Made by a program: the position numbers and the translations under genes. Of a stretch of DNA of 64,000 nucleotides, positions 1-64,000 are shown in pieces (positions within the stretch are counted from its first letter, which is position 1; each line of letters opens with the position of its first letter). The stretch lies in the IMG/VR virus record IMGVR_UViG_3300022198_000005; one strand, written 5' to 3'. The DNA is from an uncultured virus (IMG/VR IMGVR_UViG_3300022198_000005) (taxonomy: Duplodnaviria; Heunggongvirae; Uroviricota; Caudoviricetes). The notes below the pieces were generated by a model. The model saw nothing but the letters and a program-made list of their open reading frames with translations, did no database searches and was not told the DNA's origin.

Positions 1-240
1 CTCAAGGCCAGCCTCTTGAGCTATCACATACTTGGCCTCCCAGACGCTGCCACATGCCTCCTGGTTGACCTTGATGGACTTGCTTGATGACACCTTTACG
101 GTGATGTTGCCTGACCTTAGGTCAGTGCTTTCTGAGGTCCTGGACTTCTCTGCCACAATCCCTGTGCAGAAGAAGAGAGTGTCACGTAGTTCGTCAGAGA
201 TTATTTTTCTCAAGAAGTAAATGTTTGCCCGTCTCTTCAT
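1..240 (-). CDS. Hypothetical protein, partial (runs off the left edge)
   Basis: Manually translated open frame from ATG at 240 (MKRRANIYFLRK...EAGLE) to position 1 with no stop. Confidence 0.55.
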   Translation of the reverse strand, partial: MKRRANIYFLRKIISDELRDTLFFCTGIVAEKSRTSESTDLRSGNITVKVSSSKSIKVNQEACGSVWEAKYVIAQEAGLE

Positions 241-391
241 AAAGTCTCCATTGTATATCAATAAACGGTTTGTTTGCCCTATAGTACGCGTCAGCTGAAG
301 GAAATCCAGCTACGCCTACGGCTTCTCTCTCATCTCTATTCATCCAATAAAGCTGTTCTACAAAAGTTTGAAAGTTGATCTTATCTTGCAT
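194..391 (-). CDS. Hypothetical protein
   Basis: 65-aa ORF packed between co-oriented neighbours. Confidence 0.55.
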   Translation of the reverse strand: MQDKINFQTFVEQLYWMNRDEREAVGVAGFPSADAYYRANKPFIDIQWRLYEETGKHLLLEKNNL

Positions 392-782
392 GATACGCCT
401 TTAGCAGTTCTTCTTGTTTCTGATAGGCCTCTCGCTCCCACGGAGGATACATGTCATCATCAGGCCAAACTTCTTTCATCCATACACTCGATTCATCTTC
501 TTGTATAAGTTCTGAACGGCAGTACTGCTTGACGTGCACCATCTCATGCAAGATACAAGTGATGAGATCATCGTCTTTCATCTTATGATCGATCTCGATC
601 TCGAACATATCTTTATCAATGTGAAGGCAATATCCTTCAGCGCCATCTACGTTCTTATAGGTAAATTCAATGAACAGTTCTTTCTTTCGAGGCATCAGCT
701 TTTTCAATGCAAAGGCTGCTACATCGATCGTAAGCTTTCGCTTCTTTTCTGACCGAGCACCACGTACGGTAAGGTCAATCAT
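381..782 (-). CDS. HEXXH zinc metallopeptidase-like protein
   Basis: LHEMVH motif plus downstream PWERE third-ligand motif. Confidence 0.7.
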   Translation of the reverse strand: MIDLTVRGARSEKKRKLTIDVAAFALKKLMPRKKELFIEFTYKNVDGAEGYCLHIDKDMFEIEIDHKMKDDDLITCILHEMVHVKQYCRSELIQEDESSVWMKEVWPDDDMYPPWEREAYQKQEELLKAYHAR

Positions 783-1447
783 ACTTTACTCCTTGCATTC
801 GCCATGATGCGATAGTATTTAATCCACTGTTCAGGAGTTTTGATCGTCTTGTTGATGGTCATCTTCAAACCAGCTTCCTTAAAGCATGCCTTCAACTTGG
901 CACCAGCTTCCTTTGAGATGAACTTAGAGATTAGCTTGACATGAGCTTGTCTAAACTCAGTGTCATGCCTATTCGAGGTGGTAGCCGCATGAGCCAACTC
1001 ATGCAAGAGGATTAGCTTGTTTAAGCCATGCTTTCTCTGTAGCTTTATCATAGCTGGATCCCCACCCCACCGATCATAGTAAACGCCGGTGTACTTACAA
1101 TCTCTTCGTAAGTATTTGATAGGGATAGTCTTTAGGTTTCGATTGTCATGGCGCTTAGGGCATATCTTTTTCCACAATGTGGAATTTAAGACCATGTCAG
1201 CATAGGCCTGGGCCTCTTCTAGCGATTCGAATTTATTCTCTTCAAGAAGAAGGTAATCGCGTTCCATGATACCTTCAGCTGCATACACTCTTTCGCGTTG
1301 AGTGTCTTTATACGAAGGTGCTCCATTACGTGCGATCGCAGCCTTACGCTTATACACGTAATCTTGGTATTTTTTCGCTTCGACAGAACTTAACCCAGCC
1401 TTAATGGCTTGAGTAAATTCGTCTGACTGCAACACATACCTGTACAT
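779..1447 (-). CDS. HEXXH zinc metallopeptidase-like protein (SprT/zincin-like)
   Basis: LLHELAH followed by H-x3-F (RHDTEF). Confidence 0.65.
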   Translation of the reverse strand: MYRYVLQSDEFTQAIKAGLSSVEAKKYQDYVYKRKAAIARNGAPSYKDTQRERVYAAEGIMERDYLLLEENKFESLEEAQAYADMVLNSTLWKKICPKRHDNRNLKTIPIKYLRRDCKYTGVYYDRWGGDPAMIKLQRKHGLNKLILLHELAHAATTSNRHDTEFRQAHVKLISKFISKEAGAKLKACFKEAGLKMTINKTIKTPEQWIKYYRIMANARSKV

Positions 1448-1480
1448 GTCCGCCTTTCATTGAGTTTTTCAATATGGCTC

Positions 1481-1509
1481 ATTATACAGTATCCAGGCCC
1501 AAAAGTAAA
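1481..1509 (-). promoter_or_regulatory. Sigma70-like early promoter
   Basis: TTTACT-N17-TATAAT on the minus strand upstream of the 1447 start. Confidence 0.65.
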
Positions 1510-1538
1510 TAGGCCAAAGGTTCTATAGTATTTATGTA

Positions 1539-2243
1539 TTACTTTTTAGGCATCTGTACCAAGTTCATCTGGGGGCGGGCATAGACTTTGATGTTCACAT
1601 TCTCGCCAACAGGGAACTTGACATTGTCATGGATATGGTGTAAGACGAAATTTACGTTTGGAAACTCAGCAAACATAGATTGCCAAATAGGTCTCCAATT
1701 CCCATTTAATTTGACATTCTGAGGAGCATTACGATCTGAGTTCATATAGAAGTCTGAAGATGATCTTAGGTTCATGTCAAAGATAGAGTCAAACCCATAT
1801 AAGTTGATCTCTGTTGGGTTGAACTTATTCAATGCGTAATAGGTCGCCATATGGCCACAGTTAAAATCTGTGTAGTTGGCAACATAGTTAGGCTTTTTCG
1901 TAAAGAACTCTTTGATCTGACCAGCACGCTTCATGTGAAACATTGGGTTGTTTTCCATGAAGATCTTAGGACGCCAACCGAGTACCCATTCTCCAGGCAC
2001 ATCGATCTCTCCTCTGGCGATCGCCATCATCATCTTAAAGTCAACGATACATGATGCGTATGCATCTCTCACTGGGAACGGAGGCAAGTTACATGTGAGC
2101 TTCAATCCTTTTCGATTGTTTTGGATTCTACCATCGCTCTTCATTTGGTTTTCAACGGACTTCACATTACCAGTCCATTGAGTAACTACATTATATAGCT
2201 GAGCTTGGTCTCCATTACCAATGATATGAATCACCCTATCCAT
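1539..2243 (-). CDS. Putative glycosyltransferase-like protein (sialyltransferase/MAF-like Rossmann fold)
   Basis: IHIIGNG N-terminal motif, CN motif, GHMA...INLYGFD; last gene of the glycan operon. Confidence 0.45.
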   Translation of the reverse strand: MDRVIHIIGNGDQAQLYNVVTQWTGNVKSVENQMKSDGRIQNNRKGLKLTCNLPPFPVRDAYASCIVDFKMMMAIARGEIDVPGEWVLGWRPKIFMENNPMFHMKRAGQIKEFFTKKPNYVANYTDFNCGHMATYYALNKFNPTEINLYGFDSIFDMNLRSSSDFYMNSDRNAPQNVKLNGNWRPIWQSMFAEFPNVNFVLHHIHDNVKFPVGENVNIKVYARPQMNLVQMPKK

Positions 2244-2244
2244 A

Positions 2245-2928
2245 TTATCCCCAATATTCCTTAATCCAATCTGATGGTTTGTATGTATTCATAGGAGTAA
2301 CGACAGTCTCTGTCATTGCTTGTATGATGCTTGGTCTACCATGAAAACATACGATAGAAGTTTCTTCTGATGGTCTATTACCATAGACCTGATACTTATA
2401 CGACTTTAATTTACCTGGAAAGACTCTCTGTAATAGTTCACGAGAAGTAGAAGGCATCATCTCATTCAAGTATTCACCGTCTCCTCTGAGTTGTTGCATG
2501 ACTTCAGGTTGGGCTTTAAAGTGTTCCCATATATGCTTGTTAAACGAGTAGTTCCACTTCATCACGCCAGATTGAAAACGACCTTTGAGGTGTGGCTGAT
2601 GTACGTTCACACTACCGAGGTCTTCAATGCCCATGAACATGGTGTCATAGTTCATCAACCAGTCGATGTTACCCGTGATGAGAGTATCGAGGTCGAAATA
2701 GACCACGTCTTTACGTAATCCATGCTCGGTGTTGAATAGCTGTAGCTTATTCCACCATCCATTATATCCTTTCTCAAGGATACGAGTCTTCACACCATCA
2801 ATAGGTCTATCACTAAAACATACGAACTCATGAAGAGCGGTCGTGTTCCTTGCGACCATGCTCTTTAAGTTGTGAACATAGTCTACACTAAACTTATCGC
2901 CCCAATAAACACATACTACACTTATCAT
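2245..2928 (-). CDS. GT-A glycosyltransferase
   Basis: VVCVYWGDKF, WWNKLQLF, DLD (DxD), SGVM, GDGE, VCFHGRP motifs. Confidence 0.75.
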   Translation of the reverse strand: MISVVCVYWGDKFSVDYVHNLKSMVARNTTALHEFVCFSDRPIDGVKTRILEKGYNGWWNKLQLFNTEHGLRKDVVYFDLDTLITGNIDWLMNYDTMFMGIEDLGSVNVHQPHLKGRFQSGVMKWNYSFNKHIWEHFKAQPEVMQQLRGDGEYLNEMMPSTSRELLQRVFPGKLKSYKYQVYGNRPSEETSIVCFHGRPSIIQAMTETVVTPMNTYKPSDWIKEYWG

Positions 2929-3572
2929 ACGATCTGATACTTCTCTTTTACATAACCATGTTTAGCTTGACACCCGCGCTCAGCTTGGATAGTCGTAAAG
3001 TTATCTATCACTTCAACCGGCCAAGGATAAAACTCTTCTAGCCATGGGAAACTCGTCTTATGAAGGAACACGTCTGTAGGTGCAGCAATGATCTTTGCTG
3101 CCTCAATCAACTTCTCAGCGCCTCTTGGTTTTACCATATACGCATGAGCTCCAGGAAAATAAGCCTTAGAGAACAAAGGGTTTATTCCAAGAGACATCGA
3201 TACGTTATAGTTACCATAAGATGGTTTGCCTATGTTCATCACTCGATTGAAAGGAGCGTTGACTGGCACTTCGCCTACGACGACCGCATCATGTTCAAAG
3301 ATGATGAGTGGTTCGTCAGTAGCACAACAATACATCCATAGATCATGATGAGACAAGAATGCAGACAGACAGTTGAGGTAACGAGAATACTGGTTTTGAA
3401 ACTTATCTGTAGGAATACCCAAGTCAGAAGCGATACTTTCAGGATCATCCTTCGGCGTGATCGCTGGATGCATGTCACATGTTAGACCATGAGAGTTTGC
3501 TGATCTGATGCACCGCTGAGCTGCTGCCTTTGAGCGTTCATTATCTAAGATGGTGATTACATACGATTTCAT
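2925..3572 (-). CDS. Family 25-like glycosyltransferase
   Basis: AFLSHHDLW...IIFEHDA...GAHAYMVKP-GA, D-x-F pattern. Confidence 0.75.
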   Translation of the reverse strand: MKSYVITILDNERSKAAAQRCIRSANSHGLTCDMHPAITPKDDPESIASDLGIPTDKFQNQYSRYLNCLSAFLSHHDLWMYCCATDEPLIIFEHDAVVVGEVPVNAPFNRVMNIGKPSYGNYNVSMSLGINPLFSKAYFPGAHAYMVKPRGAEKLIEAAKIIAAPTDVFLHKTSFPWLEEFYPWPVEVIDNFTTIQAERGCQAKHGYVKEKYQIV

Positions 3573-4264
3573 AGTGTTGTAGTACTAGGCAAACCTTGTG
3601 TCTTTGTATAATAAGTCTTTGTCACTCCTAAGAAGTCAAAGTTTTGTTTACACATCAATGCATCGTTTGGCCAAGCGCCGATCTCCTTTACTTTATCTAT
3701 TAGCTGAACTGCAGCCCATGGTTTGATCAAGTAGGCAGAGTTTCCTGCAAGTCCTTGAGGTACGTTAAAATCGTCAACAGTTGGTACAAGAGATAGTTCA
3801 GTCATCGAAGACTGTAGCTCTGTATGAAATACACTGGACCTACGCGTAGCTCCTCTCGGATCATTTAAGCCAATACAACCGAATGATGAGTCAAGCAAAG
3901 GTTGTACGTCTAACTTCTTCAACCATATCGCATCGTGTTCAAGCACGATGATAGGTTCATCAGATTCTGCGCAGAAATGCCACAACATATAGTGAGAACA
4001 AAAGCAAGCGATCCTTCTCATACGATCGTTCGTCTTATAAGGAGTTAACACTAAACCGGTCTTTAAGTGGTATTCAGGTTGAAACCATGGATAAGTCCAT
4101 ACGAGGTTATGCTTAGCGATGACGCGTGGAGCAGTATCTCCTGTGATAGCTTCAAACATGATAGCATCAAACTCATTACCTACTTTAGCATGAGACTCGA
4201 TACAACGTTTGGTACCAAAGGTTGATACGTCGTTCTTAGACATCGTAATGATTAAAGATTTCAT
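3569..4264 (-). CDS. Family 25-like glycosyltransferase
   Basis: ACFCSHYMLW...IVLEHDA...GNSAYLIKP; start set at ATG 4264 (ATGA overlap with upstream stop). Confidence 0.75.
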   Translation of the reverse strand: MKSLIITMSKNDVSTFGTKRCIESHAKVGNEFDAIMFEAITGDTAPRVIAKHNLVWTYPWFQPEYHLKTGLVLTPYKTNDRMRRIACFCSHYMLWHFCAESDEPIIVLEHDAIWLKKLDVQPLLDSSFGCIGLNDPRGATRRSSVFHTELQSSMTELSLVPTVDDFNVPQGLAGNSAYLIKPWAAVQLIDKVKEIGAWPNDALMCKQNFDFLGVTKTYYTKTQGLPSTTTL

Positions 4265-5040
4265 CTTGCTATGTAGGCTCCGCCGTGTACACTTGTATGT
4301 ATAGATCCTCCATAAGGCTCGCTCATGACCTGCCACCATCCCCACTCAGCTGGCAACAGGTTCTTCTCTTCATGTAAGATCTTTGCCTTTCCTGGATCAA
4401 AAGCTCCAGGTGCATGAAATATTAAGATGTCTGGCATATAATGATACCAGTCATCATAAGTCGGGAATATCTTTGAAGATCGAATATGATCGTGTGTAGT
4501 ATGATCTATGTTTTTACTTAACTGAATAAAATCATGTAAGGTATGGCCTCGATTCGAGCGAGTCATGAACCCAACTGGTCCTTGCTCTAGCGCAACCTTT
4601 GTCCAAGGAGTAAAGTCAACAAGCGTAGAGACTCCGGTGTCCCATCTTGCCCGAATGTACATGTCGTAGTCTTGCGGCACCTTTGATATGAGGTCTGCAT
4701 ATCCAAGGATCTGCTTACTTGCGTGGGCTGTCTTTCCTCTGAGTATCGTATACTCTTGGAACTGGATGTTGCGCTTATAGTCTACAAACTTACCATGCTT
4801 ACAAGTAGAGTCTTCAACGTCTGCGATAGGATGATAGTCAAGCTTTGGTTCTGGACACGTATACAGTCGGCTATGATACTGTAATGGTATTGTTTGGATC
4901 TTATCTTCCCACGTATGATAGAAAAAATCTAGCACGGCAAAGCGGCCAAAAGCCAACTTCATGGCTCTCAGCAAATCTTCTGGGTTCGGATTTACATAAT
5001 CACGATATAGTCCGTTGATACAGACTGCAACTCTCATCAA
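4261..5040 (-). CDS. Putative glycosyltransferase-like protein
   Basis: RVAVCINGLYR...HTW...YDMYIRARWD pattern; inside the glycan operon. Confidence 0.45.
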   Translation of the reverse strand: MMRVAVCINGLYRDYVNPNPEDLLRAMKLAFGRFAVLDFFYHTWEDKIQTIPLQYHSRLYTCPEPKLDYHPIADVEDSTCKHGKFVDYKRNIQFQEYTILRGKTAHASKQILGYADLISKVPQDYDMYIRARWDTGVSTLVDFTPWTKVALEQGPVGFMTRSNRGHTLHDFIQLSKNIDHTTHDHIRSSKIFPTYDDWYHYMPDILIFHAPGAFDPGKAKILHEEKNLLPAEWGWWQVMSEPYGGSIHTSVHGGAYIAR

Positions 5041-5756
5041 AACTTTCCTATGTTATCCCACCATTCAGAAGCTTTCAACTCGTCGAGTTCAGAAGGAGTT
5101 CCCATTCCCAACATCTGATCGATATGATATGTGCCGATAGGCTCTTCGATATAGTTATACGTTGGAGCGAGATAGAACTCATTATTGGTACGATCATCTG
5201 CCGCGATCATAGACTCAGCTGCTGTTCTAAACTGTTTCTCAGATCTAAAGTAATAGACTCCAACTGTGGCGATGTTAGAGATCTTCTCTTTCTCTGCGAT
5301 ACGTACTACATGACCATTTTCATCAAGTAGTGCATATGAGTGTTTAGGCTCTTCTGTCTTTGGAGTAAACGTAAGGACGGTACCACCAGCATACAGATGT
5401 CGTTTATTATAAAAGTCGAAAGGTTTCCATACCATCAGTTGATCAGAGTTCGCGATCAAAAGATCATCATCACTATTGCCTATAGCTTCTAACACTGTGC
5501 ATGCTGCACCTTCTGTCGGGCCTGGTAAAATTATTACCTTTGCACCAGGTTGCCAACTCAAGATCTCTTTACGAAGTCCAAACTGTTCTTCGTGATCTCG
5601 TCTGATCACATACACCAAAGAAGTAGCTATCTTGATGTTACGCGTGACTTGCAAGAACATAGGAAACCCTTGAATATCAAGCAAGGGTTTGGGTAAAAGG
5701 TAACCAGCGTCAAAGAACCTTTGACTGTTACCGCACATTGGAATAACGACTTTCAT
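5037..5756 (-). CDS. Sugar-phosphate nucleotidyltransferase
   Basis: IPMCGNSQRF...PKPLL, NSDQ, IAEK, VGVYYF, EFY, GTP motifs. Confidence 0.8.
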   Translation of the reverse strand: MKVVIPMCGNSQRFFDAGYLLPKPLLDIQGFPMFLQVTRNIKIATSLVYVIRRDHEEQFGLRKEILSWQPGAKVIILPGPTEGAACTVLEAIGNSDDDLLIANSDQLMVWKPFDFYNKRHLYAGGTVLTFTPKTEEPKHSYALLDENGHVVRIAEKEKISNIATVGVYYFRSEKQFRTAAESMIAADDRTNNEFYLAPTYNYIEEPIGTYHIDQMLGMGTPSELDELKASEWWDNIGKF

Positions 5757-5765
5757 TAAAGCTCC

Positions 5766-6836
5766 TTACATGATTGGTGTATCAAGGCTCTTACGCATCT
5801 CGTACACCTTATCGTAGATCGATTCACCAGTATGTAACCAACCGCCGATGTTTGCTAGCCAATCATTTCCTATCATGCCACGTATCTCGCGAGCTGCTTG
5901 CGGGTTCATACCACAAGAGAGCGCAGGAACTCGATCGTTTGATACACAGATCGACATGGCTTTCAACGTCTCTTCTTCAGACTCGCCTTCAGGGTAATAA
6001 CCACCTAACATGCCAACGTGCATCGTATCGATACCAGCCATCACACCTAACTTCACGAGTACAGGCCATGCGATAGAGAAACGATTACCGGGATCGGTCA
6101 AGATTCGAATACCTGAACGTTGGTAGTGAGTGATCAAGCCCTTTTGCCGACTTGCTGTATAAGCGCCTAAGCCTGACCAGAAGTTGATGTGTACACAATC
6201 ACCGCCATGTTGAGACACGTCTGATAGGTTATTGATGAGTTCGATCGGGTCAGCATTCACACAATATGAATACACAACTTTTGAGTTCTTCTTTGAGATC
6301 AACTCGCTCACAGCACGGACACGAACAGAAAGAGGCAGATAATTATTATCAGCCATGATCTCATCTTCTTTGATGAAGTCAGTACCTCCATCGATCATCT
6401 GCTCTACAATGTTCAGTAATTGCTCTTTCGTCAGGCCTGACTTTGGCTTTACGATAGAACCAAACAATGGCCGATTCTGCGCGTCACACCGTTCTTTCAT
6501 ACCTTTCAGTCCAAGCATAGGCTCATACATGTAAGGTAACCCTTCGATGTCAAGCACTCGACAACGCTTGACAAGATCAATATCTGACTGTCCGCCTTGG
6601 ATCACGCATAGAAGCTGAGAGATATTGGGCCAAGTCCATGCTTTCAACGGGTACTTGATCTTTACGATGTTACCGTCGATCGAGTCAACAATGGCTTCCA
6701 TCTCTTTGATGTTTTCGGACATCTCGATCTCAGATCGAATGTTTGGGTTGCCGATACTTTGGCCAATGGCGATGTTATGCGCTACCTTCGCAATGTCATC
6801 ACCTTCTACTTCATAGGTTACTGTATAGTAAGTCAT
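5766..6836 (-). CDS. RuBisCO-like protein (form IV RLP)
   Basis: RPLFGSIVKPKSGL, GGTDFIKEDE (KxDE metal/carbamate motif), PALSCGM, NIGG; lacks His294 and loop-6 Lys334 equivalents. Confidence 0.85.
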   Translation of the reverse strand: MTYYTVTYEVEGDDIAKVAHNIAIGQSIGNPNIRSEIEMSENIKEMEAIVDSIDGNIVKIKYPLKAWTWPNISQLLCVIQGGQSDIDLVKRCRVLDIEGLPYMYEPMLGLKGMKERCDAQNRPLFGSIVKPKSGLTKEQLLNIVEQMIDGGTDFIKEDEIMADNNYLPLSVRVRAVSELISKKNSKVVYSYCVNADPIELINNLSDVSQHGGDCVHINFWSGLGAYTASRQKGLITHYQRSGIRILTDPGNRFSIAWPVLVKLGVMAGIDTMHVGMLGGYYPEGESEEETLKAMSICVSNDRVPALSCGMNPQAAREIRGMIGNDWLANIGGWLHTGESIYDKVYEMRKSLDTPIM

Positions 6837-7279
6837 TCTTTGCCTAAATAGTCTGTTACGACTCCCACAAACTCATATTTGCGGCAGTCTTCGATGGTCC
6901 AGTGTGATAGTTCAGGCATCACAGCGATACTGTTCTGCCCGGCGGGGAGGCGGCCTGGATAACACCACACGTACCCCTTTCTGGTATATGTATATGGCTC
7001 TTGATCATGCCAAAAGACATCAGCAACGAGTTTCATCTCATTGAGTCTTATGTATGCTGGACCATTCTTTGCATGGATGAAGAACCTATCGTTCTCTAAC
7101 CACTCGTTCTTTACTGCCCATTGCGGACCATCATGACCAGTATAAAACTGACCAAGATGATACCATACATCAACCTCTACGCCATCAGCAAGCTGAAGCG
7201 CATCTTCAACATACTTCGGTTCGTTCTCATACTTTAGACCGATGCCATGGGTGTTACCACGATGCGAAATCAACATCAT
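6833..7279 (-). CDS. Glycerophosphodiester phosphodiesterase-like small protein
   Basis: LISHRGN...ENEP...VEVDV...GHD...GVVTD motifs. Confidence 0.65.
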   Translation of the reverse strand: MMLISHRGNTHGIGLKYENEPKYVEDALQLADGVEVDVWYHLGQFYTGHDGPQWAVKNEWLENDRFFIHAKNGPAYIRLNEMKLVADVFWHDQEPYTYTRKGYVWCYPGRLPAGQNSIAVMPELSHWTIEDCRKYEFVGVVTDYLGKE

Positions 7280-7890
7280 CGCGTCACCTTGAAGATATAA
7301 CTGTCTGGCTCGCCAGTCGTCTTACGATTGTCAAAGCGAGTGACGTTGTGTTTCTCAACAGTGGTCAAGAACTTCATCATCTTCATGATGTTATATTCTT
7401 CGTTGTGCCTTAATACCCAAGGATGATTCAGCTCTTGTTGAGTCATGATGTCAAGAGGAAAGACGTCTTCGATATAGTAGCTGCCATCTTCTTTGAGCAT
7501 AGGAAACATAAGGTCAAACGTTTCTCTGTTGGCATCAGGCGTATGTTTACCATCATCGATGATGATGTCAAATTTGATGTCTGGCCATGCATGATTCATC
7601 TTGTTTACAGTATGATACGACATGCTACTACCTTGAATCGCGCTGACTCGAGCCTCATTAATGATCTCAAGAGACAACATAGGCACTCGATCAAACAGGT
7701 CTATACAATAGATCTTTGCGTTTGGAAAGTACTCTAGCCATGCTTGAGTACTCGCGCCTTTAAAGATACCGATCTCAAGGATGTTCAGTTCTTCTTCGCG
7801 AATGGGTGCAAACTCTGGTTCATATACATCCTCATAAGAATGCTTATGACCTTTATCACATTCGTACTTGTCAAATAGTGCTCTTAACAT
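7276..7890 (-). CDS. Class I SAM-dependent (sugar O-)methyltransferase
   Basis: ILEIGIFKGAS, FDIIIDDGKH, YYIEDV. Confidence 0.8.
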   Translation of the reverse strand: MLRALFDKYECDKGHKHSYEDVYEPEFAPIREEELNILEIGIFKGASTQAWLEYFPNAKIYCIDLFDRVPMLSLEIINEARVSAIQGSSMSYHTVNKMNHAWPDIKFDIIIDDGKHTPDANRETFDLMFPMLKEDGSYYIEDVFPLDIMTQQELNHPWVLRHNEEYNIMKMMKFLTTVEKHNVTRFDNRKTTGEPDSYIFKVTR

Positions 7891-8681
7891 ATCTCTTCCA
7901 TCAATCTTTGTACGTTCTCACCTCGTTCTGGTAACAGATCTTTTAAGAAGAAGTGAACGAAGTGTGCTTCCTTGATCTTATCATCTCTTACACCTTTATA
8001 CAAAGCGTTCCATTTCCAATCAAGGTGTTGCTGTACCATCTTCTCTTTTCTCACCCAAGTATTTAGCAACGTTTGGTCTGTCGACCATTTCCATGGGCCT
8101 GCTCCGTCAACAAAGTCTTTAAACTCTGGACGCATGATAAATTCGCGAGGTGTTTCTCCTCGAAGGTAACGAGTGATGCCTTTATTCATCACCATCAACC
8201 CCATATTATAGAACTCAAATCCAAGCCCGTTCGGCGTAAAGTCTACTTTATTGTTATGAAGTTGACCATACTGCATACGAGAATAGTTGATGATCTTCTG
8301 AGCATACTGTTCAGTAATAGGCATCTCACGCTCTACCACACCAGCAAACTCTGTCTCAGGCTTTAACTCATCAAAGATGTTAGGTGCATCAGGACGAATG
8401 TAGATGTCTGCATCGACGATCGCGATCTGGTCTGCAGCATCAAAGTAATCGAACGCGTTTTCTTTTTCAAAGATAGGTAAGAAACCTCCGTGCTTCTCAT
8501 ACGACTCTTTACTTCGATTCGTAGAGAACACATCAGGCTTGATGCGTAATATTGGACTACGCTGAAGCGTATAGTCAATGCCATGCCTTGAACAGTATGC
8601 AGCTACTGATGCAGTGCAGTGATCGTATAGCTTGCTTGGTTTACCGACGTAAACCTGATATATCATTCTTCTCATTACCAA
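7884..8681 (-). CDS. GT-A glycosyltransferase (GT8/GT34-like)
   Basis: IVDADI (DxD), YNMGLMV, DQTLLN, WKWNA, FVHF. Confidence 0.75.
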   Translation of the reverse strand: MVMRRMIYQVYVGKPSKLYDHCTASVAAYCSRHGIDYTLQRSPILRIKPDVFSTNRSKESYEKHGGFLPIFEKENAFDYFDAADQIAIVDADIYIRPDAPNIFDELKPETEFAGVVEREMPITEQYAQKIINYSRMQYGQLHNNKVDFTPNGLGFEFYNMGLMVMNKGITRYLRGETPREFIMRPEFKDFVDGAGPWKWSTDQTLLNTWVRKEKMVQQHLDWKWNALYKGVRDDKIKEAHFVHFFLKDLLPERGENVQRLMEEIC

Positions 8682-8875
8682 CGCCCATCATCGATGATGA
8701 CTCGAATCCACACCGGACCGAGTGAGAGTTTGTTGTCGAACCAGTTATCAGATTCTGGCCACTCTTTTACTTTTGTTATATATTTAAATTCCCAGTGATA
8801 CGGGTTGAATACAAACCCAACCCAAATTCCTGAATACTTTAAATACTTAGTTATCGTCTTTATCATGTTCACCAT
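8675..8875 (-). CDS. Hypothetical protein
   Basis: 66-aa ORF, co-oriented and overlapping the next gene. Confidence 0.55.
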   Translation of the reverse strand: MVNMIKTITKYLKYSGIWVGFVFNPYHWEFKYITKVKEWPESDNWFDNKLSLGPVWIRVIIDDGRW

Positions 8876-8960
8876 ATTTTAGAGTGTAGTCAATCATCCA
8901 CCAAATAGCACACACGATCACGATAAGCATGCATACTAAGAATAGCATTATACCACTCCT

Positions 8961-9638
8961 CTAGTGTTTTGTAAATATACTTATACCCAGTTTAGATGTG
9001 ACCCCGACTTTTCGAAAATCACTTGCACAGTGGAGTTGTGTGCAGTCAAACATGATGGCGTCACCAGGCACCCATTCATGCATAGAATGTACTGATAAAC
9101 CTTCGAGCCACTTGTGTTTGATATGAGGCATGTATTCGTTATGATCTCGAAAGCTAACCATCTTTGATCTATTAATGCCTTCTACTTTGTCATACTGATA
9201 CAAACAATCGTTATAGTAGGTCTCGACTTCCTTCTCACCATTGAAGAACTTACTCGGCGGACCTTTGTAGTGCTGATCGAAGAAGATTAGTTTAGGATCT
9301 TCTGTCTTTTCACCAATGGTCTGTAATGGCAAGGTGATCGCTTTATATACCTTTGGCATCGACTTATGACCATCCGTATGGATGATGTGAGGAGTAGAAG
9401 TCATAAAGTGCATCGCATGGATGACTTCACACGGACCAATCTTTGACTTGATTCGTTCAAAGATATTGTGCATTAAGCCTGTTCCTGTACCAAGGTGAGG
9501 CGTAAGGTCAGTACATATGGGCCCGGTGTTCTTATGTACTTTAGGCATCCATTCGTACATACCTATCAGCCATCTGACTTCAATATCAGAGAGGAAAGAT
9601 TCGTACCTCAGTGGCGGTGTTGAAGCTTCGCTATGCAT
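8961..9638 (-). CDS. 2OG-Fe(II) oxygenase-like protein
   Basis: IHTDG (HxD)...GDAIMFDCTQLH...SK. Confidence 0.65.
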   Translation of the reverse strand: MHSEASTPPLRYESFLSDIEVRWLIGMYEWMPKVHKNTGPICTDLTPHLGTGTGLMHNIFERIKSKIGPCEVIHAMHFMTSTPHIIHTDGHKSMPKVYKAITLPLQTIGEKTEDPKLIFFDQHYKGPPSKFFNGEKEVETYYNDCLYQYDKVEGINRSKMVSFRDHNEYMPHIKHKWLEGLSVHSMHEWVPGDAIMFDCTQLHCASDFRKVGVTSKLGISIFTKH

Positions 9639-10312
9639 TTCGATACATTCTCAGGAGTGAATGGTATGTTCATGATCAAGTGAATGCTGTCGTTCGCCCA
9701 GCTGATGGTGCGATGCATCCTTCTCGTATTGATATAGTATGCCCGACCTAACTCAATGTTGATCTTCTTATCATCGACCAACCAATCATACTCATAAGGA
9801 CCACACTTGTTTAAAAACACTGCGACTCGAAAGGTCTCACGTGGCATGTAAGGTTGGTCACGGTGCGGTACAAAGAAACCGCCAATGCCGCAGTTGACCA
9901 AGAACGTACGACCAAGCGGAGAGAAGTAGTCAAGCAGAGGGTGCAGGCTTTCGCACGCATCATATACTTCTGTGCGTTCATTAAAGTCTGCTTCGCTTAG
10001 TCTACGCTTTGCTTCTAAACATGCTTGAGGCAAGCTTGGGTTGTCTTGATGTGATTTTCCAGGTAAGTTAGAGAGCACTAAACCTTTACGATTGTTACGT
10101 ACGTCTGTACGAGGTAAGTAGTCTACCCAGTCATTCTTGAAGAATGAGATTTCTTTCATGAACTGACCGACGTTTAACTTGAAGTCAAGAGGTTCAAAGT
10201 CTCCTAAGTTATTCAGAGCCAACTCACACGCGATGTCTTGCACTGTACAAGTACTAAAGTCTTGTACAACCTCTCTACCACTTACGCCAGGCGGAACGAC
10301 TTGATTATCCAC
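9608..10312 (-). CDS. Aspartyl/asparaginyl beta-hydroxylase-like 2OG-Fe(II) oxygenase
   Basis: PHRD...GRAYYINTRRMH...IHLI; start uncertain (GTG 10312 chosen to minimise overlap). Confidence 0.65.
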   Translation of the reverse strand: MDNQVVPPGVSGREVVQDFSTCTVQDIACELALNNLGDFEPLDFKLNVGQFMKEISFFKNDWVDYLPRTDVRNNRKGLVLSNLPGKSHQDNPSLPQACLEAKRRLSEADFNERTEVYDACESLHPLLDYFSPLGRTFLVNCGIGGFFVPHRDQPYMPRETFRVAVFLNKCGPYEYDWLVDDKKINIELGRAYYINTRRMHRTISWANDSIHLIMNIPFTPENVSKCIAKLQHRH

Positions 10313-10976
10313 GGAAAAGCTGCCTATTGTTATATTCCTTGATGGTATCAAGGAGGAGTTCAGTATAGTTATCGCGATGCTCTTTGAACACGAGAGGTTT
10401 TTCATGGTCTACATCCATGACCACTACCGTATTCGTGATGGGCATACCAGTGCGTTCTTCCCACATGATCGCATACGCAGACATCTGAGCAAAGTAGTTA
10501 GAGATCTTATCCTTTTCTTTGATCCTACGAGAGGTTTTAAAGTCTATGATTGAAGGTACACCGTCGAACTGAGCAACGCAATCACAACGCCCAGCCAAGC
10601 CAAGGTGCCTAGAATAAAGAGGACTTTCAATCCCATATATGGGACCAACCCGAGAGTCCAATATCGGCTTAAGGTTCGCAAAGCTTTGTTGTATGTGTGG
10701 GAGATAGTCAGATGTGTCTTCATTCTTTAGATATTTTTCAACGATAGCATGTACAGAAGTGCCTCTCGCTGAGGCACGATTACTCACGCGATTGGCTTCA
10801 TCTTCGCCCACTCTTGCGCGCCATTCTCTGATCGACTGTTCAGTTAATATGCCAAGCACTGTAGTAACAGAAGGATACTTATGCCCATTAGGGTCAACGT
10901 ATCTCCTGCCACCAGATTCTGAAGTTTCGACATTAAGGTCTTCATAACCAAGATCAATGAATTCATGTTTAAACAT
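10305..10976 (-). CDS. PD-(D/E)xK exonuclease (T4-like phage Cas4/RecB-like)
   Basis: YPSVTTVL, RGTSVH, AGRCD, IIDFKTS, QMSAY. Confidence 0.85.
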   Translation of the reverse strand: MFKHEFIDLGYEDLNVETSESGGRRYVDPNGHKYPSVTTVLGILTEQSIREWRARVGEDEANRVSNRASARGTSVHAIVEKYLKNEDTSDYLPHIQQSFANLKPILDSRVGPIYGIESPLYSRHLGLAGRCDCVAQFDGVPSIIDFKTSRRIKEKDKISNYFAQMSAYAIMWEERTGMPITNTVVVMDVDHEKPLVFKEHRDNYTELLLDTIKEYNNRQLFRG

Positions 10977-11311
10977 TATAAGAAGTTTTTTGTATCAGCA
11001 AATTCTTTATATTTAACACCGTACCCAAGAGCGCACATCTTTCCTTGTAAGACTTCAAAGTAAGTCCAATCTTTTGTTTCAGGATGTAAGGTAATAAACA
11101 TCTCTGTCGTAAAAGGTTGGCCGTTGACGTTCCTTATGCTTACACCACCACCTATGATCTTTTCTCCTGACCTCTCGAGGAAGATAGAGAACTTATCAAG
11201 AGCCATGCACTCTGGTACGATCCTTGGACCATATTCGGTCGGTTGAGCCTCAGCTGGGAGCTGATGGAGTAAGATAGCGAGCGCCGCAATGACGGCGAGT
11301 ATGGTTTTCAT
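10976..11311 (-). CDS. Secreted hypothetical protein
   Basis: Signal peptide (MKTILAVIAALAILL...AEA), two Cys. Confidence 0.6.
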   Translation of the reverse strand: MKTILAVIAALAILLHQLPAEAQPTEYGPRIVPECMALDKFSIFLERSGEKIIGGGVSIRNVNGQPFTTEMFITLHPETKDWTYFEVLQGKMCALGYGVKYKEFADTKNFL

Positions 11312-11988
11312 TTAACACCTAACATTTCCTTTGTCATGATATAATCGCGGACCAAACCTGATCGAACGATGTCGTCCCAGCCAAACGTCACGACTGAAAA
11401 GTAATTTAGCTGGTCGACGATACGAAGAAACTTCATAACGCCGTCGCGTTCATTATCGTTTGTAAAGTCTGACTGGAGATAGTCTCCACAGAAAATGATA
11501 CGACAATTTTCGCCTACCCTTGTCATCACTGAATCGAGCTCGTGGAAATTCAGGTTCTGCATCTCATCGACGATGATGATGGTGCGGTGAAATGTGGTGC
11601 CTCGGATGAAAGACGTCGTTTCGAAGTCGATCTGATGGTTATTCTTTAACTTACTGTACGCCGAGGAATCTCGAAAGAGCTCTTCACAAATGTATTTATA
11701 AGGAGTTTCATAACTCGCTTTCTTCTCTTCGACTGTACCAGGCAAAAAGCCCATATCTCTCACAGGTACTACGGATCGAATGATGACTACTCGATCATAT
11801 ACACTTGACTTATCAAGGATTTCTTCAAGTGCAAGGTACAAAGCAACAAAGGTCTTACCTGTGCCTGCAGATCCAACCATCACGATATTATCACCATCAT
11901 CCCAAGCGTCATATACTTTCACTTGGTTCTTGGTGATAGCCTCAAACTGAGGCAAATCTGTATCTTTTAGTTTAGCTGCGTTACTCAT
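11308..11988 (-). CDS. phoH: PhoH-family ATPase
   Basis: GSAGTGKT, GFLPG, FIRGTTF, VDEMQN, CGDYLQSD, DIVRS. Confidence 0.95.
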   Translation of the reverse strand: MSNAAKLKDTDLPQFEAITKNQVKVYDAWDDGDNIVMVGSAGTGKTFVALYLALEEILDKSSVYDRVVIIRSVVPVRDMGFLPGTVEEKKASYETPYKYICEELFRDSSAYSKLKNNHQIDFETTSFIRGTTFHRTIIIVDEMQNLNFHELDSVMTRVGENCRIIFCGDYLQSDFTNDNERDGVMKFLRIVDQLNYFSVVTFGWDDIVRSGLVRDYIMTKEMLGVK

Positions 11989-12227
11989 CGTTTAATCGTG
12001 TTCCCTCGCCCTGAACCCTTTTGAATCCTACCTAACAACTCATTCCAACCACTACCAGCTCTACGTAAAGTAGACTTTGAATCTGATATAAGTTCTGGAG
12101 CTTTACCAGTGTTCCAAACTCGAATGATGTCAGGGTTTTCGTCTAACATGATCTGTAAGTCATCCCAAGAACAACGAACGTCCCATTCATGATTATTACT
12201 AATGTCTTTAAGCGTATACGTCGGCAC
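11985..12227 (-). CDS. Conserved T4-like hypothetical protein (FmdB-like)
   Basis: MPTYT N-terminus, GW-x-E-L-L-x-RI C-terminus; upstream of phoH. Confidence 0.6.
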   Translation of the reverse strand: MPTYTLKDISNNHEWDVRCSWDDLQIMLDENPDIIRVWNTGKAPELISDSKSTLRRAGSGWNELLGRIQKGSGRGNTIKR

Positions 12228-12771
12228 GAAACCACTCCGGTATCTCTCGGTTTGTCCACTTCATGGAGAACCGAGCAAGTTTAGTTTTGTAAAAAGCACG
12301 ATATGATTCAACAGGATCATCAAGCATACACTCGGGATTTGCCTTCATCGCAAGAGCAAAGGGCGTAAGACCTTTTGCAGTAAGTCCCTTCGGGTGTTTC
12401 CTCAATATCTCCTTCAACTTTTTCTCTGTCTCGTGCACCCTCGAATATCTATGCGTGTACTCATCACACAAAGCGACAAAGTGTTTAAAGTGCCACTCAT
12501 AGTTACAAGAAGTCTGTGCAGTCCATGCTGTACAAGGATGTTTGAGATGAACTACTCGATACAGTATACGATCGAGCTCTGGATCTGGATGGCGCCAGTT
12601 CTTGACCTCACGAAGTCCCGATTTAGAAGGACAAAGGTAGACGTCACCATCAATATAGCGATGGACAGTTGATAGCATCTGCGCTGACTCCACGATCATC
12701 TTGACAACATGCTTATCACATTGGAGTTGGGCGGCCAGGACAGGATCCCGATCAAGTACAAATATATTCAT
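12208..12771 (-). CDS. Pyrimidine dimer DNA glycosylase / endonuclease V-like
   Basis: MNIFVLD...CDKHVVKMIVESAQMLST...HPC...EYTHRY...YRAFY. Confidence 0.75.
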   Translation of the reverse strand: MNIFVLDRDPVLAAQLQCDKHVVKMIVESAQMLSTVHRYIDGDVYLCPSKSGLREVKNWRHPDPELDRILYRVVHLKHPCTAWTAQTSCNYEWHFKHFVALCDEYTHRYSRVHETEKKLKEILRKHPKGLTAKGLTPFALAMKANPECMLDDPVESYRAFYKTKLARFSMKWTNREIPEWFRADVYA

Positions 12772-12778
12772 AATGAAA

Positions 12779-12824
12779 AACCCCTACAAGTCATGGTGTT
12801 ATTATACCATAAAATGTAGGGGTT
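12779..12824 (-). terminator. Hairpin/terminator that encloses a promoter -10 box
   Basis: AACCCCTACA...TGTAGGGGTT inverted repeat followed by a T-run on the minus strand. Confidence 0.55.
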
Positions 12825-12829
12825 GTACA
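12801..12829 (-). promoter_or_regulatory. Sigma70-like promoter
   Basis: TGTACA-N17-TATAAT (extended TG-N -10). Confidence 0.75.
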
Positions 12830-12845
12830 CTCCTATGTTAGACCG

Positions 12846-13004
12846 TTAATGAAGTTGACTTGTCTCAATTCGTTGACTAATGAACTGCTGCTTCCTCTGT
12901 ATTCGTTTCATCTTTTCGATATCGCCACGTTTTTGCAGGCGCTTTACGTATATTTCGAGATCAGAGTAATCTTTCTTTAGTCTATCGACTTGATTCAATA
13001 CCAT
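12846..13004 (-). CDS. Small coiled-coil hypothetical protein (52 aa)
   Basis: Manually translated MVLNQVDRLKKDYSDLE...; AGGAG upstream. Confidence 0.6.
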   Translation of the reverse strand: MVLNQVDRLKKDYSDLEIYVKRLQKRGDIEKMKRIQRKQQFISQRIETSQLH

Positions 13005-13033
13005 AGGTCATAGTCTCCTGTTAATAGTTGAAC

Positions 13034-13465
13034 TTAATCATCACGAAGTAGACCGGGAAATGCCTCCTTTACAAGTGGTCGTGTCAATCCTTTTGGGGTC
13101 TTTTTGTTTATCATATCAACAACAAGCTTAGCATCCTCTGGATGTATGCCTTCTATCAAACCAATGAACAGCTGCTCTCGCTTGAAAGCAGGTAGTTTAG
13201 ATCCTTTGCCACCCTGTACAAAGTTGGCGAACTTTGAATTCTCTTTGAGTAGGTTTGTAGGTGCACTCTCAGCCCGTGATGGTTTATAGGGCGGTGTGCC
13301 TTCAGGTAAGTTCCACTTGACTGTGGAATCCATAGAGCCTCTGATGATGTCTTTCAGGGCCCAAGACTCGTTATCTTTTAAGACTTTAATCTTCTCAGCC
13401 TTCGACTTCTTCTTACTTACGGCCTCGAGGACCTCGTGGACCATAAGGTTAGTTACGTATGCCAT
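13034..13465 (-). CDS. Conserved T4-like hypothetical protein
   Basis: LPEGTPPY, KREQLFIGLIEGIHPEDA, VKEAFP; follows RNase H. Confidence 0.75.
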   Translation of the reverse strand: MAYVTNLMVHEVLEAVSKKKSKAEKIKVLKDNESWALKDIIRGSMDSTVKWNLPEGTPPYKPSRAESAPTNLLKENSKFANFVQGGKGSKLPAFKREQLFIGLIEGIHPEDAKLVVDMINKKTPKGLTRPLVKEAFPGLLRDD

Positions 13466-13466
13466 A

Positions 13467-14315
13467 TTAAAACTCCGCTACAGATTCAATCAACATCTTG
13501 CATCTTTTATTTATCAAATAAGGCAGTACCATACTACCTTTCCCAATCGGATCTTTTTCGTACGACTCGAGGATCATTTCCTTGAGATGATCTGGCGTAT
13601 AAGACAGATCGATCAACCGTTCGTTACGCTGGTAGTTCCGATACCATGAAGCTGCGTATAACAACTCTCCTTCATGCAGATCATCGATGATGGCTTCCAT
13701 CTTCTTCTTACTGACAGGAGTTTGACGAATACCCTCAACGAATACGTCGTCATTCGAAAGGACATTAGGTACACCATCACTAGTATCACCTTTAATGATA
13801 TGCTCTTGCAAGAACCTCCGCGGATGTGGTTCTTTTATAAACTTCTTAGTCAACGGGCTAAACTGACCCACATTATCAAACTTCTGCAGCTGAGCAAAGT
13901 CTTTATCTGCAGAGATAATCATGACGTCTTCATATTGACCGAACTCATTGGTATTATGCACCAGAGTGGCGATCACGTCATCAGCCTCACAACCTTCTAT
14001 ATGTATTACCTTGTAAGGGAAGTTTTCTTTGATCTCTTCGCGAATCATGTTAAGGAGCCGAAATGCTTCGTCCCAGTTAAAGTCTGACTTGTCGCGGTTC
14101 TTACGACGATTCGCTTTGTACTGGGGAAATACACCTCTACGCCAGTTATTGGCGCCATCGGCCGCGATGATGACTTCGCCGTACTCTTCCTTAGGAAACT
14201 TAGCACGGTACATGCGGATGGTGTTAAGGATCATGTGTCGAATGAGATCTTCACTCAACGTCTTCTCGATGATGATTGAACCGAGAGCAATTCCATTGTA
14301 GTCATAAATTAGCAT
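13467..14315 (-). CDS. rnh: T4-type RNase H (5'-3' exonuclease)
   Basis: WRR...YKANR, EADDVI, SADKDFAQL, GDTSDGVPN, RNERLIDL. Confidence 0.92.
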   Translation of the reverse strand: MLIYDYNGIALGSIIIEKTLSEDLIRHMILNTIRMYRAKFPKEEYGEVIIAADGANNWRRGVFPQYKANRRKNRDKSDFNWDEAFRLLNMIREEIKENFPYKVIHIEGCEADDVIATLVHNTNEFGQYEDVMIISADKDFAQLQKFDNVGQFSPLTKKFIKEPHPRRFLQEHIIKGDTSDGVPNVLSNDDVFVEGIRQTPVSKKKMEAIIDDLHEGELLYAASWYRNYQRNERLIDLSYTPDHLKEMILESYEKDPIGKGSMVLPYLINKRCKMLIESVAEF

Positions 14316-14362
14316 AATAAACTTTCTAGGGGTATTCCACCTCTGCCTGATCTGGTATAAGG

Positions 14363-14391
14363 ATTATACACCCAAATCTGAGACTTGTACA
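14363..14391 (-). promoter_or_regulatory. Sigma70-like promoter
   Basis: TGTACA-N17-TATAAT. Confidence 0.75.
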
Positions 14392-14394
14392 TGC

Positions 14395-14796
14395 TTAAAT
14401 CTTCAAATGAGACGCATTTATCTTACAGGATATAAACTCGTTGTAATACTTTGGATTTACAAGTACATCATACTGGAACTGAAGCTTGGCCTCATAGTAT
14501 GAGCACTCGCCTTTGGTCTTACAAAGGTGAAGGATCTCTCTCTTATAATTATCTCTGCCTTTGGCTTCGACCAACTGCTTGACGAGTTTGTTTGATCCAT
14601 AATAGTCTCGCCAATCAGACTCTATACGAGTACGTACACGTCGCTTCCGAGTCTTGGTGATGCCTAAGACTTTTGGTTTCCAGAAGAACTTCTTACCAAT
14701 GTACATCATACCGGTATCAAGTTCAGTGATACAATAGACAAATCCTTGGTATTCTTTAGGAGTATCTTCAAGCGGTTCGTTCTTGTATAGCCACAT
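14395..14796 (-). CDS. GIY-YIG (Seg-like) endonuclease
   Basis: GFVYCIT...YIGKK...YYGS...REIL...E...YYN. Confidence 0.8.
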   Translation of the reverse strand: MWLYKNEPLEDTPKEYQGFVYCITELDTGMMYIGKKFFWKPKVLGITKTRKRRVRTRIESDWRDYYGSNKLVKQLVEAKGRDNYKREILHLCKTKGECSYYEAKLQFQYDVLVNPKYYNEFISCKINASHLKI

Positions 14797-15145
14797 CTAT
14801 ATTTTCTAACTTTAATCTTTCTACCACGTCTTCATCACACGTAATGATACTCAACGCGCAGTTTTTTCCATATAATTCTGTAGCTCGTTTTTTTACGGCG
14901 CTTTTCATATCATGAAAGTTTTTACCTTGACCTAAGAACTCACTGCTTTCTTTTTCCCAGCAATACATTTGTTCTTGATGAAGCTCTACTATGCACGTAA
15001 GTTGTACTTCTTCTTCATCATCATCTTCGTACATCTCTTCAAGCTGCATCTCGATCTGCTTCCTTTGTACCCATGCACCAAGACGCATGGCCAAAAGCAG
15101 ACAAACTGCCCAAAGAATGTAATCAAGTATCATCGTAGTCGTCAT
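14768..15145 (-). CDS. Membrane-anchored hypothetical protein
   Basis: N-terminal hydrophobic helix, FLGQG motif. Confidence 0.6.
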   Translation of the reverse strand: MTTTMILDYILWAVCLLLAMRLGAWVQRKQIEMQLEEMYEDDDEEEVQLTCIVELHQEQMYCWEKESSEFLGQGKNFHDMKSAVKKRATELYGKNCALSIITCDEDVVERLKLENIDVAIQERTA

Positions 15146-15275
15146 CCTCGTCTACTTCTTCAATGTCCTGCCTTCTACCACACATTGGGCAGAAGGAAGG
15201 TTCGTCTACTGTGTATTGTGTTAGGATGGTTGATACGTTGTCGCACTCTTCACATTCTACACGGTATTCTCTCAT
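15123..15275 (-). CDS. Small zinc-ribbon/rubredoxin-like protein (50 aa)
   Basis: Manually translated MREYRVECEECDN...FCPMCG...DEDDDYDDT; ATGA overlap with the nrdB stop. Confidence 0.7.
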   Translation of the reverse strand: MREYRVECEECDNVSTILTQYTVDEPSFCPMCGRRQDIEEVDEDDDYDDT

Positions 15276-16240
15276 GCTGCAAGCCTTTCCTCTTCCCAGC
15301 CCCAGTCACCTTCCATACCGGTAACCGAGTATTCTGTGACACGCTTCTCGAAGAAGTTATCGTGAGAAGCACCGTTCAACACCCAATCTAACCATGGCAG
15401 TGGGTTGTCTTTCACTTTAAACTTTGGTTTAAGACCAAGCTGTAGCAGACGACGATCAGCGATATGACGAATATAAAGTTTAACTTCATCTCTTGTGAGT
15501 CCTTGTACGTCGGATCCATTAAAGGCAAGAGCAACAAACTTGTCTTCAAGTTCAACTGCTCGTTTTGCCATATCATAGATCTTTGACTTGAGTTCATCAT
15601 TTACGATTCTCGGATGCTCATCACAAAGCGTACGGAACAACTTAGCATTACCTTGTACGTGAATCGTCTCGTCACGAATAGACCATTCAACGATAGTGCC
15701 CATACCCTTCATCTTACCAAAGCGCTGGAAGTTCAGCAACATGACAAACGAAGAGAAGAGCGACATTCCTTCATTGAACACGGATTGTGCGAGTGTAAGA
15801 GCAAGATCTGTCTGCGTTTGGATCTTACCCTCTGACATGAAGTCAATCTTGTCAGCCATCGCCTTGTACTCGAGGAACTTATGATACTCCTCGTCAGGCA
15901 AACCGAGTGTGTCGTTTAATAGAGCGTAGGCTCTTTGATGTACAGTCTCTCTCGCGGCGAAAGAAGAGAGCATGTTTCTGACTTCATTGTTCTTGAATTT
16001 GGGGATGAGAAACTCGTGATAGTTTTCACCCACCTGGACATCGGACTGAGTAAACAGACGTAAAACCTGAGTGATAAATTCCTTCTCATCAGCAGTAAGT
16101 TTAGTGCGCCAATCCTGTACATCTTCTGAAAGTTCCGCTTCATCTTCGACCCAGTGTATCTCTTCATGTTTCTTTGCCAGTTCTACCGCCCACGGATACG
16201 TGAACGGCTTATAAGTTCTCGATTGTTTGAATAGTGACAT
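15272..16240 (-). CDS. nrdB: Ribonucleotide reductase class Ia beta subunit
   Basis: FTQSD, RETVHQRAY, EGMSLFSSF, RDETIH, NFFEKRVTEY. Confidence 0.95.
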   Translation of the reverse strand: MSLFKQSRTYKPFTYPWAVELAKKHEEIHWVEDEAELSEDVQDWRTKLTADEKEFITQVLRLFTQSDVQVGENYHEFLIPKFKNNEVRNMLSSFAARETVHQRAYALLNDTLGLPDEEYHKFLEYKAMADKIDFMSEGKIQTQTDLALTLAQSVFNEGMSLFSSFVMLLNFQRFGKMKGMGTIVEWSIRDETIHVQGNAKLFRTLCDEHPRIVNDELKSKIYDMAKRAVELEDKFVALAFNGSDVQGLTRDEVKLYIRHIADRRLLQLGLKPKFKVKDNPLPWLDWVLNGASHDNFFEKRVTEYSVTGMEGDWGWEEERLAA

Positions 16241-18235
16241 TTATCCCTCGCATGCTCGACACTCATCGCCATCAGCAGCGATAAGTTCTGGTTGTGTGTT
16301 GTTTAAGTGTTCCATGAGTTGTTCATAACCACCAACGTATTTACCTTCAACGTAGATCTGCGGTACGGTCTTCACATCACGTCCTGTGACCTCTCTCGCA
16401 GTCTTGCCAATTTCTTGTAGATCGATATAGTCAAAGTGAATGCCTCGTACAGCAAGCTCTTCCTTTGCCTTTGCACACCACGGGCAATCCATCTTACCAT
16501 ATACGATCGTTCGTGTATCATCTTGTAGAGCAACACGTTCTACCTTCTCAGATACGTTCTCAGCGCGTGCCTTTGATTCTGTACGTAAGTAATACAAGCC
16601 CTTCAAGCCTTCTTTCCATGCTTTCAGGTGCACCTTATTTACATAAGAACGTGGTGCACCAGAGGGGAAGAATAAGTTCACTGACTGACCTTGACAGATG
16701 TACTTCTGCCGATCAGCCGCGTGTTGGATTATCCACTCTTGGTTGAGTTCGTCAGCAGTCTTAAATATCGCCTTTTCACCTTCCGTAAGGAATGGCAAGT
16801 GCTGTACCGATCCTTTATTTGTGATAATGCTTGTCCAATTCGATTCGTTGTTTTCTCCATGTTGATCAAGTACCTTTTCTAAGTATCTGTTCTTGACAAG
16901 GAATGAACCGGCTCGAGTGCGATGCGTATAAGCATTTGCTTTATTGGGTTCTATGCTAGGACTTGTAGCAAGGATAACACCAGAAGAAGCATTAGGAGCG
17001 ATTGCAAGCAAATGTGCGTGACGATTACCAGAACCGATGCCATCGAGATATTCGCCTCGGTCCACAGCCAATCGTCGAGTTTGTTCAACAGCTTTATCTT
17101 TGACATGTTTAAACACTACATAGTTGATTTCTCTTGCGAGCTCTGATTCCCATGCAACTCCTTGTCGTTGTAGAAGTGAGTGGAATCCCATGGCTCCCAA
17201 TCCAATTGATCTTTCTCTTTCGGCTGAGTACCGAGCTCTGGAAATTTCATCAGGAGCGTTTTCGATAAAATACTCAAGTACATTGTCCAACATAGTGACG
17301 AGGTCTTCGACAATGGTCGTATTCTTCCAATCCTCATAGAACTCAAGATTAAGAGACGAAAGGCAACATACCGCAGTGCGATCAGGACCGGTAGGTAGAT
17401 GGATTTCATTACAAAGGTTCGAGCCATGGATCTTTAATCCTTTCTCTTTCAAAGGTTGCGGTAAAAACTCATTTGCACGGTCAATGAAGTTGAGGTACGG
17501 TTCACCTGTGCGGAATCGAATCTCGATAAGACGTTCCCACAACTTACGTGCACTGATCTCTTCTGTCACCTTACCGTCGTGCGGATCTTTCAGCTGCCAC
17601 ATCTCACCAGCCACGACTGCTTTCATGAAGTCATCACTGATATTGATCGCATTATGTAAGTTCAATGCCTTACGCTGTACATCACCCGTAGGGATACGTA
17701 GGTTCATGAACTCTACCACATCAGGGTGAGAGATGTCCATATACGCAGCGTATGAACCCTTACGAGTCTTACCTTGACGATACGCGATCATGTCTGCATC
17801 GACAGTGTGCAAGAACGGGATGGGACCAGGAGCCTTATCAGTTACAGAGCGAACGTCTGACCAGTGGCCACCGACACCACCGCCAAAGACTGACAGCCAA
17901 CGCAACTCGCTTGAGTGCGAGATCAAGCCTTCGAGTGTATCTGGTACATAAGTGAGGAAACAAGAAATGGGCAAACCCTTATCTTTCTTGGTCCCGTTAG
18001 GAGCGTTTGATAATACAGGACTTGCAAACATGAACCACTTCTTGCTCACATAGTCATACAATCTTTGTGCTAGTCCTTCATCGACTTGGCCTTTGTAAGT
18101 TGACCAAGCTTGTGAAGCTCTTGAGAAAGCTTCTTGGGGAGACTTCTCATATTCACGCATATAGAAGTCTTTCAACATACCGATAGCATAATCGGTCAAT
18201 AGTTCATCTCTGTCTCTCGACAAACGAATAGGCAT
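16241..18235 (-). CDS. nrdA: Ribonucleotide reductase class Ia alpha subunit with C-terminal glutaredoxin domain
   Basis: PISCFL, SNLCNEI, VCCLSS, APNASS, LYYLR; CPWC...TVPQI...GG; terminal CRACEG. Confidence 0.95.
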   Translation of the reverse strand: MPIRLSRDRDELLTDYAIGMLKDFYMREYEKSPQEAFSRASQAWSTYKGQVDEGLAQRLYDYVSKKWFMFASPVLSNAPNGTKKDKGLPISCFLTYVPDTLEGLISHSSELRWLSVFGGGVGGHWSDVRSVTDKAPGPIPFLHTVDADMIAYRQGKTRKGSYAAYMDISHPDVVEFMNLRIPTGDVQRKALNLHNAINISDDFMKAVVAGEMWQLKDPHDGKVTEEISARKLWERLIEIRFRTGEPYLNFIDRANEFLPQPLKEKGLKIHGSNLCNEIHLPTGPDRTAVCCLSSLNLEFYEDWKNTTIVEDLVTMLDNVLEYFIENAPDEISRARYSAERERSIGLGAMGFHSLLQRQGVAWESELAREINYVVFKHVKDKAVEQTRRLAVDRGEYLDGIGSGNRHAHLLAIAPNASSGVILATSPSIEPNKANAYTHRTRAGSFLVKNRYLEKVLDQHGENNESNWTSIITNKGSVQHLPFLTEGEKAIFKTADELNQEWIIQHAADRQKYICQGQSVNLFFPSGAPRSYVNKVHLKAWKEGLKGLYYLRTESKARAENVSEKVERVALQDDTRTIVYGKMDCPWCAKAKEELAVRGIHFDYIDLQEIGKTAREVTGRDVKTVPQIYVEGKYVGGYEQLMEHLNNTQPELIAADGDECRACEG

Positions 18236-18286
18236 AGTGTTCCCTTACGCCCGAGTGGACGTGGTTTATTGTTTTCTGGAGGTAGT

Positions 18287-18315
18287 ATTATATATTAAAA
18301 CGTCACTTTTGTACA
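18287..18315 (-). promoter_or_regulatory. Sigma70-like promoter of nrdAB
   Basis: TGTACA-N17-TATAAT. Confidence 0.7.
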
Positions 18316-18546
18316 TCAAACCAATTTCATACAACCTGAAATTGCCATGACCAGTGCTGACTTGACGTTTATATCATCTGCCTCAGAATTTAATACATCA
18401 GTATTAATGAGGTCTTGGAGTAGAGCATTAAACTCATCAGTGGAGACTTCGCCCTTTGCGTGTTGATCGTGAAGCTCAAGTGCTATAGCTGCTCTTTGTT
18501 CTGCCCATGGGGAACCACATGTCAGAAGGTTTCTTAGTTCATCCAT
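18316..18546 (-). CDS. Hypothetical protein
   Basis: 76-aa ORF, TAATG-coupled to the upstream gene. Confidence 0.6.
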   Translation of the reverse strand: MDELRNLLTCGSPWAEQRAAIALELHDQHAKGEVSTDEFNALLQDLINTDVLNSEADDINVKSALVMAISGCMKLV

Positions 18547-18932
18547 TAAAATCTCCAGTGAACTGCGTTTGCGGCTTTATCAGCCTGAACCTTAATGATC
18601 TTCTTCTTTAATTCACAGTATGCTTTGCTTGGGTTCTCTCTTCCGTCCCATTCTGCGACGGTCTTCTTCATCGGTTCTATCATCCGCAGAACATCCTTTT
18701 GAGCAGAGCCTTTGCTATCACTATATAGTTCAAACCATTGTATATCTCTCGCCAGTGCTGATGACCAGTACTTCTGAGTGATCACGTCTGTGCAATCAAT
18801 ATTGTGTGCCTTTTGTCTAATATCTATAATCTTAGCACTTTGATTATCATCCCAAAAACTTGGTATCCACTCTTGAATCGCAGCGCAGCCAGTTAAAGAT
18901 ACTGATAAGACGAGCGCGGTAATTAACTTCAT
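18546..18932 (-). CDS. Putative lipoprotein
   Basis: Lipobox LTGC after a hydrophobic stretch. Confidence 0.65.
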   Translation of the reverse strand: MKLITALVLSVSLTGCAAIQEWIPSFWDDNQSAKIIDIRQKAHNIDCTDVITQKYWSSALARDIQWFELYSDSKGSAQKDVLRMIEPMKKTVAEWDGRENPSKAYCELKKKIIKVQADKAANAVHWRF

Positions 18933-19324
18933 TTCTTTTCCTCTTCTTTCTTTTCTGGCTCATAGTATTCCCGATATCGCATGATGATGGAACGTTGCGT
19001 TGCTAGCAAGTTACGGACCTCTGCGATAGTCATGGAGAGTTGAGCATACCCATCATCAGTCAATGCAAAGACGACAGGATCAATGCCTTGTTTGGCAAGT
19101 TCCTCGAACGTCTGCTCATAGTTCTCACGAGTGATGATTAGGAACTTGATGTTTCGTGCCTGTAGGGGCGCGGGATCTGGGAGTTTAAGCGGCGTCTTCT
19201 CTACAGCTTTTGTCTGTATCTGTACTTGTTTGACCTCAGGCGTACTCTTGCCGAACGGCCAAAGAGAACCACATCCACTAATTAAGAGGGCTAAAGGAAG
19301 GATTGATAAGTGCCGGACATTCAC
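18929..19324 (-). CDS. Outer-membrane spanin (o-spanin) lipoprotein
   Basis: Lipobox ISGC, Pro-rich segment, C-terminal coiled coil ending YREYYE; overlaps the i-spanin. Confidence 0.75.
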   Translation of the reverse strand: MNVRHLSILPLALLISGCGSLWPFGKSTPEVKQVQIQTKAVEKTPLKLPDPAPLQARNIKFLIITRENYEQTFEELAKQGIDPVVFALTDDGYAQLSMTIAEVRNLLATQRSIIMRYREYYEPEKKEEEKK

Positions 19325-19754
19325 GATTTGCCTCTATAGGTGATGGTGCGTTTTTTTCTTCTTCTGTCAATGGTGCTCCAGTCGCAAGTTCTAGGCACCT
19401 CAATGCGTTCTTTACTCCGCGATCAATCAGCTCTTGAGCCTTCTGAGTATTTGCAAGAGAGAAAGCTCCGAAGTCTCGTTTATCAAACTTCTTTGCGAGA
19501 GCATCTACGTCTTTCTTCTGCTTCTCATTCTCAGCTCTTAACTCTTCGTTCGCTTTCTGTATTGCAGCTATATCTTTCTTCATAGCTTCTAAGAGTTCGT
19601 TCTGAGCTTTGATGCCGTCTTCAAGCTTCTGCTCGTTCATCTGAGACACAGCGAGTGCTGCTTTGAGATCACTGATATAGTATATACCACCTGCGACGAT
19701 GATTACGATGACCAAAGTAGCTACGATCTTGATGATCGATCCAATACCAAACAT
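19278..19754 (-). CDS. Inner-membrane spanin (i-spanin)
   Basis: N-terminal TM, long coiled coil, C-terminal Cys; adjacent to the o-spanin. Confidence 0.75.
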   Translation of the reverse strand: MFGIGSIIKIVATLVIVIIVAGGIYYISDLKAALAVSQMNEQKLEDGIKAQNELLEAMKKDIAAIQKANEELRAENEKQKKDVDALAKKFDKRDFGAFSLANTQKAQELIDRGVKNALRCLELATGAPLTEEEKNAPSPIEANRECPALINPSFSPLN

Positions 19755-19756
19755 GA

Positions 19757-19927
19757 TTATTTCCCTATAGAATGATCCTCGATGTACTTACGAAAACGCT
19801 TCAATAAGACAGGACTTTGATCCTTACGTCGTCGACGATCATGCATCACAGTAGTCTTAAGACGAGGACCCATGTTTCTCGTATCATGAGGGATGCCAGC
19901 ATCGGCGGTCGTTGTCATCTCTTTCAT
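19757..19927 (-). CDS. Small basic hypothetical protein (56 aa)
   Basis: Manually translated MKEMTTTADAGIP...LLKRFRKYIE. Confidence 0.55.
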   Translation of the reverse strand: MKEMTTTADAGIPHDTRNMGPRLKTTVMHDRRRRKDQSPVLLKRFRKYIEDHSIGK

Positions 19928-20511
19928 TTGTAGATCTCTGTTGATGCGATGAATATCTCCTGATTTGTGGTCAGGTGCTTTGCTTTGTAGATATTTATCC
20001 CGAATACATCACCAACGGGGTAACAACCCTCTTCAACTCGTATCTTATCTTTTGAGTTACAGATGATCTCATATGAAGAGTTAATCATCTTTTCATTCTG
20101 TAACCTATAGATTCCTGGACTAATCATCTGATCTACAGTCAAGAACCAGTCGTTCTTCTCGTTCAAAAAGTCAAGAGTCTCCATATTTAACTTCTTTAAG
20201 ATCTTCTCTAGCTTGTCATCATTCAAGCCATAGTTTTCTTTGATGAGATAGAGCGCAGAAGCTAAACTACCTAAACGAGTATTTCCGCCTGGGATGATAG
20301 AGACCAAGCGCTTAAGGTTAACAGCAAGACGAATGAAAGGAGTGTACGCATCTCTCTTCTCATCGGTGTCAATCTTGACACTCTTGTCTCTCTTACCTTC
20401 TTTATCGATAAGGCCAAGCTTATACGCATCCATGCTCTCGTACGGAGTCGCCATCAAGGTCACGAACCTGATGGTGTATGCTAAGTCAGCTGCTCTCTTG
20501 ACGATTCCCAT
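19924..20511 (-). CDS. Conserved T4-like hypothetical (putative virion) protein
   Basis: DAYKLGLIDKEG...AYTPFIRL..NLKR...ALYLIKE. Confidence 0.7.
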   Translation of the reverse strand: MGIVKRAADLAYTIRFVTLMATPYESMDAYKLGLIDKEGKRDKSVKIDTDEKRDAYTPFIRLAVNLKRLVSIIPGGNTRLGSLASALYLIKENYGLNDDKLEKILKKLNMETLDFLNEKNDWFLTVDQMISPGIYRLQNEKMINSSYEIICNSKDKIRVEEGCYPVGDVFGINIYKAKHLTTNQEIFIASTEIYK

Positions 20512-20875
20512 GTACTTCTCTCAACCTTTCCACTACCCTCTTATCGAGAGGTATTTCAGGATACTGTTCAACCTTAATATACTTTAAAAATATCAAGAAC
20601 GGTTTGATGATTGGCCAATGTTTATCTTCGAGCTTTAACTCGAGTATCTTTAACATCGCCTCAATACCAAACACATTTGATACGACGATAAGGTGGTTCA
20701 TGATCAGTCGATCAGTCAATTCACCCTCTACGATGTACCGATTCACTAACCTCTTAATATACTTAAATCGATTGAGATCTTCATTGAACTCATCAATGTC
20801 GACAAAGCGCGGGTTGTAATAGTGCTTTGCCGCATACAACAAGAGGTTTTCTTCATTTAATTCAATCAGCATCAT
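20486..20875 (-). CDS. Conserved T4-like hypothetical protein
   Basis: YAAKHYYNP...EFNEDLNRFKYIKRL...NHLI...NVFG. Confidence 0.75.
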   Translation of the reverse strand: MMLIELNEENLLLYAAKHYYNPRFVDIDEFNEDLNRFKYIKRLVNRYIVEGELTDRLIMNHLIVVSNVFGIEAMLKILELKLEDKHWPIIKPFLIFLKYIKVEQYPEIPLDKRVVERLREVHGNRQESS

Positions 20876-20885
20876 GTAAGTATCT

Positions 20886-20909
20886 ATCTTAGGCCCGAAG
20901 GCCTAAGAT
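20886..20909 (-). terminator. cUUCGg tetraloop hairpin
   Basis: ATCTTAGGCC-TTCG-GGCCTAAGAT on the minus strand, T4-typical; no U-tail. Confidence 0.6.
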
Positions 20910-21790
20910 CACTGAAATAACTTACGTGAAGCAGCTACTACTTGATCAAGGAAAGACTCACCGATCTTAGGTGCGCCACCTTGTTTAAAGCCATCGTCCT
21001 CTTTCTTCGATGCCTTCTTAGTGATGTCATCAACTGGGTTGATGATGTTCTTATCACCTTGAGGGTTATCGTTAGGTCTCATTGGAGATTTCTTCACATC
21101 TTTAGTCATATTACTAAAGTTGTCTTTCTCCAAAGCAGGCTCATCGCCACCTTTCGGGATTACTGGATTATGCTGAGCAACCATATCTTTGGCACCTTTA
21201 CCTGACACTGCAACATTGTCAAGCGGAGGTTGCTTCAATGAACCCTTCGTATGAGGATCTTCTTTCTTCTCAAAGATGGACAACAGACGCTGTCTGATCG
21301 TTGATTCTTGTTTAATCATATCTTTATCCTTCGCAACCATGCGATACTTTGTTTTACCAGTGCTGGGATCAGTATAAGCTTCAGGCTCTTTATCAGCAGA
21401 CTTCACGCCTTCTTTCTGCTCCATAGAACCACCGTTCTTGCTATTATTATCCATCTTAGGATTCATAGTAGCAGTCTCGCCTTTTTTCTTTCGTGCCATC
21501 TTGAAGTCATGAGCATCAAGCTTACCGTTCTTATTGTGATCAAGCTTGTGTTGGTTACCAACTAACTTCTCATCAACACCTTCCATCTTGCATTCTCCCT
21601 CGTGCATCTTACCGCACTTAGGACAGCAGCTATCTTCCTTCTTCATAGACTTCTTCAGCTGATCAAGCTGTTTGTTTGAAGGACCTTTTGTTGGTTCTGG
21701 TGCACTTGGCTTCGAGCCGCCGTATCTGCCGGCCTTTGCTTGGTGCACGAACTTACCATCTTTCGAGGTATATTCGCTTAGTTTTTTCAT
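20909..21790 (-). CDS. Lys-rich low-complexity putative internal head protein
   Basis: MKKLSEY N-terminus, EF-hand-like DHNKNGKLDAHD, CPKCGKMH. Confidence 0.6.
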   Translation of the reverse strand: MKKLSEYTSKDGKFVHQAKAGRYGGSKPSAPEPTKGPSNKQLDQLKKSMKKEDSCCPKCGKMHEGECKMEGVDEKLVGNQHKLDHNKNGKLDAHDFKMARKKKGETATMNPKMDNNSKNGGSMEQKEGVKSADKEPEAYTDPSTGKTKYRMVAKDKDMIKQESTIRQRLLSIFEKKEDPHTKGSLKQPPLDNVAVSGKGAKDMVAQHNPVIPKGGDEPALEKDNFSNMTKDVKKSPMRPNDNPQGDKNIINPVDDITKKASKKEDDGFKQGGAPKIGESFLDQVVAASRKLFQ

Positions 21791-21799
21791 CTTTACTCC

Positions 21800-22099
21800 T
21801 TAGTTAAACCACATTGTGGTTAAAGCGCCGGCCACGGCAACTACGATTGTGCCTAACAGGAAGTTAATCAACTTCACTGCAGACTCGTTCTTTACAACAG
21901 AAGTCTCGATACAATCGAGCTTCTCTGAAAATTTGTTCATACGATCATAGAGTTTCAGCTGATCGCTCTGTAAACCAGCTAGCTTCTCTTCTGCGCGCGC
22001 GATAGAGATTACAGCATCAGATAGTTTATCTATCTTGCCTTCGATCCGATCTAGACGAGCTTGCTCGCTTGAGATATGGTCTTGTAATTCTTTTTCCAT
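21800..22099 (-). CDS. Coiled-coil protein with C-terminal TM helix
   Basis: RLDRIEGKIDKL heptads; hydrophobic C-terminus. Confidence 0.65.
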   Translation of the reverse strand: MEKELQDHISSEQARLDRIEGKIDKLSDAVISIARAEEKLAGLQSDQLKLYDRMNKFSEKLDCIETSVVKNESAVKLINFLLGTIVVAVAGALTTMWFN

Positions 22100-22399
22100 T
22101 TAACAATTCCATTTTCTCAATGCAAGTGCTTTACGCGTTGGACGACCCTTCTCATCTTTCATTGGACCAGATACACCACTCATACGAGCGCAAAACGACT
22201 TACGACGTTTAGCATCTTTACTACCAGGCTTCAACTTCGAAGGTTTAGTTGTGACAGCAGTCTGCAGCTTTGAGCCTGGATTTGCTCTACGAAAAGCATC
22301 AACTCCCTTCTGTGTCAACCCACCAGTAGAGGACTTATGACCCTTTGCATCGATCGCAGCTTCATTGATAAAAGCCTTGAATGACTTAGCCTTTGTCAT
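22100..22399 (-). CDS. Basic putative internal head protein (DUF6321-like)
   Basis: SFKAFINE N-terminus; GGLTQKG...RRKSFCARM...ALRKWNC. Confidence 0.7.
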   Translation of the reverse strand: MTKAKSFKAFINEAAIDAKGHKSSTGGLTQKGVDAFRRANPGSKLQTAVTTKPSKLKPGSKDAKRRKSFCARMSGVSGPMKDEKGRPTRKALALRKWNC

Positions 22400-22700
22400 C
22401 TTCGCCCTCCGACTTCATATAGTCACGAACAGTAGTGATATAATCTTCTGCTTTCGTGATCTTATCTTGAACCCATTCAGGCAAGTTATCATCAGTCTTT
22501 AACATATCATGCATCTCTTTTGAAGCAGAGATGATGGTACGAAGCTTCGTCTTGGCCATATCACCTTCTTGGTCATACTCACCAGGATCTTTCGCTTCAT
22601 TCTGGCCAGGAGTCATCTTCTTGGCATGGTTCGCAGCATCAGTCTTGCCCCACTCATATTTGGCAACTTCAGAGATGTACGTGTTCCATAAGTCTCTCAT
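22386..22700 (-). CDS. Putative internal head protein
   Basis: YDQEGDMAKTKL...LPEWVQDKITKAEDYI. Confidence 0.65.
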   Translation of the reverse strand: MRDLWNTYISEVAKYEWGKTDAANHAKKMTPGQNEAKDPGEYDQEGDMAKTKLRTIISASKEMHDMLKTDDNLPEWVQDKITKAEDYITTVRDYMKSEGEDDKG

Positions 22701-22701
22701 C

Positions 22702-24126
22702 TTACATGCCTTTCAGTCTGTCAGACGCACGCTTATTGATGTCTTTCATAGCATCACGGTGAACCCGATCTTGAGCGCGCTGCATGCCAGAGAAACGCTT
22801 CAACACATGACCGATAGGATCCTTTGCATCTGCTTTACGAGGTGCTTTGACTGCCTTGTCATGGTAACGCTGAGCAAGTTCACCAGAGATCTCGTTTACT
22901 TCTTCTTTGTTCAAACGTTTCTTTGCTTTAAGAAGGTTTACATTTGAACGTGTAGCAGTTCTCGATGCAACATTGACATCTCTCTCTAGTTCACGTTTCT
23001 TAGCGTTATGGTCAAATTGATGTTTAAGAGGTGCATCAAGTGAAGGTTTGTTTCTTTGGTGCTTACGTAAAGCATCACGTGCATCATCTACAGCATTTTT
23101 ATTAGACACGTGATCGTCCGATTTTTTATCTATGTAAGAGCGCAAAGTACTTTTGCTTAGCTCGTCAATCTGCTCAACTTCTTCTTTTTTAACAGACTTA
23201 CCAGCTTCTGGCTTACCGTAGGTTGCTTGACGTTTTTTAGCAAGATCTTGTTTTGCTTTTACTGCAGCACCAAGTTTAGGATCGGCTTTTAGCATCCATC
23301 CGGGGTTATAACCCTTTACACCTTCTTCAACTTCTTCTTTATTTAATTTATCAGCAACTTTTTTATACCGATAGTAATTAACATCTTTATCAACAGTCTT
23401 TTTAGCGCTGTCACCTGGAGCATATTTTTGTGCATCCATTTTTTTATTCAGCTGATGTTTTGCATAACCTGGGACATACTTGCGTAGAGCTTGTTGCACG
23501 CCTTCGTCCATCTCTTCTTCTTCACGACCTTGTGCCTTGTTACGGAAAACTTTTTTCACTTCAGCGTCAGTGACACGCTCAATGCTTTGGATCATAGAAG
23601 GTTGCTTGACGATCTTACGCAGTTCAGCTTTGACCGCGCCAGGAGACTTGGCCTTCATATACATCGTTGGCAAACCATCGACTTCAACCTCAAACGTAGT
23701 CTCTTCCTTAACCGGTTTTTTCTCTTTCGCGAGCATAGCACGGATCTTAGCGATCTTATCTTGGTCGCTAGGCGTCAAGCGATCCATCTTTTCTTTTTCT
23801 TTCGCAGCAGCCCAAGCAGCATCAGATTCTTTCACAGGTTTCTTCTCAGCAGCCTTCTTCATGCCCATCTTAGCAAGATGTTTGGCAGTAGAAGGGCCGA
23901 TACCGAATTTACCTGGAACCGCAGAAGGCTTAGAACCAGCTTTCTTATACGGACCTTCGAAAGGAGGATCTTCTTTCCCCTCTTTCTGAGTACGCTTGGC
24001 CGAGAGATATGCAGCAATGGCTTGATCTCTGCGCTCTTTGTCAGATTTACCTTTAAACTGCGGGGCATCTGAACCTTTGAAGTCTTTAATCCACGCACCA
24101 ATTCCATGTGATACTTTGAGTGGCAT
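22702..24126 (-). CDS. Modular Lys-rich putative internal head polyprotein
   Basis: Short basic modules separated by x-[KDEN]-E linkers. Confidence 0.65.
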   Translation of the reverse strand: MPLKVSHGIGAWIKDFKGSDAPQFKGKSDKERRDQAIAAYLSAKRTQKEGKEDPPFEGPYKKAGSKPSAVPGKFGIGPSTAKHLAKMGMKKAAEKKPVKESDAAWAAAKEKEKMDRLTPSDQDKIAKIRAMLAKEKKPVKEETTFEVEVDGLPTMYMKAKSPGAVKAELRKIVKQPSMIQSIERVTDAEVKKVFRNKAQGREEEEMDEGVQQALRKYVPGYAKHQLNKKMDAQKYAPGDSAKKTVDKDVNYYRYKKVADKLNKEEVEEGVKGYNPGWMLKADPKLGAAVKAKQDLAKKRQATYGKPEAGKSVKKEEVEQIDELSKSTLRSYIDKKSDDHVSNKNAVDDARDALRKHQRNKPSLDAPLKHQFDHNAKKRELERDVNVASRTATRSNVNLLKAKKRLNKEEVNEISGELAQRYHDKAVKAPRKADAKDPIGHVLKRFSGMQRAQDRVHRDAMKDINKRASDRLKGM

Positions 24127-24356
24127 TATGCTAAGTCCTTATCGTGATTGAGGCCGCCTTTTTTCTTCTTAACTAAGAATGCATTGACACGAGCATGACC
24201 CCATTGCTGAGGTGTGGTTCCGGGGCGGTGACCGGATTTCCATGCTGCGACGCCACGATTATAAACCTTTTGTAATGTAGACGTTGATACGCCCGACTTT
24301 GCTGCCTTTGCTGCAAGTCCAGATGCTTCTTCAATGTACTGAGAGAACTTGATCAT
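24126..24356 (-). CDS. Putative internal head protein (DUF5824-like)
   Basis: MIKFSQYIEE; VYNRGVAAWKSGHRPGTTPQQWGHARVNAF. Confidence 0.7.
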   Translation of the reverse strand: MIKFSQYIEEASGLAAKAAKSGVSTSTLQKVYNRGVAAWKSGHRPGTTPQQWGHARVNAFLVKKKKGGLNHDKDLA

Positions 24357-25534
24357 TTGGTTTCCCTGTTAATTGCTTTTGTGTCTTTCATGCGAGCAGC
24401 GTCTAACGCACGATCATGTCTCTTTGCGTCTGCAGCTTTTTCTTGATCGATACGTTTCTTTGCAAGGTCAACAGCAGAGATCTGCTCTCCATACATCTGC
24501 TTGAACTTCAGCGTGTACTTACTTGGCTTGGTCTTTGCAGTAGCATCACCAGGCGCCTTCTTATAAGGCGCAGCGTCTTTCTCTGCAGGACTCTTGTTAG
24601 CATATGATCTGAAGTGTGCGGCTCTCGCTTGCTTTGTGTCTTTATCTAAACCTTTGTAGTAAGGCTTTGGCTGCGTGCCTTTGACCTTACTCACGTCAGG
24701 ATCTTGTGCTACCTTTTCGATCAGTTCGATCGCGTCTAGCCACTTGCGCATCTGCTTACCAGCTGACTCGACGATCACATAGTTCGAACCAAGGTGTTTG
24801 ACGGTGGCGATCGTGTCGTCCGCAATGACAACTACTCGATCGCCGACCTGAAATAAATCTCCCTGAACATACTGCTCACGTGTCTCAGATACCGTATCAA
24901 GCTTCACATGCTTAGTAAAGTCAGTCGTCTCTTTCAGACCCATACCTTTGCGTACTGCATTGAATATGGCCTTTGCGTCTACATTACTCACACCCTTTGG
25001 TAAGCCTTGACTAAACGCAACAAAGTCTTTTGCCTTTGCATGCTGACGTTGCTTAGTAGCTGATGCTCCTTCTTCGCCTTCTGCGTCAGGATCTCTTTGT
25101 CCAGCAGACACCACGTGGATACGAGCAAAGTTGAAGAAACCATGTCGCATCTTCTTTCCATTGTACTTGTTCAACAGCACATCAAACTCAGTGACACGAT
25201 CTTCGCCTACAACCATCACTACGTTCTTAAAGCCTTCATTGTATAACGCGACTGCGGCATCAAGGAAAGTCTTAACCTTCGGGTTGATCATGACCGAACG
25301 TGCATGGCGAGGGAACATCTTACGGACAAACTTTACTTTGTCTTTATACGTAAGAGGGTTTTTAGCTTTATCTTGAGATTGAGAAAGGTACACACGATAA
25401 GGATTATTGCCAGACTTAGTGGCGATGGTATTAAGAAGTTTCTCATGGCCAATGGTAGGAGGGTTCATCCTACCAAAGGTAAAATAAACCGTCTTCTCTT
25501 CCTCTACAAGATATGACTTAAATGAATTGATCAC
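24353..25534 (-). CDS. Cytidylyltransferase-superfamily (HIGH-type) protein
   Basis: FTFGRMNPPTIGHEKL, KNPL, VVGEDR, SAGQRDPDAEG..SAT. Confidence 0.8.
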   Translation of the reverse strand: MINSFKSYLVEEEKTVYFTFGRMNPPTIGHEKLLNTIATKSGNNPYRVYLSQSQDKAKNPLTYKDKVKFVRKMFPRHARSVMINPKVKTFLDAAVALYNEGFKNVVMVVGEDRVTEFDVLLNKYNGKKMRHGFFNFARIHVVSAGQRDPDAEGEEGASATKQRQHAKAKDFVAFSQGLPKGVSNVDAKAIFNAVRKGMGLKETTDFTKHVKLDTVSETREQYVQGDLFQVGDRVVVIADDTIATVKHLGSNYVIVESAGKQMRKWLDAIELIEKVAQDPDVSKVKGTQPKPYYKGLDKDTKQARAAHFRSYANKSPAEKDAAPYKKAPGDATAKTKPSKYTLKFKQMYGEQISAVDLAKKRIDQEKAADAKRHDRALDAARMKDTKAINRETK

Positions 25535-26166
25535 GCTACGTATTCTACTTGGATGTTTTCTTTTGGTCTACGAGGAATCTTTACGCCAGTAATATGGTGT
25601 TCACGTCGCGATCTTTCAGGATCTTTATAACCAACTCCCATCAACAAGCAAGCTTTACCTTTCAAGTTCAATATTTCTTGCACTTCTTTACTATCGTAAC
25701 AAGCGCAGCAACCAGTGCCGTAACCCATCATCGCAGCAGTCATGTTCACATAACCAGCGGCGATGCCTACAGCCATCTGACGATCACGCTTTAAGATCTC
25801 TGCATCAGCATCATCTCGTGCGTGCATCTTATTTACCAAACCGATAGAAGGCTCTACTTCTTCAAACACGATCAACAGGTTTGCCAATACTTGGCTGTTC
25901 GTGGTCTCTACACGGCTATGAGACTCAGCGTCATAATAGCCAAGGCCCCAACTTGCGTTGTGTAGTTTCTTGATGACTTCACGGTTCGTGATGAAGTGTG
26001 CTTTATAAAAAGCAAAGTTTTGTTTACTCGGACACTGCGTGACAGCTTCACGCAATATCTCCATGTCTTCTTCAGGGATAGAACGACTGAGGTCCCAGTT
26101 ACGCTGAGTATGCTGACTAATCTGGATTGCCTTCTTCAGGTCTTTACGTGGATATTCACTTATCAT
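25531..26166 (-). CDS. Nitroreductase-family flavoprotein
   Basis: QRNWD...IPEED...CPSKQN...GIAAG...GYGTGCC...LMGVGY. Confidence 0.8.
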   Translation of the reverse strand: MISEYPRKDLKKAIQISQHTQRNWDLSRSIPEEDMEILREAVTQCPSKQNFAFYKAHFITNREVIKKLHNASWGLGYYDAESHSRVETTNSQVLANLLIVFEEVEPSIGLVNKMHARDDADAEILKRDRQMAVGIAAGYVNMTAAMMGYGTGCCACYDSKEVQEILNLKGKACLLMGVGYKDPERSRREHHITGVKIPRRPKENIQVEYVA

Positions 26167-26611
26167 TACTCACTCCTTGTGCGCGTTTACGTTCTATCTC
26201 TTGCTTACGGACCTGAGGCAACATCTTACGTGCGATCATCTTGATCCGTGCTTTAAACGCAGGTTTATCGAGACGCGCTTCAATCTCTTTTCTGCGCGCA
26301 TATGTCAACTCATCTTTGGGTACGTCTTTTGTGAGCTTCTTATAGATCTTCATACGAGCCTGACGTTGAGCTCTCTTCTCGAGGGTCTTGGTATTCGCAA
26401 AGCGGCGCTTGGCCCGCATTTGGCCGATCTCGATCTTATGTTTGTATTTGCGCATCTGACGCTTGCGCTGAAGACGCTGCTGAGTCGTCAGAGCTTCATC
26501 AGTCTGTTCTACATCCTCACCAATGTGGCGACGACGCTGAGCTCTGTACTTCAGAATATCTGGTTCGCCTGGACGATAGTCGGCGACAATAAAGTCTTTA
26601 AAGTCTAACAT
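26156..26611 (-). CDS. Highly basic conserved T4-like (putative head) protein
   Basis: MLDFKDF; EALTTQQRLQRKRQMRK. Confidence 0.7.
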   Translation of the reverse strand: MLDFKDFIVADYRPGEPDILKYRAQRRRHIGEDVEQTDEALTTQQRLQRKRQMRKYKHKIEIGQMRAKRRFANTKTLEKRAQRQARMKIYKKLTKDVPKDELTYARRKEIEARLDKPAFKARIKMIARKMLPQVRKQEIERKRAQGVSNDK

Positions 26612-27837
26612 CAGTTCCTCGTTGGTTTATCCCATCCTTTTAATATATCTGGTGAAAAGTTTGCGTATGAGAACTCCATACGGTCCACAATCTTCACCGC
26701 GTCACCACCAAGTGTGTCTATCGCAACGTAACCCTCTTGACCAGTCACCTTAAAACCGTTCTTGGTTTTTAAGAAAGTACTCGTTTTCGAGAGACGCTGT
26801 AGTATATTTATAATTTTTAATTTCGCCAAAATTATGAATTTTTGTAAATCGAACATCAATTTTAAGTTATTTTTGTTCGCTGGCGAAAAAAACGTTAACA
26901 CTTCCTTCATCTTCGCGACCTGAGTAGCCTTACCTCTTTCGGTCTTGGCTGATGCTGCTTGTGTCTGATACTTTGTCTTGATATGTCTAACCAAGTTGTT
27001 CACATGCTTTCTGGTATCCATGACCACTTCGCCTCTCCTTACGAAGGAGTTGTTAAACGTCTCAATCATCTTTGCAAGGTCTTGATTATTCTCAAGCTCT
27101 CGTAATGTGGTTGAAGAGATCTTATTGAAGATCTTTCCAGCATTTGAGAGGTGCATATTCACCTCATCAGTGTCTTCTTTTGACATTGTGTACTGAGTCA
27201 TGTCTTTTAGCATGGCGTCTTGAGACCAAACCTTTGCTGACTGATTAAATGCAGTTACATCGACTCCGTATGACGCTTTCATCGTCTCAAAGGTTTTACC
27301 AGTGTATGTAGTATGCCACACGATACCGATCTCAGCGGACTTGATGTCTTTAGCCATCTGTGTGTTTGCAGGTACCGCATAGACGATGGTGTTAGGATGA
27401 AAGGTAACGTACGTATCGCCTTTGATCTTCTCAGTCTTTACGTCAGCCTTCGAAAACAAGAAGTCTCCTTGCACCACGCCTTTGATGCCTAAAGATGGAA
27501 GATGCTTAAGCGCAGCCTTTAACTTTGCAGCAAGATCGCCGCTCGCATCAGCATCGACCTCAGTCGCAGTCTTATAGACTTTTGGCGTCTTGTTAAAGAT
27601 ACCTTTCTTGGCTACAAAGAACTTACCATCACGTGGATCGATACCAGCAAAAACAGCAGGTGCGCCATCCCACTTTACTGAGACTTTTCCTTCGTGTGTA
27701 CCAGCAAGCATGTCTCTCAACGAGCGAAGCGCGATGATTGCCTGACGCGTACCGTTCACACCACCATAGAGGACTTTGTCCTCGATATGGGTCATGTGAG
27801 TGTTCTTCTGCTCTGTGATAAACTCTTTGAATTCCAT
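26611..27837 (-). CDS. Ligase-superfamily nucleotidyltransferase-like protein (DUF6267-like)
   Basis: KNTHMTHIED; VKWDGAP (motif I KxDG), QGDF, EGYV, KIVDR; start at TAATG overlap giving MEFKEFITE. Confidence 0.7.
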   Translation of the reverse strand: MEFKEFITEQKNTHMTHIEDKVLYGGVNGTRQAIIALRSLRDMLAGTHEGKVSVKWDGAPAVFAGIDPRDGKFFVAKKGIFNKTPKVYKTATEVDADASGDLAAKLKAALKHLPSLGIKGVVQGDFLFSKADVKTEKIKGDTYVTFHPNTIVYAVPANTQMAKDIKSAEIGIVWHTTYTGKTFETMKASYGVDVTAFNQSAKVWSQDAMLKDMTQYTMSKEDTDEVNMHLSNAGKIFNKISSTTLRELENNQDLAKMIETFNNSFVRRGEVVMDTRKHVNNLVRHIKTKYQTQAASAKTERGKATQVAKMKEVLTFFSPANKNNLKLMFDLQKFIILAKLKIINILQRLSKTSTFLKTKNGFKVTGQEGYVAIDTLGGDAVKIVDRMEFSYANFSPDILKGWDKPTRN

Positions 27838-29138
27838 TATGATGTTCTCTCTTGCCAACTTAAGGATACTATTGCGTCATCGTTATTTGTTGTAGGTGTG
27901 ACCGATATGGTAACAGTATCTCCTACACTATCACCAGTAATTATATCACGTGTTAATTGCAAACTATGATTAAACTGTTCTTCTAAATCAAAAATCGTTG
28001 AACTAGTTTGACCTTTAAAAATGCCTTCATAAATTGTTGTACCACCTGTCATAGTTGTGGCCGAAATATCATACTCAACACTACTAGTCGAGTCAGTTAT
28101 AGCCCAGCTTGCACTACCTAACGTTGCACCTCTGATAACCTTAAAGTTAAAGGGTGAAGCTTGAAGACCGTACAGTGATATTAGTCTAGGTGTGACAACT
28201 GCGTCAGTTCTACCAGATCTTAATCTAATAGAAACCATTGGATTGTTGATAACGTTTGTAAGATTTTTACCTGTGAGTGGGTTTACAGCAGAACGAGTCA
28301 ATCCGATCTGATTATAGCCACCCTCTGACAATACAGTCGAACAGATTTGTTTTAGTTGACTTGGGCCAGATGTAGCGCCAGTATTTGTGATCTCGCATCT
28401 ACATGATAGCGTTGCTGTGGTAATGTAAGTACCGGTGATCTCATTGGCGTGATGGAAGATGTGGCAGCAGATGAACTGACCATTGATGACAAATCCCATA
28501 CGAACAGAACCAACACCAAGCCACTCAAAGTCTGTCCACAAGATCTGTGACTTACTCATATCAAGAGTCGCACCGCTTGGGCCAGTGCCGTTCATCTTGT
28601 CGACGTTCCAACTACTTTGTGCGATTCTTGTGTTTACAACAGAACCAGACACTGCGCTGCGCTTTACAAAATACGTAGTTGTTCCGTCTTGTTCTACATA
28701 GATACCGTTGTCTTTTGTGAAGTAACCAACACGCTGACGAAGATTTGCCTTTGCTTCATTCATCGTAAACGTATTCATCACTAACAAGCTCTTACCGGGT
28801 TGATAACCAAATACACGGTCGGTTTGTCTTACGATCTCATCACCATCAGCATCAGTGACGTCAAGATCCATAAGACCTTGATCCGCATTGAAAGTGTATG
28901 TTGCAGAACCAGATACTGCAGTGTTCCATCGCCGTTCGCTATCAGCATAACGAAACGATGAGTCAAATAACGTATGCGGTTCGCTTACACGGAGTCGACC
29001 AAACGCATCAGACGCTGTGTTTAAGTTTCCGGCTGGTACATAGACAGATGGTCCTGCCAGACCAGACACCATGACGACCTCATAGATGTCTTTGTTATTG
29101 TTGAGTAGTGCATTTCTATCTGTGCTAAACTGTGCCAT
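27837..29138 (-). CDS. Putative virion structural protein (beta-rich, lectin-like)
   Basis: DAFGRLRVSEP.TLFD, YQPGKS, WLGVGSVR.GF; Ser/Thr/Gly-rich. Confidence 0.65.
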   Translation of the reverse strand: MAQFSTDRNALLNNNKDIYEVVMVSGLAGPSVYVPAGNLNTASDAFGRLRVSEPHTLFDSSFRYADSERRWNTAVSGSATYTFNADQGLMDLDVTDADGDEIVRQTDRVFGYQPGKSLLVMNTFTMNEAKANLRQRVGYFTKDNGIYVEQDGTTTYFVKRSAVSGSVVNTRIAQSSWNVDKMNGTGPSGATLDMSKSQILWTDFEWLGVGSVRMGFVINGQFICCHIFHHANEITGTYITTATLSCRCEITNTGATSGPSQLKQICSTVLSEGGYNQIGLTRSAVNPLTGKNLTNVINNPMVSIRLRSGRTDAVVTPRLISLYGLQASPFNFKVIRGATLGSASWAITDSTSSVEYDISATTMTGGTTIYEGIFKGQTSSTIFDLEEQFNHSLQLTRDIITGDSVGDTVTISVTPTTNNDDAIVSLSWQERTS

Positions 29139-29146
29139 GTTTATCC

Positions 29147-30064
29147 TTAATATGGATCACCAGAAAGTTTAACTGATGATGCCATCTTTTCTGACTCAAA
29201 CTTAAATCGAATCTTCATGATCTTCTTAGTTCCTGCTGTCACTCCGATCGATTCGTTTCCTACCTTCTCAAGCTTGATCTCATACTTAGACAGAGCACCA
29301 AGTTTTTCATTGTTGACAGGGTCCATGACCGCTGCAGCATAAGGCGCTTTACTTCCTTGTCCAGTTACCTTGATGTAAGGTGGATACAAGACCTCAGCGT
29401 CCATCCAATCAGAGAGCAAGTACTTCATCAGTTCAGGCTGCTTCATCTTACTCAGCCTTACCATCAACTCGTCTCGCATCGCAGCGAGTACTTGCTTACC
29501 AACTTCTTCTGTCTGTTGCTTGATCTGTGGGTTTGCACGGATGAATGCTTTCCTCTCGCTCGTGTTTGAAGGCAACGCGAGCTTATCGATCAAGCCTTTG
29601 ACTTGTGTATTATACTTATCTGCGAGGTTTAATCCTAACGCGCGATCTACTGTACCTATACCAGGATTCTTGAAGCCGATATCGCCTTTACCCTTTGTCG
29701 CTTTTGCAGAGAGTCCTAAGTAACCATTTGCAGGACCAGAGCTGAATAAGGCGAGGATGTCTGTAGGATTCTTACGACTATCAGCGTTAGGGTTCTTCGA
29801 AGCACGAGCCAATTCTCCAGGCCGTGCAGTCCACCATATTTGCTTTACATTACCACCATAACCGTTCTGTTTCGCCCACTTGACGAACGCCTGTGCCATC
29901 GCTTCAGCTTTACCAACAGCATCTTGTACTTCTTCAGGACGAGCTTGCTTCACGCGTGCATCGTACTGACGCTTTGCCTCAGGATCAAACCACTTACTGT
30001 TCGCAAGGAAATATCCAGTCATGATCTCGTTGATGTCAGAAAGGATGGTGTTTGCTGTCGCCAT
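29147..30064 (-). CDS. Restriction-endonuclease-like PD-(D/E)xK protein
   Basis: NE helix, NPTDIL...GLSAK...FKNPG. Confidence 0.55.
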   Translation of the reverse strand: MATANTILSDINEIMTGYFLANSKWFDPEAKRQYDARVKQARPEEVQDAVGKAEAMAQAFVKWAKQNGYGGNVKQIWWTARPGELARASKNPNADSRKNPTDILALFSSGPANGYLGLSAKATKGKGDIGFKNPGIGTVDRALGLNLADKYNTQVKGLIDKLALPSNTSERKAFIRANPQIKQQTEEVGKQVLAAMRDELMVRLSKMKQPELMKYLLSDWMDAEVLYPPYIKVTGQGSKAPYAAAVMDPVNNEKLGALSKYEIKLEKVGNESIGVTAGTKKIMKIRFKFESEKMASSVKLSGDPY

Positions 30065-31026
30065 TACTTACCTGAACCAATCTTTGTGTTGACTTGGATT
30101 CCAGCGAATGCGCCGTGTGTAGGACGATGCTCAACAGTGGCAAGGTGCTTGCCTTCATGATCGTACAGCTTGACCAAGTTACTGCCTTTCTCAGCTTTCG
30201 CTGTGAACTTGGTGCCCTTCTCGATCGAGACGGCGTGTGGCAACTGATGACTCGGGATTGACTTCTTTTTCTCGCCGTTGACATAGTCATACGGTACCGC
30301 AGGCTTCTCTGACTTCATGATGTACTTCAGATGCTTGCGCTGAGTCTCAAGATCAGCTGAGTTAAACTTCTCGACGTGGTGCTGAGCAGCTGCAGCCTTT
30401 GCTTGGTTGTTGATCTCTTTGATCTTTGGATCGTCACGCACGGCCTTGATATCGGCCTTTGACTTACCTTCGAGTCCAGCTTTCTTCATGTGGCTTTTCC
30501 ATATACCACCAAAGTCAGTATTCAAGCCATGCTCTTTTGACATCTGATCGACAGTGCCGATACCATTATTGCTTAGAGTACCTTGTGTGGCCTTCAACGA
30601 TGCACCATGCATCTTGCCACCTTTCGTCTTTACAAGGATGTCGTGGGGGTTTTGGATACGATCCGTCTTCTCGCCTACATGATCGTCAATGCCCTTTGAT
30701 GTATGATGCACTTCGTGCACATCATCAGGGTTGATCTTATGGTTATTCTGTAGGCTCTGGATGTATGTCTCAGCAGAGTTCTTTGCAGCTTCCATAGCTC
30801 TCTGCTGCAGGTGTTGAGGCAATCTGTTATGCGCCTCTTGTCCCTTCTTTTGGATCTCTGCGATCTTCTTAAGGTACTCAGGGTCATTATTCTTTCGAGC
30901 GCCTGTCATGTTATGCGTATGCATAGCAGTGGCTGTCTCATATGCGACACCAAAGTCCTCGTTATGGTTCTTCTTCTCTTCTGCTTCCTCTACGAGAGAG
31001 AAAAACCTCTTAAATTTTTGTATCAT
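30064..31026 (-). CDS. Restriction-endonuclease-like PD-(D/E)xK protein with capsid-targeting-like N-terminus
   Basis: MIQKFKRFFSLVEE; YE helix; NPHDILV...GASLK...LSNNG. Confidence 0.55.
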   Translation of the reverse strand: MIQKFKRFFSLVEEAEEKKNHNEDFGVAYETATAMHTHNMTGARKNNDPEYLKKIAEIQKKGQEAHNRLPQHLQQRAMEAAKNSAETYIQSLQNNHKINPDDVHEVHHTSKGIDDHVGEKTDRIQNPHDILVKTKGGKMHGASLKATQGTLSNNGIGTVDQMSKEHGLNTDFGGIWKSHMKKAGLEGKSKADIKAVRDDPKIKEINNQAKAAAAQHHVEKFNSADLETQRKHLKYIMKSEKPAVPYDYVNGEKKKSIPSHQLPHAVSIEKGTKFTAKAEKGSNLVKLYDHEGKHLATVEHRPTHGAFAGIQVNTKIGSGK

Positions 31027-31053
31027 ACGTAATAACTCCGTAGCAATTACGTA

Positions 31054-31061
31054 TATTTATA
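31054..31061 (-). promoter_or_regulatory. T4-type late promoter
   Basis: TATAAATA 27 nt upstream of the 31026 start, heading the head-protein block. Confidence 0.75.
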
Positions 31062-31066
31062 ATACT

Positions 31067-31375
31067 TTATCGATCGAACCTATCATACACATACACATCA
31101 GCTTGACGTGCATTCTTGATGCCATTGACTACGTTACCGCCCCAGTCGTATCCAGCAACGCGCTCTTTGCCGGTGACCCAATTACGTATGGCTTTTTTCT
31201 CAATAGGATCTCGTAAGGCCAGTCGAATGCGCTTAGGTGTTTTACTAAGCTTACGAAGCGCTTTATTTGCCTCACGCATAGCGATACGAGCTTGCTTTAG
31301 CCACATCATGTCATGCTCGTCAGACAAGTTGAGAGTTACAACGTAGGAAGTAGAATTGCGTTTTTTCGTAATCAT
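31067..31375 (-). CDS. Hypothetical protein
   Basis: AAGGAG SD before ATG 31375 (MITKKRNS...). Confidence 0.65.
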   Translation of the reverse strand: MITKKRNSTSYVVTLNLSDEHDMMWLKQARIAMREANKALRKLSKTPKRIRLALRDPIEKKAIRNWVTGKERVAGYDWGGNVVNGIKNARQADVYVYDRFDR

Positions 31376-31385
31376 TTCATGCTCC

Positions 31386-31562
31386 TTAAAAGAATACGAT
31401 ATGTGTTCGTGTGAACTCATTGAACTCTTCGGCCAAGAACTCATAGTGAGTACTATGCTCTTCGATGAAGTTTAAGGCGTCAATAGTACCTGTCCATCCA
31501 TACGCTGTATTCAGCGCGCGGACTTCGTCTGCTAATTGGGGAAATGCTTGGATCGGGTCCAT
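31386..31562 (-). CDS. Small acidic hypothetical protein (58 aa)
   Basis: Manually translated MDPIQAFPQLADE...; AAGGA upstream. Confidence 0.55.
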   Translation of the reverse strand: MDPIQAFPQLADEVRALNTAYGWTGTIDALNFIEEHSTHYEFLAEEFNEFTRTHIVFF

Positions 31563-31683
31563 TATTTAATCCTTTCAGTAATCATTGCAACAAACGCAAT
31601 AATCATGGCAGCAATTAACTGTCCAAGATTATTGGTGAACAAAGCCATCATCGCAAAGAAGATGGATATAGCATACATGAAAA

Positions 31684-31926
31684 TCATGCTGCCTCCTTCT
31701 TAGGCTGGACCCTTGTGCTATACCAGCTGTTACGCTGGATCTTGCGCTTGCAAGTCAGTATGACTTTGCGAAGGGCCCTAACTTCTTCGATGTTAGGGGC
31801 ATTGATACCGCCGTAAGCTTGAAGAGCCATAACAGCGGCATCTCGCATGACGTAGGTAGCAACTGCTTCTGAAGGCACCTTCCTCTCGAAGATGCCGCCA
31901 AGGGGCGAGGTATATAAGACGTTCAT
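31684..31926 (-). CDS. Early hypothetical protein
   Basis: AAGGAG SD; directly downstream of a promoter. Confidence 0.7.
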   Translation of the reverse strand: MNVLYTSPLGGIFERKVPSEAVATYVMRDAAVMALQAYGGINAPNIEEVRALRKVILTCKRKIQRNSWYSTRVQPKKEAA

Positions 31927-31957
31927 TTGCTTTCTCCTTTTTTGATTTGTTAGGTAG

Positions 31958-31986
31958 ATCTTACCCCATCCCCGTTCACATGTAAA
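31958..31986 (-). promoter_or_regulatory. Sigma70-like early promoter
   Basis: TTTACA-N17-TAAGAT. Confidence 0.7.
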
Positions 31987-32005
31987 TTAGTTAAAAGTTC
32001 TAATT
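31981..32005. repeat. 25-bp exact dispersed repeat, copy 1
   Basis: TGTAAATTAGTTAAAAGTTCTAATT identical to 57580-57604. Confidence 0.9.
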
Positions 32006-32168
32006 TCGAAAAAATAGAAAAAGGTTCTAATTTACCAGGGGCCCCGGCCGGGGTAGAAAAAAGTTCTAACTAGCCAGAGCTCCCAGGACCTCACAGGACA
32101 AGGGGCCCTTGTTGGCCTATTGGCCAGGGCCCCTTGGGACACGACCAGGAGCTCCTGGTCAGCTGACT

Positions 32169-33125
32169 TTATGCAGCTTCGGCCATCTCAATGGCACGGT
32201 TGAGGGCAAAGCGCTTGCGGTTCTGGTTGAAACCGTACCAGCTGCTGTACAACCGAGACTCAGGGGTCCTGCCTTGCAGGTGGTCAGTGGCGTATGTCAC
32301 TGAGTTAAAAGCTTGCCACCAAGAACCACGAGCGAACTCGGCGCCTGGTTGAGTCTCGAGGACCTCCAAGCACTCCTTCGCGTTACGAGACAAGGTTTCA
32401 ACAGAGAGCTCTTTGTCTTGCACACGTTTGTCCGAAGTGCGAGGAAAGACCTCGTTGTAGTACTGGATGAGGCTGTCCATGTTGAAGCGCTTGCTGCCAA
32501 GGAACTTGGCCATCTCTTTGTACATACCGAACTTCTCGTGAGCGATGCCAAGTTGCTCCTTGACCATCTCAGGGTTGAAATCAGAGCGATGACCAACACG
32601 GACACCTTTCTGTGCTGCACCGTCCAAGGCGAGCGTCAACGTGTTATTGCACACCACACGAATGGGGGTGAAACGAACGTCGATGGACTTGCCATACTCA
32701 TGAGGGTTGGAGAAGAGCAAGTAAGACTCGACCTCGTCACCTTTGAAGAGCTCAAAGGATTCCTTGACTTTGGCCAAGGCCCACACCATCTGACCGCCTT
32801 TGAGCGAACCAGCAGTGTGCATCTCCATGTCGCCTGCATAGACGTACTCAGAGAAGAACTCGAATGCTTGCTCGTTTTGGACTGGTTTCCAGCCAGGGCC
32901 AGTGTTGGTCAAGACCTTACCGTCTGTCGAACGGACGAGAGACTTGTCACCAGTTTTTTGGCGTTTGCCATTGAACTCAATGAAAGACTCGACCTCGACG
33001 ACTTCCCAGTCGACGCCAGCTTTCTTCATCATCTGTTGAGGAGAGAGGTCATTTGATACTGACTCGCCCAGGCCATGCCAAGGGGTTTCGCCAGCGTATG
33101 CCATCGTTTCAACTAAGTGTGCCAT
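32169..33125 (-). CDS. DUF932/DUF945-family phage/plasmid protein
   Basis: MAHLVETMAYAGETPWHGLG, PVQN, TAGSL, TPIRVVCNNT, WQAFNSVT. Confidence 0.85.
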   Translation of the reverse strand: MAHLVETMAYAGETPWHGLGESVSNDLSPQQMMKKAGVDWEVVEVESFIEFNGKRQKTGDKSLVRSTDGKVLTNTGPGWKPVQNEQAFEFFSEYVYAGDMEMHTAGSLKGGQMVWALAKVKESFELFKGDEVESYLLFSNPHEYGKSIDVRFTPIRVVCNNTLTLALDGAAQKGVRVGHRSDFNPEMVKEQLGIAHEKFGMYKEMAKFLGSKRFNMDSLIQYYNEVFPRTSDKRVQDKELSVETLSRNAKECLEVLETQPGAEFARGSWWQAFNSVTYATDHLQGRTPESRLYSSWYGFNQNRKRFALNRAIEMAEAA

Positions 33126-33154
33126 AATATACTCCTGTGTGAATTGGAAGTGTA

Positions 33155-33183
33155 ATTGTACCCTGATCGTGGGGAAATGTACA
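33155..33183 (-). promoter_or_regulatory. Sigma70-like early promoter
   Basis: TGTACA-N17-TACAAT. Confidence 0.75.
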
Positions 33184-33241
33184 TAGGTAGTCTACCTGGG
33201 CAGTAGACTATTTCACCAGGTGGAAAAGTAGAACTAAAGTT

Positions 33242-33982
33242 CTACTTTTTGTACTTGGAGTCGATATGAGACAGCCAACGGATGAGCTGCTCTTTATCTG
33301 CCTCAAACTCATCAGCGTTTGAGATGCGACTCCAGATGTCGCCATTATAGTTCGGCGGCTTGATTAAGTCATGATCTTGAATGATATCGAATGGTTCTTT
33401 ACCTAACATCTTAAAGAGGATCTTGTGATTGGTCTGCCATTGGTCGTAATAGATCGTCTTTGCTCCAGGCACAGAAGCTTTCAGCTGATAGTAAGATTCG
33501 AGTGAAGTGACAAAATCATCAAAGAGTGTGGCATCATACTTGATAGATTCAATGCTCTCTTCACCTGCATTTTGCACAGCACCACAGTAAGAGATGAACT
33601 GACGAAGCTTATTCCTTCTTTCAAGGAAGAGAGGTTCATAGTTCTGTACGATATAGTCCCACACATCTGGTTGCTGTACATCTTCTGGTAATACTCTGAA
33701 CGTATGCTGAGGGAATTGCTTTAAGACTTCTAACCGAGCAGTCCTCTCTTCTTCCTTCGTGCCTTTCCAGTACTTAGTCTTACGCTTATTACTGAGACGC
33801 TGCAAAGTCAACTTACCATCGTTCTCATAAAGTTTCCACTTATAAGGTGCAATGTTATTGACGTTGAACAGGAATCCAAGGTCATTCTTGGAACCATAAT
33901 AAGTCTCGGCGATATGAGACAGGTCATAACCGATAGGAGTAGCTCCAGTGCGAGCAGTCGTAACGATGACAGGGATCTTCAT
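33242..33982 (-). CDS. Sulfotransferase-like protein (Stf0-like)
   Basis: VTTARTGAT (5'-PSB-like loop), LFLERRNKLRQFISY (3'-PB-like), IYYD. Confidence 0.6.
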   Translation of the reverse strand: MKIPVIVTTARTGATPIGYDLSHIAETYYGSKNDLGFLFNVNNIAPYKWKLYENDGKLTLQRLSNKRKTKYWKGTKEEERTARLEVLKQFPQHTFRVLPEDVQQPDVWDYIVQNYEPLFLERRNKLRQFISYCGAVQNAGEESIESIKYDATLFDDFVTSLESYYQLKASVPGAKTIYYDQWQTNHKILFKMLGKEPFDIIQDHDLIKPPNYNGDIWSRISNADEFEADKEQLIRWLSHIDSKYKK

Positions 33983-33990
33983 AGTTCGTG

Positions 33991-34024
33991 TATAGATAAG
34001 AGTGTAACCATTCTTTTATTTATA
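33991..34024. promoter_or_regulatory. Overlapping divergent late-type promoters
   Basis: TATAGATA on plus (33991-33998) and TATAAATA on minus (34017-34024). Confidence 0.5.
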
Positions 34025-34034
34025 TAGGTGAATC

Positions 34035-35081
34035 ATGAAAGATAAGATTGTTATTGTTGATATGGCAACTTTGGATCCGATTACAGAAAACGAGGTAGCT
34101 GATAACCGGTTCGGTGGATGGATGTACGCAGCAGGAAATCTGCTCTTTGAACAGATGGCTTCTAAACCACTAGAATCCATGAACAAGACAGTGCTTCAAG
34201 CTGTAGACACCTTTGTATTTTCATCTCTAAGTTGGGATCCAGAATACAAACAACGGGCTTTTCAAGGGAAGATTAGGCCTGACTCCATCCTTAAAGGAAT
34301 GGGAGTCAACGCGATGGTTGAGGTTACCAAGTTCCTTCGAAAAGAAGTGGACATGTTTAGTTTAAACTACATGTGCGCCACTGGTTTAAAAGCCATCGAG
34401 TTAGGTAGGTTACTGATCGAAGCCCAAGATCAAGTAGTCCTCGTCGGTTGTATTGATGATCCTATCGTTGAGATCGAGATCAAAGCTGCGATGGCAACTC
34501 GAGCCATTAGTGTAGACGATACTTATTATGGGCCTTTCGATAAGAAGAGGAGCGGGTTTGCTGCAGGTCGTTCTGCTTCTTATGTCGCGATATGTAGCGA
34601 GAAGAAAGCAAAAGAGCTTGGGGTAGATCCGATCGCTGTGATTGAAGACGTACGATCAGCCACAAAAGGCATCGCTCGTACACAGCCATCTGATGCTGAC
34701 TTCTTGTGTCAACTTGTAGACTCAGTCGTAAAAGACTGGGATAGCATTGGTCATTGGAATGCTCATGCTACAGCAACTCCTGTAGGAGACGTGATCGAAT
34801 ATGATATGTTTAAACGGAGTGTAGGCAATCGCGATATCCCAATCTCGAGCTTGAAAGGTCGTATTGGACATACGATGTCAAACTCGGGTCTCTGTGAGAT
34901 GATTCATGGTATCATGTCTTTTCAACAGAAAAAGGTCTTTAAGACGCACAACCTCGTAGACCCATTCGTCGATGATCCTCGCATTATCATGGAAGACGTA
35001 AGCACCACGAAAGATACGTTTCTGAAGTGTTCATTCGGTTTCTCAGGTAAAAACTCTGTGGTATTAGTAAAATGTCTGTAA
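34035..35081 (+). CDS. Beta-ketoacyl synthase (FabB/FabF-like), shortened N-terminal domain
   Basis: Cys-His-His triad: YMCATG, NAHATATPVGD, KGRIGH; GPFDKKRSGF; SFGFSGKN. Confidence 0.85.
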   Translation: MKDKIVIVDMATLDPITENEVADNRFGGWMYAAGNLLFEQMASKPLESMNKTVLQAVDTFVFSSLSWDPEYKQRAFQGKIRPDSILKGMGVNAMVEVTKFLRKEVDMFSLNYMCATGLKAIELGRLLIEAQDQVVLVGCIDDPIVEIEIKAAMATRAISVDDTYYGPFDKKRSGFAAGRSASYVAICSEKKAKELGVDPIAVIEDVRSATKGIARTQPSDADFLCQLVDSVVKDWDSIGHWNAHATATPVGDVIEYDMFKRSVGNRDIPISSLKGRIGHTMSNSGLCEMIHGIMSFQQKKVFKTHNLVDPFVDDPRIIMEDVSTTKDTFLKCSFGFSGKNSVVLVKCL

Positions 35082-35626
35082 CAAAGATCGGCGAAGTCGA
35101 TTTAGAACGAGTAAAGAACGAGCTGTTCAAGCATGAAGTGCTACGTAATTTAGAAAAGCATAGTTCTAATCAAGAGCAGCACTTAAAATATAACCTACAA
35201 CGTAGAAGTAAGACTTCAGACTTTTCTACTACTGGTAAGTCTCTATGGGCAACTAACCCTGAAGGAAATGACTTTTTACCTTATGATCCCGACTACACTG
35301 AGAACTTATATCGTAGCGAGATGCCTTATGTGTACTTGCTCATTGAAGAGTTTAACCTATGCCGAACTCGAGTATTAACACTTCAACCTAGTACAAACTA
35401 TTCATTTCATCAAGACTTAACTAAACGAATACACATACCAATAATTTCAAACGAACATTGTGTATTCATTATAGATGATAAGGTATGGAGACTTCCAGCA
35501 GATGGATCGGTTTATTTAGTTGATACCACTCTACTACATACTGCTATCAATGGCAATATGAGAAAGTTTAATCGTATGCACTTAGTCGGTTCGATCGAGT
35601 CTGACGTGCAAGACGAAGAAGAATAA
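35072..35626 (+). CDS. Aspartyl/asparaginyl beta-hydroxylase-like 2OG-Fe(II) oxygenase
   Basis: FHQD..KRIHIPI...DGSVYLVDTTLLHTA.N...RMHLV. Confidence 0.75.
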   Translation: MSVTKIGEVDLERVKNELFKHEVLRNLEKHSSNQEQHLKYNLQRRSKTSDFSTTGKSLWATNPEGNDFLPYDPDYTENLYRSEMPYVYLLIEEFNLCRTRVLTLQPSTNYSFHQDLTKRIHIPIISNEHCVFIIDDKVWRLPADGSVYLVDTTLLHTAINGNMRKFNRMHLVGSIESDVQDEEE

Positions 35627-36374
35627 GTGTATTGATTACATATTTGCCTGGATCAAACTGCCACCACTTCTTACCGATACGATAGTTACCAGGATCAGCA
35701 TGATGGTTATTATGCCATCCTTCTCCGAAAGTAAAGTATGACCACCACCATACGTTGTGAGAAGAATCTTTTGTATAAGACCTCTTATTGCTACCAAAGA
35801 TAGCAGCATGATCTATCCAGTTACTCATACGAGATGCTATAGTGTTAAAGAACACTGGTATGAAGAATAAATGAATCGCGTATAGCGGGTCGATCAAAGA
35901 TAATAAGATAGGTACTGCTAACACGATAGCGGTATAGTATCGATGCATGAACCTATGAAATGGATCTGTGACGATGTCCTTCACATCCCACTTATTGAAC
36001 TCTGCGCTGTAGTCCCCGATGATGGCACCGATAGGACCAAGCACCGTTGGAGAGTGTGGGTCTCCTGGTTTATCTGCATATCTGTGGTGTCTACGATGCA
36101 CGAACGTCCATCCTAAAGAACTGCCAGTGCAACCCAAGTTACCAAACAGAGAGAACAAGTATTCTACTGGCTTTGCAAGTTTATATGAGCGATGAGCGAG
36201 TAGTCTATGAAACGTAACGGTGATACCAAGACACGTGATCAAGAAGTAGCCGCATAAAGATAGCATCCAGAGCTCCATGCTACTCTGATGCGCCAAAGCA
36301 TAGACGAAAGCCATCGCACTGACGAGTTGAATCGCAATGAAGAATGTATTCGACGGGAGTAGGTATCTCTGCAT
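35568..36374 (-). CDS. Membrane fatty acid desaturase (delta-9/DesC type) #1
   Basis: HRLLAH, HRRHH, DPHSP, GEGWHNNHH. Confidence 0.92.
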   Translation of the reverse strand: MQRYLLPSNTFFIAIQLVSAMAFVYALAHQSSMELWMLSLCGYFLITCLGITVTFHRLLAHRSYKLAKPVEYLFSLFGNLGCTGSSLGWTFVHRRHHRYADKPGDPHSPTVLGPIGAIIGDYSAEFNKWDVKDIVTDPFHRFMHRYYTAIVLAVPILLSLIDPLYAIHLFFIPVFFNTIASRMSNWIDHAAIFGSNKRSYTKDSSHNVWWWSYFTFGEGWHNNHHADPGNYRIGKKWWQFDPGKYVINTLILLRLARQTRSNRLSAYD

Positions 36375-36378
36375 ATCA

Positions 36379-37113
36379 CTATTTATCAGTTCTCACTAAA
36401 TTTATTAACCAAAATCCTGGATCAAACTTTCCTTTTTTAAACTGTGGATCGTTTGGGTATTGATGATGATACCCATGCCATCCGTCTCCAAAGCTGATGA
36501 GTATGATGAACCAATTGTCGCATGCTCTGTTTTCTGGATCTTTCCCTTTGTGACAGAACGTATTACCTAAGCTAACTGTCATGTAGCTCAGTGCACCAGG
36601 TGCAACGACTGTAGCGATGGACCACTGCAAGCCAAAGAGGAGTGTGACTACGACAAATGTCCCAAGGACGATCGCGAGGTAGTATTGATGTATGAACGTA
36701 TGGAACGGATCACGCATCATGTCTTTCACGAGCTTATAGTTAACTTCACCTTTCCATGCTAGCATAGGGAAGTACTGCTGCCACCAGTTGTTGATCCATG
36801 GAGAATGAGGGTCACCTTCTCGATCAGGATACTTATGATGTTGACGATGCCATAACACTCGAGTAATACTCGAGCCAGTAAAACTAAACACTCCTAAGAG
36901 TGTACCAAACATCTCAAACCAGCGAGGAGCTTGCCATGAACGATGAGCAAGTAGTCTATGATAAGTGACAGTCCCAGCGACAAAGATGTTCAAGCAGTGA
37001 AGGGCTAACATCACTGCTATCTGCGACCAAGTCCCAAAGATCAACGTATAGAGTAACGCAAGGTGAGACACTATCACAAGGGCAAAGTATCTGTACCTCG
37101 TCGTCATCCACAT
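36379..37113 (-). CDS. Membrane fatty acid desaturase #2
   Basis: HRLLAH, HRQHH, DPHSP, GDGWHGYHH. Confidence 0.9.
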   Translation of the reverse strand: MWMTTRYRYFALVIVSHLALLYTLIFGTWSQIAVMLALHCLNIFVAGTVTYHRLLAHRSWQAPRWFEMFGTLLGVFSFTGSSITRVLWHRQHHKYPDREGDPHSPWINNWWQQYFPMLAWKGEVNYKLVKDMMRDPFHTFIHQYYLAIVLGTFVVVTLLFGLQWSIATVVAPGALSYMTVSLGNTFCHKGKDPENRACDNWFIILISFGDGWHGYHHQYPNDPQFKKGKFDPGFWLINLVRTDK

Positions 37114-38171
37114 CAGTAACTCCTACTAAACTTCACTTGCTTATTAAACTCTTCTCTTGACAAGAACTTATCTTGCTTGATGATACCAGGTTTTGCAAAC
37201 CCAATGTTCTGTAAACCTTGAGTTCCTTTATGTAGCAGGTTGTCAAAGTTACAAGTCTGTCTAATCAAGACTCTCTTACTGCAATCTTTTGTAGGACGTC
37301 GATGTACGGTAATGGTTTGATCCATCCATACCATGTCTCCGTCTTTCCAGTCATGATGGTACATGTACTCATCACGCAAGAACTTATTTAAGATCCAGTT
37401 GGTGATGTCCTGTGACTCCTCTTCGTTATACCCTTTGTAGCCCACTACAGTATTATAGCTAAGACGAATGCCGCGCCTTCCGGTTGTACTTGAGCAAGTC
37501 ACAGGTACCTCACTCTGGTCAATCGGACACATGTTCATGCGTACGATGTTATCTTGTTCTTTATTCAGCCCAGGAGCGATCTTACCTGTCGTATAGCTAT
37601 GTATAGCGATTAGATTTTCTAACCACTTTTGATCGTCTTTTCCTAAAGACTCAAACGCATCGTGCGTCTGTAAGAACTCTGTACATGTGCCTTCTGTACC
37701 AGATACCGCCATCAGCCCGATACATGGACAGAAGTTACCAGTGCCTTGGCGATCTGAGTGCCAATCAAGTTCACCATCAGCAAACATACCTAAGTAGTCG
37801 CCTTCATCGTCTTTCTTTCCAGTGACCCAGATCTGGCCATCGTGCTCTTCAAGTCCTTTACGGATCTTACGCATGTTCTTCAACACTGACAAGTCTTCAC
37901 GCGTCAATAAACCAGCACTCTTCTTTTCTTCGACGAGTGCATATACGCTTTGCTTGGTATCAATCCCGCCAAAAGGATCACCAAACCGCTTGGCGATATA
38001 GTTGAGTCGTGGAGCAGGGAGTGTACAGTTTTTACTATCGATCACCACGACAAGTTGATCAGCGATGACTCTACCAACCTCATCGATCTCTTCGTCTGAT
38101 GCCGTCTTTAAGTCTACGTCTTCTATCTCGACACCAAGTGTACCGAAACCATTAAGCTTCTTTAGGTTCAT
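37113..38171 (-). CDS. TauD/TfdA-family 2OG-Fe(II) dioxygenase
   Basis: LGVEIEDVDL, WHSD, TEF, WKDGDMVWMDQTITVHRR, R; start set at ATG 38171 after GAGG. Confidence 0.85.
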   Translation of the reverse strand: MNLKKLNGFGTLGVEIEDVDLKTASDEEIDEVGRVIADQLVVVIDSKNCTLPAPRLNYIAKRFGDPFGGIDTKQSVYALVEEKKSAGLLTREDLSVLKNMRKIRKGLEEHDGQIWVTGKKDDEGDYLGMFADGELDWHSDRQGTGNFCPCIGLMAVSGTEGTCTEFLQTHDAFESLGKDDQKWLENLIAIHSYTTGKIAPGLNKEQDNIVRMNMCPIDQSEVPVTCSSTTGRRGIRLSYNTVVGYKGYNEEESQDITNWILNKFLRDEYMYHHDWKDGDMVWMDQTITVHRRPTKDCSKRVLIRQTCNFDNLLHKGTQGLQNIGFAKPGIIKQDKFLSREEFNKQVKFSRSY

Positions 38172-38207
38172 TTTCTTCCTCAAGTAGATTTGCATCTTCT
38201 TCTGTGT

Positions 38208-38873
38208 TTAATAAGCGCCTGACGGTAAATTCTTCAGCCATTCTGGTTCATCCTCAATTGCAAAACATTCATCATCTGTTTCAATATCTACTATTACATG
38301 TATACGCTCATACGGAGAATAGTTTTCGGCAGCATGTAGCCATAAATTATTTAGTTGATACAAGTTTCCTGATTTCATATGTATCTCTTTATCATTATGC
38401 CTACAATAGAATAATACCATTGGGTTTGTGATGATAGGTACATGAAATCTTTTATAGACTTCCCAATATGGACCCGGATCTCTATGATATGGGATACCAG
38501 ATTCTGGAAGTAACTTTGCTAGCATGATCTGGCCTAAACGTTTACCTTTTACTGTTTGATATATCCAATCCACTAATTTGTTGACATGTGGAAATAATAC
38601 TCGTGCTTGAGTATCTGCACACTCAATAACTTTGCTGTGCTCATGTACAGACTTTGCCATGCCCGCAGGAATCTTATGATAACGAAGGTGTATGGTTTGA
38701 CATGAGCCGAACACGTGTTGCTTCTTATTACCTTGTCCAACCATTCCATCTTGAGTAGAGCCTCGAGTTTGCGGCATCTTATCCCAGATGTCTATCTCTT
38801 CGACCTCTTTGAGAGTCGGACCAAATACTTCATCAGGAACATTTTCGATTAGCTGAACATGATCGATCATCAT
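38208..38873 (-). CDS. Aspartyl/asparaginyl beta-hydroxylase-like (paralog A)
   Basis: IPYHRD, RFHVPI, NNLWLH, RIHVIVD. Confidence 0.85.
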   Translation of the reverse strand: MMIDHVQLIENVPDEVFGPTLKEVEEIDIWDKMPQTRGSTQDGMVGQGNKKQHVFGSCQTIHLRYHKIPAGMAKSVHEHSKVIECADTQARVLFPHVNKLVDWIYQTVKGKRLGQIMLAKLLPESGIPYHRDPGPYWEVYKRFHVPIITNPMVLFYCRHNDKEIHMKSGNLYQLNNLWLHAAENYSPYERIHVIVDIETDDECFAIEDEPEWLKNLPSGAY

Positions 38874-38892
38874 AGCGGTTCATCACCAATCA

Positions 38893-39513
38893 TTAAGCTT
38901 CTTTAGGTTCATTTTCTTCCTCAAGTTCATAACCTACATTTCGAAATTCACTCTTTAAACAAAACTTTGCGATCATGATTCGTATTGGCCACTCTCTATG
39001 CATCAAGAAAGCATCATGCAAATGATACTTTGATCGAGTACCAGGTTCAAGGATCTCTTCCACATAACGAGTGTATCGCTCAGTGACACCAGTAGCATTC
39101 ATAAAGTCACGACCTAAATGTCTAAACTTTTCAGGCCATTTTTCGAGGGATCTATTGTACCAGAATGTGTATCTACCTTCAGCTTCCATGTCTGCACAGA
39201 CTTTGGCAACGAGTACTCGAGCAGGACTTCTCTCTGGTTGCCAAGAAAAAGTATTGTTCACACCTTGTTTTACTAGCCAAGGTCCAATATAAGTTGAAGC
39301 ATGGTGTGTCATGCGAATGCAACGCAGACACGCTACGAGTTCACCATCTTCCCATGCACCATAATACTGAGTAACCTTCTCTCTAACCTTTAACTCTTGC
39401 ATGTCAAAGAAGACACGTTGTAACTTCTTATGAGAGTTAACGAGTGCTTCAAGTTCGTCAGCATCATTTTCAGTCAATTGTCTTACTTCATATTCTTTCA
39501 TCATATTTTCCAT
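38893..39513 (-). CDS. GNAT-like acyltransferase (tentative)
   Basis: VRQLTEND...YYGAWEDGELVAC pattern. Confidence 0.45.
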   Translation of the reverse strand: MENMMKEYEVRQLTENDADELEALVNSHKKLQRVFFDMQELKVREKVTQYYGAWEDGELVACLRCIRMTHHASTYIGPWLVKQGVNNTFSWQPERSPARVLVAKVCADMEAEGRYTFWYNRSLEKWPEKFRHLGRDFMNATGVTERYTRYVEEILEPGTRSKYHLHDAFLMHREWPIRIMIAKFCLKSEFRNVGYELEEENEPKEA

Positions 39514-40142
39514 CTTTCTTCGGGAATCATGAATTGCGGGTTGTCTGTTTCAATATCTATGATTACATGGATACGCTCGTATGGAGAATAATTATCTACT
39601 CCGTGAAGCCATAAGTTGTTGAGTTGGTATAAACTTCCGGCTTCCATGTATATTTCTTTATCATTGTGCCCGCACTTGAATAATACCATTGGATTTGTAA
39701 TGATGGGCACATGAAATCTTCTGTACGTCTGAAAGTATGGACCAGGATCTCTATGTAACGGGATACTTGATTCCTCAAGCATCTTTGCAAGCATGACTCG
39801 GCCTAAACGTTTACCATCAACACGTGTATAGGCCCAATCGATGACTTTATTAAGAGCTGGAAACCAAGCGCGGGCTCGAGAGTCTTGACACTCGATGATC
39901 TTACTATGGTCTCTAATCGTAGTAGCAGTGCCTGGAGGAACCTTATGATAACGAACATGTATCGTTTGGCAATCACTAAAGATGTGTTTTTTATTCTCGC
40001 CTTCTCCCACCATACCATCTTTCGTATAGTTTCGAGTTTGCGGAATAGATTCCCAATAATCTATCTTCTGAACTTCTGTGAGTGCTTGTTCAAATAGGTC
40101 TTTAGGCGCTTCATCAATCCATTCAACAGAATCAATCATCAT
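39501..40142 (-). CDS. Aspartyl/asparaginyl beta-hydroxylase-like (paralog B)
   Basis: IPLHRD, RFHVPI, NNLWLH, RIHVIID. Confidence 0.85.
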   Translation of the reverse strand: MMIDSVEWIDEAPKDLFEQALTEVQKIDYWESIPQTRNYTKDGMVGEGENKKHIFSDCQTIHVRYHKVPPGTATTIRDHSKIIECQDSRARAWFPALNKVIDWAYTRVDGKRLGRVMLAKMLEESSIPLHRDPGPYFQTYRRFHVPIITNPMVLFKCGHNDKEIYMEAGSLYQLNNLWLHGVDNYSPYERIHVIIDIETDNPQFMIPEERWKI

Positions 40143-40145
40143 ATG

Positions 40146-40529
40146 TTATAGCGTATAAAGAATAGCCCTCACTGCCTGAATAGTCTCTTCATCTGGATCG
40201 TTGTACTTTGGATCGATAGGCTCTGAGAGAGTAAACTCAGACTCATGGCCGTTATCATCACAGTATGCCATACGAATCGTCGTATAGCTTGGATACCGTT
40301 CTCCCATCACGCGGCGAAACGCGATGTAATGATCCTGAGAAGGGAATGTAAGCACACGATCATACGTGTTTCCATCCACGCCTTTATCTTCAAACGTGAA
40401 TAAACCCCTCGTGATAAAGTGTTGTCTTAAGGCGTGGACTCCAGCAATCAAGTCTTCTTCAATCTCGTAGAAGAAAGGTACTTCATTGCCTTCTGGTCGA
40501 ATCAACCTCATCGTAAGCGTCATTGACAT
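40146..40529 (-). CDS. Hypothetical protein
   Basis: AGGAG SD; 127 aa. Confidence 0.7.
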   Translation of the reverse strand: MSMTLTMRLIRPEGNEVPFFYEIEEDLIAGVHALRQHFITRGLFTFEDKGVDGNTYDRVLTFPSQDHYIAFRRVMGERYPSYTTIRMAYCDDNGHESEFTLSEPIDPKYNDPDEETIQAVRAILYTL

Positions 40530-40562
40530 AATATTCTCCTGTTAGTCTTGACTAGCATAATG

Positions 40563-41399
40563 CTATTTATGTTTGATATTAGCTCTCCAAAAAGCACGTT
40601 CTTCTCCTGCTTTTACATTACAGTGCGATCGTTTATGGATCATATTCCAGTTATCATAGATGATCAAGTCATTCACTTCCCACTGATGTGTGTAGAGCAA
40701 ATCTGGTCGAGCTTCAAACTTTTCGTGAATTGGTTCAAGAGTATATTGATTATCAACCAGTTCACCATTTAAGTATGTCTCTTTGATCCAAGCCATATTC
40801 GTCTTATCATCTCTTGGATTCACATAGTAGTTACAACGAAGAGACTTCTTATTGGTGACTGGATGAGCCTTGATAAAAGGCTGTTTAACGATCTGTTCTC
40901 CTGGACGATACCATGATTGGTTTAAGATCTCCATGTTCTCATATTGATTCATCTCTTCAGGTGAAGGTTTCATCAAGTCGAGGCGAATATTTGCCCATGT
41001 CGTGAGTCCAGTCGTTGGGTCTGGATTACTTAACATGTACAATGATCTCCATGGAAAAGAATCTTCTCCATTATTGGGAATGTCAACGTGCCACGGCATC
41101 ATGTAGTGTTGAAGGCGAAATGCACTCACATTACTAAAGTAAGTAATATGCCGAGTGCCTTCTTCGTCCACCGCAAGAGCTTTCTCTGTTGAGTAACGAT
41201 ACTCTTGACCAGTCCACGGAGTACCAAAACAAGAGATCAAGTCATGATACTGAGACTTAGTGATTACACCAAGGCCTCTAAAAAGGATCAAGTCCCTTTG
41301 ATACCCTAAGTCCTTGAATGTGTGCTTATGCTCCATGACATCTTCATATGTGCCATAGACGATCGAGCCCCATGATTCATGTATATTTTCAACTCGCAT
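40563..41399 (-). CDS. TauD/TfdA-family 2OG-Fe(II) dioxygenase
   Basis: LILFRGL, WHVD, HPVT, WEVNDLIIYDNWNMIHKR, RAFWR. Confidence 0.85.
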   Translation of the reverse strand: MRVENIHESWGSIVYGTYEDVMEHKHTFKDLGYQRDLILFRGLGVITKSQYHDLISCFGTPWTGQEYRYSTEKALAVDEEGTRHITYFSNVSAFRLQHYMMPWHVDIPNNGEDSFPWRSLYMLSNPDPTTGLTTWANIRLDLMKPSPEEMNQYENMEILNQSWYRPGEQIVKQPFIKAHPVTNKKSLRCNYYVNPRDDKTNMAWIKETYLNGELVDNQYTLEPIHEKFEARPDLLYTHQWEVNDLIIYDNWNMIHKRSHCNVKAGEERAFWRANIKHK

Positions 41400-42147
41400 A
41401 TAACATTTCCTTTAATCCTGGGCGGAAAACTCCATCTACTCTGATAGAGAAAGCAAAGTGCTCGACTGGTTCTGTTCCGTGAAAGTCCATCTCATTAAAC
41501 CAAACGAATCGCTTGTCATCCTCAGGATAAACTCTTTCTTTTGTCTCATCATCCATCACAAAAACTGACTTAGTCGTAGGTTTGGTAGTGAACCATACAA
41601 AGTCATCGTTTGGCTTTGTGTTTCGTTGTTGTTCTGATCCTGCATCAAAGTGAGGCACAGTTTGGTTGTTTGCCTCTGTCATGAATAAGATGATCCTGCC
41701 GATACCTTGAAAAGGCATAGACTCAATAAACTTACGAAGCTTAGGAAAGTGCTTAGCATTATCAGTCCATTCGCATTCGGATTCGACTGACTTATTTGCA
41801 ACACGACTCTGTTCGATCATCATGTTCTCTCTTAGCCATAGTACCCAAAATGGATGAGGTACATGTGACAATGCATTCAAGTACTTTAGCTTTTGTTCGA
41901 TTAACGGCAATGATTCGAGTATGTGAAGCTGTTCTGCATTTAAGTGCTGAGATGCAGTCTTCAAGTACGGAGTGATCTCTTTGTCTGCCCAGTCTTTGTG
42001 TACGCCTGAAGATACAAATGTCTTCTGCCACTTGGACAAAGCGATGCCTCTACATACTTCAGTATGCAGAGATTCCCAATCGACTTCAGGTATAAAGTCG
42101 TCGAGGTATAGGTGAGGTGCCTTATTTGGGCCTAGGCCTCGGATCAT
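41389..42147 (-). CDS. 2OG-Fe(II) oxygenase / AspH-like cupin
   Basis: VPHFD...WFNEMDFHG...SIRVDG; start uncertain. Confidence 0.6.
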   Translation of the reverse strand: MIRGLGPNKAPHLYLDDFIPEVDWESLHTEVCRGIALSKWQKTFVSSGVHKDWADKEITPYLKTASQHLNAEQLHILESLPLIEQKLKYLNALSHVPHPFWVLWLRENMMIEQSRVANKSVESECEWTDNAKHFPKLRKFIESMPFQGIGRIILFMTEANNQTVPHFDAGSEQQRNTKPNDDFVWFTTKPTTKSVFVMDDETKERVYPEDDKRFVWFNEMDFHGTEPVEHFAFSIRVDGVFRPGLKEMLYAS

Positions 42148-42688
42148 GTGATGACCTTCCAAACTCTCCCATTAAAGGAGCAACGAGGATACAGTTTTGT
42201 TTTAGATTGTGCATGTGCACGAACTTTTGATAATAAAGCAATGACAAATCTTCTGAGATGTGCGGGTATGGTTCCCATCGATCGATCATGAACCCAGATT
42301 CTGAGATACCATCTCTCAAAGACTCGAGAATTGGATCATTAAAATATTTATGAAGATGAGATTCGTTCTTCCATATCTCAATATAGTCGATCGACCTTTC
42401 TCTAACGTTTAAGATCTTGACTCTCCATACGAGTTCTCCAGAAAACCATGCATCTTCAAAGATCTTATTATGAACTTTCCAATATTCTACAAGATGACGA
42501 GTACGAGCCCTCAAGTTTAAACCTGAAGGTCCTGCTACAGGGTTACTCGTAGAAGCATCAGATTCTGCAGAAGGTATGAAGTAATTTTGTAAGAACTCTT
42601 CGTTGAGCTTTGGATCGATGTGTTTGATCCATAAGTAACGTAACCTATACTCATTTACTCCGTCTGGTCTGATGAGCGCGTCTCTCAT
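42122..42688 (-). CDS. Hypothetical protein
   Basis: 188-aa ORF with ATGA coupling. Confidence 0.65.
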   Translation of the reverse strand: MRDALIRPDGVNEYRLRYLWIKHIDPKLNEEFLQNYFIPSAESDASTSNPVAGPSGLNLRARTRHLVEYWKVHNKIFEDAWFSGELVWRVKILNVRERSIDYIEIWKNESHLHKYFNDPILESLRDGISESGFMIDRWEPYPHISEDLSLLYYQKFVHMHNLKQNCILVAPLMGEFGRSSHDPRPRPK

Positions 42689-43437
42689 TTCAATAACGGT
42701 AGGAACAACCTTGTAGGGTCAAACTCCCACCACTTCTTTCCAAAGTTGTAGTTTCCTGGGTCATGATGATGGTTATTGTGCCATGCCTGACCCCATGTAA
42801 AGAACGCGATCAATGGTTGGTTATAGCTATTGTCATTCGTATCATAGTTACGATAGCCAACACCCAACTTCAGATGGCCTACCACGTTCACCATATTGTC
42901 TTGTAAGTTAGAGATCAATCCTGGCAAATAGAACAACATGCATGCGACCTTCCAGTCCCATAACAAGAAGAGCAGAGGCACTCCAAACAATACTTTCCTA
43001 TAGTGATCGAAGAACCATACATGATGCTTCTTACGTAAAAGATCAGTCGCTCCTCTTAAACTGAACCAACTCGGTAGATCATAGTGCCAAAGTAAAGTAC
43101 GCATGACACCGTGTACTTTAGGACTATGAAGGTCTTTTTCAGTGTCAGCATGTCGATGATGGTGCCCGCGATGAGCAGCCACCCAAAAGATGCTAGGACC
43201 CTGACCAGCAAATGTGCCAAGGAAAAGTAAGATGCATTCTTTCCATGCAGGTAGATCGTGCGTCTTATGACTAAAGACACGATGATAACCTACAGAGATA
43301 CCTAACCCGCTGAATAACACCCAACCAATCAATGTGAGCCATAAGTAATCGAGCGGGATATATCCTAGGCTCAATAAGCCTATCGTGATCAGTCCAAAGA
43401 GTAGGACCGGTGGTTGAGTCATCATCGAATCTTTCAT
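42685..43437 (-). CDS. Membrane fatty acid desaturase #3
   Basis: HRVFSH, HRGHHH, DLHSP, GQAWHNNHH. Confidence 0.9.
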   Translation of the reverse strand: MKDSMMTQPPVLLFGLITIGLLSLGYIPLDYLWLTLIGWVLFSGLGISVGYHRVFSHKTHDLPAWKECILLFLGTFAGQGPSIFWVAAHRGHHHRHADTEKDLHSPKVHGVMRTLLWHYDLPSWFSLRGATDLLRKKHHVWFFDHYRKVLFGVPLLFLLWDWKVACMLFYLPGLISNLQDNMVNVVGHLKLGVGYRNYDTNDNSYNQPLIAFFTWGQAWHNNHHHDPGNYNFGKKWWEFDPTRLFLPLLK

Positions 43438-44018
43438 CTATATTCCTGTTTCAGGTAGGTGCATCGAACTACAGTATCTACTGGATACGTGTGGCGCCAA
43501 TACAAGTGTTCATAGTGTTTTGCATGATGGCAACTTTCATTCGCCTTAACTATGTATTCATCAAAATAATCATATCGCTGGTTCACATCTTCAGAGAAAA
43601 GGAGATTGCGAATGTTATTTTTTCCGGCATGCTTTGCGTTCATCATAGAATAAAACTTCAACCTTTTTTCCATCTCATTATGAGAGATGGCAAGGTCTAA
43701 GCACCGTGGTAGGTGATGTGCGCCTTTACCGCTTGCCCGCATGATAGTAAAAAACCAAGAAGGTTCGAACTTGTCTATGTCATAGGTGATGAGGGCTTCT
43801 ACCTTATCGTCTTGAAAAAACCCTATAGAATAGCCTTCTCCGAAAAGATAGTGCTCACAGAAGAACTCATAATGAAACTTACGTACCTTCTCTTCTGTAC
43901 GATTGCCTACCTCACGAAAAGCTTCCTTCGACGACATGAACTTAGCATTATCGTAGAAGAGGTGTTTTACTGAATCAGCGTGTTTATAATCTAGGACATC
44001 AATCATTGGTTTATGCAC
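43434..44018 (-). CDS. GNAT-like protein (tentative)
   Basis: YSIGFFQDDKVEALI strand pattern; C-terminus resembles 38893-39513. Confidence 0.4.
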   Translation of the reverse strand: MHKPMIDVLDYKHADSVKHLFYDNAKFMSSKEAFREVGNRTEEKVRKFHYEFFCEHYLFGEGYSIGFFQDDKVEALITYDIDKFEPSWFFTIMRASGKGAHHLPRCLDLAISHNEMEKRLKFYSMMNAKHAGKNNIRNLLFSEDVNQRYDYFDEYIVKANESCHHAKHYEHLYWRHTYPVDTVVRCTYLKQEYR

Positions 44019-44911
44019 AGTCTCTCTACGACGCGATGATAGTCTTCATAGTATCCACCATAATATTGCAGTTTCCATGCTTGAAAATGATCCATCATGT
44101 ATGATTTTCCAAGGTCTGTGTTTAAGAACTCTTCATAACCAGTCATCTTCTTACGAGTCTTCCAATCATAGTTTACCATATTAAATCCAGAGCCATTGTT
44201 GAATACATGGCACTTACTTGAGTTTGTACCAAGCTTTCCAGGATACTTGCCGTTTGCAAGGTCTACGATCGTTGGATCGAGTAAGAAAGATAACATCTGC
44301 TCTGCTCGATAGCTCAAGAAGAACGGACAGCCAGGAACTTCAAACCGATGAAAGAACCGAAGTATCGAGTGAATGATCTCTAACTCTTCAAGGCACCATG
44401 AATCAGTGTCTTGAAAATACTTCAAATAAGGTGGATCGTTTCCCATGACGATGAACTCATCAAGCTCTTTGGCTACCTTCATCGTAGCAGGTATCATCCA
44501 AGAACCACACTCAAACTGATCAGCAAGTTCGATCAACTCTCCAGACTCAAAGAACGGGTCAAAGTCAAACACGATGACCTTAGGCTTGATACCTAAACAC
44601 TTACAATGTTCAAAGGCATACTTTGACTCTTCATGATTATAGTCATGAATCATGCCACGTCCTTGCACTCGTATGATGACAGGTACAAAGTCCATCTTCA
44701 GTGAATGCAACACGTTGAATACGTACTGAGAATCTAATCCACCACTATAGAGCAGATGGATCTTACCTTGTTTGTTCTCGTATACGTAACGAGCCGTCTC
44801 AAGGGTCTCTTCGTGGTAACTCTTTACTTTACCTTTCGGAGGATCAATATCAACGTGCCAATATTTACCGTTACCACTTCCGCGAAGGTAGTTGTCTTTT
44901 ATCAAGTTCAT
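44003..44911 (-). CDS. PP-loop ATP pyrophosphatase (asparagine-synthetase-like adenylating domain)
   Basis: LLYSGGLDSQ motif; IVMG; KMTGYE. Confidence 0.6.
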   Translation of the reverse strand: MNLIKDNYLRGSGNGKYWHVDIDPPKGKVKSYHEETLETARYVYENKQGKIHLLYSGGLDSQYVFNVLHSLKMDFVPVIIRVQGRGMIHDYNHEESKYAFEHCKCLGIKPKVIVFDFDPFFESGELIELADQFECGSWMIPATMKVAKELDEFIVMGNDPPYLKYFQDTDSWCLEELEIIHSILRFFHRFEVPGCPFFLSYRAEQMLSFLLDPTIVDLANGKYPGKLGTNSSKCHVFNNGSGFNMVNYDWKTRKKMTGYEEFLNTDLGKSYMMDHFQAWKLQYYGGYYEDYHRVVERLCINQ

Positions 44912-45726
44912 TGCTCATCATTCATCCATCTACGATAGTGCAACTTGCTCTCTTCAAGGTTTTCGTCAAAGCCGTTCTCATCAGGCACTATCAGTTCTGC
45001 TTGCATTCTGTCTTGCATCCATGCATCTTCCCACGTATAGGAATGAAGTTTCCAATTCTCATCGGTAGAATCGTTAGCACGATACTTATACACGTGTACG
45101 TCTGTATAGCCATGATGATTCGTTTTACCAGCGACAGTGATGAAGAAGTGTCCGCTTTGCCATTCAACCATGGTGCCTGGATACAAACATAGCCATGCTG
45201 CTTGTAAAGTTCCTTGATGACCTTTTACGATTTGAGTAGAACCCCAATCGTGATAGTTCCAAGTAATCTCAGAACCGCTATCGATACCGATCTGGTCATA
45301 GACTCCGTCATGAAGGTGTTGGATATGCTCTACATCTAAGAACACGTCGATGATGCTGGTACGATGTGCCTTTACTTGATCAGTGCGCCTCTCGACTAAA
45401 GAGACAGAACATTCAGGTAACTCAAGCTCCGGAGTTTCGAATGGCTTATCAAAAAACAATGTGTTCCATTCGTGCAACATGGCCTTTTCAAGTGTATCGC
45501 AGTTTCCTTTGAGACAGTAGCCGTTCATGTCAAACTCACGACCATGGTACATACACGTACGAGACTCGCCTCTACCTTTGACCAAAGAGATCAAAGAACG
45601 TTGGTGAGTGCATACGTTACTGAGTAAGTATGCATTCGGTTCATTTACGAAGATGTACTTCTTATCGAGTTGTTTGACAGGCTCAAACTCTCCGAGCTCT
45701 ATGTCACTGTTATGACCTATAAACAT
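44908..45726 (-). CDS. Rieske non-heme iron oxygenase alpha subunit
   Basis: NVCTHQ...CMYHG (Rieske); DVEHIQHLH and QD mononuclear Fe site; start set at ATG 45726. Confidence 0.85.
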   Translation of the reverse strand: MFIGHNSDIELGEFEPVKQLDKKYIFVNEPNAYLLSNVCTHQRSLISLVKGRGESRTCMYHGREFDMNGYCLKGNCDTLEKAMLHEWNTLFFDKPFETPELELPECSVSLVERRTDQVKAHRTSIIDVFLDVEHIQHLHDGVYDQIGIDSGSEITWNYHDWGSTQIVKGHQGTLQAAWLCLYPGTMVEWQSGHFFITVAGKTNHHGYTDVHVYKYRANDSTDENWKLHSYTWEDAWMQDRMQAELIVPDENGFDENLEESKLHYRRWMNDEQ

Positions 45727-45728
45727 GA

Positions 45729-46505
45729 TTAACCTTTCATTCGAATCATTCTGATTACGTAAGCAGTAATATCTATTTGCCACCATTTTTGTCCGCAACT
45801 AAAGTTACGCGGGTGTCGATGATGGTTATTGTGCCAAGTTTCTCCCCAAGAAGGGATCGCCCATAACCAGTTATTGGCAGACTGATCTGGTGTATTATAT
45901 GTCCTAAAAGAACCGAGCGAGTTAGGCTTATGTCCTATATAATTTACAACGTTTGACATGACTGCAGTCACGGCTGCCGGTGCGAGGTGACCAAAGATCA
46001 TGAGGTATGGACCACCGATCAGCAATAACGCAATACTCCATAGTGCTATTATACCAAAATAATAGCGATGAAGGAACTGCTGGTATCGATTTGTGATCAA
46101 GTCTCTCATCCTCCATTTGACTTCATCATCAACTCCCGACTCATAGTCGAGTTTAAATACGTTTAGTCCTTGATACAAAGGACTGTGAGGGTCATCCTTC
46201 TTATCTGATTTCAGGTGATGACATAGGTGGATGGCGACCCATGCGATAGGACTTCCTGTACCAGCGAGTGAGCCAAAGAATGAGAAGAGCTTGACGATGT
46301 ATGGATGTGTCTTATAGCTCTGATGAGTAAGGTTACGATGGAAAGTCGCGACGATCCCAAGTGAGCCATATACAAAGTAACCGAGTACGATAAGACCAAC
46401 GATCTGTAGGTCAATACCATACGTCACGAACCCGATAAGGCTCATGATGAGTGAAAAGATTAAGAAAGCTTGGGCGCCGTTGGTGCTAGATGCTAGGTAC
46501 TTCAT
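45729..46505 (-). CDS. Membrane fatty acid desaturase #4
   Basis: HRNLTH, HLCHH, DPHSP, GETWHNNHH. Confidence 0.9.
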   Translation of the reverse strand: MKYLASSTNGAQAFLIFSLIMSLIGFVTYGIDLQIVGLIVLGYFVYGSLGIVATFHRNLTHQSYKTHPYIVKLFSFFGSLAGTGSPIAWVAIHLCHHLKSDKKDDPHSPLYQGLNVFKLDYESGVDDEVKWRMRDLITNRYQQFLHRYYFGIIALWSIALLLIGGPYLMIFGHLAPAAVTAVMSNVVNYIGHKPNSLGSFRTYNTPDQSANNWLWAIPSWGETWHNNHHRHPRNFSCGQKWWQIDITAYVIRMIRMKG

Positions 46506-47269
46506 CTTGCTACTGCCTTTATAAGATAAACAACGGGGTCAATTTCCCACCACTTATGGTGTGTACTTAACTTTGAAGGTTCTCCATGATGGTTATTATG
46601 CCATGCTTCACCAAAGTTTAAGAACCACAACCAAAAGTTGTTTGTACTCTGATCTTTTTTATGATAGTTTTTGTAACCAGACTTATGATTAAAATAATTG
46701 AAGAGGTTGAAACTTACCTCTAACATTAAGATAGGCAACACATAGATGAAGTAAAAAACATCAAAGCTGACTAACATCAGCGGGACGACTACAGCTGCCA
46801 CGATCAGCCAATAATAGGTGTTGATGAAAACCTGTTCCTTATTCATCAAGCTTTTGACGAGGAGCGGATTCATCTTAAACTCATAAGACACGCGTAAGTT
46901 ATCATAAAAGCCAAAAAGCTTGAAACCTTGGCTGATAGGACCGATAGGATCTTCGTGTGTATCAGCCTTTGCATGATGCATGCGATGCACATAGACCCAA
47001 CCAATAGGACTACCACGAGTGCAGAGTATCGAGATGAGAGTAAAAAATCTAAGTAGCCATTTACTCTTAAACTTAAAATAACTGTGTGAATAGTAACGAT
47101 GCATCATCATGTGCATGCCTATGATGTTCAACACGAAGAAAGACGCAATCATCATCAATGCATGATCGAGAGTAAACTCAATGAAGAACACACCAATGAT
47201 CGCGATGCACGACAAGAGAGCGTGCACGATTGCGACCGATCGAGTGGATGCTTTAAATAGGTTTGTCAT
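46502..47269 (-). CDS. Membrane fatty acid desaturase #5
   Basis: HRYYSH, HRMHH, DPIGP, GEAWHNNHH; ATG 6 nt after ATAAATA. Confidence 0.9.
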   Translation of the reverse strand: MTNLFKASTRSVAIVHALLSCIAIIGVFFIEFTLDHALMMIASFFVLNIIGMHMMMHRYYSHSYFKFKSKWLLRFFTLISILCTRGSPIGWVYVHRMHHAKADTHEDPIGPISQGFKLFGFYDNLRVSYEFKMNPLLVKSLMNKEQVFINTYYWLIVAAVVVPLMLVSFDVFYFIYVLPILMLEVSFNLFNYFNHKSGYKNYHKKDQSTNNFWLWFLNFGEAWHNNHHGEPSKLSTHHKWWEIDPVVYLIKAVAR

Positions 47270-47274
47270 AATCA

Positions 47275-47850
47275 CTATTTATCTACCCACCGGATAGCTT
47301 CCCAGTTAGGCTGGTAGCTCTCATCGATATTACGGTATAGTAGCCATTGCTTTGTATACTGTATCTCAACTGGAAACTCAACGATCTGTGGCTTACTGCC
47401 ATGGAAAAGTCCACCTGGACCTTTTCGTTTTACAATGCCCGTTCCAGTCCTCATGAAGTTATGTCTTAGCTTCTGATTATACTCATTGAAGCTAACTGCA
47501 AAAGTCTTCATGCCTCTTCGTTTGGCCCATTCTAATTGCTCAGGCAAGATAACACCACCGAGTAAAAACTTACCTCTATGCTCTTCATTGACCCAACTAC
47601 GAACTCCGCCGAGTGCAACGTATGGATCAAACTGAGAAATATAAATCCCTGACCCGATGCATATCTTATCGTTTATCTTTAAGAAGTAATACGTACCGTT
47701 GTCTCCGCTTAACCTCTTTTTGTCTCCATACAAAAGGTCTGGAAGAGTACGCATGTTGACATGTGCAGGATCATCGATACACAGACTCGCATCACGGATA
47801 AAATCCATGACTTCTTCTTTATCAAGGTCAGTGTATTCAAAGATCTGCAT
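47275..47850 (-). CDS. GNAT-family acyltransferase
   Basis: RSWVNEEHRGKFL (motif A-like), WAKRRG, SFNEYN. Confidence 0.6.
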   Translation of the reverse strand: MQIFEYTDLDKEEVMDFIRDASLCIDDPAHVNMRTLPDLLYGDKKRLSGDNGTYYFLKINDKICIGSGIYISQFDPYVALGGVRSWVNEEHRGKFLLGGVILPEQLEWAKRRGMKTFAVSFNEYNQKLRHNFMRTGTGIVKRKGPGGLFHGSKPQIVEFPVEIQYTKQWLLYRNIDESYQPNWEAIRWVDK

Positions 47851-47857
47851 GGTAAAT

Positions 47858-48186
47858 GGTGCAGGTTTTTTGGTGATAAGGGAAACCTGCCAGAAACCTC
47901 ATCTAGTGCTTACGCTGCTAGAGCAAATACCTCATCATTGGCATTTATACTTTTTGCTTCTTCGGCCGAGTAGTCCCAACCCTAACGTCTTTCACATTGA
48001 CGTGCTGTCCACTCTGTTACTCATTGCCCTGTCGAAACCAGTACACCCCCATCATAAACATATAGTTTGGATCTTACTATGAGCATTGTTATCTCATTCG
48101 CCAGTAGACTATATGCTTATGGTGGAGGTGGGCGGAATCGAACCGCCGTCCAAGACACCTTTCTCATTGCTTCATACAGCAATAAA
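47858..48186 (-). ncRNA. ssrA: Circularly permuted (two-piece) tmRNA
   Basis: Acceptor piece ends GGCGGTTCGATTCCGCCCACCTCCACCA at 48120; coding piece starts GGGGGTGTACTGGTTTCGAC at 48050; G3-U70 pair; tag 47942-47910 ANDEVFALAA* after ATAAAT; outer ends approximate. Confidence 0.93.
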
Positions 48187-48268
48187 TTTTGGATCAGATA
48201 GCTGGGTTTGCTCGCTCTAGGCATCCGGTGAAGACGATACATTACTGCTCGTCAGATCCAAAACCATC

Positions 48269-48297
48269 ATTATACTACGCTTTTATCTATATGTACA
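48269..48297 (-). promoter_or_regulatory. Sigma70-like promoter of the tmRNA
   Basis: TGTACA-N17-TATAAT, with TATAGATA in the spacer. Confidence 0.75.
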
Positions 48298-48313
48298 TAT
48301 AGAACTAAAGTAT

Positions 48314-49177
48314 TTATTTCCAAAGTTTTCTTGATTCGTTCTTTGTCTTGTCAGAGAGTGGAACATAATCGAGTTCTTCTGCGATCTGATCGTTATTATA
48401 ACACCATTCAAAGAACTCGTACACTGCTTTTGTGTTCTTTCCGTCTGGATATACGATGATGAATGTCTGTGCTGTGATAACCCAGTCACCAGACTTGAAC
48501 GTATCGGCACTTGGTGCTATACCATTAAGCGTAGTTGTTGTAAGATCATTTTGTTTGGCATAAGCGTATTCAACATATCCGATGGTTCCTTTTACTTGTT
48601 GAACCATAGCAGCCACGCCTGCATTACCTTTTCCGCCGACAGCATTGCCTAACCACTTTACAGCTTTACCAGGTTTCAACTTAAATTCTTTTGAGTTGTC
48701 AGCGAGGTATGTAGTAAAGATCGCAGTAGTTCCAGATCCATCAGATCGATGAGCGATCGTGACAGGCATGTCTGGTAGACTTGAATCGACCTCTTTCCAA
48801 TTCTTTATGTCACTAGAAAATAAGCGCGCGACTTGATCAGTCGTAAGGTTGAGTTGATTTTTTTCTACTCCGGGTAGATTCACTACGATAACTACACCGC
48901 CCATGACGGTGGGAAATTGAACTTGACCGTTCTTTTCAAGGTCTTCTTTTTTGACAGCCACATCAGATGCACCAAAGTCAACGGTCTTTGCGTTGATCTG
49001 TTTGATGCCACCACTCGAACCGATGGACTGATAGTTAATCTGTTTGCCAGTTTGTTTTTCGTATTCTGCTGCCCACTTAAAGTAGACAGGAGCAGGAAAC
49101 GATGCACCCGCACCAATCGTAGCTGCGTGTGAAGTGAGTGTGAATAATGCTGCTAGAGCCGCGATGATTGATTTCAT
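48314..49177 (-). CDS. pstS: Phosphate ABC transporter periplasmic binding protein
   Basis: Signal peptide; GAGASFPAP, YQSIGSSGG, DFGASD, HRSDGSGTT, GGKGNAGV, IGYVE. Confidence 0.95.
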   Translation of the reverse strand: MKSIIAALAALFTLTSHAATIGAGASFPAPVYFKWAAEYEKQTGKQINYQSIGSSGGIKQINAKTVDFGASDVAVKKEDLEKNGQVQFPTVMGGVVIVVNLPGVEKNQLNLTTDQVARLFSSDIKNWKEVDSSLPDMPVTIAHRSDGSGTTAIFTTYLADNSKEFKLKPGKAVKWLGNAVGGKGNAGVAAMVQQVKGTIGYVEYAYAKQNDLTTTTLNGIAPSADTFKSGDWVITAQTFIIVYPDGKNTKAVYEFFEWCYNNDQIAEELDYVPLSDKTKNESRKLWK

Positions 49178-49258
49178 TTGTTCTCCTTTTATGTAAGCCC
49201 TATGCTTACATCGTTATCTATGGGGAGAATTGTTACGAGGGTATTACAATCGCATGTT

Positions 49259-49675
49259 TTACGAAATATTTTTCCATTTCACTTGGCCTGCAGCAGGATG
49301 GCCAGATGGATACTTCTCATTATCCTTATTTGTAAAATGCTCTACACCAACAACTTTACGACCACTCATACCAATATGAAAATCAATACGATGACGTACA
49401 CCTTGATTACCCGTCACAGCATGAATCGTGTGCATGTCATACTTATTTCCAACAGAAGACTTCTCTACAGAATGTGCAAAGCCTTGTTGTCCAGCACCCA
49501 TGATGTGTTGCTTATATAACGGGTGCTTCATCACAACATTCATGGTTGCACGACCAAAGTGCTGCATAGCTTCTTTACCACTCATCACCTTAGGCTTGCC
49601 AGACGCGTCCCTTTTCGGAGGCTCAGGCATCTTTGTTGCAGCCATCTCTGCGATGTGACTTCTAAAGTTTTTCAT
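49259..49675 (-). CDS. Putative internal head protein
   Basis: MKNFRSHIAE resembles the T4 capsid-targeting sequence; TATAAATA at 49726-49733. Confidence 0.6.
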   Translation of the reverse strand: MKNFRSHIAEMAATKMPEPPKRDASGKPKVMSGKEAMQHFGRATMNVVMKHPLYKQHIMGAGQQGFAHSVEKSSVGNKYDMHTIHAVTGNQGVRHRIDFHIGMSGRKVVGVEHFTNKDNEKYPSGHPAAGQVKWKNIS

Positions 49676-49737
49676 TGATTATTGGACGTTGTTGTGTATC
49701 CATTGCCAGTATTCTTCTACTGTCATATTTATACCTC

Positions 49738-49863
49738 CTAAAAAATCTTGTTGAGTAACCAAATGATCAAGAATACGAGACACATAAAGCACACGCCTAA
49801 GACGAAACCAGCAGCAAAGTAATGCTGATTCGTCAATGCGAACTTTATAGTAGACTCAATCAT
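49738..49863 (-). CDS. Small membrane protein (41 aa)
   Basis: Manually translated MIESTIKFALTNQHYFAAGFVLGVCFMCLVFLIIWLLNKIF. Confidence 0.5.
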   Translation of the reverse strand: MIESTIKFALTNQHYFAAGFVLGVCFMCLVFLIIWLLNKIF

Positions 49864-50614
49864 TTGCCTTTGTTGAGATCAATCGTATAAGCTGCCAACC
49901 AAAGTCAAACTCCCACCACTTCTGTCCGAACTTAGCAGACGATGCCTTATGGTGATGGTTATTATGCCATCCTTCTCCCCATAAAAAGTATCCAGTGAAT
50001 ATGTTGTTTACGCTCTTATCTTTTGTCTCATAGCTCCTATAGCCAAAAGAATGGTTTACTGTATTTACAAGGCCTCCTGCCACAAACAGCAAGATGCCAG
50101 GAGTCAAGTACGCATATGTGATAGCATAAGGTTCAATAACTAGCAAAAGCAACACGTACAACCCTGAAACGGCCCAATGGTACTTATGTAAGAAAGATAT
50201 GTAAGGTGACCTTATCATGTCAGGAGCATTCGTGATAAAGAATTTAGGCGGTTTATCTTCTATCATACGAAAGATGATACGAAACCATGACACGTGTATT
50301 GGGCTGTGAGGATCCTTAGCCTCATCAGAGTATCGATGATGGGCTCGATGCACTGCTACCCATATGATAGCACTCGTAGAAGAAAACAGCGTGAACAAGA
50401 GTACCATCGGGTTGATGATCCAAGCTGATGCTTCGAAACTACGATGAGTTAGATACCTATGAATGATAACAGTATCAATCACTCCCAAGACAAAGTAGAT
50501 CGATAAGACGATCGACCATTCTAGCCATCCTCCTGTCAGGATCGTATAGACGAGAGAAAGCACGCCTAAGATGGCAAATATCTCTTGACTTTTCTTACTT
50601 GGAGCTAGGTTCAT
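49856..50614 (-). CDS. Membrane fatty acid desaturase #6
   Basis: HRYLTH, HRAHH, DPHSP, GEGWHNNHH; ATG 6 nt after TATAAATA. Confidence 0.92.
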   Translation of the reverse strand: MNLAPSKKSQEIFAILGVLSLVYTILTGGWLEWSIVLSIYFVLGVIDTVIIHRYLTHRSFEASAWIINPMVLLFTLFSSTSAIIWVAVHRAHHRYSDEAKDPHSPIHVSWFRIIFRMIEDKPPKFFITNAPDMIRSPYISFLHKYHWAVSGLYVLLLLVIEPYAITYAYLTPGILLFVAGGLVNTVNHSFGYRSYETKDKSVNNIFTGYFLWGEGWHNNHHHKASSAKFGQKWWEFDFGWQLIRLISTKAND

Positions 50615-50620
50615 ACACAA

Positions 50621-50632
50621 TATTTATAAATA
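50621..50632. promoter_or_regulatory. Bidirectional T4-type late promoter
   Basis: Palindrome TATTTATAAATA gives TATAAATA on both strands between divergent genes. Confidence 0.7.
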
Positions 50633-50708
50633 GCTTATAAGCTTGGGAAGCGACTTGAACACCTTCAGTTATGTTACATTATACCATAAAACATAACTGG
50701 AGGACACC

Positions 50709-51506
50709 GTGCGCAAAGTCATAGCTGCGTGTATATTATGCGTGACAGCATCTGTAAGTGCTCAAACATACGATAGCACAACTCGCGTAGACACTAATAA
50801 TGACTCTACGTCTACGAGTACTGTCACGAGCACTAATACAAACACTAATAATAACACCAACGTCAATACGAACACAACGACGGTGGATAGTACTTCGACT
50901 GCTACGAACACAAATAATAATACGAACGTGAACACGTCTACATCGACGAGTACTGCCACGTCCACGAACACGAATAACAATAGTAACGTTAACACAAACA
51001 CGAGTACAAGTACAAATACGAACGTCAATCAGAATGTAAACTCTGGTGACATGACGAACCGTAACATCAACGACTCAAAAGTTGAGCAGACGGTAAAGTC
51101 TCCGCCTCCTACTGCCGTGGCACCAGCAATGATGAGCGGTGGTGGTAATGACTTGTGTACCACTGGTGTCAGTGGTGCTGTGCAGACTCAGATCCTCGGC
51201 ATCTCTGGTGGCTCAACCGTCAGAGACTTAAACTGTGAGAGATTGAAGAACGCTAAGACTCTCTATGACATGGGAATGAAGGTTGCGGCAGTGTCAGTGA
51301 TGTGTCAAGATCGTAGGGTCTTTGATGCGATGTGGCATGCTGGTACACCTTGTCCGTTTGAAGGTCAGATTGGTGAAGCTGCGAAGAAGGCTTGGTCAGA
51401 ATGGCCAGATCGTGTCCCTAAACCAGAAACAACGAAAGAAGATGCAGGCTATCAAAAGATCCTTATTGGCATTGGTCTTGCTGCTGTGCTCGGCGTCATA
51501 TTCTAA
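50709..51506 (+). CDS. Secreted, C-terminally anchored protein with Thr/Asn-rich repeats
   Basis: GGAGG SD + GTG; signal peptide; TNTNNN repeats; four-Cys domain; C-terminal TM. Confidence 0.75.
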   Translation: MRKVIAACILCVTASVSAQTYDSTTRVDTNNDSTSTSTVTSTNTNTNNNTNVNTNTTTVDSTSTATNTNNNTNVNTSTSTSTATSTNTNNNSNVNTNTSTSTNTNVNQNVNSGDMTNRNINDSKVEQTVKSPPPTAVAPAMMSGGGNDLCTTGVSGAVQTQILGISGGSTVRDLNCERLKNAKTLYDMGMKVAAVSVMCQDRRVFDAMWHAGTPCPFEGQIGEAAKKAWSEWPDRVPKPETTKEDAGYQKILIGIGLAAVLGVIF

Positions 51507-52857
51507 CGCACAAGTAAGTACGACTGGCGACTTAATCCAAAACAATGCTTGGACAGGTTGTTGGACACCCACTGCCGATGGCTTTTGGGGTGGGACTTCT
51601 GGTGGACCGTGTCCTGGCATTAGTAATCATGGGTATGCTAATAGTAATCAAATCATCTTTAGTTATCAACAGCAAACGATAAGTCAGACTACTGCTCTTG
51701 CAAACGCGCTGCCTAACTCTGGTACTGGTTTACAAGTGAATGGTTATAACTGGCACTGGCATGTAAAGAACTCAAACATCAATGATGGACAACCCGGTAG
51801 TTATGATAGTACCGCTTACGTTACTGTTGACTTGTTAAGTGCTTCAGGCTCCATCCTTGAATCTGACAAGTATGATTATGGTTACAGAATATCTGATTGG
51901 ATCAATCCAAGTGGTACAAGGACATATACAAATCCATATAGTTTAGCATCAGCCGATTCAATTCGATTGAGCTTGACTGGTAAAGATGATGGGTTCTGGG
52001 CAGGTTACTGGGGTCCAGAGTTCATGCACGTTACATTGTCAGTTAATTACTCAGTGGATCCATGTTATGACAATCCATTTTATTCACCTACATGTCCAGG
52101 GTTTGCAGAAGCTTTGGCAAAACTAACGGCTTCAGCGACATCACCCATAGAAGAAACAACAGGAGTGCCTGAAGTCGTATCATATGGTAATAACAACACC
52201 TCAAGTGCACCGACTGAAGAACCTACTGTAGCAACTACTCCAACCGTTGATGCTGGTGGCATTGAAGTCTCCACTACTGGAGAGCTATCGATCCCAGGAG
52301 ATACACCAAAGGAAAAGAAAGAAGTCGTAGTAGAGGAAAAAGAAAAGACACGGCCTGCAGTTGACTATAGCTTGATCTCTGCTGTGGTACGACAAGCGAC
52401 TGACTTGACAAACGTGATGAGTGTGGTAAACCAAAGCATCATGCAGTCAACCACATCTCAGTTCGTAAGTGAATCCTCATCTACTGGTATAGAAGAAGTC
52501 CTGACGACAGAGGTTGTACAACAGTCAACATCACAAGAATCTCCAGTCACGAGTGTGATGATGAGTCAAGACACGAGTTCAGAGCCTGCTCAAGCTGAGA
52601 CCACTACGACTCAGCAGCAACCTCAGCAACAAGCGAAGAAGCAACCAAACGAAGCTGCAGCCGGAGGTGTGAGCATGGATGCTTTCGCAAAGGCACCAGC
52701 AGGGTTCAGTGCATATCAGACGTCGATGGCTGACGCAGCGTTCTATGAACCAAAAGAGATTTATAAAGGTCAAGTCAATGTGGATAATCGTAAAGCATTG
52801 AGAGGACTTGGCTCAGACCGATTACATCAGGAGATGGTAAGACAGCAGTATCGATAA
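51442..52857 (+). CDS. Secreted protein with beta-sandwich-like domain and Ser/Thr/Gln/Glu-rich tail
   Basis: Signal peptide from ATG 51442; GKDDGFWAGYWGP; DPCYDNPFYSPTCPGF. Confidence 0.7.
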   Translation: MQAIKRSLLALVLLLCSASYSNAQVSTTGDLIQNNAWTGCWTPTADGFWGGTSGGPCPGISNHGYANSNQIIFSYQQQTISQTTALANALPNSGTGLQVNGYNWHWHVKNSNINDGQPGSYDSTAYVTVDLLSASGSILESDKYDYGYRISDWINPSGTRTYTNPYSLASADSIRLSLTGKDDGFWAGYWGPEFMHVTLSVNYSVDPCYDNPFYSPTCPGFAEALAKLTASATSPIEETTGVPEVVSYGNNNTSSAPTEEPTVATTPTVDAGGIEVSTTGELSIPGDTPKEKKEVVVEEKEKTRPAVDYSLISAVVRQATDLTNVMSVVNQSIMQSTTSQFVSESSSTGIEEVLTTEVVQQSTSQESPVTSVMMSQDTSSEPAQAETTTTQQQPQQQAKKQPNEAAAGGVSMDAFAKAPAGFSAYQTSMADAAFYEPKEIYKGQVNVDNRKALRGLGSDRLHQEMVRQQYR

Positions 52858-52867
52858 GGAGGGTTCA

Positions 52868-52987
52868 ATGAGCTGGTTCAAACATAGACCTAGACCGAAA
52901 GATGGAGTGGCGCATCCTCCAAAGAAGAATACGCCGATCCAAAGACAGTTAAGAGAACAAGATAAACCAAAAGAGAAAAAAAAATAA
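52868..52987 (+). CDS. Small basic protein (39 aa)
   Basis: AAGGAGG SD; MSWFKHRPRPK... Confidence 0.55.
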   Translation: MSWFKHRPRPKDGVAHPPKKNTPIQRQLREQDKPKEKKK

Positions 52988-53127
52988 TGGTTACGACAGC
53001 ATTTGTAGCAGGCTTTTTTACTGCACTAGGTTTTTGGACCGCTGGCAAACTTACTGATAAAGTTGATGCGGCAATGGAACCACCCGCAATAGAACAAAAA
53101 ATAGAGGCAGAAGAAAATGGCAAGTAA
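52987..53127 (+). CDS. Small membrane protein (46 aa)
   Basis: TAATG coupling; MVTTAFVAGFFTALGFW... Confidence 0.55.
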   Translation: MVTTAFVAGFFTALGFWTAGKLTDKVDAAMEPPAIEQKIEAEENGK

Positions 53128-53677
53128 AGACTTAGGCGAAGGAATCGAGAACTTTGAAGAGGAAGTAGAAAACCTCAAGAACAAAGAGTTTCGTCTATTT
53201 GGCATTAAGATGACTGCGATGACGATAAGCGCAGCGTTTGCGATCATATCAGCTGGTCTCGGCTCGCTGTATGGAGCATTTGAGGTATACAAGGACTATA
53301 TGTCCATGAAAGAGGCTATATCGACCTATGTGGCACCAGACCTCTCAGCTATCAATGAAAAGATGGCAGTGCTAGAAAAAGAGATGCAGTCTACTGCAAA
53401 AGAGGTAAATACAATAAAGAATGCAGTGAATGAGTCTGCTCAGTATACAGCTGATATTAAGAATGACCTGAAGAGTGACATCAGAAGGATTGAAAAGGTA
53501 GTAGAAGGAGTAGAAAGATCTTCGAAAGAGCAGCAACGTCAGGTTGATGCTGACTTGAAGGTAGCAAGGAACGAGATGCGTGACTTGCAAAAACAAGTTG
53601 ATAATGATCTAAAGGAGGTTCGTAAAGAGCTAGAGAATAAAATTAAGGAGGCTTTGGATAATCCATTAGCCAATTAA
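53117..53677 (+). CDS. Membrane-anchored coiled-coil protein
   Basis: One TM followed by long heptads ending ALDNPLAN. Confidence 0.7.
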   Translation: MASKDLGEGIENFEEEVENLKNKEFRLFGIKMTAMTISAAFAIISAGLGSLYGAFEVYKDYMSMKEAISTYVAPDLSAINEKMAVLEKEMQSTAKEVNTIKNAVNESAQYTADIKNDLKSDIRRIEKVVEGVERSSKEQQRQVDADLKVARNEMRDLQKQVDNDLKEVRKELENKIKEALDNPLAN

Positions 53678-53686
53678 GGAGGAACT

Positions 53687-53941
53687 ATGGACGATCGTAA
53701 GAGCGTAAGATGGCTCGGATTATTGATTTTTGTCCCTATTATCTTCGCTATGTTTGGTGGCGATCGTTATCGTTACCCTTGTCAGGACCCTGAAAATTGG
53801 TCCCTCGGAGAATGTCAGAAGCCTCAGTGCCTGAGCGATGGCACATGTCCAGATCAACTCGTCGGTAAACCAAAAGCCATGGCGAGTGTATCACCTGTAA
53901 CACCCACATTACCAAAACCTGAAGTAGGAGTTTGTAAATGA
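53687..53941 (+). CDS. Small membrane protein with Cys-rich domain
   Basis: AAGGAGG SD; TM; RYRYPCQDPENW...C..P.C...GTCP. Confidence 0.7.
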   Translation: MDDRKSVRWLGLLIFVPIIFAMFGGDRYRYPCQDPENWSLGECQKPQCLSDGTCPDQLVGKPKAMASVSPVTPTLPKPEVGVCK

Positions 53942-54372
53942 AACTTGAAAACCCATTTAAGAAAGACCCTAACGCTCCAAAGGAAGAGAAGTTCCTCTAT
54001 ACTGAAGAGCAGTTGATGGCTCGTTTGAAGTTTGTAGTTGGTATCTGTTTGGCTTTCACTTTGTTTGGCATCGTGTTTGTCGTCTTATACTCTCTCGTCT
54101 TCGTCACTCAACCGATGAATGCTATTTCTCCGGTCGATCAAAAGTTCTTTGAACTGATTGTCCCTATCGCAACGTTCTTGACTGGTACCTTATCAGGTAT
54201 AATGCTAGCTGATAGGACTCCAAACGGGCAACCGCAACCGCCTAAGCCTGCAGCTCCGACAGCTCCTACGTTGTCAGCTCCTGCCCCTGCCCCTGCGCCT
54301 GTGGCACCTAAGCCTCCGATGGTTTCTGTACCACCAAAAGTCGCCGTACCACCAGCCCCATTGAAGGAGTAA
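53938..54372 (+). CDS. Two-TM membrane protein with Pro-rich tail (holin candidate)
   Basis: Two hydrophobic helices directly upstream of the endolysin. Confidence 0.55.
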   Translation: MKLENPFKKDPNAPKEEKFLYTEEQLMARLKFVVGICLAFTLFGIVFVVLYSLVFVTQPMNAISPVDQKFFELIVPIATFLTGTLSGIMLADRTPNGQPQPPKPAAPTAPTLSAPAPAPAPVAPKPPMVSVPPKVAVPPAPLKE

Positions 54373-54374
54373 AT

Positions 54375-55001
54375 ATGAGTTTTGAATTTGATTTTTCCGC
54401 AGAGAAACTAGGTCACATCATCCCTAATGCCGCTTATGGCGTAGAGGTGTGGCATGCAGAACTGAGTGAACTGTTGCCTGTCTTTGAGATCACTTCGGTC
54501 GCACGTGTTGCTGCTTTTGTGGCTCAAACTGCACACGAGTCAGGTGGATATAGAGCGCTAGCTGAGAACCTAAACTATTCAGGCGATTCTCTATGTAAAG
54601 TTTGGCCTAAGCACTTTAACGCAGACAACAAGGACGAGTATCATCGTAACCCTGAGAAGATCGCGAATCGTGCCTATCGTAACCGCATGGGCAACGGCGA
54701 TGAGGACACCGGTGATGGATGGAACTATCGTGGTCGTGGACTTATCCAGTTGACTGGTAAAAACAACTATAGTAAGTTTGCTGAGTATGCTGAGATCGCG
54801 GTTGAAGATGCACCTGGTTACATCGAGACTCCGCGTGGTGCAGTGCACTCTGCTTGCTGGTTCTGGTACGCCAATGACTTGAATACATTTGCTGATGCAG
54901 GTGACTTCGTTGGGATGACTAAGCGTATCAATGGCGGTACGATCGGCCTTGAAGATCGTATCAAGCACTATAACGAAGCAGTGGAGGTATTCTCAGGATG
55001 A
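54375..55001 (+). CDS. GH19 (chitinase-fold) endolysin
   Basis: AQTAHESGG, ENLNYS, YRGRGLIQLTGKNNY, TKRINGG..GLEDR. Confidence 0.9.
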   Translation: MSFEFDFSAEKLGHIIPNAAYGVEVWHAELSELLPVFEITSVARVAAFVAQTAHESGGYRALAENLNYSGDSLCKVWPKHFNADNKDEYHRNPEKIANRAYRNRMGNGDEDTGDGWNYRGRGLIQLTGKNNYSKFAEYAEIAVEDAPGYIETPRGAVHSACWFWYANDLNTFADAGDFVGMTKRINGGTIGLEDRIKHYNEAVEVFSG

Positions 55002-55231
55002 AGTACTTACTCGCAATCTTCCTCTCATTCGGGTTGATCGCTCCTACGTATGCAAGCTCTAAGCCTGCGCCGAAGGTCGACTGCTCGGTAAAGAAGAACC
55101 AAAAGAAGCTTGAATGCAAAGAAGCTCCTAAGTCCGACGTCAAGGTTGAAGTAAAAAAACCGAAGAAAGTCGATCGCCAAGCTCCATCATCAGTAAAGAA
55201 GAAAGCTGAGGAGAAAACCAAGGAGAAGTAA
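54998..55231 (+). CDS. Small secreted Lys-rich protein
   Basis: Signal peptide, two Cys. Confidence 0.6.
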   Translation: MKYLLAIFLSFGLIAPTYASSKPAPKVDCSVKKNQKKLECKEAPKSDVKVEVKKPKKVDRQAPSSVKKKAEEKTKEK

Positions 55232-55698
55232 TGATAGACCCCGTAACTGCATTTGCAGCAGCGAGTGCAGCTTTTAAGGGGGTACAGACCTTAGTAAATC
55301 ATGGTCGTGAAATAGAAGATGTATTTGGACAGTTAGCTAAATGGGCCGAAGCTGTCTCTGACCTACAAGAATGGATGGGACAGAAGTCTAAGCCCTCTAT
55401 CTTTAAGAAGCTAACTTTTCGAGATGATACCAAAGCAGCGCTAGAGACTGTCATGTACCGTCAAAAGCTAGCTGCGATGGAAAAAGAGATCCGCGAAATG
55501 TTCCAGTGGTATGGACCACCAGGAGCATATGAGGAGTTCATAAAAGAAAGGCGTCTTATCAAAGCCCGTAGAGAGAAAATGATCTACGAACAGATAAGAC
55601 GCCGAAAGGCTTTTGTAGAATATAGTCTAGCGTTTGGTCTGGTTGCTGCGACGCTTGGCGGAATCGCTTGGATCTTCGCTGTCATCCTGACCATTTAA
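55231..55698 (+). CDS. Hypothetical membrane protein
   Basis: MIDPVTAFAAA N-terminus, C-terminal TM. Confidence 0.7.
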   Translation: MIDPVTAFAAASAAFKGVQTLVNHGREIEDVFGQLAKWAEAVSDLQEWMGQKSKPSIFKKLTFRDDTKAALETVMYRQKLAAMEKEIREMFQWYGPPGAYEEFIKERRLIKARREKMIYEQIRRRKAFVEYSLAFGLVAATLGGIAWIFAVILTI

Positions 55699-55968
55699 GT
55701 CATGGATGTATAACTGAATCAGCGCATAGTGTAGAACTTTCATTAGATCCTTACGGGCATCAGACTTGGTGCCCTTTTTACCATAACGCTGTGCATACTT
55801 AAGCACATTACCAATACAAAAGCCTGTTCCATGGCCACCGTCGATGACAAATTCGGTGGCTTGGAACTTATTCACAGAATAGTGACCACTATAAGTCGAG
55901 TCAATATAACGTTTGAACTCGTTGATATGGATGTCCTCATCAAACTTGTAAGTGATAGGAGTAGTCAT
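55627..55968 (-). CDS. DUF3310-like conserved phage protein
   Basis: YIDSTYSGHY, GFCIGNVLKYAQRYGKK, DLMKVLHY. Confidence 0.8.
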   Translation of the reverse strand: MTTPITYKFDEDIHINEFKRYIDSTYSGHYSVNKFQATEFVIDGGHGTGFCIGNVLKYAQRYGKKGTKSDARKDLMKVLHYALIQLYIHDLNGQDDSEDPSDSAKRRSNQTKR

Positions 55969-55995
55969 GTGTGGCCAGTATCCTGTGAATGATGC

Positions 55996-56286
55996 TTAGG
56001 CGAAGAAGCCAGCCGTAGTAGTAGCAACCGTCGCACGGCTAGGCTTGAAGAAGCCAGCTGCCGTAGCAGTAGCAACCATCGCACGGCTAGGCTTGCCGAT
56101 GCGATACTTTGTCACACGCTCGCCATTGCGCAGCGTAGATTCGTTCGCATACACGCACACGCCGTTTTTACGCAGTTGGCTGATAGCCGCAGTAGGATTG
56201 GCCAAACCGAACATGCCGGTAATTTGACGAGCGGTAACGGTAGAGCCACTGTTCAAAAAGGCTTCGAGTTTACCAAGTTTAGTCAT
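55996..56286 (-). CDS. Small basic winged-HTH-like protein
   Basis: TARQI..FGLANPTAAISQLR..G..VYAN...KYRIGKPSR. Confidence 0.7.
   Translation of the reverse strand: MTKLGKLEAFLNSGSTVTARQITGMFGLANPTAAISQLRKNGVCVYANESTLRNGERVTKYRIGKPSRAMVATATAAGFFKPSRATVATTTAGFFA
56002..56094. repeat. Imperfect tandem duplication (45 + 48 bp)
   Basis: GAAGAAGCCAGC...GCACGGCTAGGCTT occurs twice in tandem. Confidence 0.85.
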
Positions 56287-56372
56287 GAAAATACTCCATA
56301 ATGAAACAACCCTCCTATCAAAAGCCGCTAAGGAAACGAGGGTAGCTTTTCCTTAGCAACGCATACATGTAT

Positions 56373-56401
56373 ATTATACCCTGAAACAGGGCAAATGTAC
56401 A
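56373..56401 (-). promoter_or_regulatory. Sigma70-like promoter
   Basis: TGTACA-N17-TATAAT. Confidence 0.75.
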
Positions 56402-56417
56402 TGCTTATTTTCTCGCC

Positions 56418-56618
56418 TCAATCGAGACTTTCATCCCCGATGTGATCGACCGTAGCAGTGCCATGAAGGTTGCTCTTCTGAGCACCGCGATTGGCGATAG
56501 AGTACTTTGAGCCGACAGCTGACGTAAAAGTCGTGTCATTTGGTTCGATGTACTTGTACTTCGTGATCTTGTACCCATCAGGGTGCATCTCTACTGATTC
56601 AACATAACGCTCATTCAT
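56418..56618 (-). CDS. Hypothetical protein
   Basis: ORF from MNERYVESVE. Confidence 0.5.
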   Translation of the reverse strand: MNERYVESVEMHPDGYKITKYKYIEPNDTTFTSAVGSKYSIANRGAQKSNLHGTATVDHIGDESLD

Positions 56619-56868
56619 CGCCCCAGTCCTTTCTATCATCTTGCTCATAGTAACCAGCATAGTACGCTGCGATCTCTTCTTCGCTCATGTCACACTCCTC
56701 GATGTGAGTTGACCTGAACGAGTCTCCAGTAAAGTAGTGAGGCTGTGCTTCACGCCAATAGTATGCATCACATGCTCCACGATCATATGGACCGCCGTGT
56801 CGAGTGAACGACCACCGCTCACGAAAAGGAATTTCCATATCTGAATCAGTCATTGTAGACATTTTCAT
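56611..56868 (-). CDS. Conserved phage hypothetical protein
   Basis: RHGGPYDRGACDAYY...MSEEEIAAYYAGY...KDWG. Confidence 0.75.
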   Translation of the reverse strand: MKMSTMTDSDMEIPFRERWSFTRHGGPYDRGACDAYYWREAQPHYFTGDSFRSTHIEECDMSEEEIAAYYAGYYEQDDRKDWGDE

Positions 56869-57041
56869 TCCTCATCTAACATTAGTTCTTCGGGCCACCG
56901 CACACAACGTAGTTCGTTGGCATTAATCATACCTTCAACATCATCATCACTCATCCACTTTAAGCACATCTTTAATGCCTCGATCGGATCAAGTTCACCG
57001 CCTTCGACCATTTCCAAAACAAAGTCTGTTGATTCACGCAT
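56865..57041 (-). CDS. Small acidic hypothetical protein
   Basis: LEMVEGGELDP...CLKWMSDDDV..M..ANEL; GAGGTG SD. Confidence 0.65.
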   Translation of the reverse strand: MRESTDFVLEMVEGGELDPIEALKMCLKWMSDDDVEGMINANELRCVRWPEELMLDEE

Positions 57042-57210
57042 TTTCACTCACCTCAAAAACGTCAGTCAGATAATCAACGATGGTTGCATAGTCAAAAGAA
57101 GGATAATCCTCCTGGACAATAGCCACTGCTTCATCAAAATCGATAGCGCCATCTGCGGCCATCTCTGCAAGTTCATGCAGCTTTGTATGTAGTTCAGCCA
57201 TTCTGCTCAT
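57034..57210 (-). CDS. Small acidic hypothetical protein (58 aa)
   Basis: Manually translated MSRMAELHTKL...; GGAGG SD. Confidence 0.6.
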   Translation of the reverse strand: MSRMAELHTKLHELAEMAADGAIDFDEAVAIVQEDYPSFDYATIVDYLTDVFEVSENA

Positions 57211-57527
57211 AATGAAACCTCCAAAACTTTTGCTGGAAAATCAATCTTGCCGTCGAACTCGAGCTGACTGCGTTCGAAGTCAGTCAAGTGGTCGTCATCG
57301 ACGATCGTCCACCCGAGGATGTACTCCTCACACATGGGGTTGGAGATCTCGACTTGGTCACGGACCTTGGTCAAGATCTGATCGACCTTGGCCTCGGCCC
57401 ACTCATAGTCGGCGTCAAAGTCAAGGCCCTTGACCACGTACTCCGAACCGCCCTTGAGCTTCCAATAAGGCTCGTCAGGCGAACCATAGTTCTCGCAATA
57501 CTGAGTGCTGATAATGAGCTTTGACAT
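57207..57527 (-). CDS. Early conserved hypothetical protein
   Basis: KLIISTQYCENYG..YWKLKGG; AAGGAG SD. Confidence 0.75.
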   Translation of the reverse strand: MSKLIISTQYCENYGSPDEPYWKLKGGSEYVVKGLDFDADYEWAEAKVDQILTKVRDQVEISNPMCEEYILGWTIVDDDHLTDFERSQLEFDGKIDFPAKVLEVSL

Positions 57528-57556
57528 CTGAATCTCCTTTTTTAACCGTTAGGTAG

Positions 57557-57585
57557 ATATTACCACAAGTAAAATGATTTGTAAA
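57557..57585 (-). promoter_or_regulatory. Sigma70-like early promoter
   Basis: TTTACA-N17-TAATAT. Confidence 0.7.
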
Positions 57586-57604
57586 TTAGTTAAAAGTTCT
57601 AATT
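57580..57604. repeat. 25-bp exact dispersed repeat, copy 2
   Basis: Identical to 31981-32005. Confidence 0.9.
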
Positions 57605-57786
57605 CGATCATTTTCTTTACGGCTGTAGTACTTTAGTTCTAAAGTACCATATCCTGTCACCTGTGAGTCCAGGACGCGTTTTCTACGGGCAAAGGCATCA
57701 TACGCTAGCCCCGCAGAATCCTTATCCGGGCACTCCAGGATGTCCCTGGTGCCATCTGTATAAGTGACGTAAAATACGTACTTCAT
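57586..57786 (-). CDS. Hypothetical protein
   Basis: 66-aa ORF in the early region. Confidence 0.5.
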   Translation of the reverse strand: MKYVFYVTYTDGTRDILECPDKDSAGLAYDAFARRKRVLDSQVTGYGTLELKYYSRKENDRIRTFN

Positions 57787-57891
57787 AGGTAGAAGGCAAA
57801 ATATAGGCCAAAAGGTATACCGATGGCAAGGGCCAGGACCAGGGCCCCGGCGAGGTCGTTTAGGAAAGTGTTTTTGTTTAGCATGGGGTAG

Positions 57892-57920
57892 ATATTACTA
57901 CGACCCACTGCATTTGTACA
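57892..57920 (-). promoter_or_regulatory. Sigma70-like early promoter
   Basis: TGTACA-N17-TAATAT. Confidence 0.7.
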
Positions 57921-57953
57921 TGTAGTGCTATAGTACTACACTAAAACGGTAGA

Positions 57954-58541
57954 CTATTCTACCTGCCCCTGGTCAGGTAAGAGGTTTGGTCCAACGTACT
58001 TATTGAACTCTTCAAGTGAAAGTTGCGCGTTGCACAACGCTTCATAGATCTGTTGCATGCTTGGACCGAGCTTCTCCATCCCGCCGATGAATACACCTAA
58101 TCGTTCCTTCTTGAGGTCCCATACACGGTGCTTGACTTGATGGTTGAACAAGTACCAGTGATTCTTCTCAAGAGCGAAAGGAAAGATCTCATCCTTAAAT
58201 AAGAACTCAGTAGGATGGTTCTCAGTGAAGACACAACAGATGCTATACTGTCGATTGACGTCTGTATGCCAATTTTCTGCACCCGGAGGAAAGATCCTCT
58301 GTAGCTGAAGTTCACGAAAGTTTACTTTAAACCGAGGAAGGTTGAGTTCTACTTGGATCTTATACGCATCAGTGGCTCTTTCAGGATAGTCAACTAGAGC
58401 TCCATACGTAGAGATGCCAGGATGATAGCCAAACTGCATCTTATAGAGATGCTCATTGTCTTGCAACCTCTTGATAAATTCATCTGCGAGATGCTGCCTC
58501 ATGGGTGGCCATGGCAGCTTCATTGGTGTTACACCTAACAT
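57954..58541 (-). CDS. 2OG-Fe(II) oxygenase/cupin-like protein
   Basis: WHTD...WYLFNHQVKHRV...R; start uncertain. Confidence 0.6.
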   Translation of the reverse strand: MLGVTPMKLPWPPMRQHLADEFIKRLQDNEHLYKMQFGYHPGISTYGALVDYPERATDAYKIQVELNLPRFKVNFRELQLQRIFPPGAENWHTDVNRQYSICCVFTENHPTEFLFKDEIFPFALEKNHWYLFNHQVKHRVWDLKKERLGVFIGGMEKLGPSMQQIYEALCNAQLSLEEFNKYVGPNLLPDQGQVE

Positions 58542-59206
58542 TCTTGTACGTACTCCGATATCATTGGAAATGCTTCCACGATAGCCTGAGCACAAGCCTT
58601 TGCGACTTCAATATGTTCCTTCTGAGTGCCATTACCAGATCTTAACTCGATGTAATGGATCCACGAACGAATGGTACCATTGACATACAGTCTTGACATC
58701 ATCAAACCCTCGGGTAACAAAGCTCGAGCTTGTTCTTTTGCTATCCCTTGTTGAATGGCCCATTCATATTCTTTCTTGCACATATCTGCAATGCGCTTCT
58801 GAACATTAAGCCAGTCATCCTGTAACTTCTTGTCATCTGTATTTATACTGTTCTGTCGATTTTTCTGATCTTGAAGACGTGCCTCCCGATATACGAATTC
58901 CAGATCTTTTGTTGGGTCGGCGTAGCGTTGGGAAAATTCTTGAAAGGAAAAGGAACGATGTCGTAGTAACTGACGCGCGATGTCTCGAGTGGTTTCGACC
59001 TCGATGCAGGCTGAGACCATCTCGAAGGGAGACCAATGCTTGTGTTTGGCCAAGTATCTGATGAGACCTTCTGCCGTGCCCAAGTTGAGCTGGTTCGAGG
59101 GATTGGAAACCCTAGCGCAGAATGAGATAAGGTCCTGCGCGTCAACCACCCCATCATCGTACATCTTCCTTGTAGGTTTCGAGACACTGATTAACCGTGC
59201 TTTCAT
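58535..59206 (-). CDS. thyX: Flavin-dependent thymidylate synthase
   Basis: CARVSNP, HWSPFE, RQLLRHRSFSFQEFSQRY, KEQAR, TQKEH. Confidence 0.95.
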   Translation of the reverse strand: MKARLISVSKPTRKMYDDGVVDAQDLISFCARVSNPSNQLNLGTAEGLIRYLAKHKHWSPFEMVSACIEVETTRDIARQLLRHRSFSFQEFSQRYADPTKDLEFVYREARLQDQKNRQNSINTDDKKLQDDWLNVQKRIADMCKKEYEWAIQQGIAKEQARALLPEGLMMSRLYVNGTIRSWIHYIELRSGNGTQKEHIEVAKACAQAIVEAFPMISEYVQEC

Positions 59207-59442
59207 TCATTTTCCTTAAAGTATTCAACAAGATCAGTGTATCCTCCGACCAGTTCTCCATACAATAAGATCTGCGGAAATGTGCGGGCAGCAGGGACGA
59301 TGTCTAAGAGTTCATTCATCGTATGCTCTGTTGGTGCAACCTTCTTCTCTTCGTATGAATGACCCTTTTGTGTGACTAACTGCTTAGCCCTTATACAGAA
59401 CCCACAGTTATCTTTTGTCCAAATTACAAAGTGCTTTCTCAT
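59203..59442 (-). CDS. Glutaredoxin
   Basis: CGFC, TFPQI, GGY. Confidence 0.9.
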   Translation of the reverse strand: MRKHFVIWTKDNCGFCIRAKQLVTQKGHSYEEKKVAPTEHTMNELLDIVPAARTFPQILLYGELVGGYTDLVEYFKENE

Positions 59443-60815
59443 AGCTTAAACCCTTCGAACTTAGTCTTCTTTACTTCTTGAGACTTATCATACAATGGAG
59501 TATCATCAGTCAAAGTTTGCTGAGTCTCTTCAACATCATAAAGTCTCATCTTTGATCTGTCAACTCCTATAACGAACCTTTTATGATACGTTGGATCATT
59601 GTATCTATTCTTCAACTGTTTGACCATCATCTGGCCTTGCTGCTCTAACTCTTCTGTCGAGATAAGAGCGAACATAAAGTCTGCCGTGGCTGGTAACCCA
59701 AACGATTCAGAGGTGTCCTCAAGTCCAACGTCTGAGTTTGAGTATCCGCTTCTTGTTGTTTGAGTTGCTGATACGATTGGAACGTTAAATTCGACAGCAA
59801 GGCCACGTATTTCTTCGGCAATGGCTTTGATGTAGTTGTACGAGTTGATGGCACCGCCCATTCCTTTCATCCTCGATGAGGCACAGATGTTTAAGTAGTC
59901 AATAAAGATGATGTCTGGCACAAACTGTTTCTTCAGCTTGAGCTCATTCATCAAACCGCGAAAGTGACCAGTGTGTGCTGAACCAGTAGGATATTCCTTA
60001 ATGATTAGCTTACCAGTCGTTTGGCTAGAGATCTTTGCTACCTTTGTGGTGAAAAGATCCTTCGACAACTTATCAATCTGGTCGATAGCAACGTTCAACA
60101 AGTTAGCGTCGATACGCTCTGCGATACGTTCTTCTGCCATCTCCAACGTGATGTACAATACGTTATTACCTTGAGTCAAACATGCACCAGCCATATGGCA
60201 CATGAAGAGAGACTTACCAACTCCAGTACCAGCAAGAGCGATGTTTAACGTCTTGTTTGGTAAACCACCTTTGGTAATCTTGTTAAAATACTCGAGGTCA
60301 AACGGGATTCGAGACTCTTCCGTATGATAGAACTCATATCGACGATCGACGTTCTCGATATAGTCGTGACCTACATTGACATCAAACGCGACTGCAAGCG
60401 CTTTCTGTAAGATGTCTGGCAATGCATTCTTAGTCAACGACTCATGCTTACCATCAATGATAGAGATGGATTCCATGATCGCGTTATAGACAGCTCGATC
60501 TTGGCACCACTTCTCTGTCGTGTCGATCAACCAATCATCGTCTATCTTCTCAGTTGAGAATAGATGTGGTAAGATGTCATGAGCCATCGTGAACTGCTCG
60601 TTTGTCAGTCGATCTGACTGGTCGATCTCGATCGCAAATGCTTCTAGCGTAGGTAGACGATTGTACTTTGCTACAAACTTACCTACTTCTTTGAACAAAA
60701 CCTTATATACGCCTTCAAAGTAATCTGGCTTGACGAACGGCAACACCTTACGCATGTATGATTCATTTGTAAGGATATTTCGTAGGATCGTCAACTCAAG
60801 ATTTTGCATCGTCAT
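59439..60815 (-). CDS. gp41: T4 gp41-like replicative DNA helicase
   Basis: AGTGVGKS, TLEMAEE, IKEYPT, IDYLNIC, SATQTTR, KQLKNRY. Confidence 0.95.
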   Translation of the reverse strand: MTMQNLELTILRNILTNESYMRKVLPFVKPDYFEGVYKVLFKEVGKFVAKYNRLPTLEAFAIEIDQSDRLTNEQFTMAHDILPHLFSTEKIDDDWLIDTTEKWCQDRAVYNAIMESISIIDGKHESLTKNALPDILQKALAVAFDVNVGHDYIENVDRRYEFYHTEESRIPFDLEYFNKITKGGLPNKTLNIALAGTGVGKSLFMCHMAGACLTQGNNVLYITLEMAEERIAERIDANLLNVAIDQIDKLSKDLFTTKVAKISSQTTGKLIIKEYPTGSAHTGHFRGLMNELKLKKQFVPDIIFIDYLNICASSRMKGMGGAINSYNYIKAIAEEIRGLAVEFNVPIVSATQTTRSGYSNSDVGLEDTSESFGLPATADFMFALISTEELEQQGQMMVKQLKNRYNDPTYHKRFVIGVDRSKMRLYDVEETQQTLTDDTPLYDKSQEVKKTKFEGFKL

Positions 60816-61125
60816 CTGTTACCTTTACTGTACCGTCGTAGACACCCTTTTCGAGGATCGCTGAGAGGATGTCTGATGCGACTGATTGTAGTTCTAAGTT
60901 TTCTGGTTTGGCTTCTGGATCAGGAGAACTATGTACCTTAAACGAGAAGTTTAGTGTATCATTCTCTGTGTTGAAGCTAACAGCTGCATACTGGACCACA
61001 GTCTCTACAAAGTATCCAGCCATGATCCTTACGCCCCATGCATCTGTATGTTCTGGTAGAGGGACCAACTCGTAGTCAATTCCTTCTACCCATTTACTCA
61101 GCGGTATGTACCTGTCCATCTTCAA
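60796..61125 (-). CDS. Putative gp40-like head assembly chaperone (positional)
   Basis: Size and uvsX-x-41 position match T4 gene 40; sequence support is weak. Confidence 0.45.
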   Translation of the reverse strand: MKMDRYIPLSKWVEGIDYELVPLPEHTDAWGVRIMAGYFVETVVQYAAVSFNTENDTLNFSFKVHSSPDPEAKPENLELQSVASDILSAILEKGVYDGTVKVTDDDAKS

Positions 61126-62140
61126 CTGCCTTTGTAGTGATTGAGAATCGTTTTGTTAAGTAGTCTTTAAAGTCTGTGCCATCAATTATCGGTTTCCAAA
61201 ATGCTTCCGATAATGTCTCTTTCTCTCGTACTCGTCCATCAACGAGCTCACCCGTCGCTCTGTCCACCCTCTGATACCACCCGTTAGAAGGTTTAGCAAC
61301 GTAACCACCGTCCAAAGCAAGATCAAGCAGACCAGAGAAACGCTGTACACCGCCCTCCCAGGAAACAGAGATAGGAACCTTAGACTTTTCTTTAACATAC
61401 CGAGACTTCTCTACGTTGATGATGAAGTGATAACCCTTGATCTCAGTGCCATCTTTATCTTGTTGACGACCCAAGATCCAGATGTGATCGGCTGAGTAGT
61501 AGATACCAGTACCACCAGAGACGATGTCTTTCGGGTACATTGCAATCTCTTTGTATGTATGGTTAATAGCGATCAAAGGCACATCTTTCATCGCGAGGTA
61601 AGGCGTACACATACGGAACAAACCTTTAAGCGCTTTCGCACGACTCATATCTGCGACTGACTTCTCGTTCATCGCATCTTCGAGTTCTTTCTTTGAAGCC
61701 AAGTTACCAACAGAGTCGATCATGATGACAACCTTATCACCACGCTCAAGACCATCGAGCTGAGCGATCAAGTCAAACTTCAACTGCTCTACGTCGGTGA
61801 TAGGAGTATGAAGCACTCGACTCGTATCAATGCCAAAGTTTTCAAAGTAAGTCTGAGGCGAACCAAACTCTGAGTCATAAAACAATAGCACAGAATCAGG
61901 GTACTTCTTTAAGTAAGCACTCGCCATGATTAAGCCGAAAGAAGTCTTAAAGTGCTTTGAAGGACCAGCAAGTACAGTTAGACCAGGAGTGAGGCCACCA
62001 TCCATACTACCAGACAGAGCCACGTTAATCATCGGCACCTCAGTAGGCACCATGTCTTTTTCATTGAAGAACTTAGACTTCGAAAGCACTTCTGTATGAG
62101 CGACCTTCGAGTTCTTCTTTAGTTTGTCCATTATTCCCAT
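61094..62140 (-). CDS. uvsX: UvsX RecA-like recombinase
   Basis: AGPSKHFKT, YDSEFG, DSVGNLASKKE, SGGTGIYYSAD. Confidence 0.95.
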   Translation of the reverse strand: MGIMDKLKKNSKVAHTEVLSKSKFFNEKDMVPTEVPMINVALSGSMDGGLTPGLTVLAGPSKHFKTSFGLIMASAYLKKYPDSVLLFYDSEFGSPQTYFENFGIDTSRVLHTPITDVEQLKFDLIAQLDGLERGDKVVIMIDSVGNLASKKELEDAMNEKSVADMSRAKALKGLFRMCTPYLAMKDVPLIAINHTYKEIAMYPKDIVSGGTGIYYSADHIWILGRQQDKDGTEIKGYHFIINVEKSRYVKEKSKVPISVSWEGGVQRFSGLLDLALDGGYVAKPSNGWYQRVDRATGELVDGRVREKETLSEAFWKPIIDGTDFKDYLTKRFSITTKAVEDGQVHTAE

Positions 62141-62166
62141 ACACACATCCTCATCTGTAAAATGTC

Positions 62167-62195
62167 ATTATACCATAAATGCGTCAAGTTGTACA
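62167..62195 (-). promoter_or_regulatory. Sigma70-like promoter of uvsX
   Basis: TGTACA-N17-TATAAT overlapping the end of the upstream gene. Confidence 0.7.
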
Positions 62196-63196
62196 CCCTC
62201 TTCCTTCTTCACTTCTGTCCATTCTTTCCCTTGCCAATGGGGATAAGATGCCCTTGAAAGGTGAATTGACTGTGGCTTCTCCATGAATTCAAAATCCAAC
62301 TCACCTTTTTTATTCTTTAACTTATCTACCCACTTGAAGACTGGAACATCACTTGACTCAAGCTCGTCCATAAAGTATTGACGTGCATCAGTTCGTTCTT
62401 GCCATGACCCATAGAAAGGAGTGCCCTTATAGTTACCAGTCTTTGGTACCTTTCGGCTTGGATCTTCGATAGGTAGAAGTTCCCATAAAGTCACCTTTGC
62501 AGAGTGTTTGTCTGCTAAGAACTCGGCTGCAGCAGTGTATCGATCCGCAAGATCCTTTGCCGCTTTCTTCACATCGTCATTTCGACACAAGTGATGACGA
62601 ACGTCGATGTTACCAAAGTAGATCTCGATCTCTTTATAACTGCCTTCAGGTATGAAATGATCGAATCCCAACTTAATCGCACCATGTAAGGTCTTGAACG
62701 GGGTGGAGACGTTCATCCATCCAGGTCGATACATGCAGATCGCATGACTGTCGCCGATTGAGATCCGATCATAACGCTTGACTAGGTTTGGATCTACAGT
62801 CTTCGCTTGCTTTTCGATCTTGCGAAGATTTTGCCAATCCCAGTCGAATGACATGTTTGCTTTCTTCAAGCGTGCCTCAAACATGTCGCTATACTGAGGA
62901 AAGTCGATGATGAGCGACTTCACTTCACCATTAAATCGAGACAGAGCACCAACAGTCTCTATGTTTTGATAGTTCTCTATACCGCCAAACAAGTTTAGGT
63001 TGCCGCTCCAATCAGAGCCATGATAAACATAGACTTCATCGAATGGAGTATAGTCAGTGATCTTCTTACTAGCAAGATTGATCGTGACATCAAGACCAGC
63101 GTGCTTTAGCTGATCTGCATAAATGATGGCTTGTGCAGCCTTATGCGAATAGATCTTGTCCGATATCGGACCTAGTCCCGTTAATAGTACTTTCAT
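62168..63196 (-). CDS. Protein with SGNH/GDSL-like C-terminal domain, possibly linked to DNA modification
   Basis: IGDSH...YFGNID...SIHLS. Confidence 0.5.
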   Translation of the reverse strand: MKVLLTGLGPISDKIYSHKAAQAIIYADQLKHAGLDVTINLASKKITDYTPFDEVYVYHGSDWSGNLNLFGGIENYQNIETVGALSRFNGEVKSLIIDFPQYSDMFEARLKKANMSFDWDWQNLRKIEKQAKTVDPNLVKRYDRISIGDSHAICMYRPGWMNVSTPFKTLHGAIKLGFDHFIPEGSYKEIEIYFGNIDVRHHLCRNDDVKKAAKDLADRYTAAAEFLADKHSAKVTLWELLPIEDPSRKVPKTGNYKGTPFYGSWQERTDARQYFMDELESSDVPVFKWVDKLKNKKGELDFEFMEKPQSIHLSRASYPHWQGKEWTEVKKEEGVQLDAFMV

Positions 63197-64000
63197 CTTT
63201 TTTCCACCCACGATATGAATCCACTCGATCGATGATCGATGAATCTTTCAATATAGGCTCAGTGCCTACGTTCCAAAACAACACGTCCTTACCAGAGTTC
63301 TTAGGGATATACCTCCAAGCTTTGCCATCATACGTAGCGACCGTAGGGAATGGAGGCATCTCTTCTTCCTTGATCGCTTGTGTGAAAGCTTCTGGCGCAG
63401 ATATGATGTTGCCATGACCAGTTTCACCTTCTTTCAAGTTACGTGCGACAGCAACCGCATGGAAGGTAGCGTTAGGCCATGCAATCTGCAGAGCTCGATG
63501 AAGTACACCAGTCGAGATCACTGTCCAGACTTCTTCTGGTTCAGGGATCTGAGATGCAACCTTTACGAAACCTGCAGTCACGAGTTCATGCTTCAAACCA
63601 AGCGGGATGAAAGCATGTCCTTCATGTTCTTCTGCGTATCGTTTAGCGATAGCATTTAAGTTGGGCATTGCAGCGATACGATGGAACTCCACTTCAGCTC
63701 CACGTTCAATACAACATGCCTGATGATGCGAGATCTTTTGGCTGCTTGGCATGAACAGCTTGACCTTCTTATTATGTCTCTTTGCCACATCTAAGATAGA
63801 CACACCAGCTAGACCAGTACGAGGCTGAACATATACGAGTGTCTCTTCTTTGATACGAGAGATGAGGCAGTCACCACCTCGAACCTTTGAACCGGTAAGT
63901 AAGTCATCACGTACGACTCGAACACCTTCATAAGTCTCTACGACAGGCGGTGGGTTTGGATCTTCCCAATCACCAGCAAGGTTCAAGTAATACTCGCGAG
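63141..64000 (-). CDS. PLP-dependent enzyme (fold type II), 5' truncated; resembles phage thymidine-hypermodification PLP enzymes
   Basis: VVRDDLLTGSKVR (PLP Lys), STGVL, YDGKAW, LFWNVG; frame open to the window edge. Confidence 0.65.
   Translation of the reverse strand, partial: REYYLNLAGDWEDPNPPPVVETYEGVRVVRDDLLTGSKVRGGDCLISRIKEETLVYVQPRTGLAGVSILDVAKRHNKKVKLFMPSSQKISHHQACCIERGAEVEFHRIAAMPNLNAIAKRYAEEHEGHAFIPLGLKHELVTAGFVKVASQIPEPEEVWTVISTGVLHRALQIAWPNATFHAVAVARNLKEGETGHGNIISAPEAFTQAIKEEEMPPFPTVATYDGKAWRYIPKNSGKDVLFWNVGTEPILKDSSIIDRVDSYRGWKKDESTINGTRSDIGQDLFA

Follow-up and report, generated by a model that had tools for sequence, protein, structure and literature searches.

The stretch of DNA analysed here (the window) comprises 64,000 nucleotides of an uncultured virus (IMG/VR IMGVR_UViG_3300022198_000005). 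The carrier is a T4-like phage, as the window encodes UvsX, a DnaB-like helicase, ribonucleotide reductase, PhoH, T4 RNase H, an endolysin and a virion protein; near-identical DNA is present in runs labelled freshwater and estuary metagenomes. Five desaturase paralogues also lie within the window. A gene for a RuBisCO-like protein (RLP) is contained in a tight minus-strand block running from 8875 to 1539. A preliminary description had delimited this block as 1539..8681; the block is real, but its co-directional genes probably start at 8875. Its features are the following:

8947..8975, minus strand: match to a sigma-70-like promoter (TTTACA-17-TATAAT plus TG) within the 85-nt gap that precedes the block
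8675..8875, minus strand: 66-aa ORF that opens the block and shares 7 nt with the gene after it
7884..8681, minus strand: putative GT-A-type glycosyltransferase, weakly similar to GT8 and with DADIWIR as a conserved motif
7276..7890, minus strand: SAM-dependent methyltransferase (Methyltransf_24; PF13578 4.4e-9, 37.6 bits, cut-off 26.3)
6833..7279, minus strand: mini-GDPD of 148 aa, glycerophosphodiester-phosphodiesterase-like, upstream of the RLP, signature HRG..EN..ExD..GHD
5766..6836, minus strand: RLP of 356 aa, form IV-like clade, assigned by Pfam, motifs, AF2 model and tree
5037..5756, minus strand: sugar-phosphate nucleotidyltransferase (NTPt), RLP-coupled subgroup (PF00483 28.8 bits, cut-off 21.2)
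4261..5040, minus strand: DUF7796-like transferase with a GT-A fold, encoded immediately after the NTPt (Atlas lead to DUF7796)
3569..4345, minus strand: GT25-family glycosyltransferase (PF01755 3.2e-11, 43.9 bits, cut-off 24)
2925..3572, minus strand: GT25-family glycosyltransferase (PF01755 9e-10, 39.2 bits, cut-off 24)
2245..2928, minus strand: phage glycosyltransferase family protein (phrog_1962 'glycosyltransferase' 3.2e-25)
1539..2243, minus strand: last gene of the block, possibly an MptE/Maf-like transferase (Atlas lead only)

The 66-aa ORF gave no match in Pfam or PHROG, nor in a tblastn of 80 viral loci. The promoter match scores 11/12 and is the best of 21 sites in 1-11000 and the best on the minus strand. 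Since the number of such sites was not above that of shuffles (mean 24.8), this match is suggestive only.

The window RLP was matched by Pfam RuBisCO_large (3.1e-23, 82.9 bits, cut-off 30.1) and RuBisCO_large_N (4.8e-5, 24 bits, cut-off 20.7), and the closest solved structure by sequence was 3nwr_A (1.5e-22). Its AF2 model is confident (pLDDT 91.4), with the full fold predicted to be present and TM values of 0.83-0.88 against RLP and form III structures. The motifs reported earlier were recovered: KPKSGL and KEDE are present, His294 is replaced by Gln and Lys334 is absent. The set K175/K177/K201/D203/E204 is retained, KPKSGL providing K130/K132 and FIKEDE providing K156/D158/E159 of the window RLP, while in THYQRSG the Gln takes the place of His294, the loop 6 sequence is GMLGGYY and N-domain residues of true RuBisCO are missing. 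In all 36 aligned relatives, K130, K132, K156, D158, E159, S307, G309, G331 and G332 were invariant, as were the Gln at the His294 position and a family-specific N-terminal motif, AIGQSxGNPxxR. His327 is changed to Gln in many relatives, and Arg295 to Lys in more distant ones.

The absence of His294, Lys334 and the true-RuBisCO N-domain residues, together with a C-terminus about 40 residues shorter in the window's subclade, could indicate a catalytically dead scaffold or regulator. We find this barely credible, as the metal/carbamate ligands and phosphate-binding glycines do not vary in relatives down to 36% identity and numerous lineages have kept the gene and fused it to that of an enzyme. 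Because the catalytic and phosphate-site residues are invariant and the full-fold model is confident, the RLP is read as a probably active enzyme. Curated cut-offs for MtnW, OiaX and form III were tried on the window RLP, which scored far below each of them. It was thus rejected as MtnW (66.7 versus 409 and 49 versus 513.6), as OiaX (100 bits versus 700) and as form III RuBisCO (rubisco_III, 108 versus 497). Six other members of the family likewise scored below the cut-offs of known RLP enzymes.

As previously described, the RLP gene lies between a GDPD-like gene and a sugar nucleotidyltransferase gene, with the GDPD signature upstream and PF00483 downstream. The RLP-NTPt link, which we present as new, is conserved far beyond the window phage. 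Relatives of the RLP are encoded on 179 IMG/VR stretches, and the window NTPt was found by tblastn in 72 of 80 IMG/VR loci holding an RLP relative, including 39 distant ones in which the RLP is only 38-42% identical and the gene order is different. Carriers among genomes and MAGs include SAR11, Patescibacteria, DPANN archaea, Azospirillum and Nonomuraea. Among the 40 genome/MAG loci with a called RLP ORF, an NTPt lay <=5 kb from the RLP in 37 and was directly adjacent on the same strand in 24; many of these cassettes have the RLP flanked by two NTPt genes. The three loci without NTPt were L087, in which the RLP neighbours are an arginase, an ornithine cyclodeaminase and a permease, and L083 and L111, which are contigs of only 3-4 kb. 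Moreover, 33 of 33 RLP relatives of 634-672 aa are RLP+NTPt fusions (PF00483 + PF00016, precomputed Pfam annotation). A domain scan of five fusions gave the order RLP-NTPt in three and NTPt-RLP in one, and in a quick tree the window NTPt clustered with the NTPt domains of the fusions. The fusions are evidence of a shared pathway, not of consecutive steps.

Linkage of the homologues to glycan genes was seen in phages as well as in bacteria and archaea. The RLP-NTPt pair is repeatedly accompanied by a GDPD, a small cupin and a DUF7796 protein of GT-A fold; among the distant phage loci, a cupin was present in 36/39 and an SDR in 9/39. In genomes and MAGs, most RLP neighbours are glycan-synthesis genes, among them GT2, GT1/4, GT9, GT17, GT61, WavE, Wzy_C, Bac_transf, PMT_2, DegT, RmlC, GDP-mannose dehydratase, methyltransferases such as FkbM, and B12-radical-SAM enzymes. 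Some SAR11 loci lie amid housekeeping genes, the DUF7796 protein being the sole transferase there. The pairing and fusion of RLP and NTPt point to an unrecognised job of the RuBisCO family, the building of surface sugars. With a T4-like carrier and a block situated amid same-strand replication and nucleotide-metabolism genes, the block might instead modify phage DNA, hypermodifying bases with sugars in the manner of T-even phages. This is highly improbable: in genomes and MAGs the cassette sits in envelope-glycan clusters that also encode membrane GT-C enzymes, Wzy and Bac_transf, the GT25 family is of LPS type, and no hydroxymethylase was seen in the window, which covers only part of the genome.

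The frequency of SAM methyltransferase and B12-radical-SAM genes beside the RLP raises the question of by-product salvage. Among characterised RLPs, MtnW/YkrW is a 2,3-diketo-5-methylthiopentyl-1-phosphate enolase, and the Rhodospirillum RLP is a 5-methylthioribulose-1-phosphate isomerase which is paired with a small cupin in the MTA-isoprenoid shunt. The superfamily, ketose 1-phosphate enolisation and the RLP-small cupin pairing would be common to these systems and the RLP family studied here, which could then salvage or detoxify methylthio- or 5-deoxy-pentulose phosphates derived from the many methyltransferases and radical-SAM enzymes of the clusters. However, the RLP is far under the MtnW cut-offs, which speaks against a standard methionine-salvage enzyme, the solved Rhodopseudomonas RLP2 (2qyg) matched at only 7e-12 versus 1.5e-22 for 3nwr, the cupin profile matched no solved methylsulfurylase-like protein, and no MtnA-, MtnK- or MtnP-type genes were seen among the annotated neighbours. 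Coupling and fusion to an NTPt, which set the family apart from MtnW and the Rhodospirillum RLP, would be left unexplained by salvage, and we consider this explanation very unlikely.

The preliminary description had counted four to six glycosyltransferases in the block. Four have fair evidence (2925-3572, 3569-4345, 2245-2928 and 4261-5040), and those at 7884-8681 and 1539-2243 are only putative. The start codon of the gene at 3569..4345 is uncertain, the listed GTG start overlapping the upstream gene by 85 nt, and the protein at 2245..2928 had no Pfam match and no tblastn match in 80 viral loci. For the DUF7796-like protein (4261..5040), the AF2 model (pLDDT 88.9) gave only GT-A glycosyltransferases as top Foldseek matches (1fo8 2e-5, SpsA; TM 0.4-0.47), and hhalign against the DUF7796 proteins encoded next to the RLP in distant phages, SAR11 and DPANN gave a probability of 98.9% (E 3e-17); by this profile comparison, the protein is homologous across the phage, SAR11 and DPANN cassettes. 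The first putative glycosyltransferase (7884..8681), found in 37/41 close phage loci, matched Pfam Glyco_transf_8 below the cut-off (E 0.0054, 16.8 bits, cut-off 24.3), and its family profile (A6) matched nothing in the PDB at E<=1. The last gene (1539..2243), present in 25/41 close phage loci, had no Pfam or PHROG match and no meaningful PDB profile match; the cluster ranked fourth by the Atlas (score 0.91) has PF01973 MptE-like in 17% of its members. The flanking methyltransferase reported earlier is the Methyltransf_24 protein at 7276-7890, which also matched phrog_21658 methyltransferase (5.6e-20) and has relatives adjoining the RLP in 18/39 distant phage loci.

The GDPD-like gene carries the signature, but in a half-length version of the enzyme. 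Residues H6 R7, E18 N19, E35 D37 and H49 were invariant in 22/22 aligned relatives, and the family profile matched the PDB GDPD 7e0v_A (3.2e-4 over residues 3-53). The window protein itself has no Pfam match; the family HMM does label archaeal neighbours that pass Pfam GDPD, e.g. L100:8683-9426 (5.1e-17). Since the mini-GDPD is missing from 37/41 close phage loci, its role is considered accessory. In the genome/MAG loci, a GDPD lies <=5 kb from the RLP in 26/40, which could fit a product other than a sugar: a nucleotide-activated polyol phosphate or glycerol phosphate, or a lipid head-group donor, used for teichoic-acid-like decoration or membrane-lipid remodelling, with the GDPD freeing a phosphomonoester from deacylated phospholipid head groups. 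A GDPD-NTPt fusion in a Micrarchaeota locus (L109:7956-9473), the separate clade formed by GDPD-adjacent NTPts, a nearby glycerol-3-phosphate dehydrogenase (L101) and TagD-like cytidylyltransferase (L118), and the desaturases (one after the cassette in L089, the five paralogues in the window) agree with it. Nevertheless, an RLP requires a carbonyl substrate and glycerol phosphate has none, no CDP-alcohol phosphatidyltransferase or TagF-like polymerase was found among annotated neighbours, most close phage cassettes lack a GDPD and the conserved transferase has a GT-A fold. Such a product therefore seems quite unlikely.

We favour, with somewhat better than even confidence, a biosynthetic route: a ketose phosphate of the host would be isomerised by the RLP, activated with a nucleotide by the NTPt and passed on to a glycan by the neighbouring GT-A enzyme. 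The chemistry of the RLP clade, the 4evw-type NTPt and DUF7796 is here predicted from related enzymes. The block 8875-1539 would be one phage glycan-synthesis unit with RLP and NTPt as its only precursor-making enzymes. Since close-phage cassettes, the window included, contain no dehydratase, oxidoreductase, kinase or mutase, the carbonyl substrate would have to arrive phosphorylated and ready-made from the host. With its carbamyl-Lys/Mg and phosphate-binding sites predicted to be intact and without carboxylase residues, the RLP would enolise and re-protonate a phosphorylated ketose of central metabolism, either shifting the carbonyl or epimerising a centre, to give a rare sugar phosphate. From this phosphate ester and an NTP, the NTPt would form a donor linked to NDP or CDP, the DUF7796-like enzyme would put the activated unit on the growing glycan of the host envelope or the virion, and the remaining glycosyltransferases would lengthen it. 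The Methyltransf_24 enzyme probably O-methylates the glycan, and the mini-GDPD may supply or recycle phosphomonoester out of phosphodiester; in related cassettes, the small metal cupin and the SDR might contribute isomerisation and reduction steps. A point against this route is the likeness of the NTPt to enzymes for anomeric sugar-1-phosphates (RmlA, GlmU, ManC, HddC), its profile having matched 4evw_A (6.7e-37) and then GDP-mannose pyrophosphorylases (~1e-12); an anomeric phosphate is not obviously a product of RLP-type ketose-phosphate isomerisation. The earlier proposal of a biosynthetic role for the RLP, shared with the nucleotidyltransferase in glycan synthesis, survived the tests run and gained independent support from the fusions; this support does not extend to its suggestion of a branched or acidic sugar. 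If true, it would give the RuBisCO family a previously unrecognised part in surface-sugar construction.

The order of the two steps could also be reversed. The NTPt would then activate a sugar phosphate first and the RLP would enolise, epimerise or isomerise the nucleotide-linked keto-sugar, the diphosphate bridge occupying its phosphate site, before cupin and SDR finish the sugar. Fusions in both domain orders, the many genome/MAG cassettes with two NTPt genes around the RLP and the recurrence in distant cassettes of cupins and SDRs, classic NDP-keto-sugar tailoring enzymes, are consistent with this order, and Arg34 of the invariant N-terminal motif could bind an extra phosphate. The close-phage cassettes, however, have no dehydratase or oxidoreductase for making a keto-sugar nucleotide, and, to our knowledge, no member of the RuBisCO superfamily uses a nucleotide-linked substrate. 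We regard the reversed order as unlikely, though worth keeping in mind.

The route favoured above, from RLP to NTPt, has partial parallels. OiaX-type RLPs (3-oxo-isoapionate-4-phosphate decarboxylase, NF042437) are the second-best NCBIfam model for the window RLP, and the Burkholderia fungorum RLP 3nwr is its closest solved relative by sequence and fold; both represent non-carboxylating RLPs on sugar-acid phosphates. OiaX is catabolic, whereas the context of the window RLP is anabolic, and OiaX-like paralogues of Azospirillum and Nonomuraea (461 and 381 bits) fall outside its clade in the tree. Pneumococcal AbpA/AbpB and TarI/TarJ convert a ketose phosphate to a CDP-ketose and then a CDP-alditol, an NTP_transferase-fold enzyme activating the pentulose or pentitol phosphate and an SDR reducing it. 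This combination of NTPt and SDR recurs in RLP cassettes, but the pneumococcal and Tar routes draw on an existing intermediate of the pentose-phosphate pathway and lack an RLP, a GDPD and a cupin. In cyanophage HAD_2-NTPt fusions (e.g. Synechococcus phage S-CAM9, AOV60556.1), the NTPt shares 38% identity with that of the window and likewise lies in phage glycosyltransferase clusters, but it is fed by a HAD_2 domain where the window NTPt has an RLP as partner. A search of 50,697 GenBank phage records, in which the window's own or very near records are perhaps absent, gave no RLP at E<=1e-5.

The role had been proposed as new for an RLP. The pathway context is new and was not found in the literature, but the phage RLP clade was already published in 2018/19: Jaffe et al. 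(Mol Biol Evol 2019, PMC6389311; preprint 10.1101/386292) described phage 'form IV-like' RLPs of 'unclear' function, divergent, encoded on IMG/VR Myoviridae-type contigs and grouping with Beckwithbacteria sequences. By that description they resemble those studied here, the window phage also being T4-like and its relatives also found in IMG/VR. In the main text and one supplement of that paper, 'nucleotidyl' and 'glycosyl' occur 0 times; with respect to these parts, the present analysis adds the NTPt/GDPD/cupin/DUF7796 cassette, the RLP+NTPt fusions and the carriers SAR11, Azospirillum, Nonomuraea and numerous DPANN genomes. In our tree, a Beckwithbacteria MAG homologue (L085) falls within the clade of the window RLP.

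The protein encoded at 5766-6836 on the minus strand (RLP, 356 aa) belongs to the RuBisCO large-subunit superfamily, with Pfam scores of 82.9 bits for PF00016 (cut-off 30.1; E 3.1e-23) and 24 bits for the N-terminal domain PF02788 (cut-off 20.7). Its closest solved relative is 3nwr_A (1.5e-22). The AF2 model (pLDDT 91.4) combines an N-terminal alpha+beta domain with a C-terminal TIM barrel, and matches the RLP and form III structures 3nwr, 2d69 and 3a12 with TM scores of 0.83-0.88. In RuBisCO numbering, mapped through HMMER alignments, the protein retains K130/K132 (Lys175/Lys177), K156 (the carbamyl Lys201) and D158/E159 (Asp203/Glu204), together with the phosphate-binding residues S307/G309 (Ser379/Gly381) and G331/G332 (Gly403/Gly404). 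All of these were invariant in the 36 relatives aligned, at identities down to 36%, and so were Gln239, at the His294 position, and an N-terminal family-specific motif, AIGQSxGNPxxR. Residues of bona fide RuBisCO (forms I-III) were missing: loop 6 reads GMxGGY with no Lys334, Glu60, Thr65 and Asn123 are absent, and the N-domain shows AIGQSxGNP and MGG where RuBisCO residues would stand. Since the metal, carbamate and phosphate residues are invariant and the carboxylase residues are gone, the pattern is that of an active enzyme other than a carboxylase. The RLP is apparently active and non-carboxylating, and the alternative that it is inactive fits less well.

Against curated models, the protein remained far under every cut-off: it scored 108 bits versus 497 for rubisco_III, 99 versus 438 for PRK04208, 100.4 versus 700 for OiaX (3-oxo-isoapionate-4-phosphate decarboxylase, NF042437) and, for the MtnW/YkrW DK-MTP-1-P enolase, 66.7 versus 409 (NF007095) and 49.2 versus 513.6 (TIGR03332). 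It stands roughly equally far from form III, OiaX and MtnW. Six more family members, including SAR11 and DPANN proteins and a fusion protein, were also under every cut-off (MtnW 162-216 versus 409). A non-exhaustive search for the methionine-salvage genes mtnA/B/K/X/D found none in three sets with Pfam annotation: the neighbours in the window, 26 phage cluster representatives and about 160 neighbours from genomes and MAGs. On these scores and neighbours, the RLP is probably not a standard methionine-salvage enzyme, an identity that the preliminary description had held against its own proposal. Salvage of a SAM by-product by the RLP is likewise a less fitting explanation.

The RLP gene lies in a block of 12 co-directional minus-strand ORFs running from 8875 to 1539, with overlaps of 1-7 nt or gaps of at most 9 nt, one uncertain GTG start being the exception to this spacing. 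The edges of the block are the sole two gaps of about 85-90 nt, and each holds one sigma-70-like match on the minus strand, at 8975-8947 (11/12) and 1509-1481 (10/12). These were the two best matches, in a total that was not above that of shuffles. The following genes of the block were annotated.

Genes of the block, with the evidence for each
7884-8681, minus strand, weakly GT8-like ORF (Pfam)
7276-7890, minus strand, Methyltransf_24 methyltransferase (Pfam)
6833-7279, minus strand, mini-GDPD, 148 aa (catalytic signature and profile to solved GDPDs)
5766-6836, minus strand, RLP
5037-5756, minus strand, PF00483 nucleotidyltransferase, NTPt (Pfam, PDB profile)
4261-5040, minus strand, GT-A-like predicted fold, DUF7796 homologue (fold model, hhalign)
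3569-4345, minus strand, GT25 enzyme (Pfam)
2925-3572, minus strand, GT25 enzyme (Pfam)
2245-2928, minus strand, glycosyltransferase (PHROG)
1539-2243, minus strand, no assigned function, weak MptE-like lead (Atlas lead)

PDB profile searches gave no match for 7884-8681 and three for 1539-2243, all weak and unrelated. In the mini-GDPD, the catalytic residues H6, R7, E18, N19, E35, D37 and H49 (His-Arg, Glu-Asn, Glu-x-Asp, His-Asp) were invariant in 22 of 22 relatives, and its profile aligned to residues 14-63 of the GDPD 7e0v (3e-4) over the first 50 positions only. With 148 aa and no Pfam match at E<=0.01, it falls short of a full GDPD barrel ((beta/alpha)8, about 240 residues). The product of 4261-5040 has no Pfam match itself; its top Foldseek matches were all GT-A enzymes, at TM scores of only 0.4-0.47, and hhalign aligned it with the Pfam-positive DUF7796 neighbours at a probability of 98.9% over 124 columns. 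Pfam, the fold model and the neighbours confirm the preliminary observation of an RLP inside a phage glycan-synthesis block.

The NTPt scored 28.8 bits with Pfam PF00483 (cut-off 21.2) and carries the GxGxR...K signature, of which G9, R13 and K23 were invariant in 26 of 26 sequences. It fell under the NCBIfam cut-offs of the named equivalogs (RmlA, GlmU, HddC, IspD, GalU, MurU), the best model being Arch_glmU with 32.3 versus 292. The closest solved protein, 4evw_A (6.7e-37), is an uncharacterised one titled 'nucleoside-diphosphate-sugar pyrophosphorylase', followed by GDP-mannose pyrophosphorylases, HddC and RmlA. A quick tree search with SH-aLRT placed GDPD-adjacent NTPts in a clade (SH-aLRT 100) apart from the RLP-adjacent ones. 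In cyanophages, the NTPt homologue carries a fused HAD_2 domain, which would feed it in place of the RLP. Such a HAD_2-NTPt fusion, homologous to the window NTPt, is encoded by Synechococcus phage S-CAM9 (KU686205.1, 149676-151061); the surrounding cluster contains glycosyltransferases, a GT25 and a sulfotransferase-like gene and lacks an RLP.

The RLP is genetically coupled to the NTPt, with a putative GT-A-fold transferase adjoining and a glycan context around them. IMG/VR holds 179 stretches that encode RLP relatives, from which 80 loci were kept: 41 'close' ones with an RLP at least 60% identical (L001-L039, L043, L046) and 39 'distant' ones at 38-42%, which are also T4-like (RegA, clamp loader). 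The window NTPt was matched by tblastn in 72 of the 80. In four of the eight negative loci, the sequence on one side ends no more than about 1.2 kb from the RLP; in L063 and L065, also tblastn-negative, an NTPt is present by clustering, as displayed for L063. Close loci keep the order of the window, RLP-NTPt-DUF7796, with DUF7796a in 34 of 41. The distant order is NTPt-cupin-RLP-(Methyltransf_24)-GDPD-(DUF7796)-(SDR), and these 39 loci contain a 108-aa metal cupin (36), GDPD (25), DUF7796 (19), methyltransferase (18), SDR (9) and a PMM-type mutase (8). The cupin is not present in the window, and its profile matched generic metal cupins only (quercetinase, 9e-6; small mannose-6-phosphate isomerase, 3.4e-4), with nothing function-specific. 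No match was found for the RLP in GenBank phages by tblastn or in G001 (49 kb), the closest viral record, nor for positions 1-12000 of the window in GenBank phages by megablast.

Two scans across prokaryotes, each species being represented by one genome, yielded 43 further loci, three of which (L081, L082, L116) are phage-like contigs inside MAGs. An RLP ORF was called in 40 of the 43, L122 and L123 being too short for one. Carriers include a complete Candidatus Pelagibacter chromosome and many SAR11 single-cell genomes, Azospirillum oleiclasticum, Nonomuraea rosea, Verrucomicrobia, Planctomycetes, Elusimicrobia, Saccharibacteria and Patescibacteria including Beckwithbacteria, as well as archaea (Woese-, Nano-, Micr- and Pacearchaeota). 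An NTPt was located within 5 kb of the RLP in 37 of the 40 loci, and directly adjacent on the same strand in 24. GDPD was found in 26 of them, DUF7796 in 14, the cupin in 11 and SDR in 10, the usual order being GDPD-NTPt-(cupin)-RLP-(NTPt)-DUF7796. In DPANN cassettes, a full-length, Pfam-positive GDPD (e.g. 5.1e-17) occupies the place of the mini-GDPD.

The annotated genome/MAG neighbours are overwhelmingly envelope-glycan genes: GT2, GT1/4, GT9, GT17, GT61, WavE, PMT_2, Wzy_C, Bac_transf, DegT, RmlC, GDP-mannose dehydratase, FkbM and C-methyltransferases, a carbamoyltransferase and B12-radical-SAM enzymes. The exceptions were L087, where arginase, ornithine cyclodeaminase and a permease adjoin the RLP and a DUF7796 protein is encoded two genes off; some SAR11 loci with the cassette placed, insertion-like, between the housekeeping genes ThyX and Mrp/HflKC (Mrp/ParA); and the Nonomuraea copy, which lies among mobile-element genes. 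The neighbourhood analysis that the preliminary description had asked for thus found glycan genes and an NTPt beside RLP homologues in phages, bacteria and archaea. With such a context, the alternative that the block modifies DNA fits less well.

The SAR11 loci L096, L103, L106, L107, L110, L113, L115 and L117 show two layouts, one with a single NTPt (GDPD-NTPt-RLP) and the other with two NTPt genes around the RLP followed by DUF7796. The cultured bacteria Nonomuraea rosea (L094) and Azospirillum oleiclasticum (L095/L134) carry RLP, NTPt and GDPD together; in Nonomuraea, the flanking genes are a phage-type integrase and a transposase, and Azospirillum has in addition a form I RuBisCO and an OiaX-like RLP at other sites of its genome. 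Three contigs hold the block in its phage version, among phage genes: L081 (142-kb contig, Sphingobacteriales MAG), L082 (Balneola MAG) and L116 (Saprospirales MAG). L116 has a gp32-like neighbour and L082 is nearly identical to the IMG/VR locus L043. These three look like phage contigs binned into Bacteroidota/Balneolota MAGs, and their binning may point to hosts.

In a search limited to RLP relatives of 624-2000 aa, 33 proteins were returned, all of 634-672 aa and all with PF00483 and PF00016 in precomputed Pfam annotation. When five of them were scanned, the domain order was RLP-NTPt in P0195, P0222 and P0225, and NTPt-RLP in P0196; P0210 showed RLP domains alone at E<=0.001, and its C-terminal part clusters with other NTPt domains in the quick tree. 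The window NTPt itself clusters with the NTPt domains of fusion proteins. Fusion of RLP and NTPt in both orders is strong evidence for one shared pathway. Prediction of an RLP-NTPt complex gave a score of 0.01 against a mark of 0.32, which was counted neither for nor against. Two other fusions lie beside an RLP: NTPt with a GDPD domain in a Micrarchaeota locus (L109:7956-9473, 505 aa) and a GHMP kinase with NTP_transferase in a Woesearchaeota locus (L100:4025-5827, 600 aa).

Close-phage cassettes contain no kinase, mutase, dehydratase or oxidoreductase, and we infer that RLP and NTPt are the sole possible precursor makers there. Lacking another precursor enzyme, the RLP would have to use a phosphorylated carbonyl compound of the host and the NTPt would have to activate the RLP product. 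In the superfamily, a proton is removed next to the carbonyl of a phosphorylated ketose at a carbamate-Mg site, and without carboxylation such enolisation yields epimers or carbonyl-shifted isomers. From this minimalism and this chemistry we propose a route from ketose phosphate through an activated donor to glycan. The RLP would convert a ketose phosphate into a rare keto- or epi-sugar phosphate, the NTPt would turn it into an NDP- or CDP-linked donor, and DUF7796 would transfer the donor unit to a glycan of the host envelope or the virion. Cupin, SDR and methyltransferase would serve as optional tailoring enzymes, and the GDPD, as an accessory, would supply or recycle a phosphomonoester. Such activation has precedents: xylulose-5-phosphate is converted to CDP-xylulose, and ribitol-5-phosphate to CDP-ribitol. 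The reverse order, with the RLP acting on an NDP-keto-sugar after the NTPt, keeps a low probability, and so does a polyol, glycerol-phosphate or lipid head group as the product. Like an inactive RLP, SAM by-product salvage and DNA modification, both account more poorly for the fusions, for the scarcity of precursor enzymes in the phage cassette and for the glycan context.

The preliminary description had read the RLP as a biosynthetic enzyme whose sugar product is nucleotide-activated; this reading is supported in part, in that synteny, fusions and glycan context support the biosynthetic role and the coupling to the NTPt. We consider it plausible, if somewhat short of probable, that this deep-branching RLP clade catalyses a reaction type new to the RuBisCO superfamily, as the committed step of a widespread and hitherto unrecognised nucleotide-sugar or nucleotide-polyol pathway that varies SAR11, CPR and DPANN envelopes, that its RLP-NTPt-transferase core was captured by T4-like phages for host-surface rewriting or virion decoration, and that this anabolic glycan branch is as old as the split from true RuBisCO.

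In a FastTree phylogeny without support values, rooted on a single form I RuBisCO plus two OiaX-like RLPs from the Azospirillum and Nonomuraea genomes, the RLP family formed a single clade apart from these. Its base is occupied by genome/MAG lineages (Azospirillum, Elusimicrobia, Nonomuraea, DPANN, SAR11), and the phage subgroup of the window is derived and sits on a long branch. About 40 residues at the C-terminus (consensus ...EYxxAIxKWG), still present in the RLPs of distant phages and of genomes and MAGs, are lost in the phage subclade of the window (356 aa versus about 397 aa). The Beckwithbacteria MAG homologue L085 falls inside the clade. Jaffe et al. (PMC6389311) described roughly 90 RLPs, termed 'form IV-like', on contigs of putative phages that include Myoviridae; these RLPs cluster with Beckwithbacteria sequences and have a 'possible functionality unclear'. 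The words 'glycosyl' and 'nucleotidyl' are absent from its main text and from one supplement in text form. By the description in that article, the window RLP, with its T4-like carrier and its Beckwithbacteria relative, may belong to that clade. No paper found, the passages of PMC12168267 included, linked an RLP to a nucleotidyltransferase, polysaccharide synthesis or SAR11 glycans. The phage RLP clade was probably already known, and its pathway context, the fusions and the broad presence in SAR11, CPR and DPANN were found in no paper.

To our knowledge, all characterised RLPs act in salvage or catabolism. An RLP clade tied to an NTPt in glycan clusters would lend the RuBisCO superfamily a biosynthetic role, and its position in the tree, outside form I and the OiaX-like RLPs used as outgroups, bears on the function of the RuBisCO ancestor. 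A clade of 'function unclear' since 2018 can now be tested by a two-enzyme assay, for which naturally fused proteins and two carriers available in culture are ready reagents. Since the cassette occurs in SAR11, CPR and DPANN genomes and recurs in phages from freshwater and other sources, its product may be a common cell-surface component, and it may also be a point of phage-host conflict.

The window is part of a T4-like phage genome; its products include UvsX, PhoH, a DnaB-type helicase, the two subunits of ribonucleotide reductase, ThyX, a T4-type RNase H, a pyrimidine-dimer glycosylase, a virion protein and an endolysin. From 381 to 31000, nearly all genes are on the minus strand, and the GC content is even (0.40-0.48). 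By UvsX, the closest GenBank phage is Phage C48C1 (72%), and phages of Stenotrophomonas and Acidovorax come next; the window phage is therefore not a cyanophage, and a cyanophage origin was dropped. DNA nearly identical to 4200-9000 occurs in freshwater- or estuary-labelled metagenome runs from several studies dated 2017 to 2025. Ten runs contained half or more of the words sampled from this region, two of these runs may be the source, and no RNA run was listed among the carriers.

An oxygenase and lipid block, unusual in a phage, occupies 34035-50620.

Genes of the oxygenase and lipid block
34035-35081, plus strand, beta-ketoacyl-synthase-like gene
35568-36374, 36379-37113, 42685-43437, 46502-47275 and 49856-50620, five PF00487 fatty-acid-desaturase paralogues
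35072-35626, 38208-38873 and 39501-40142, three Asp/Asn-beta-hydroxylase-like 2OG oxygenases
37113-38195 and 40563-41399, two TauD-like dioxygenases
44908-45798, Rieske protein
48314-49177, PstS-like binding protein

Between the RNase H and nrd genes, a 133-aa ORF at 14395-14796 matched PHROG 'NAD synthetase' (1.3e-38) and homing endonuclease (6.3e-18), and it may be a mobile endonuclease beside the nrd genes.
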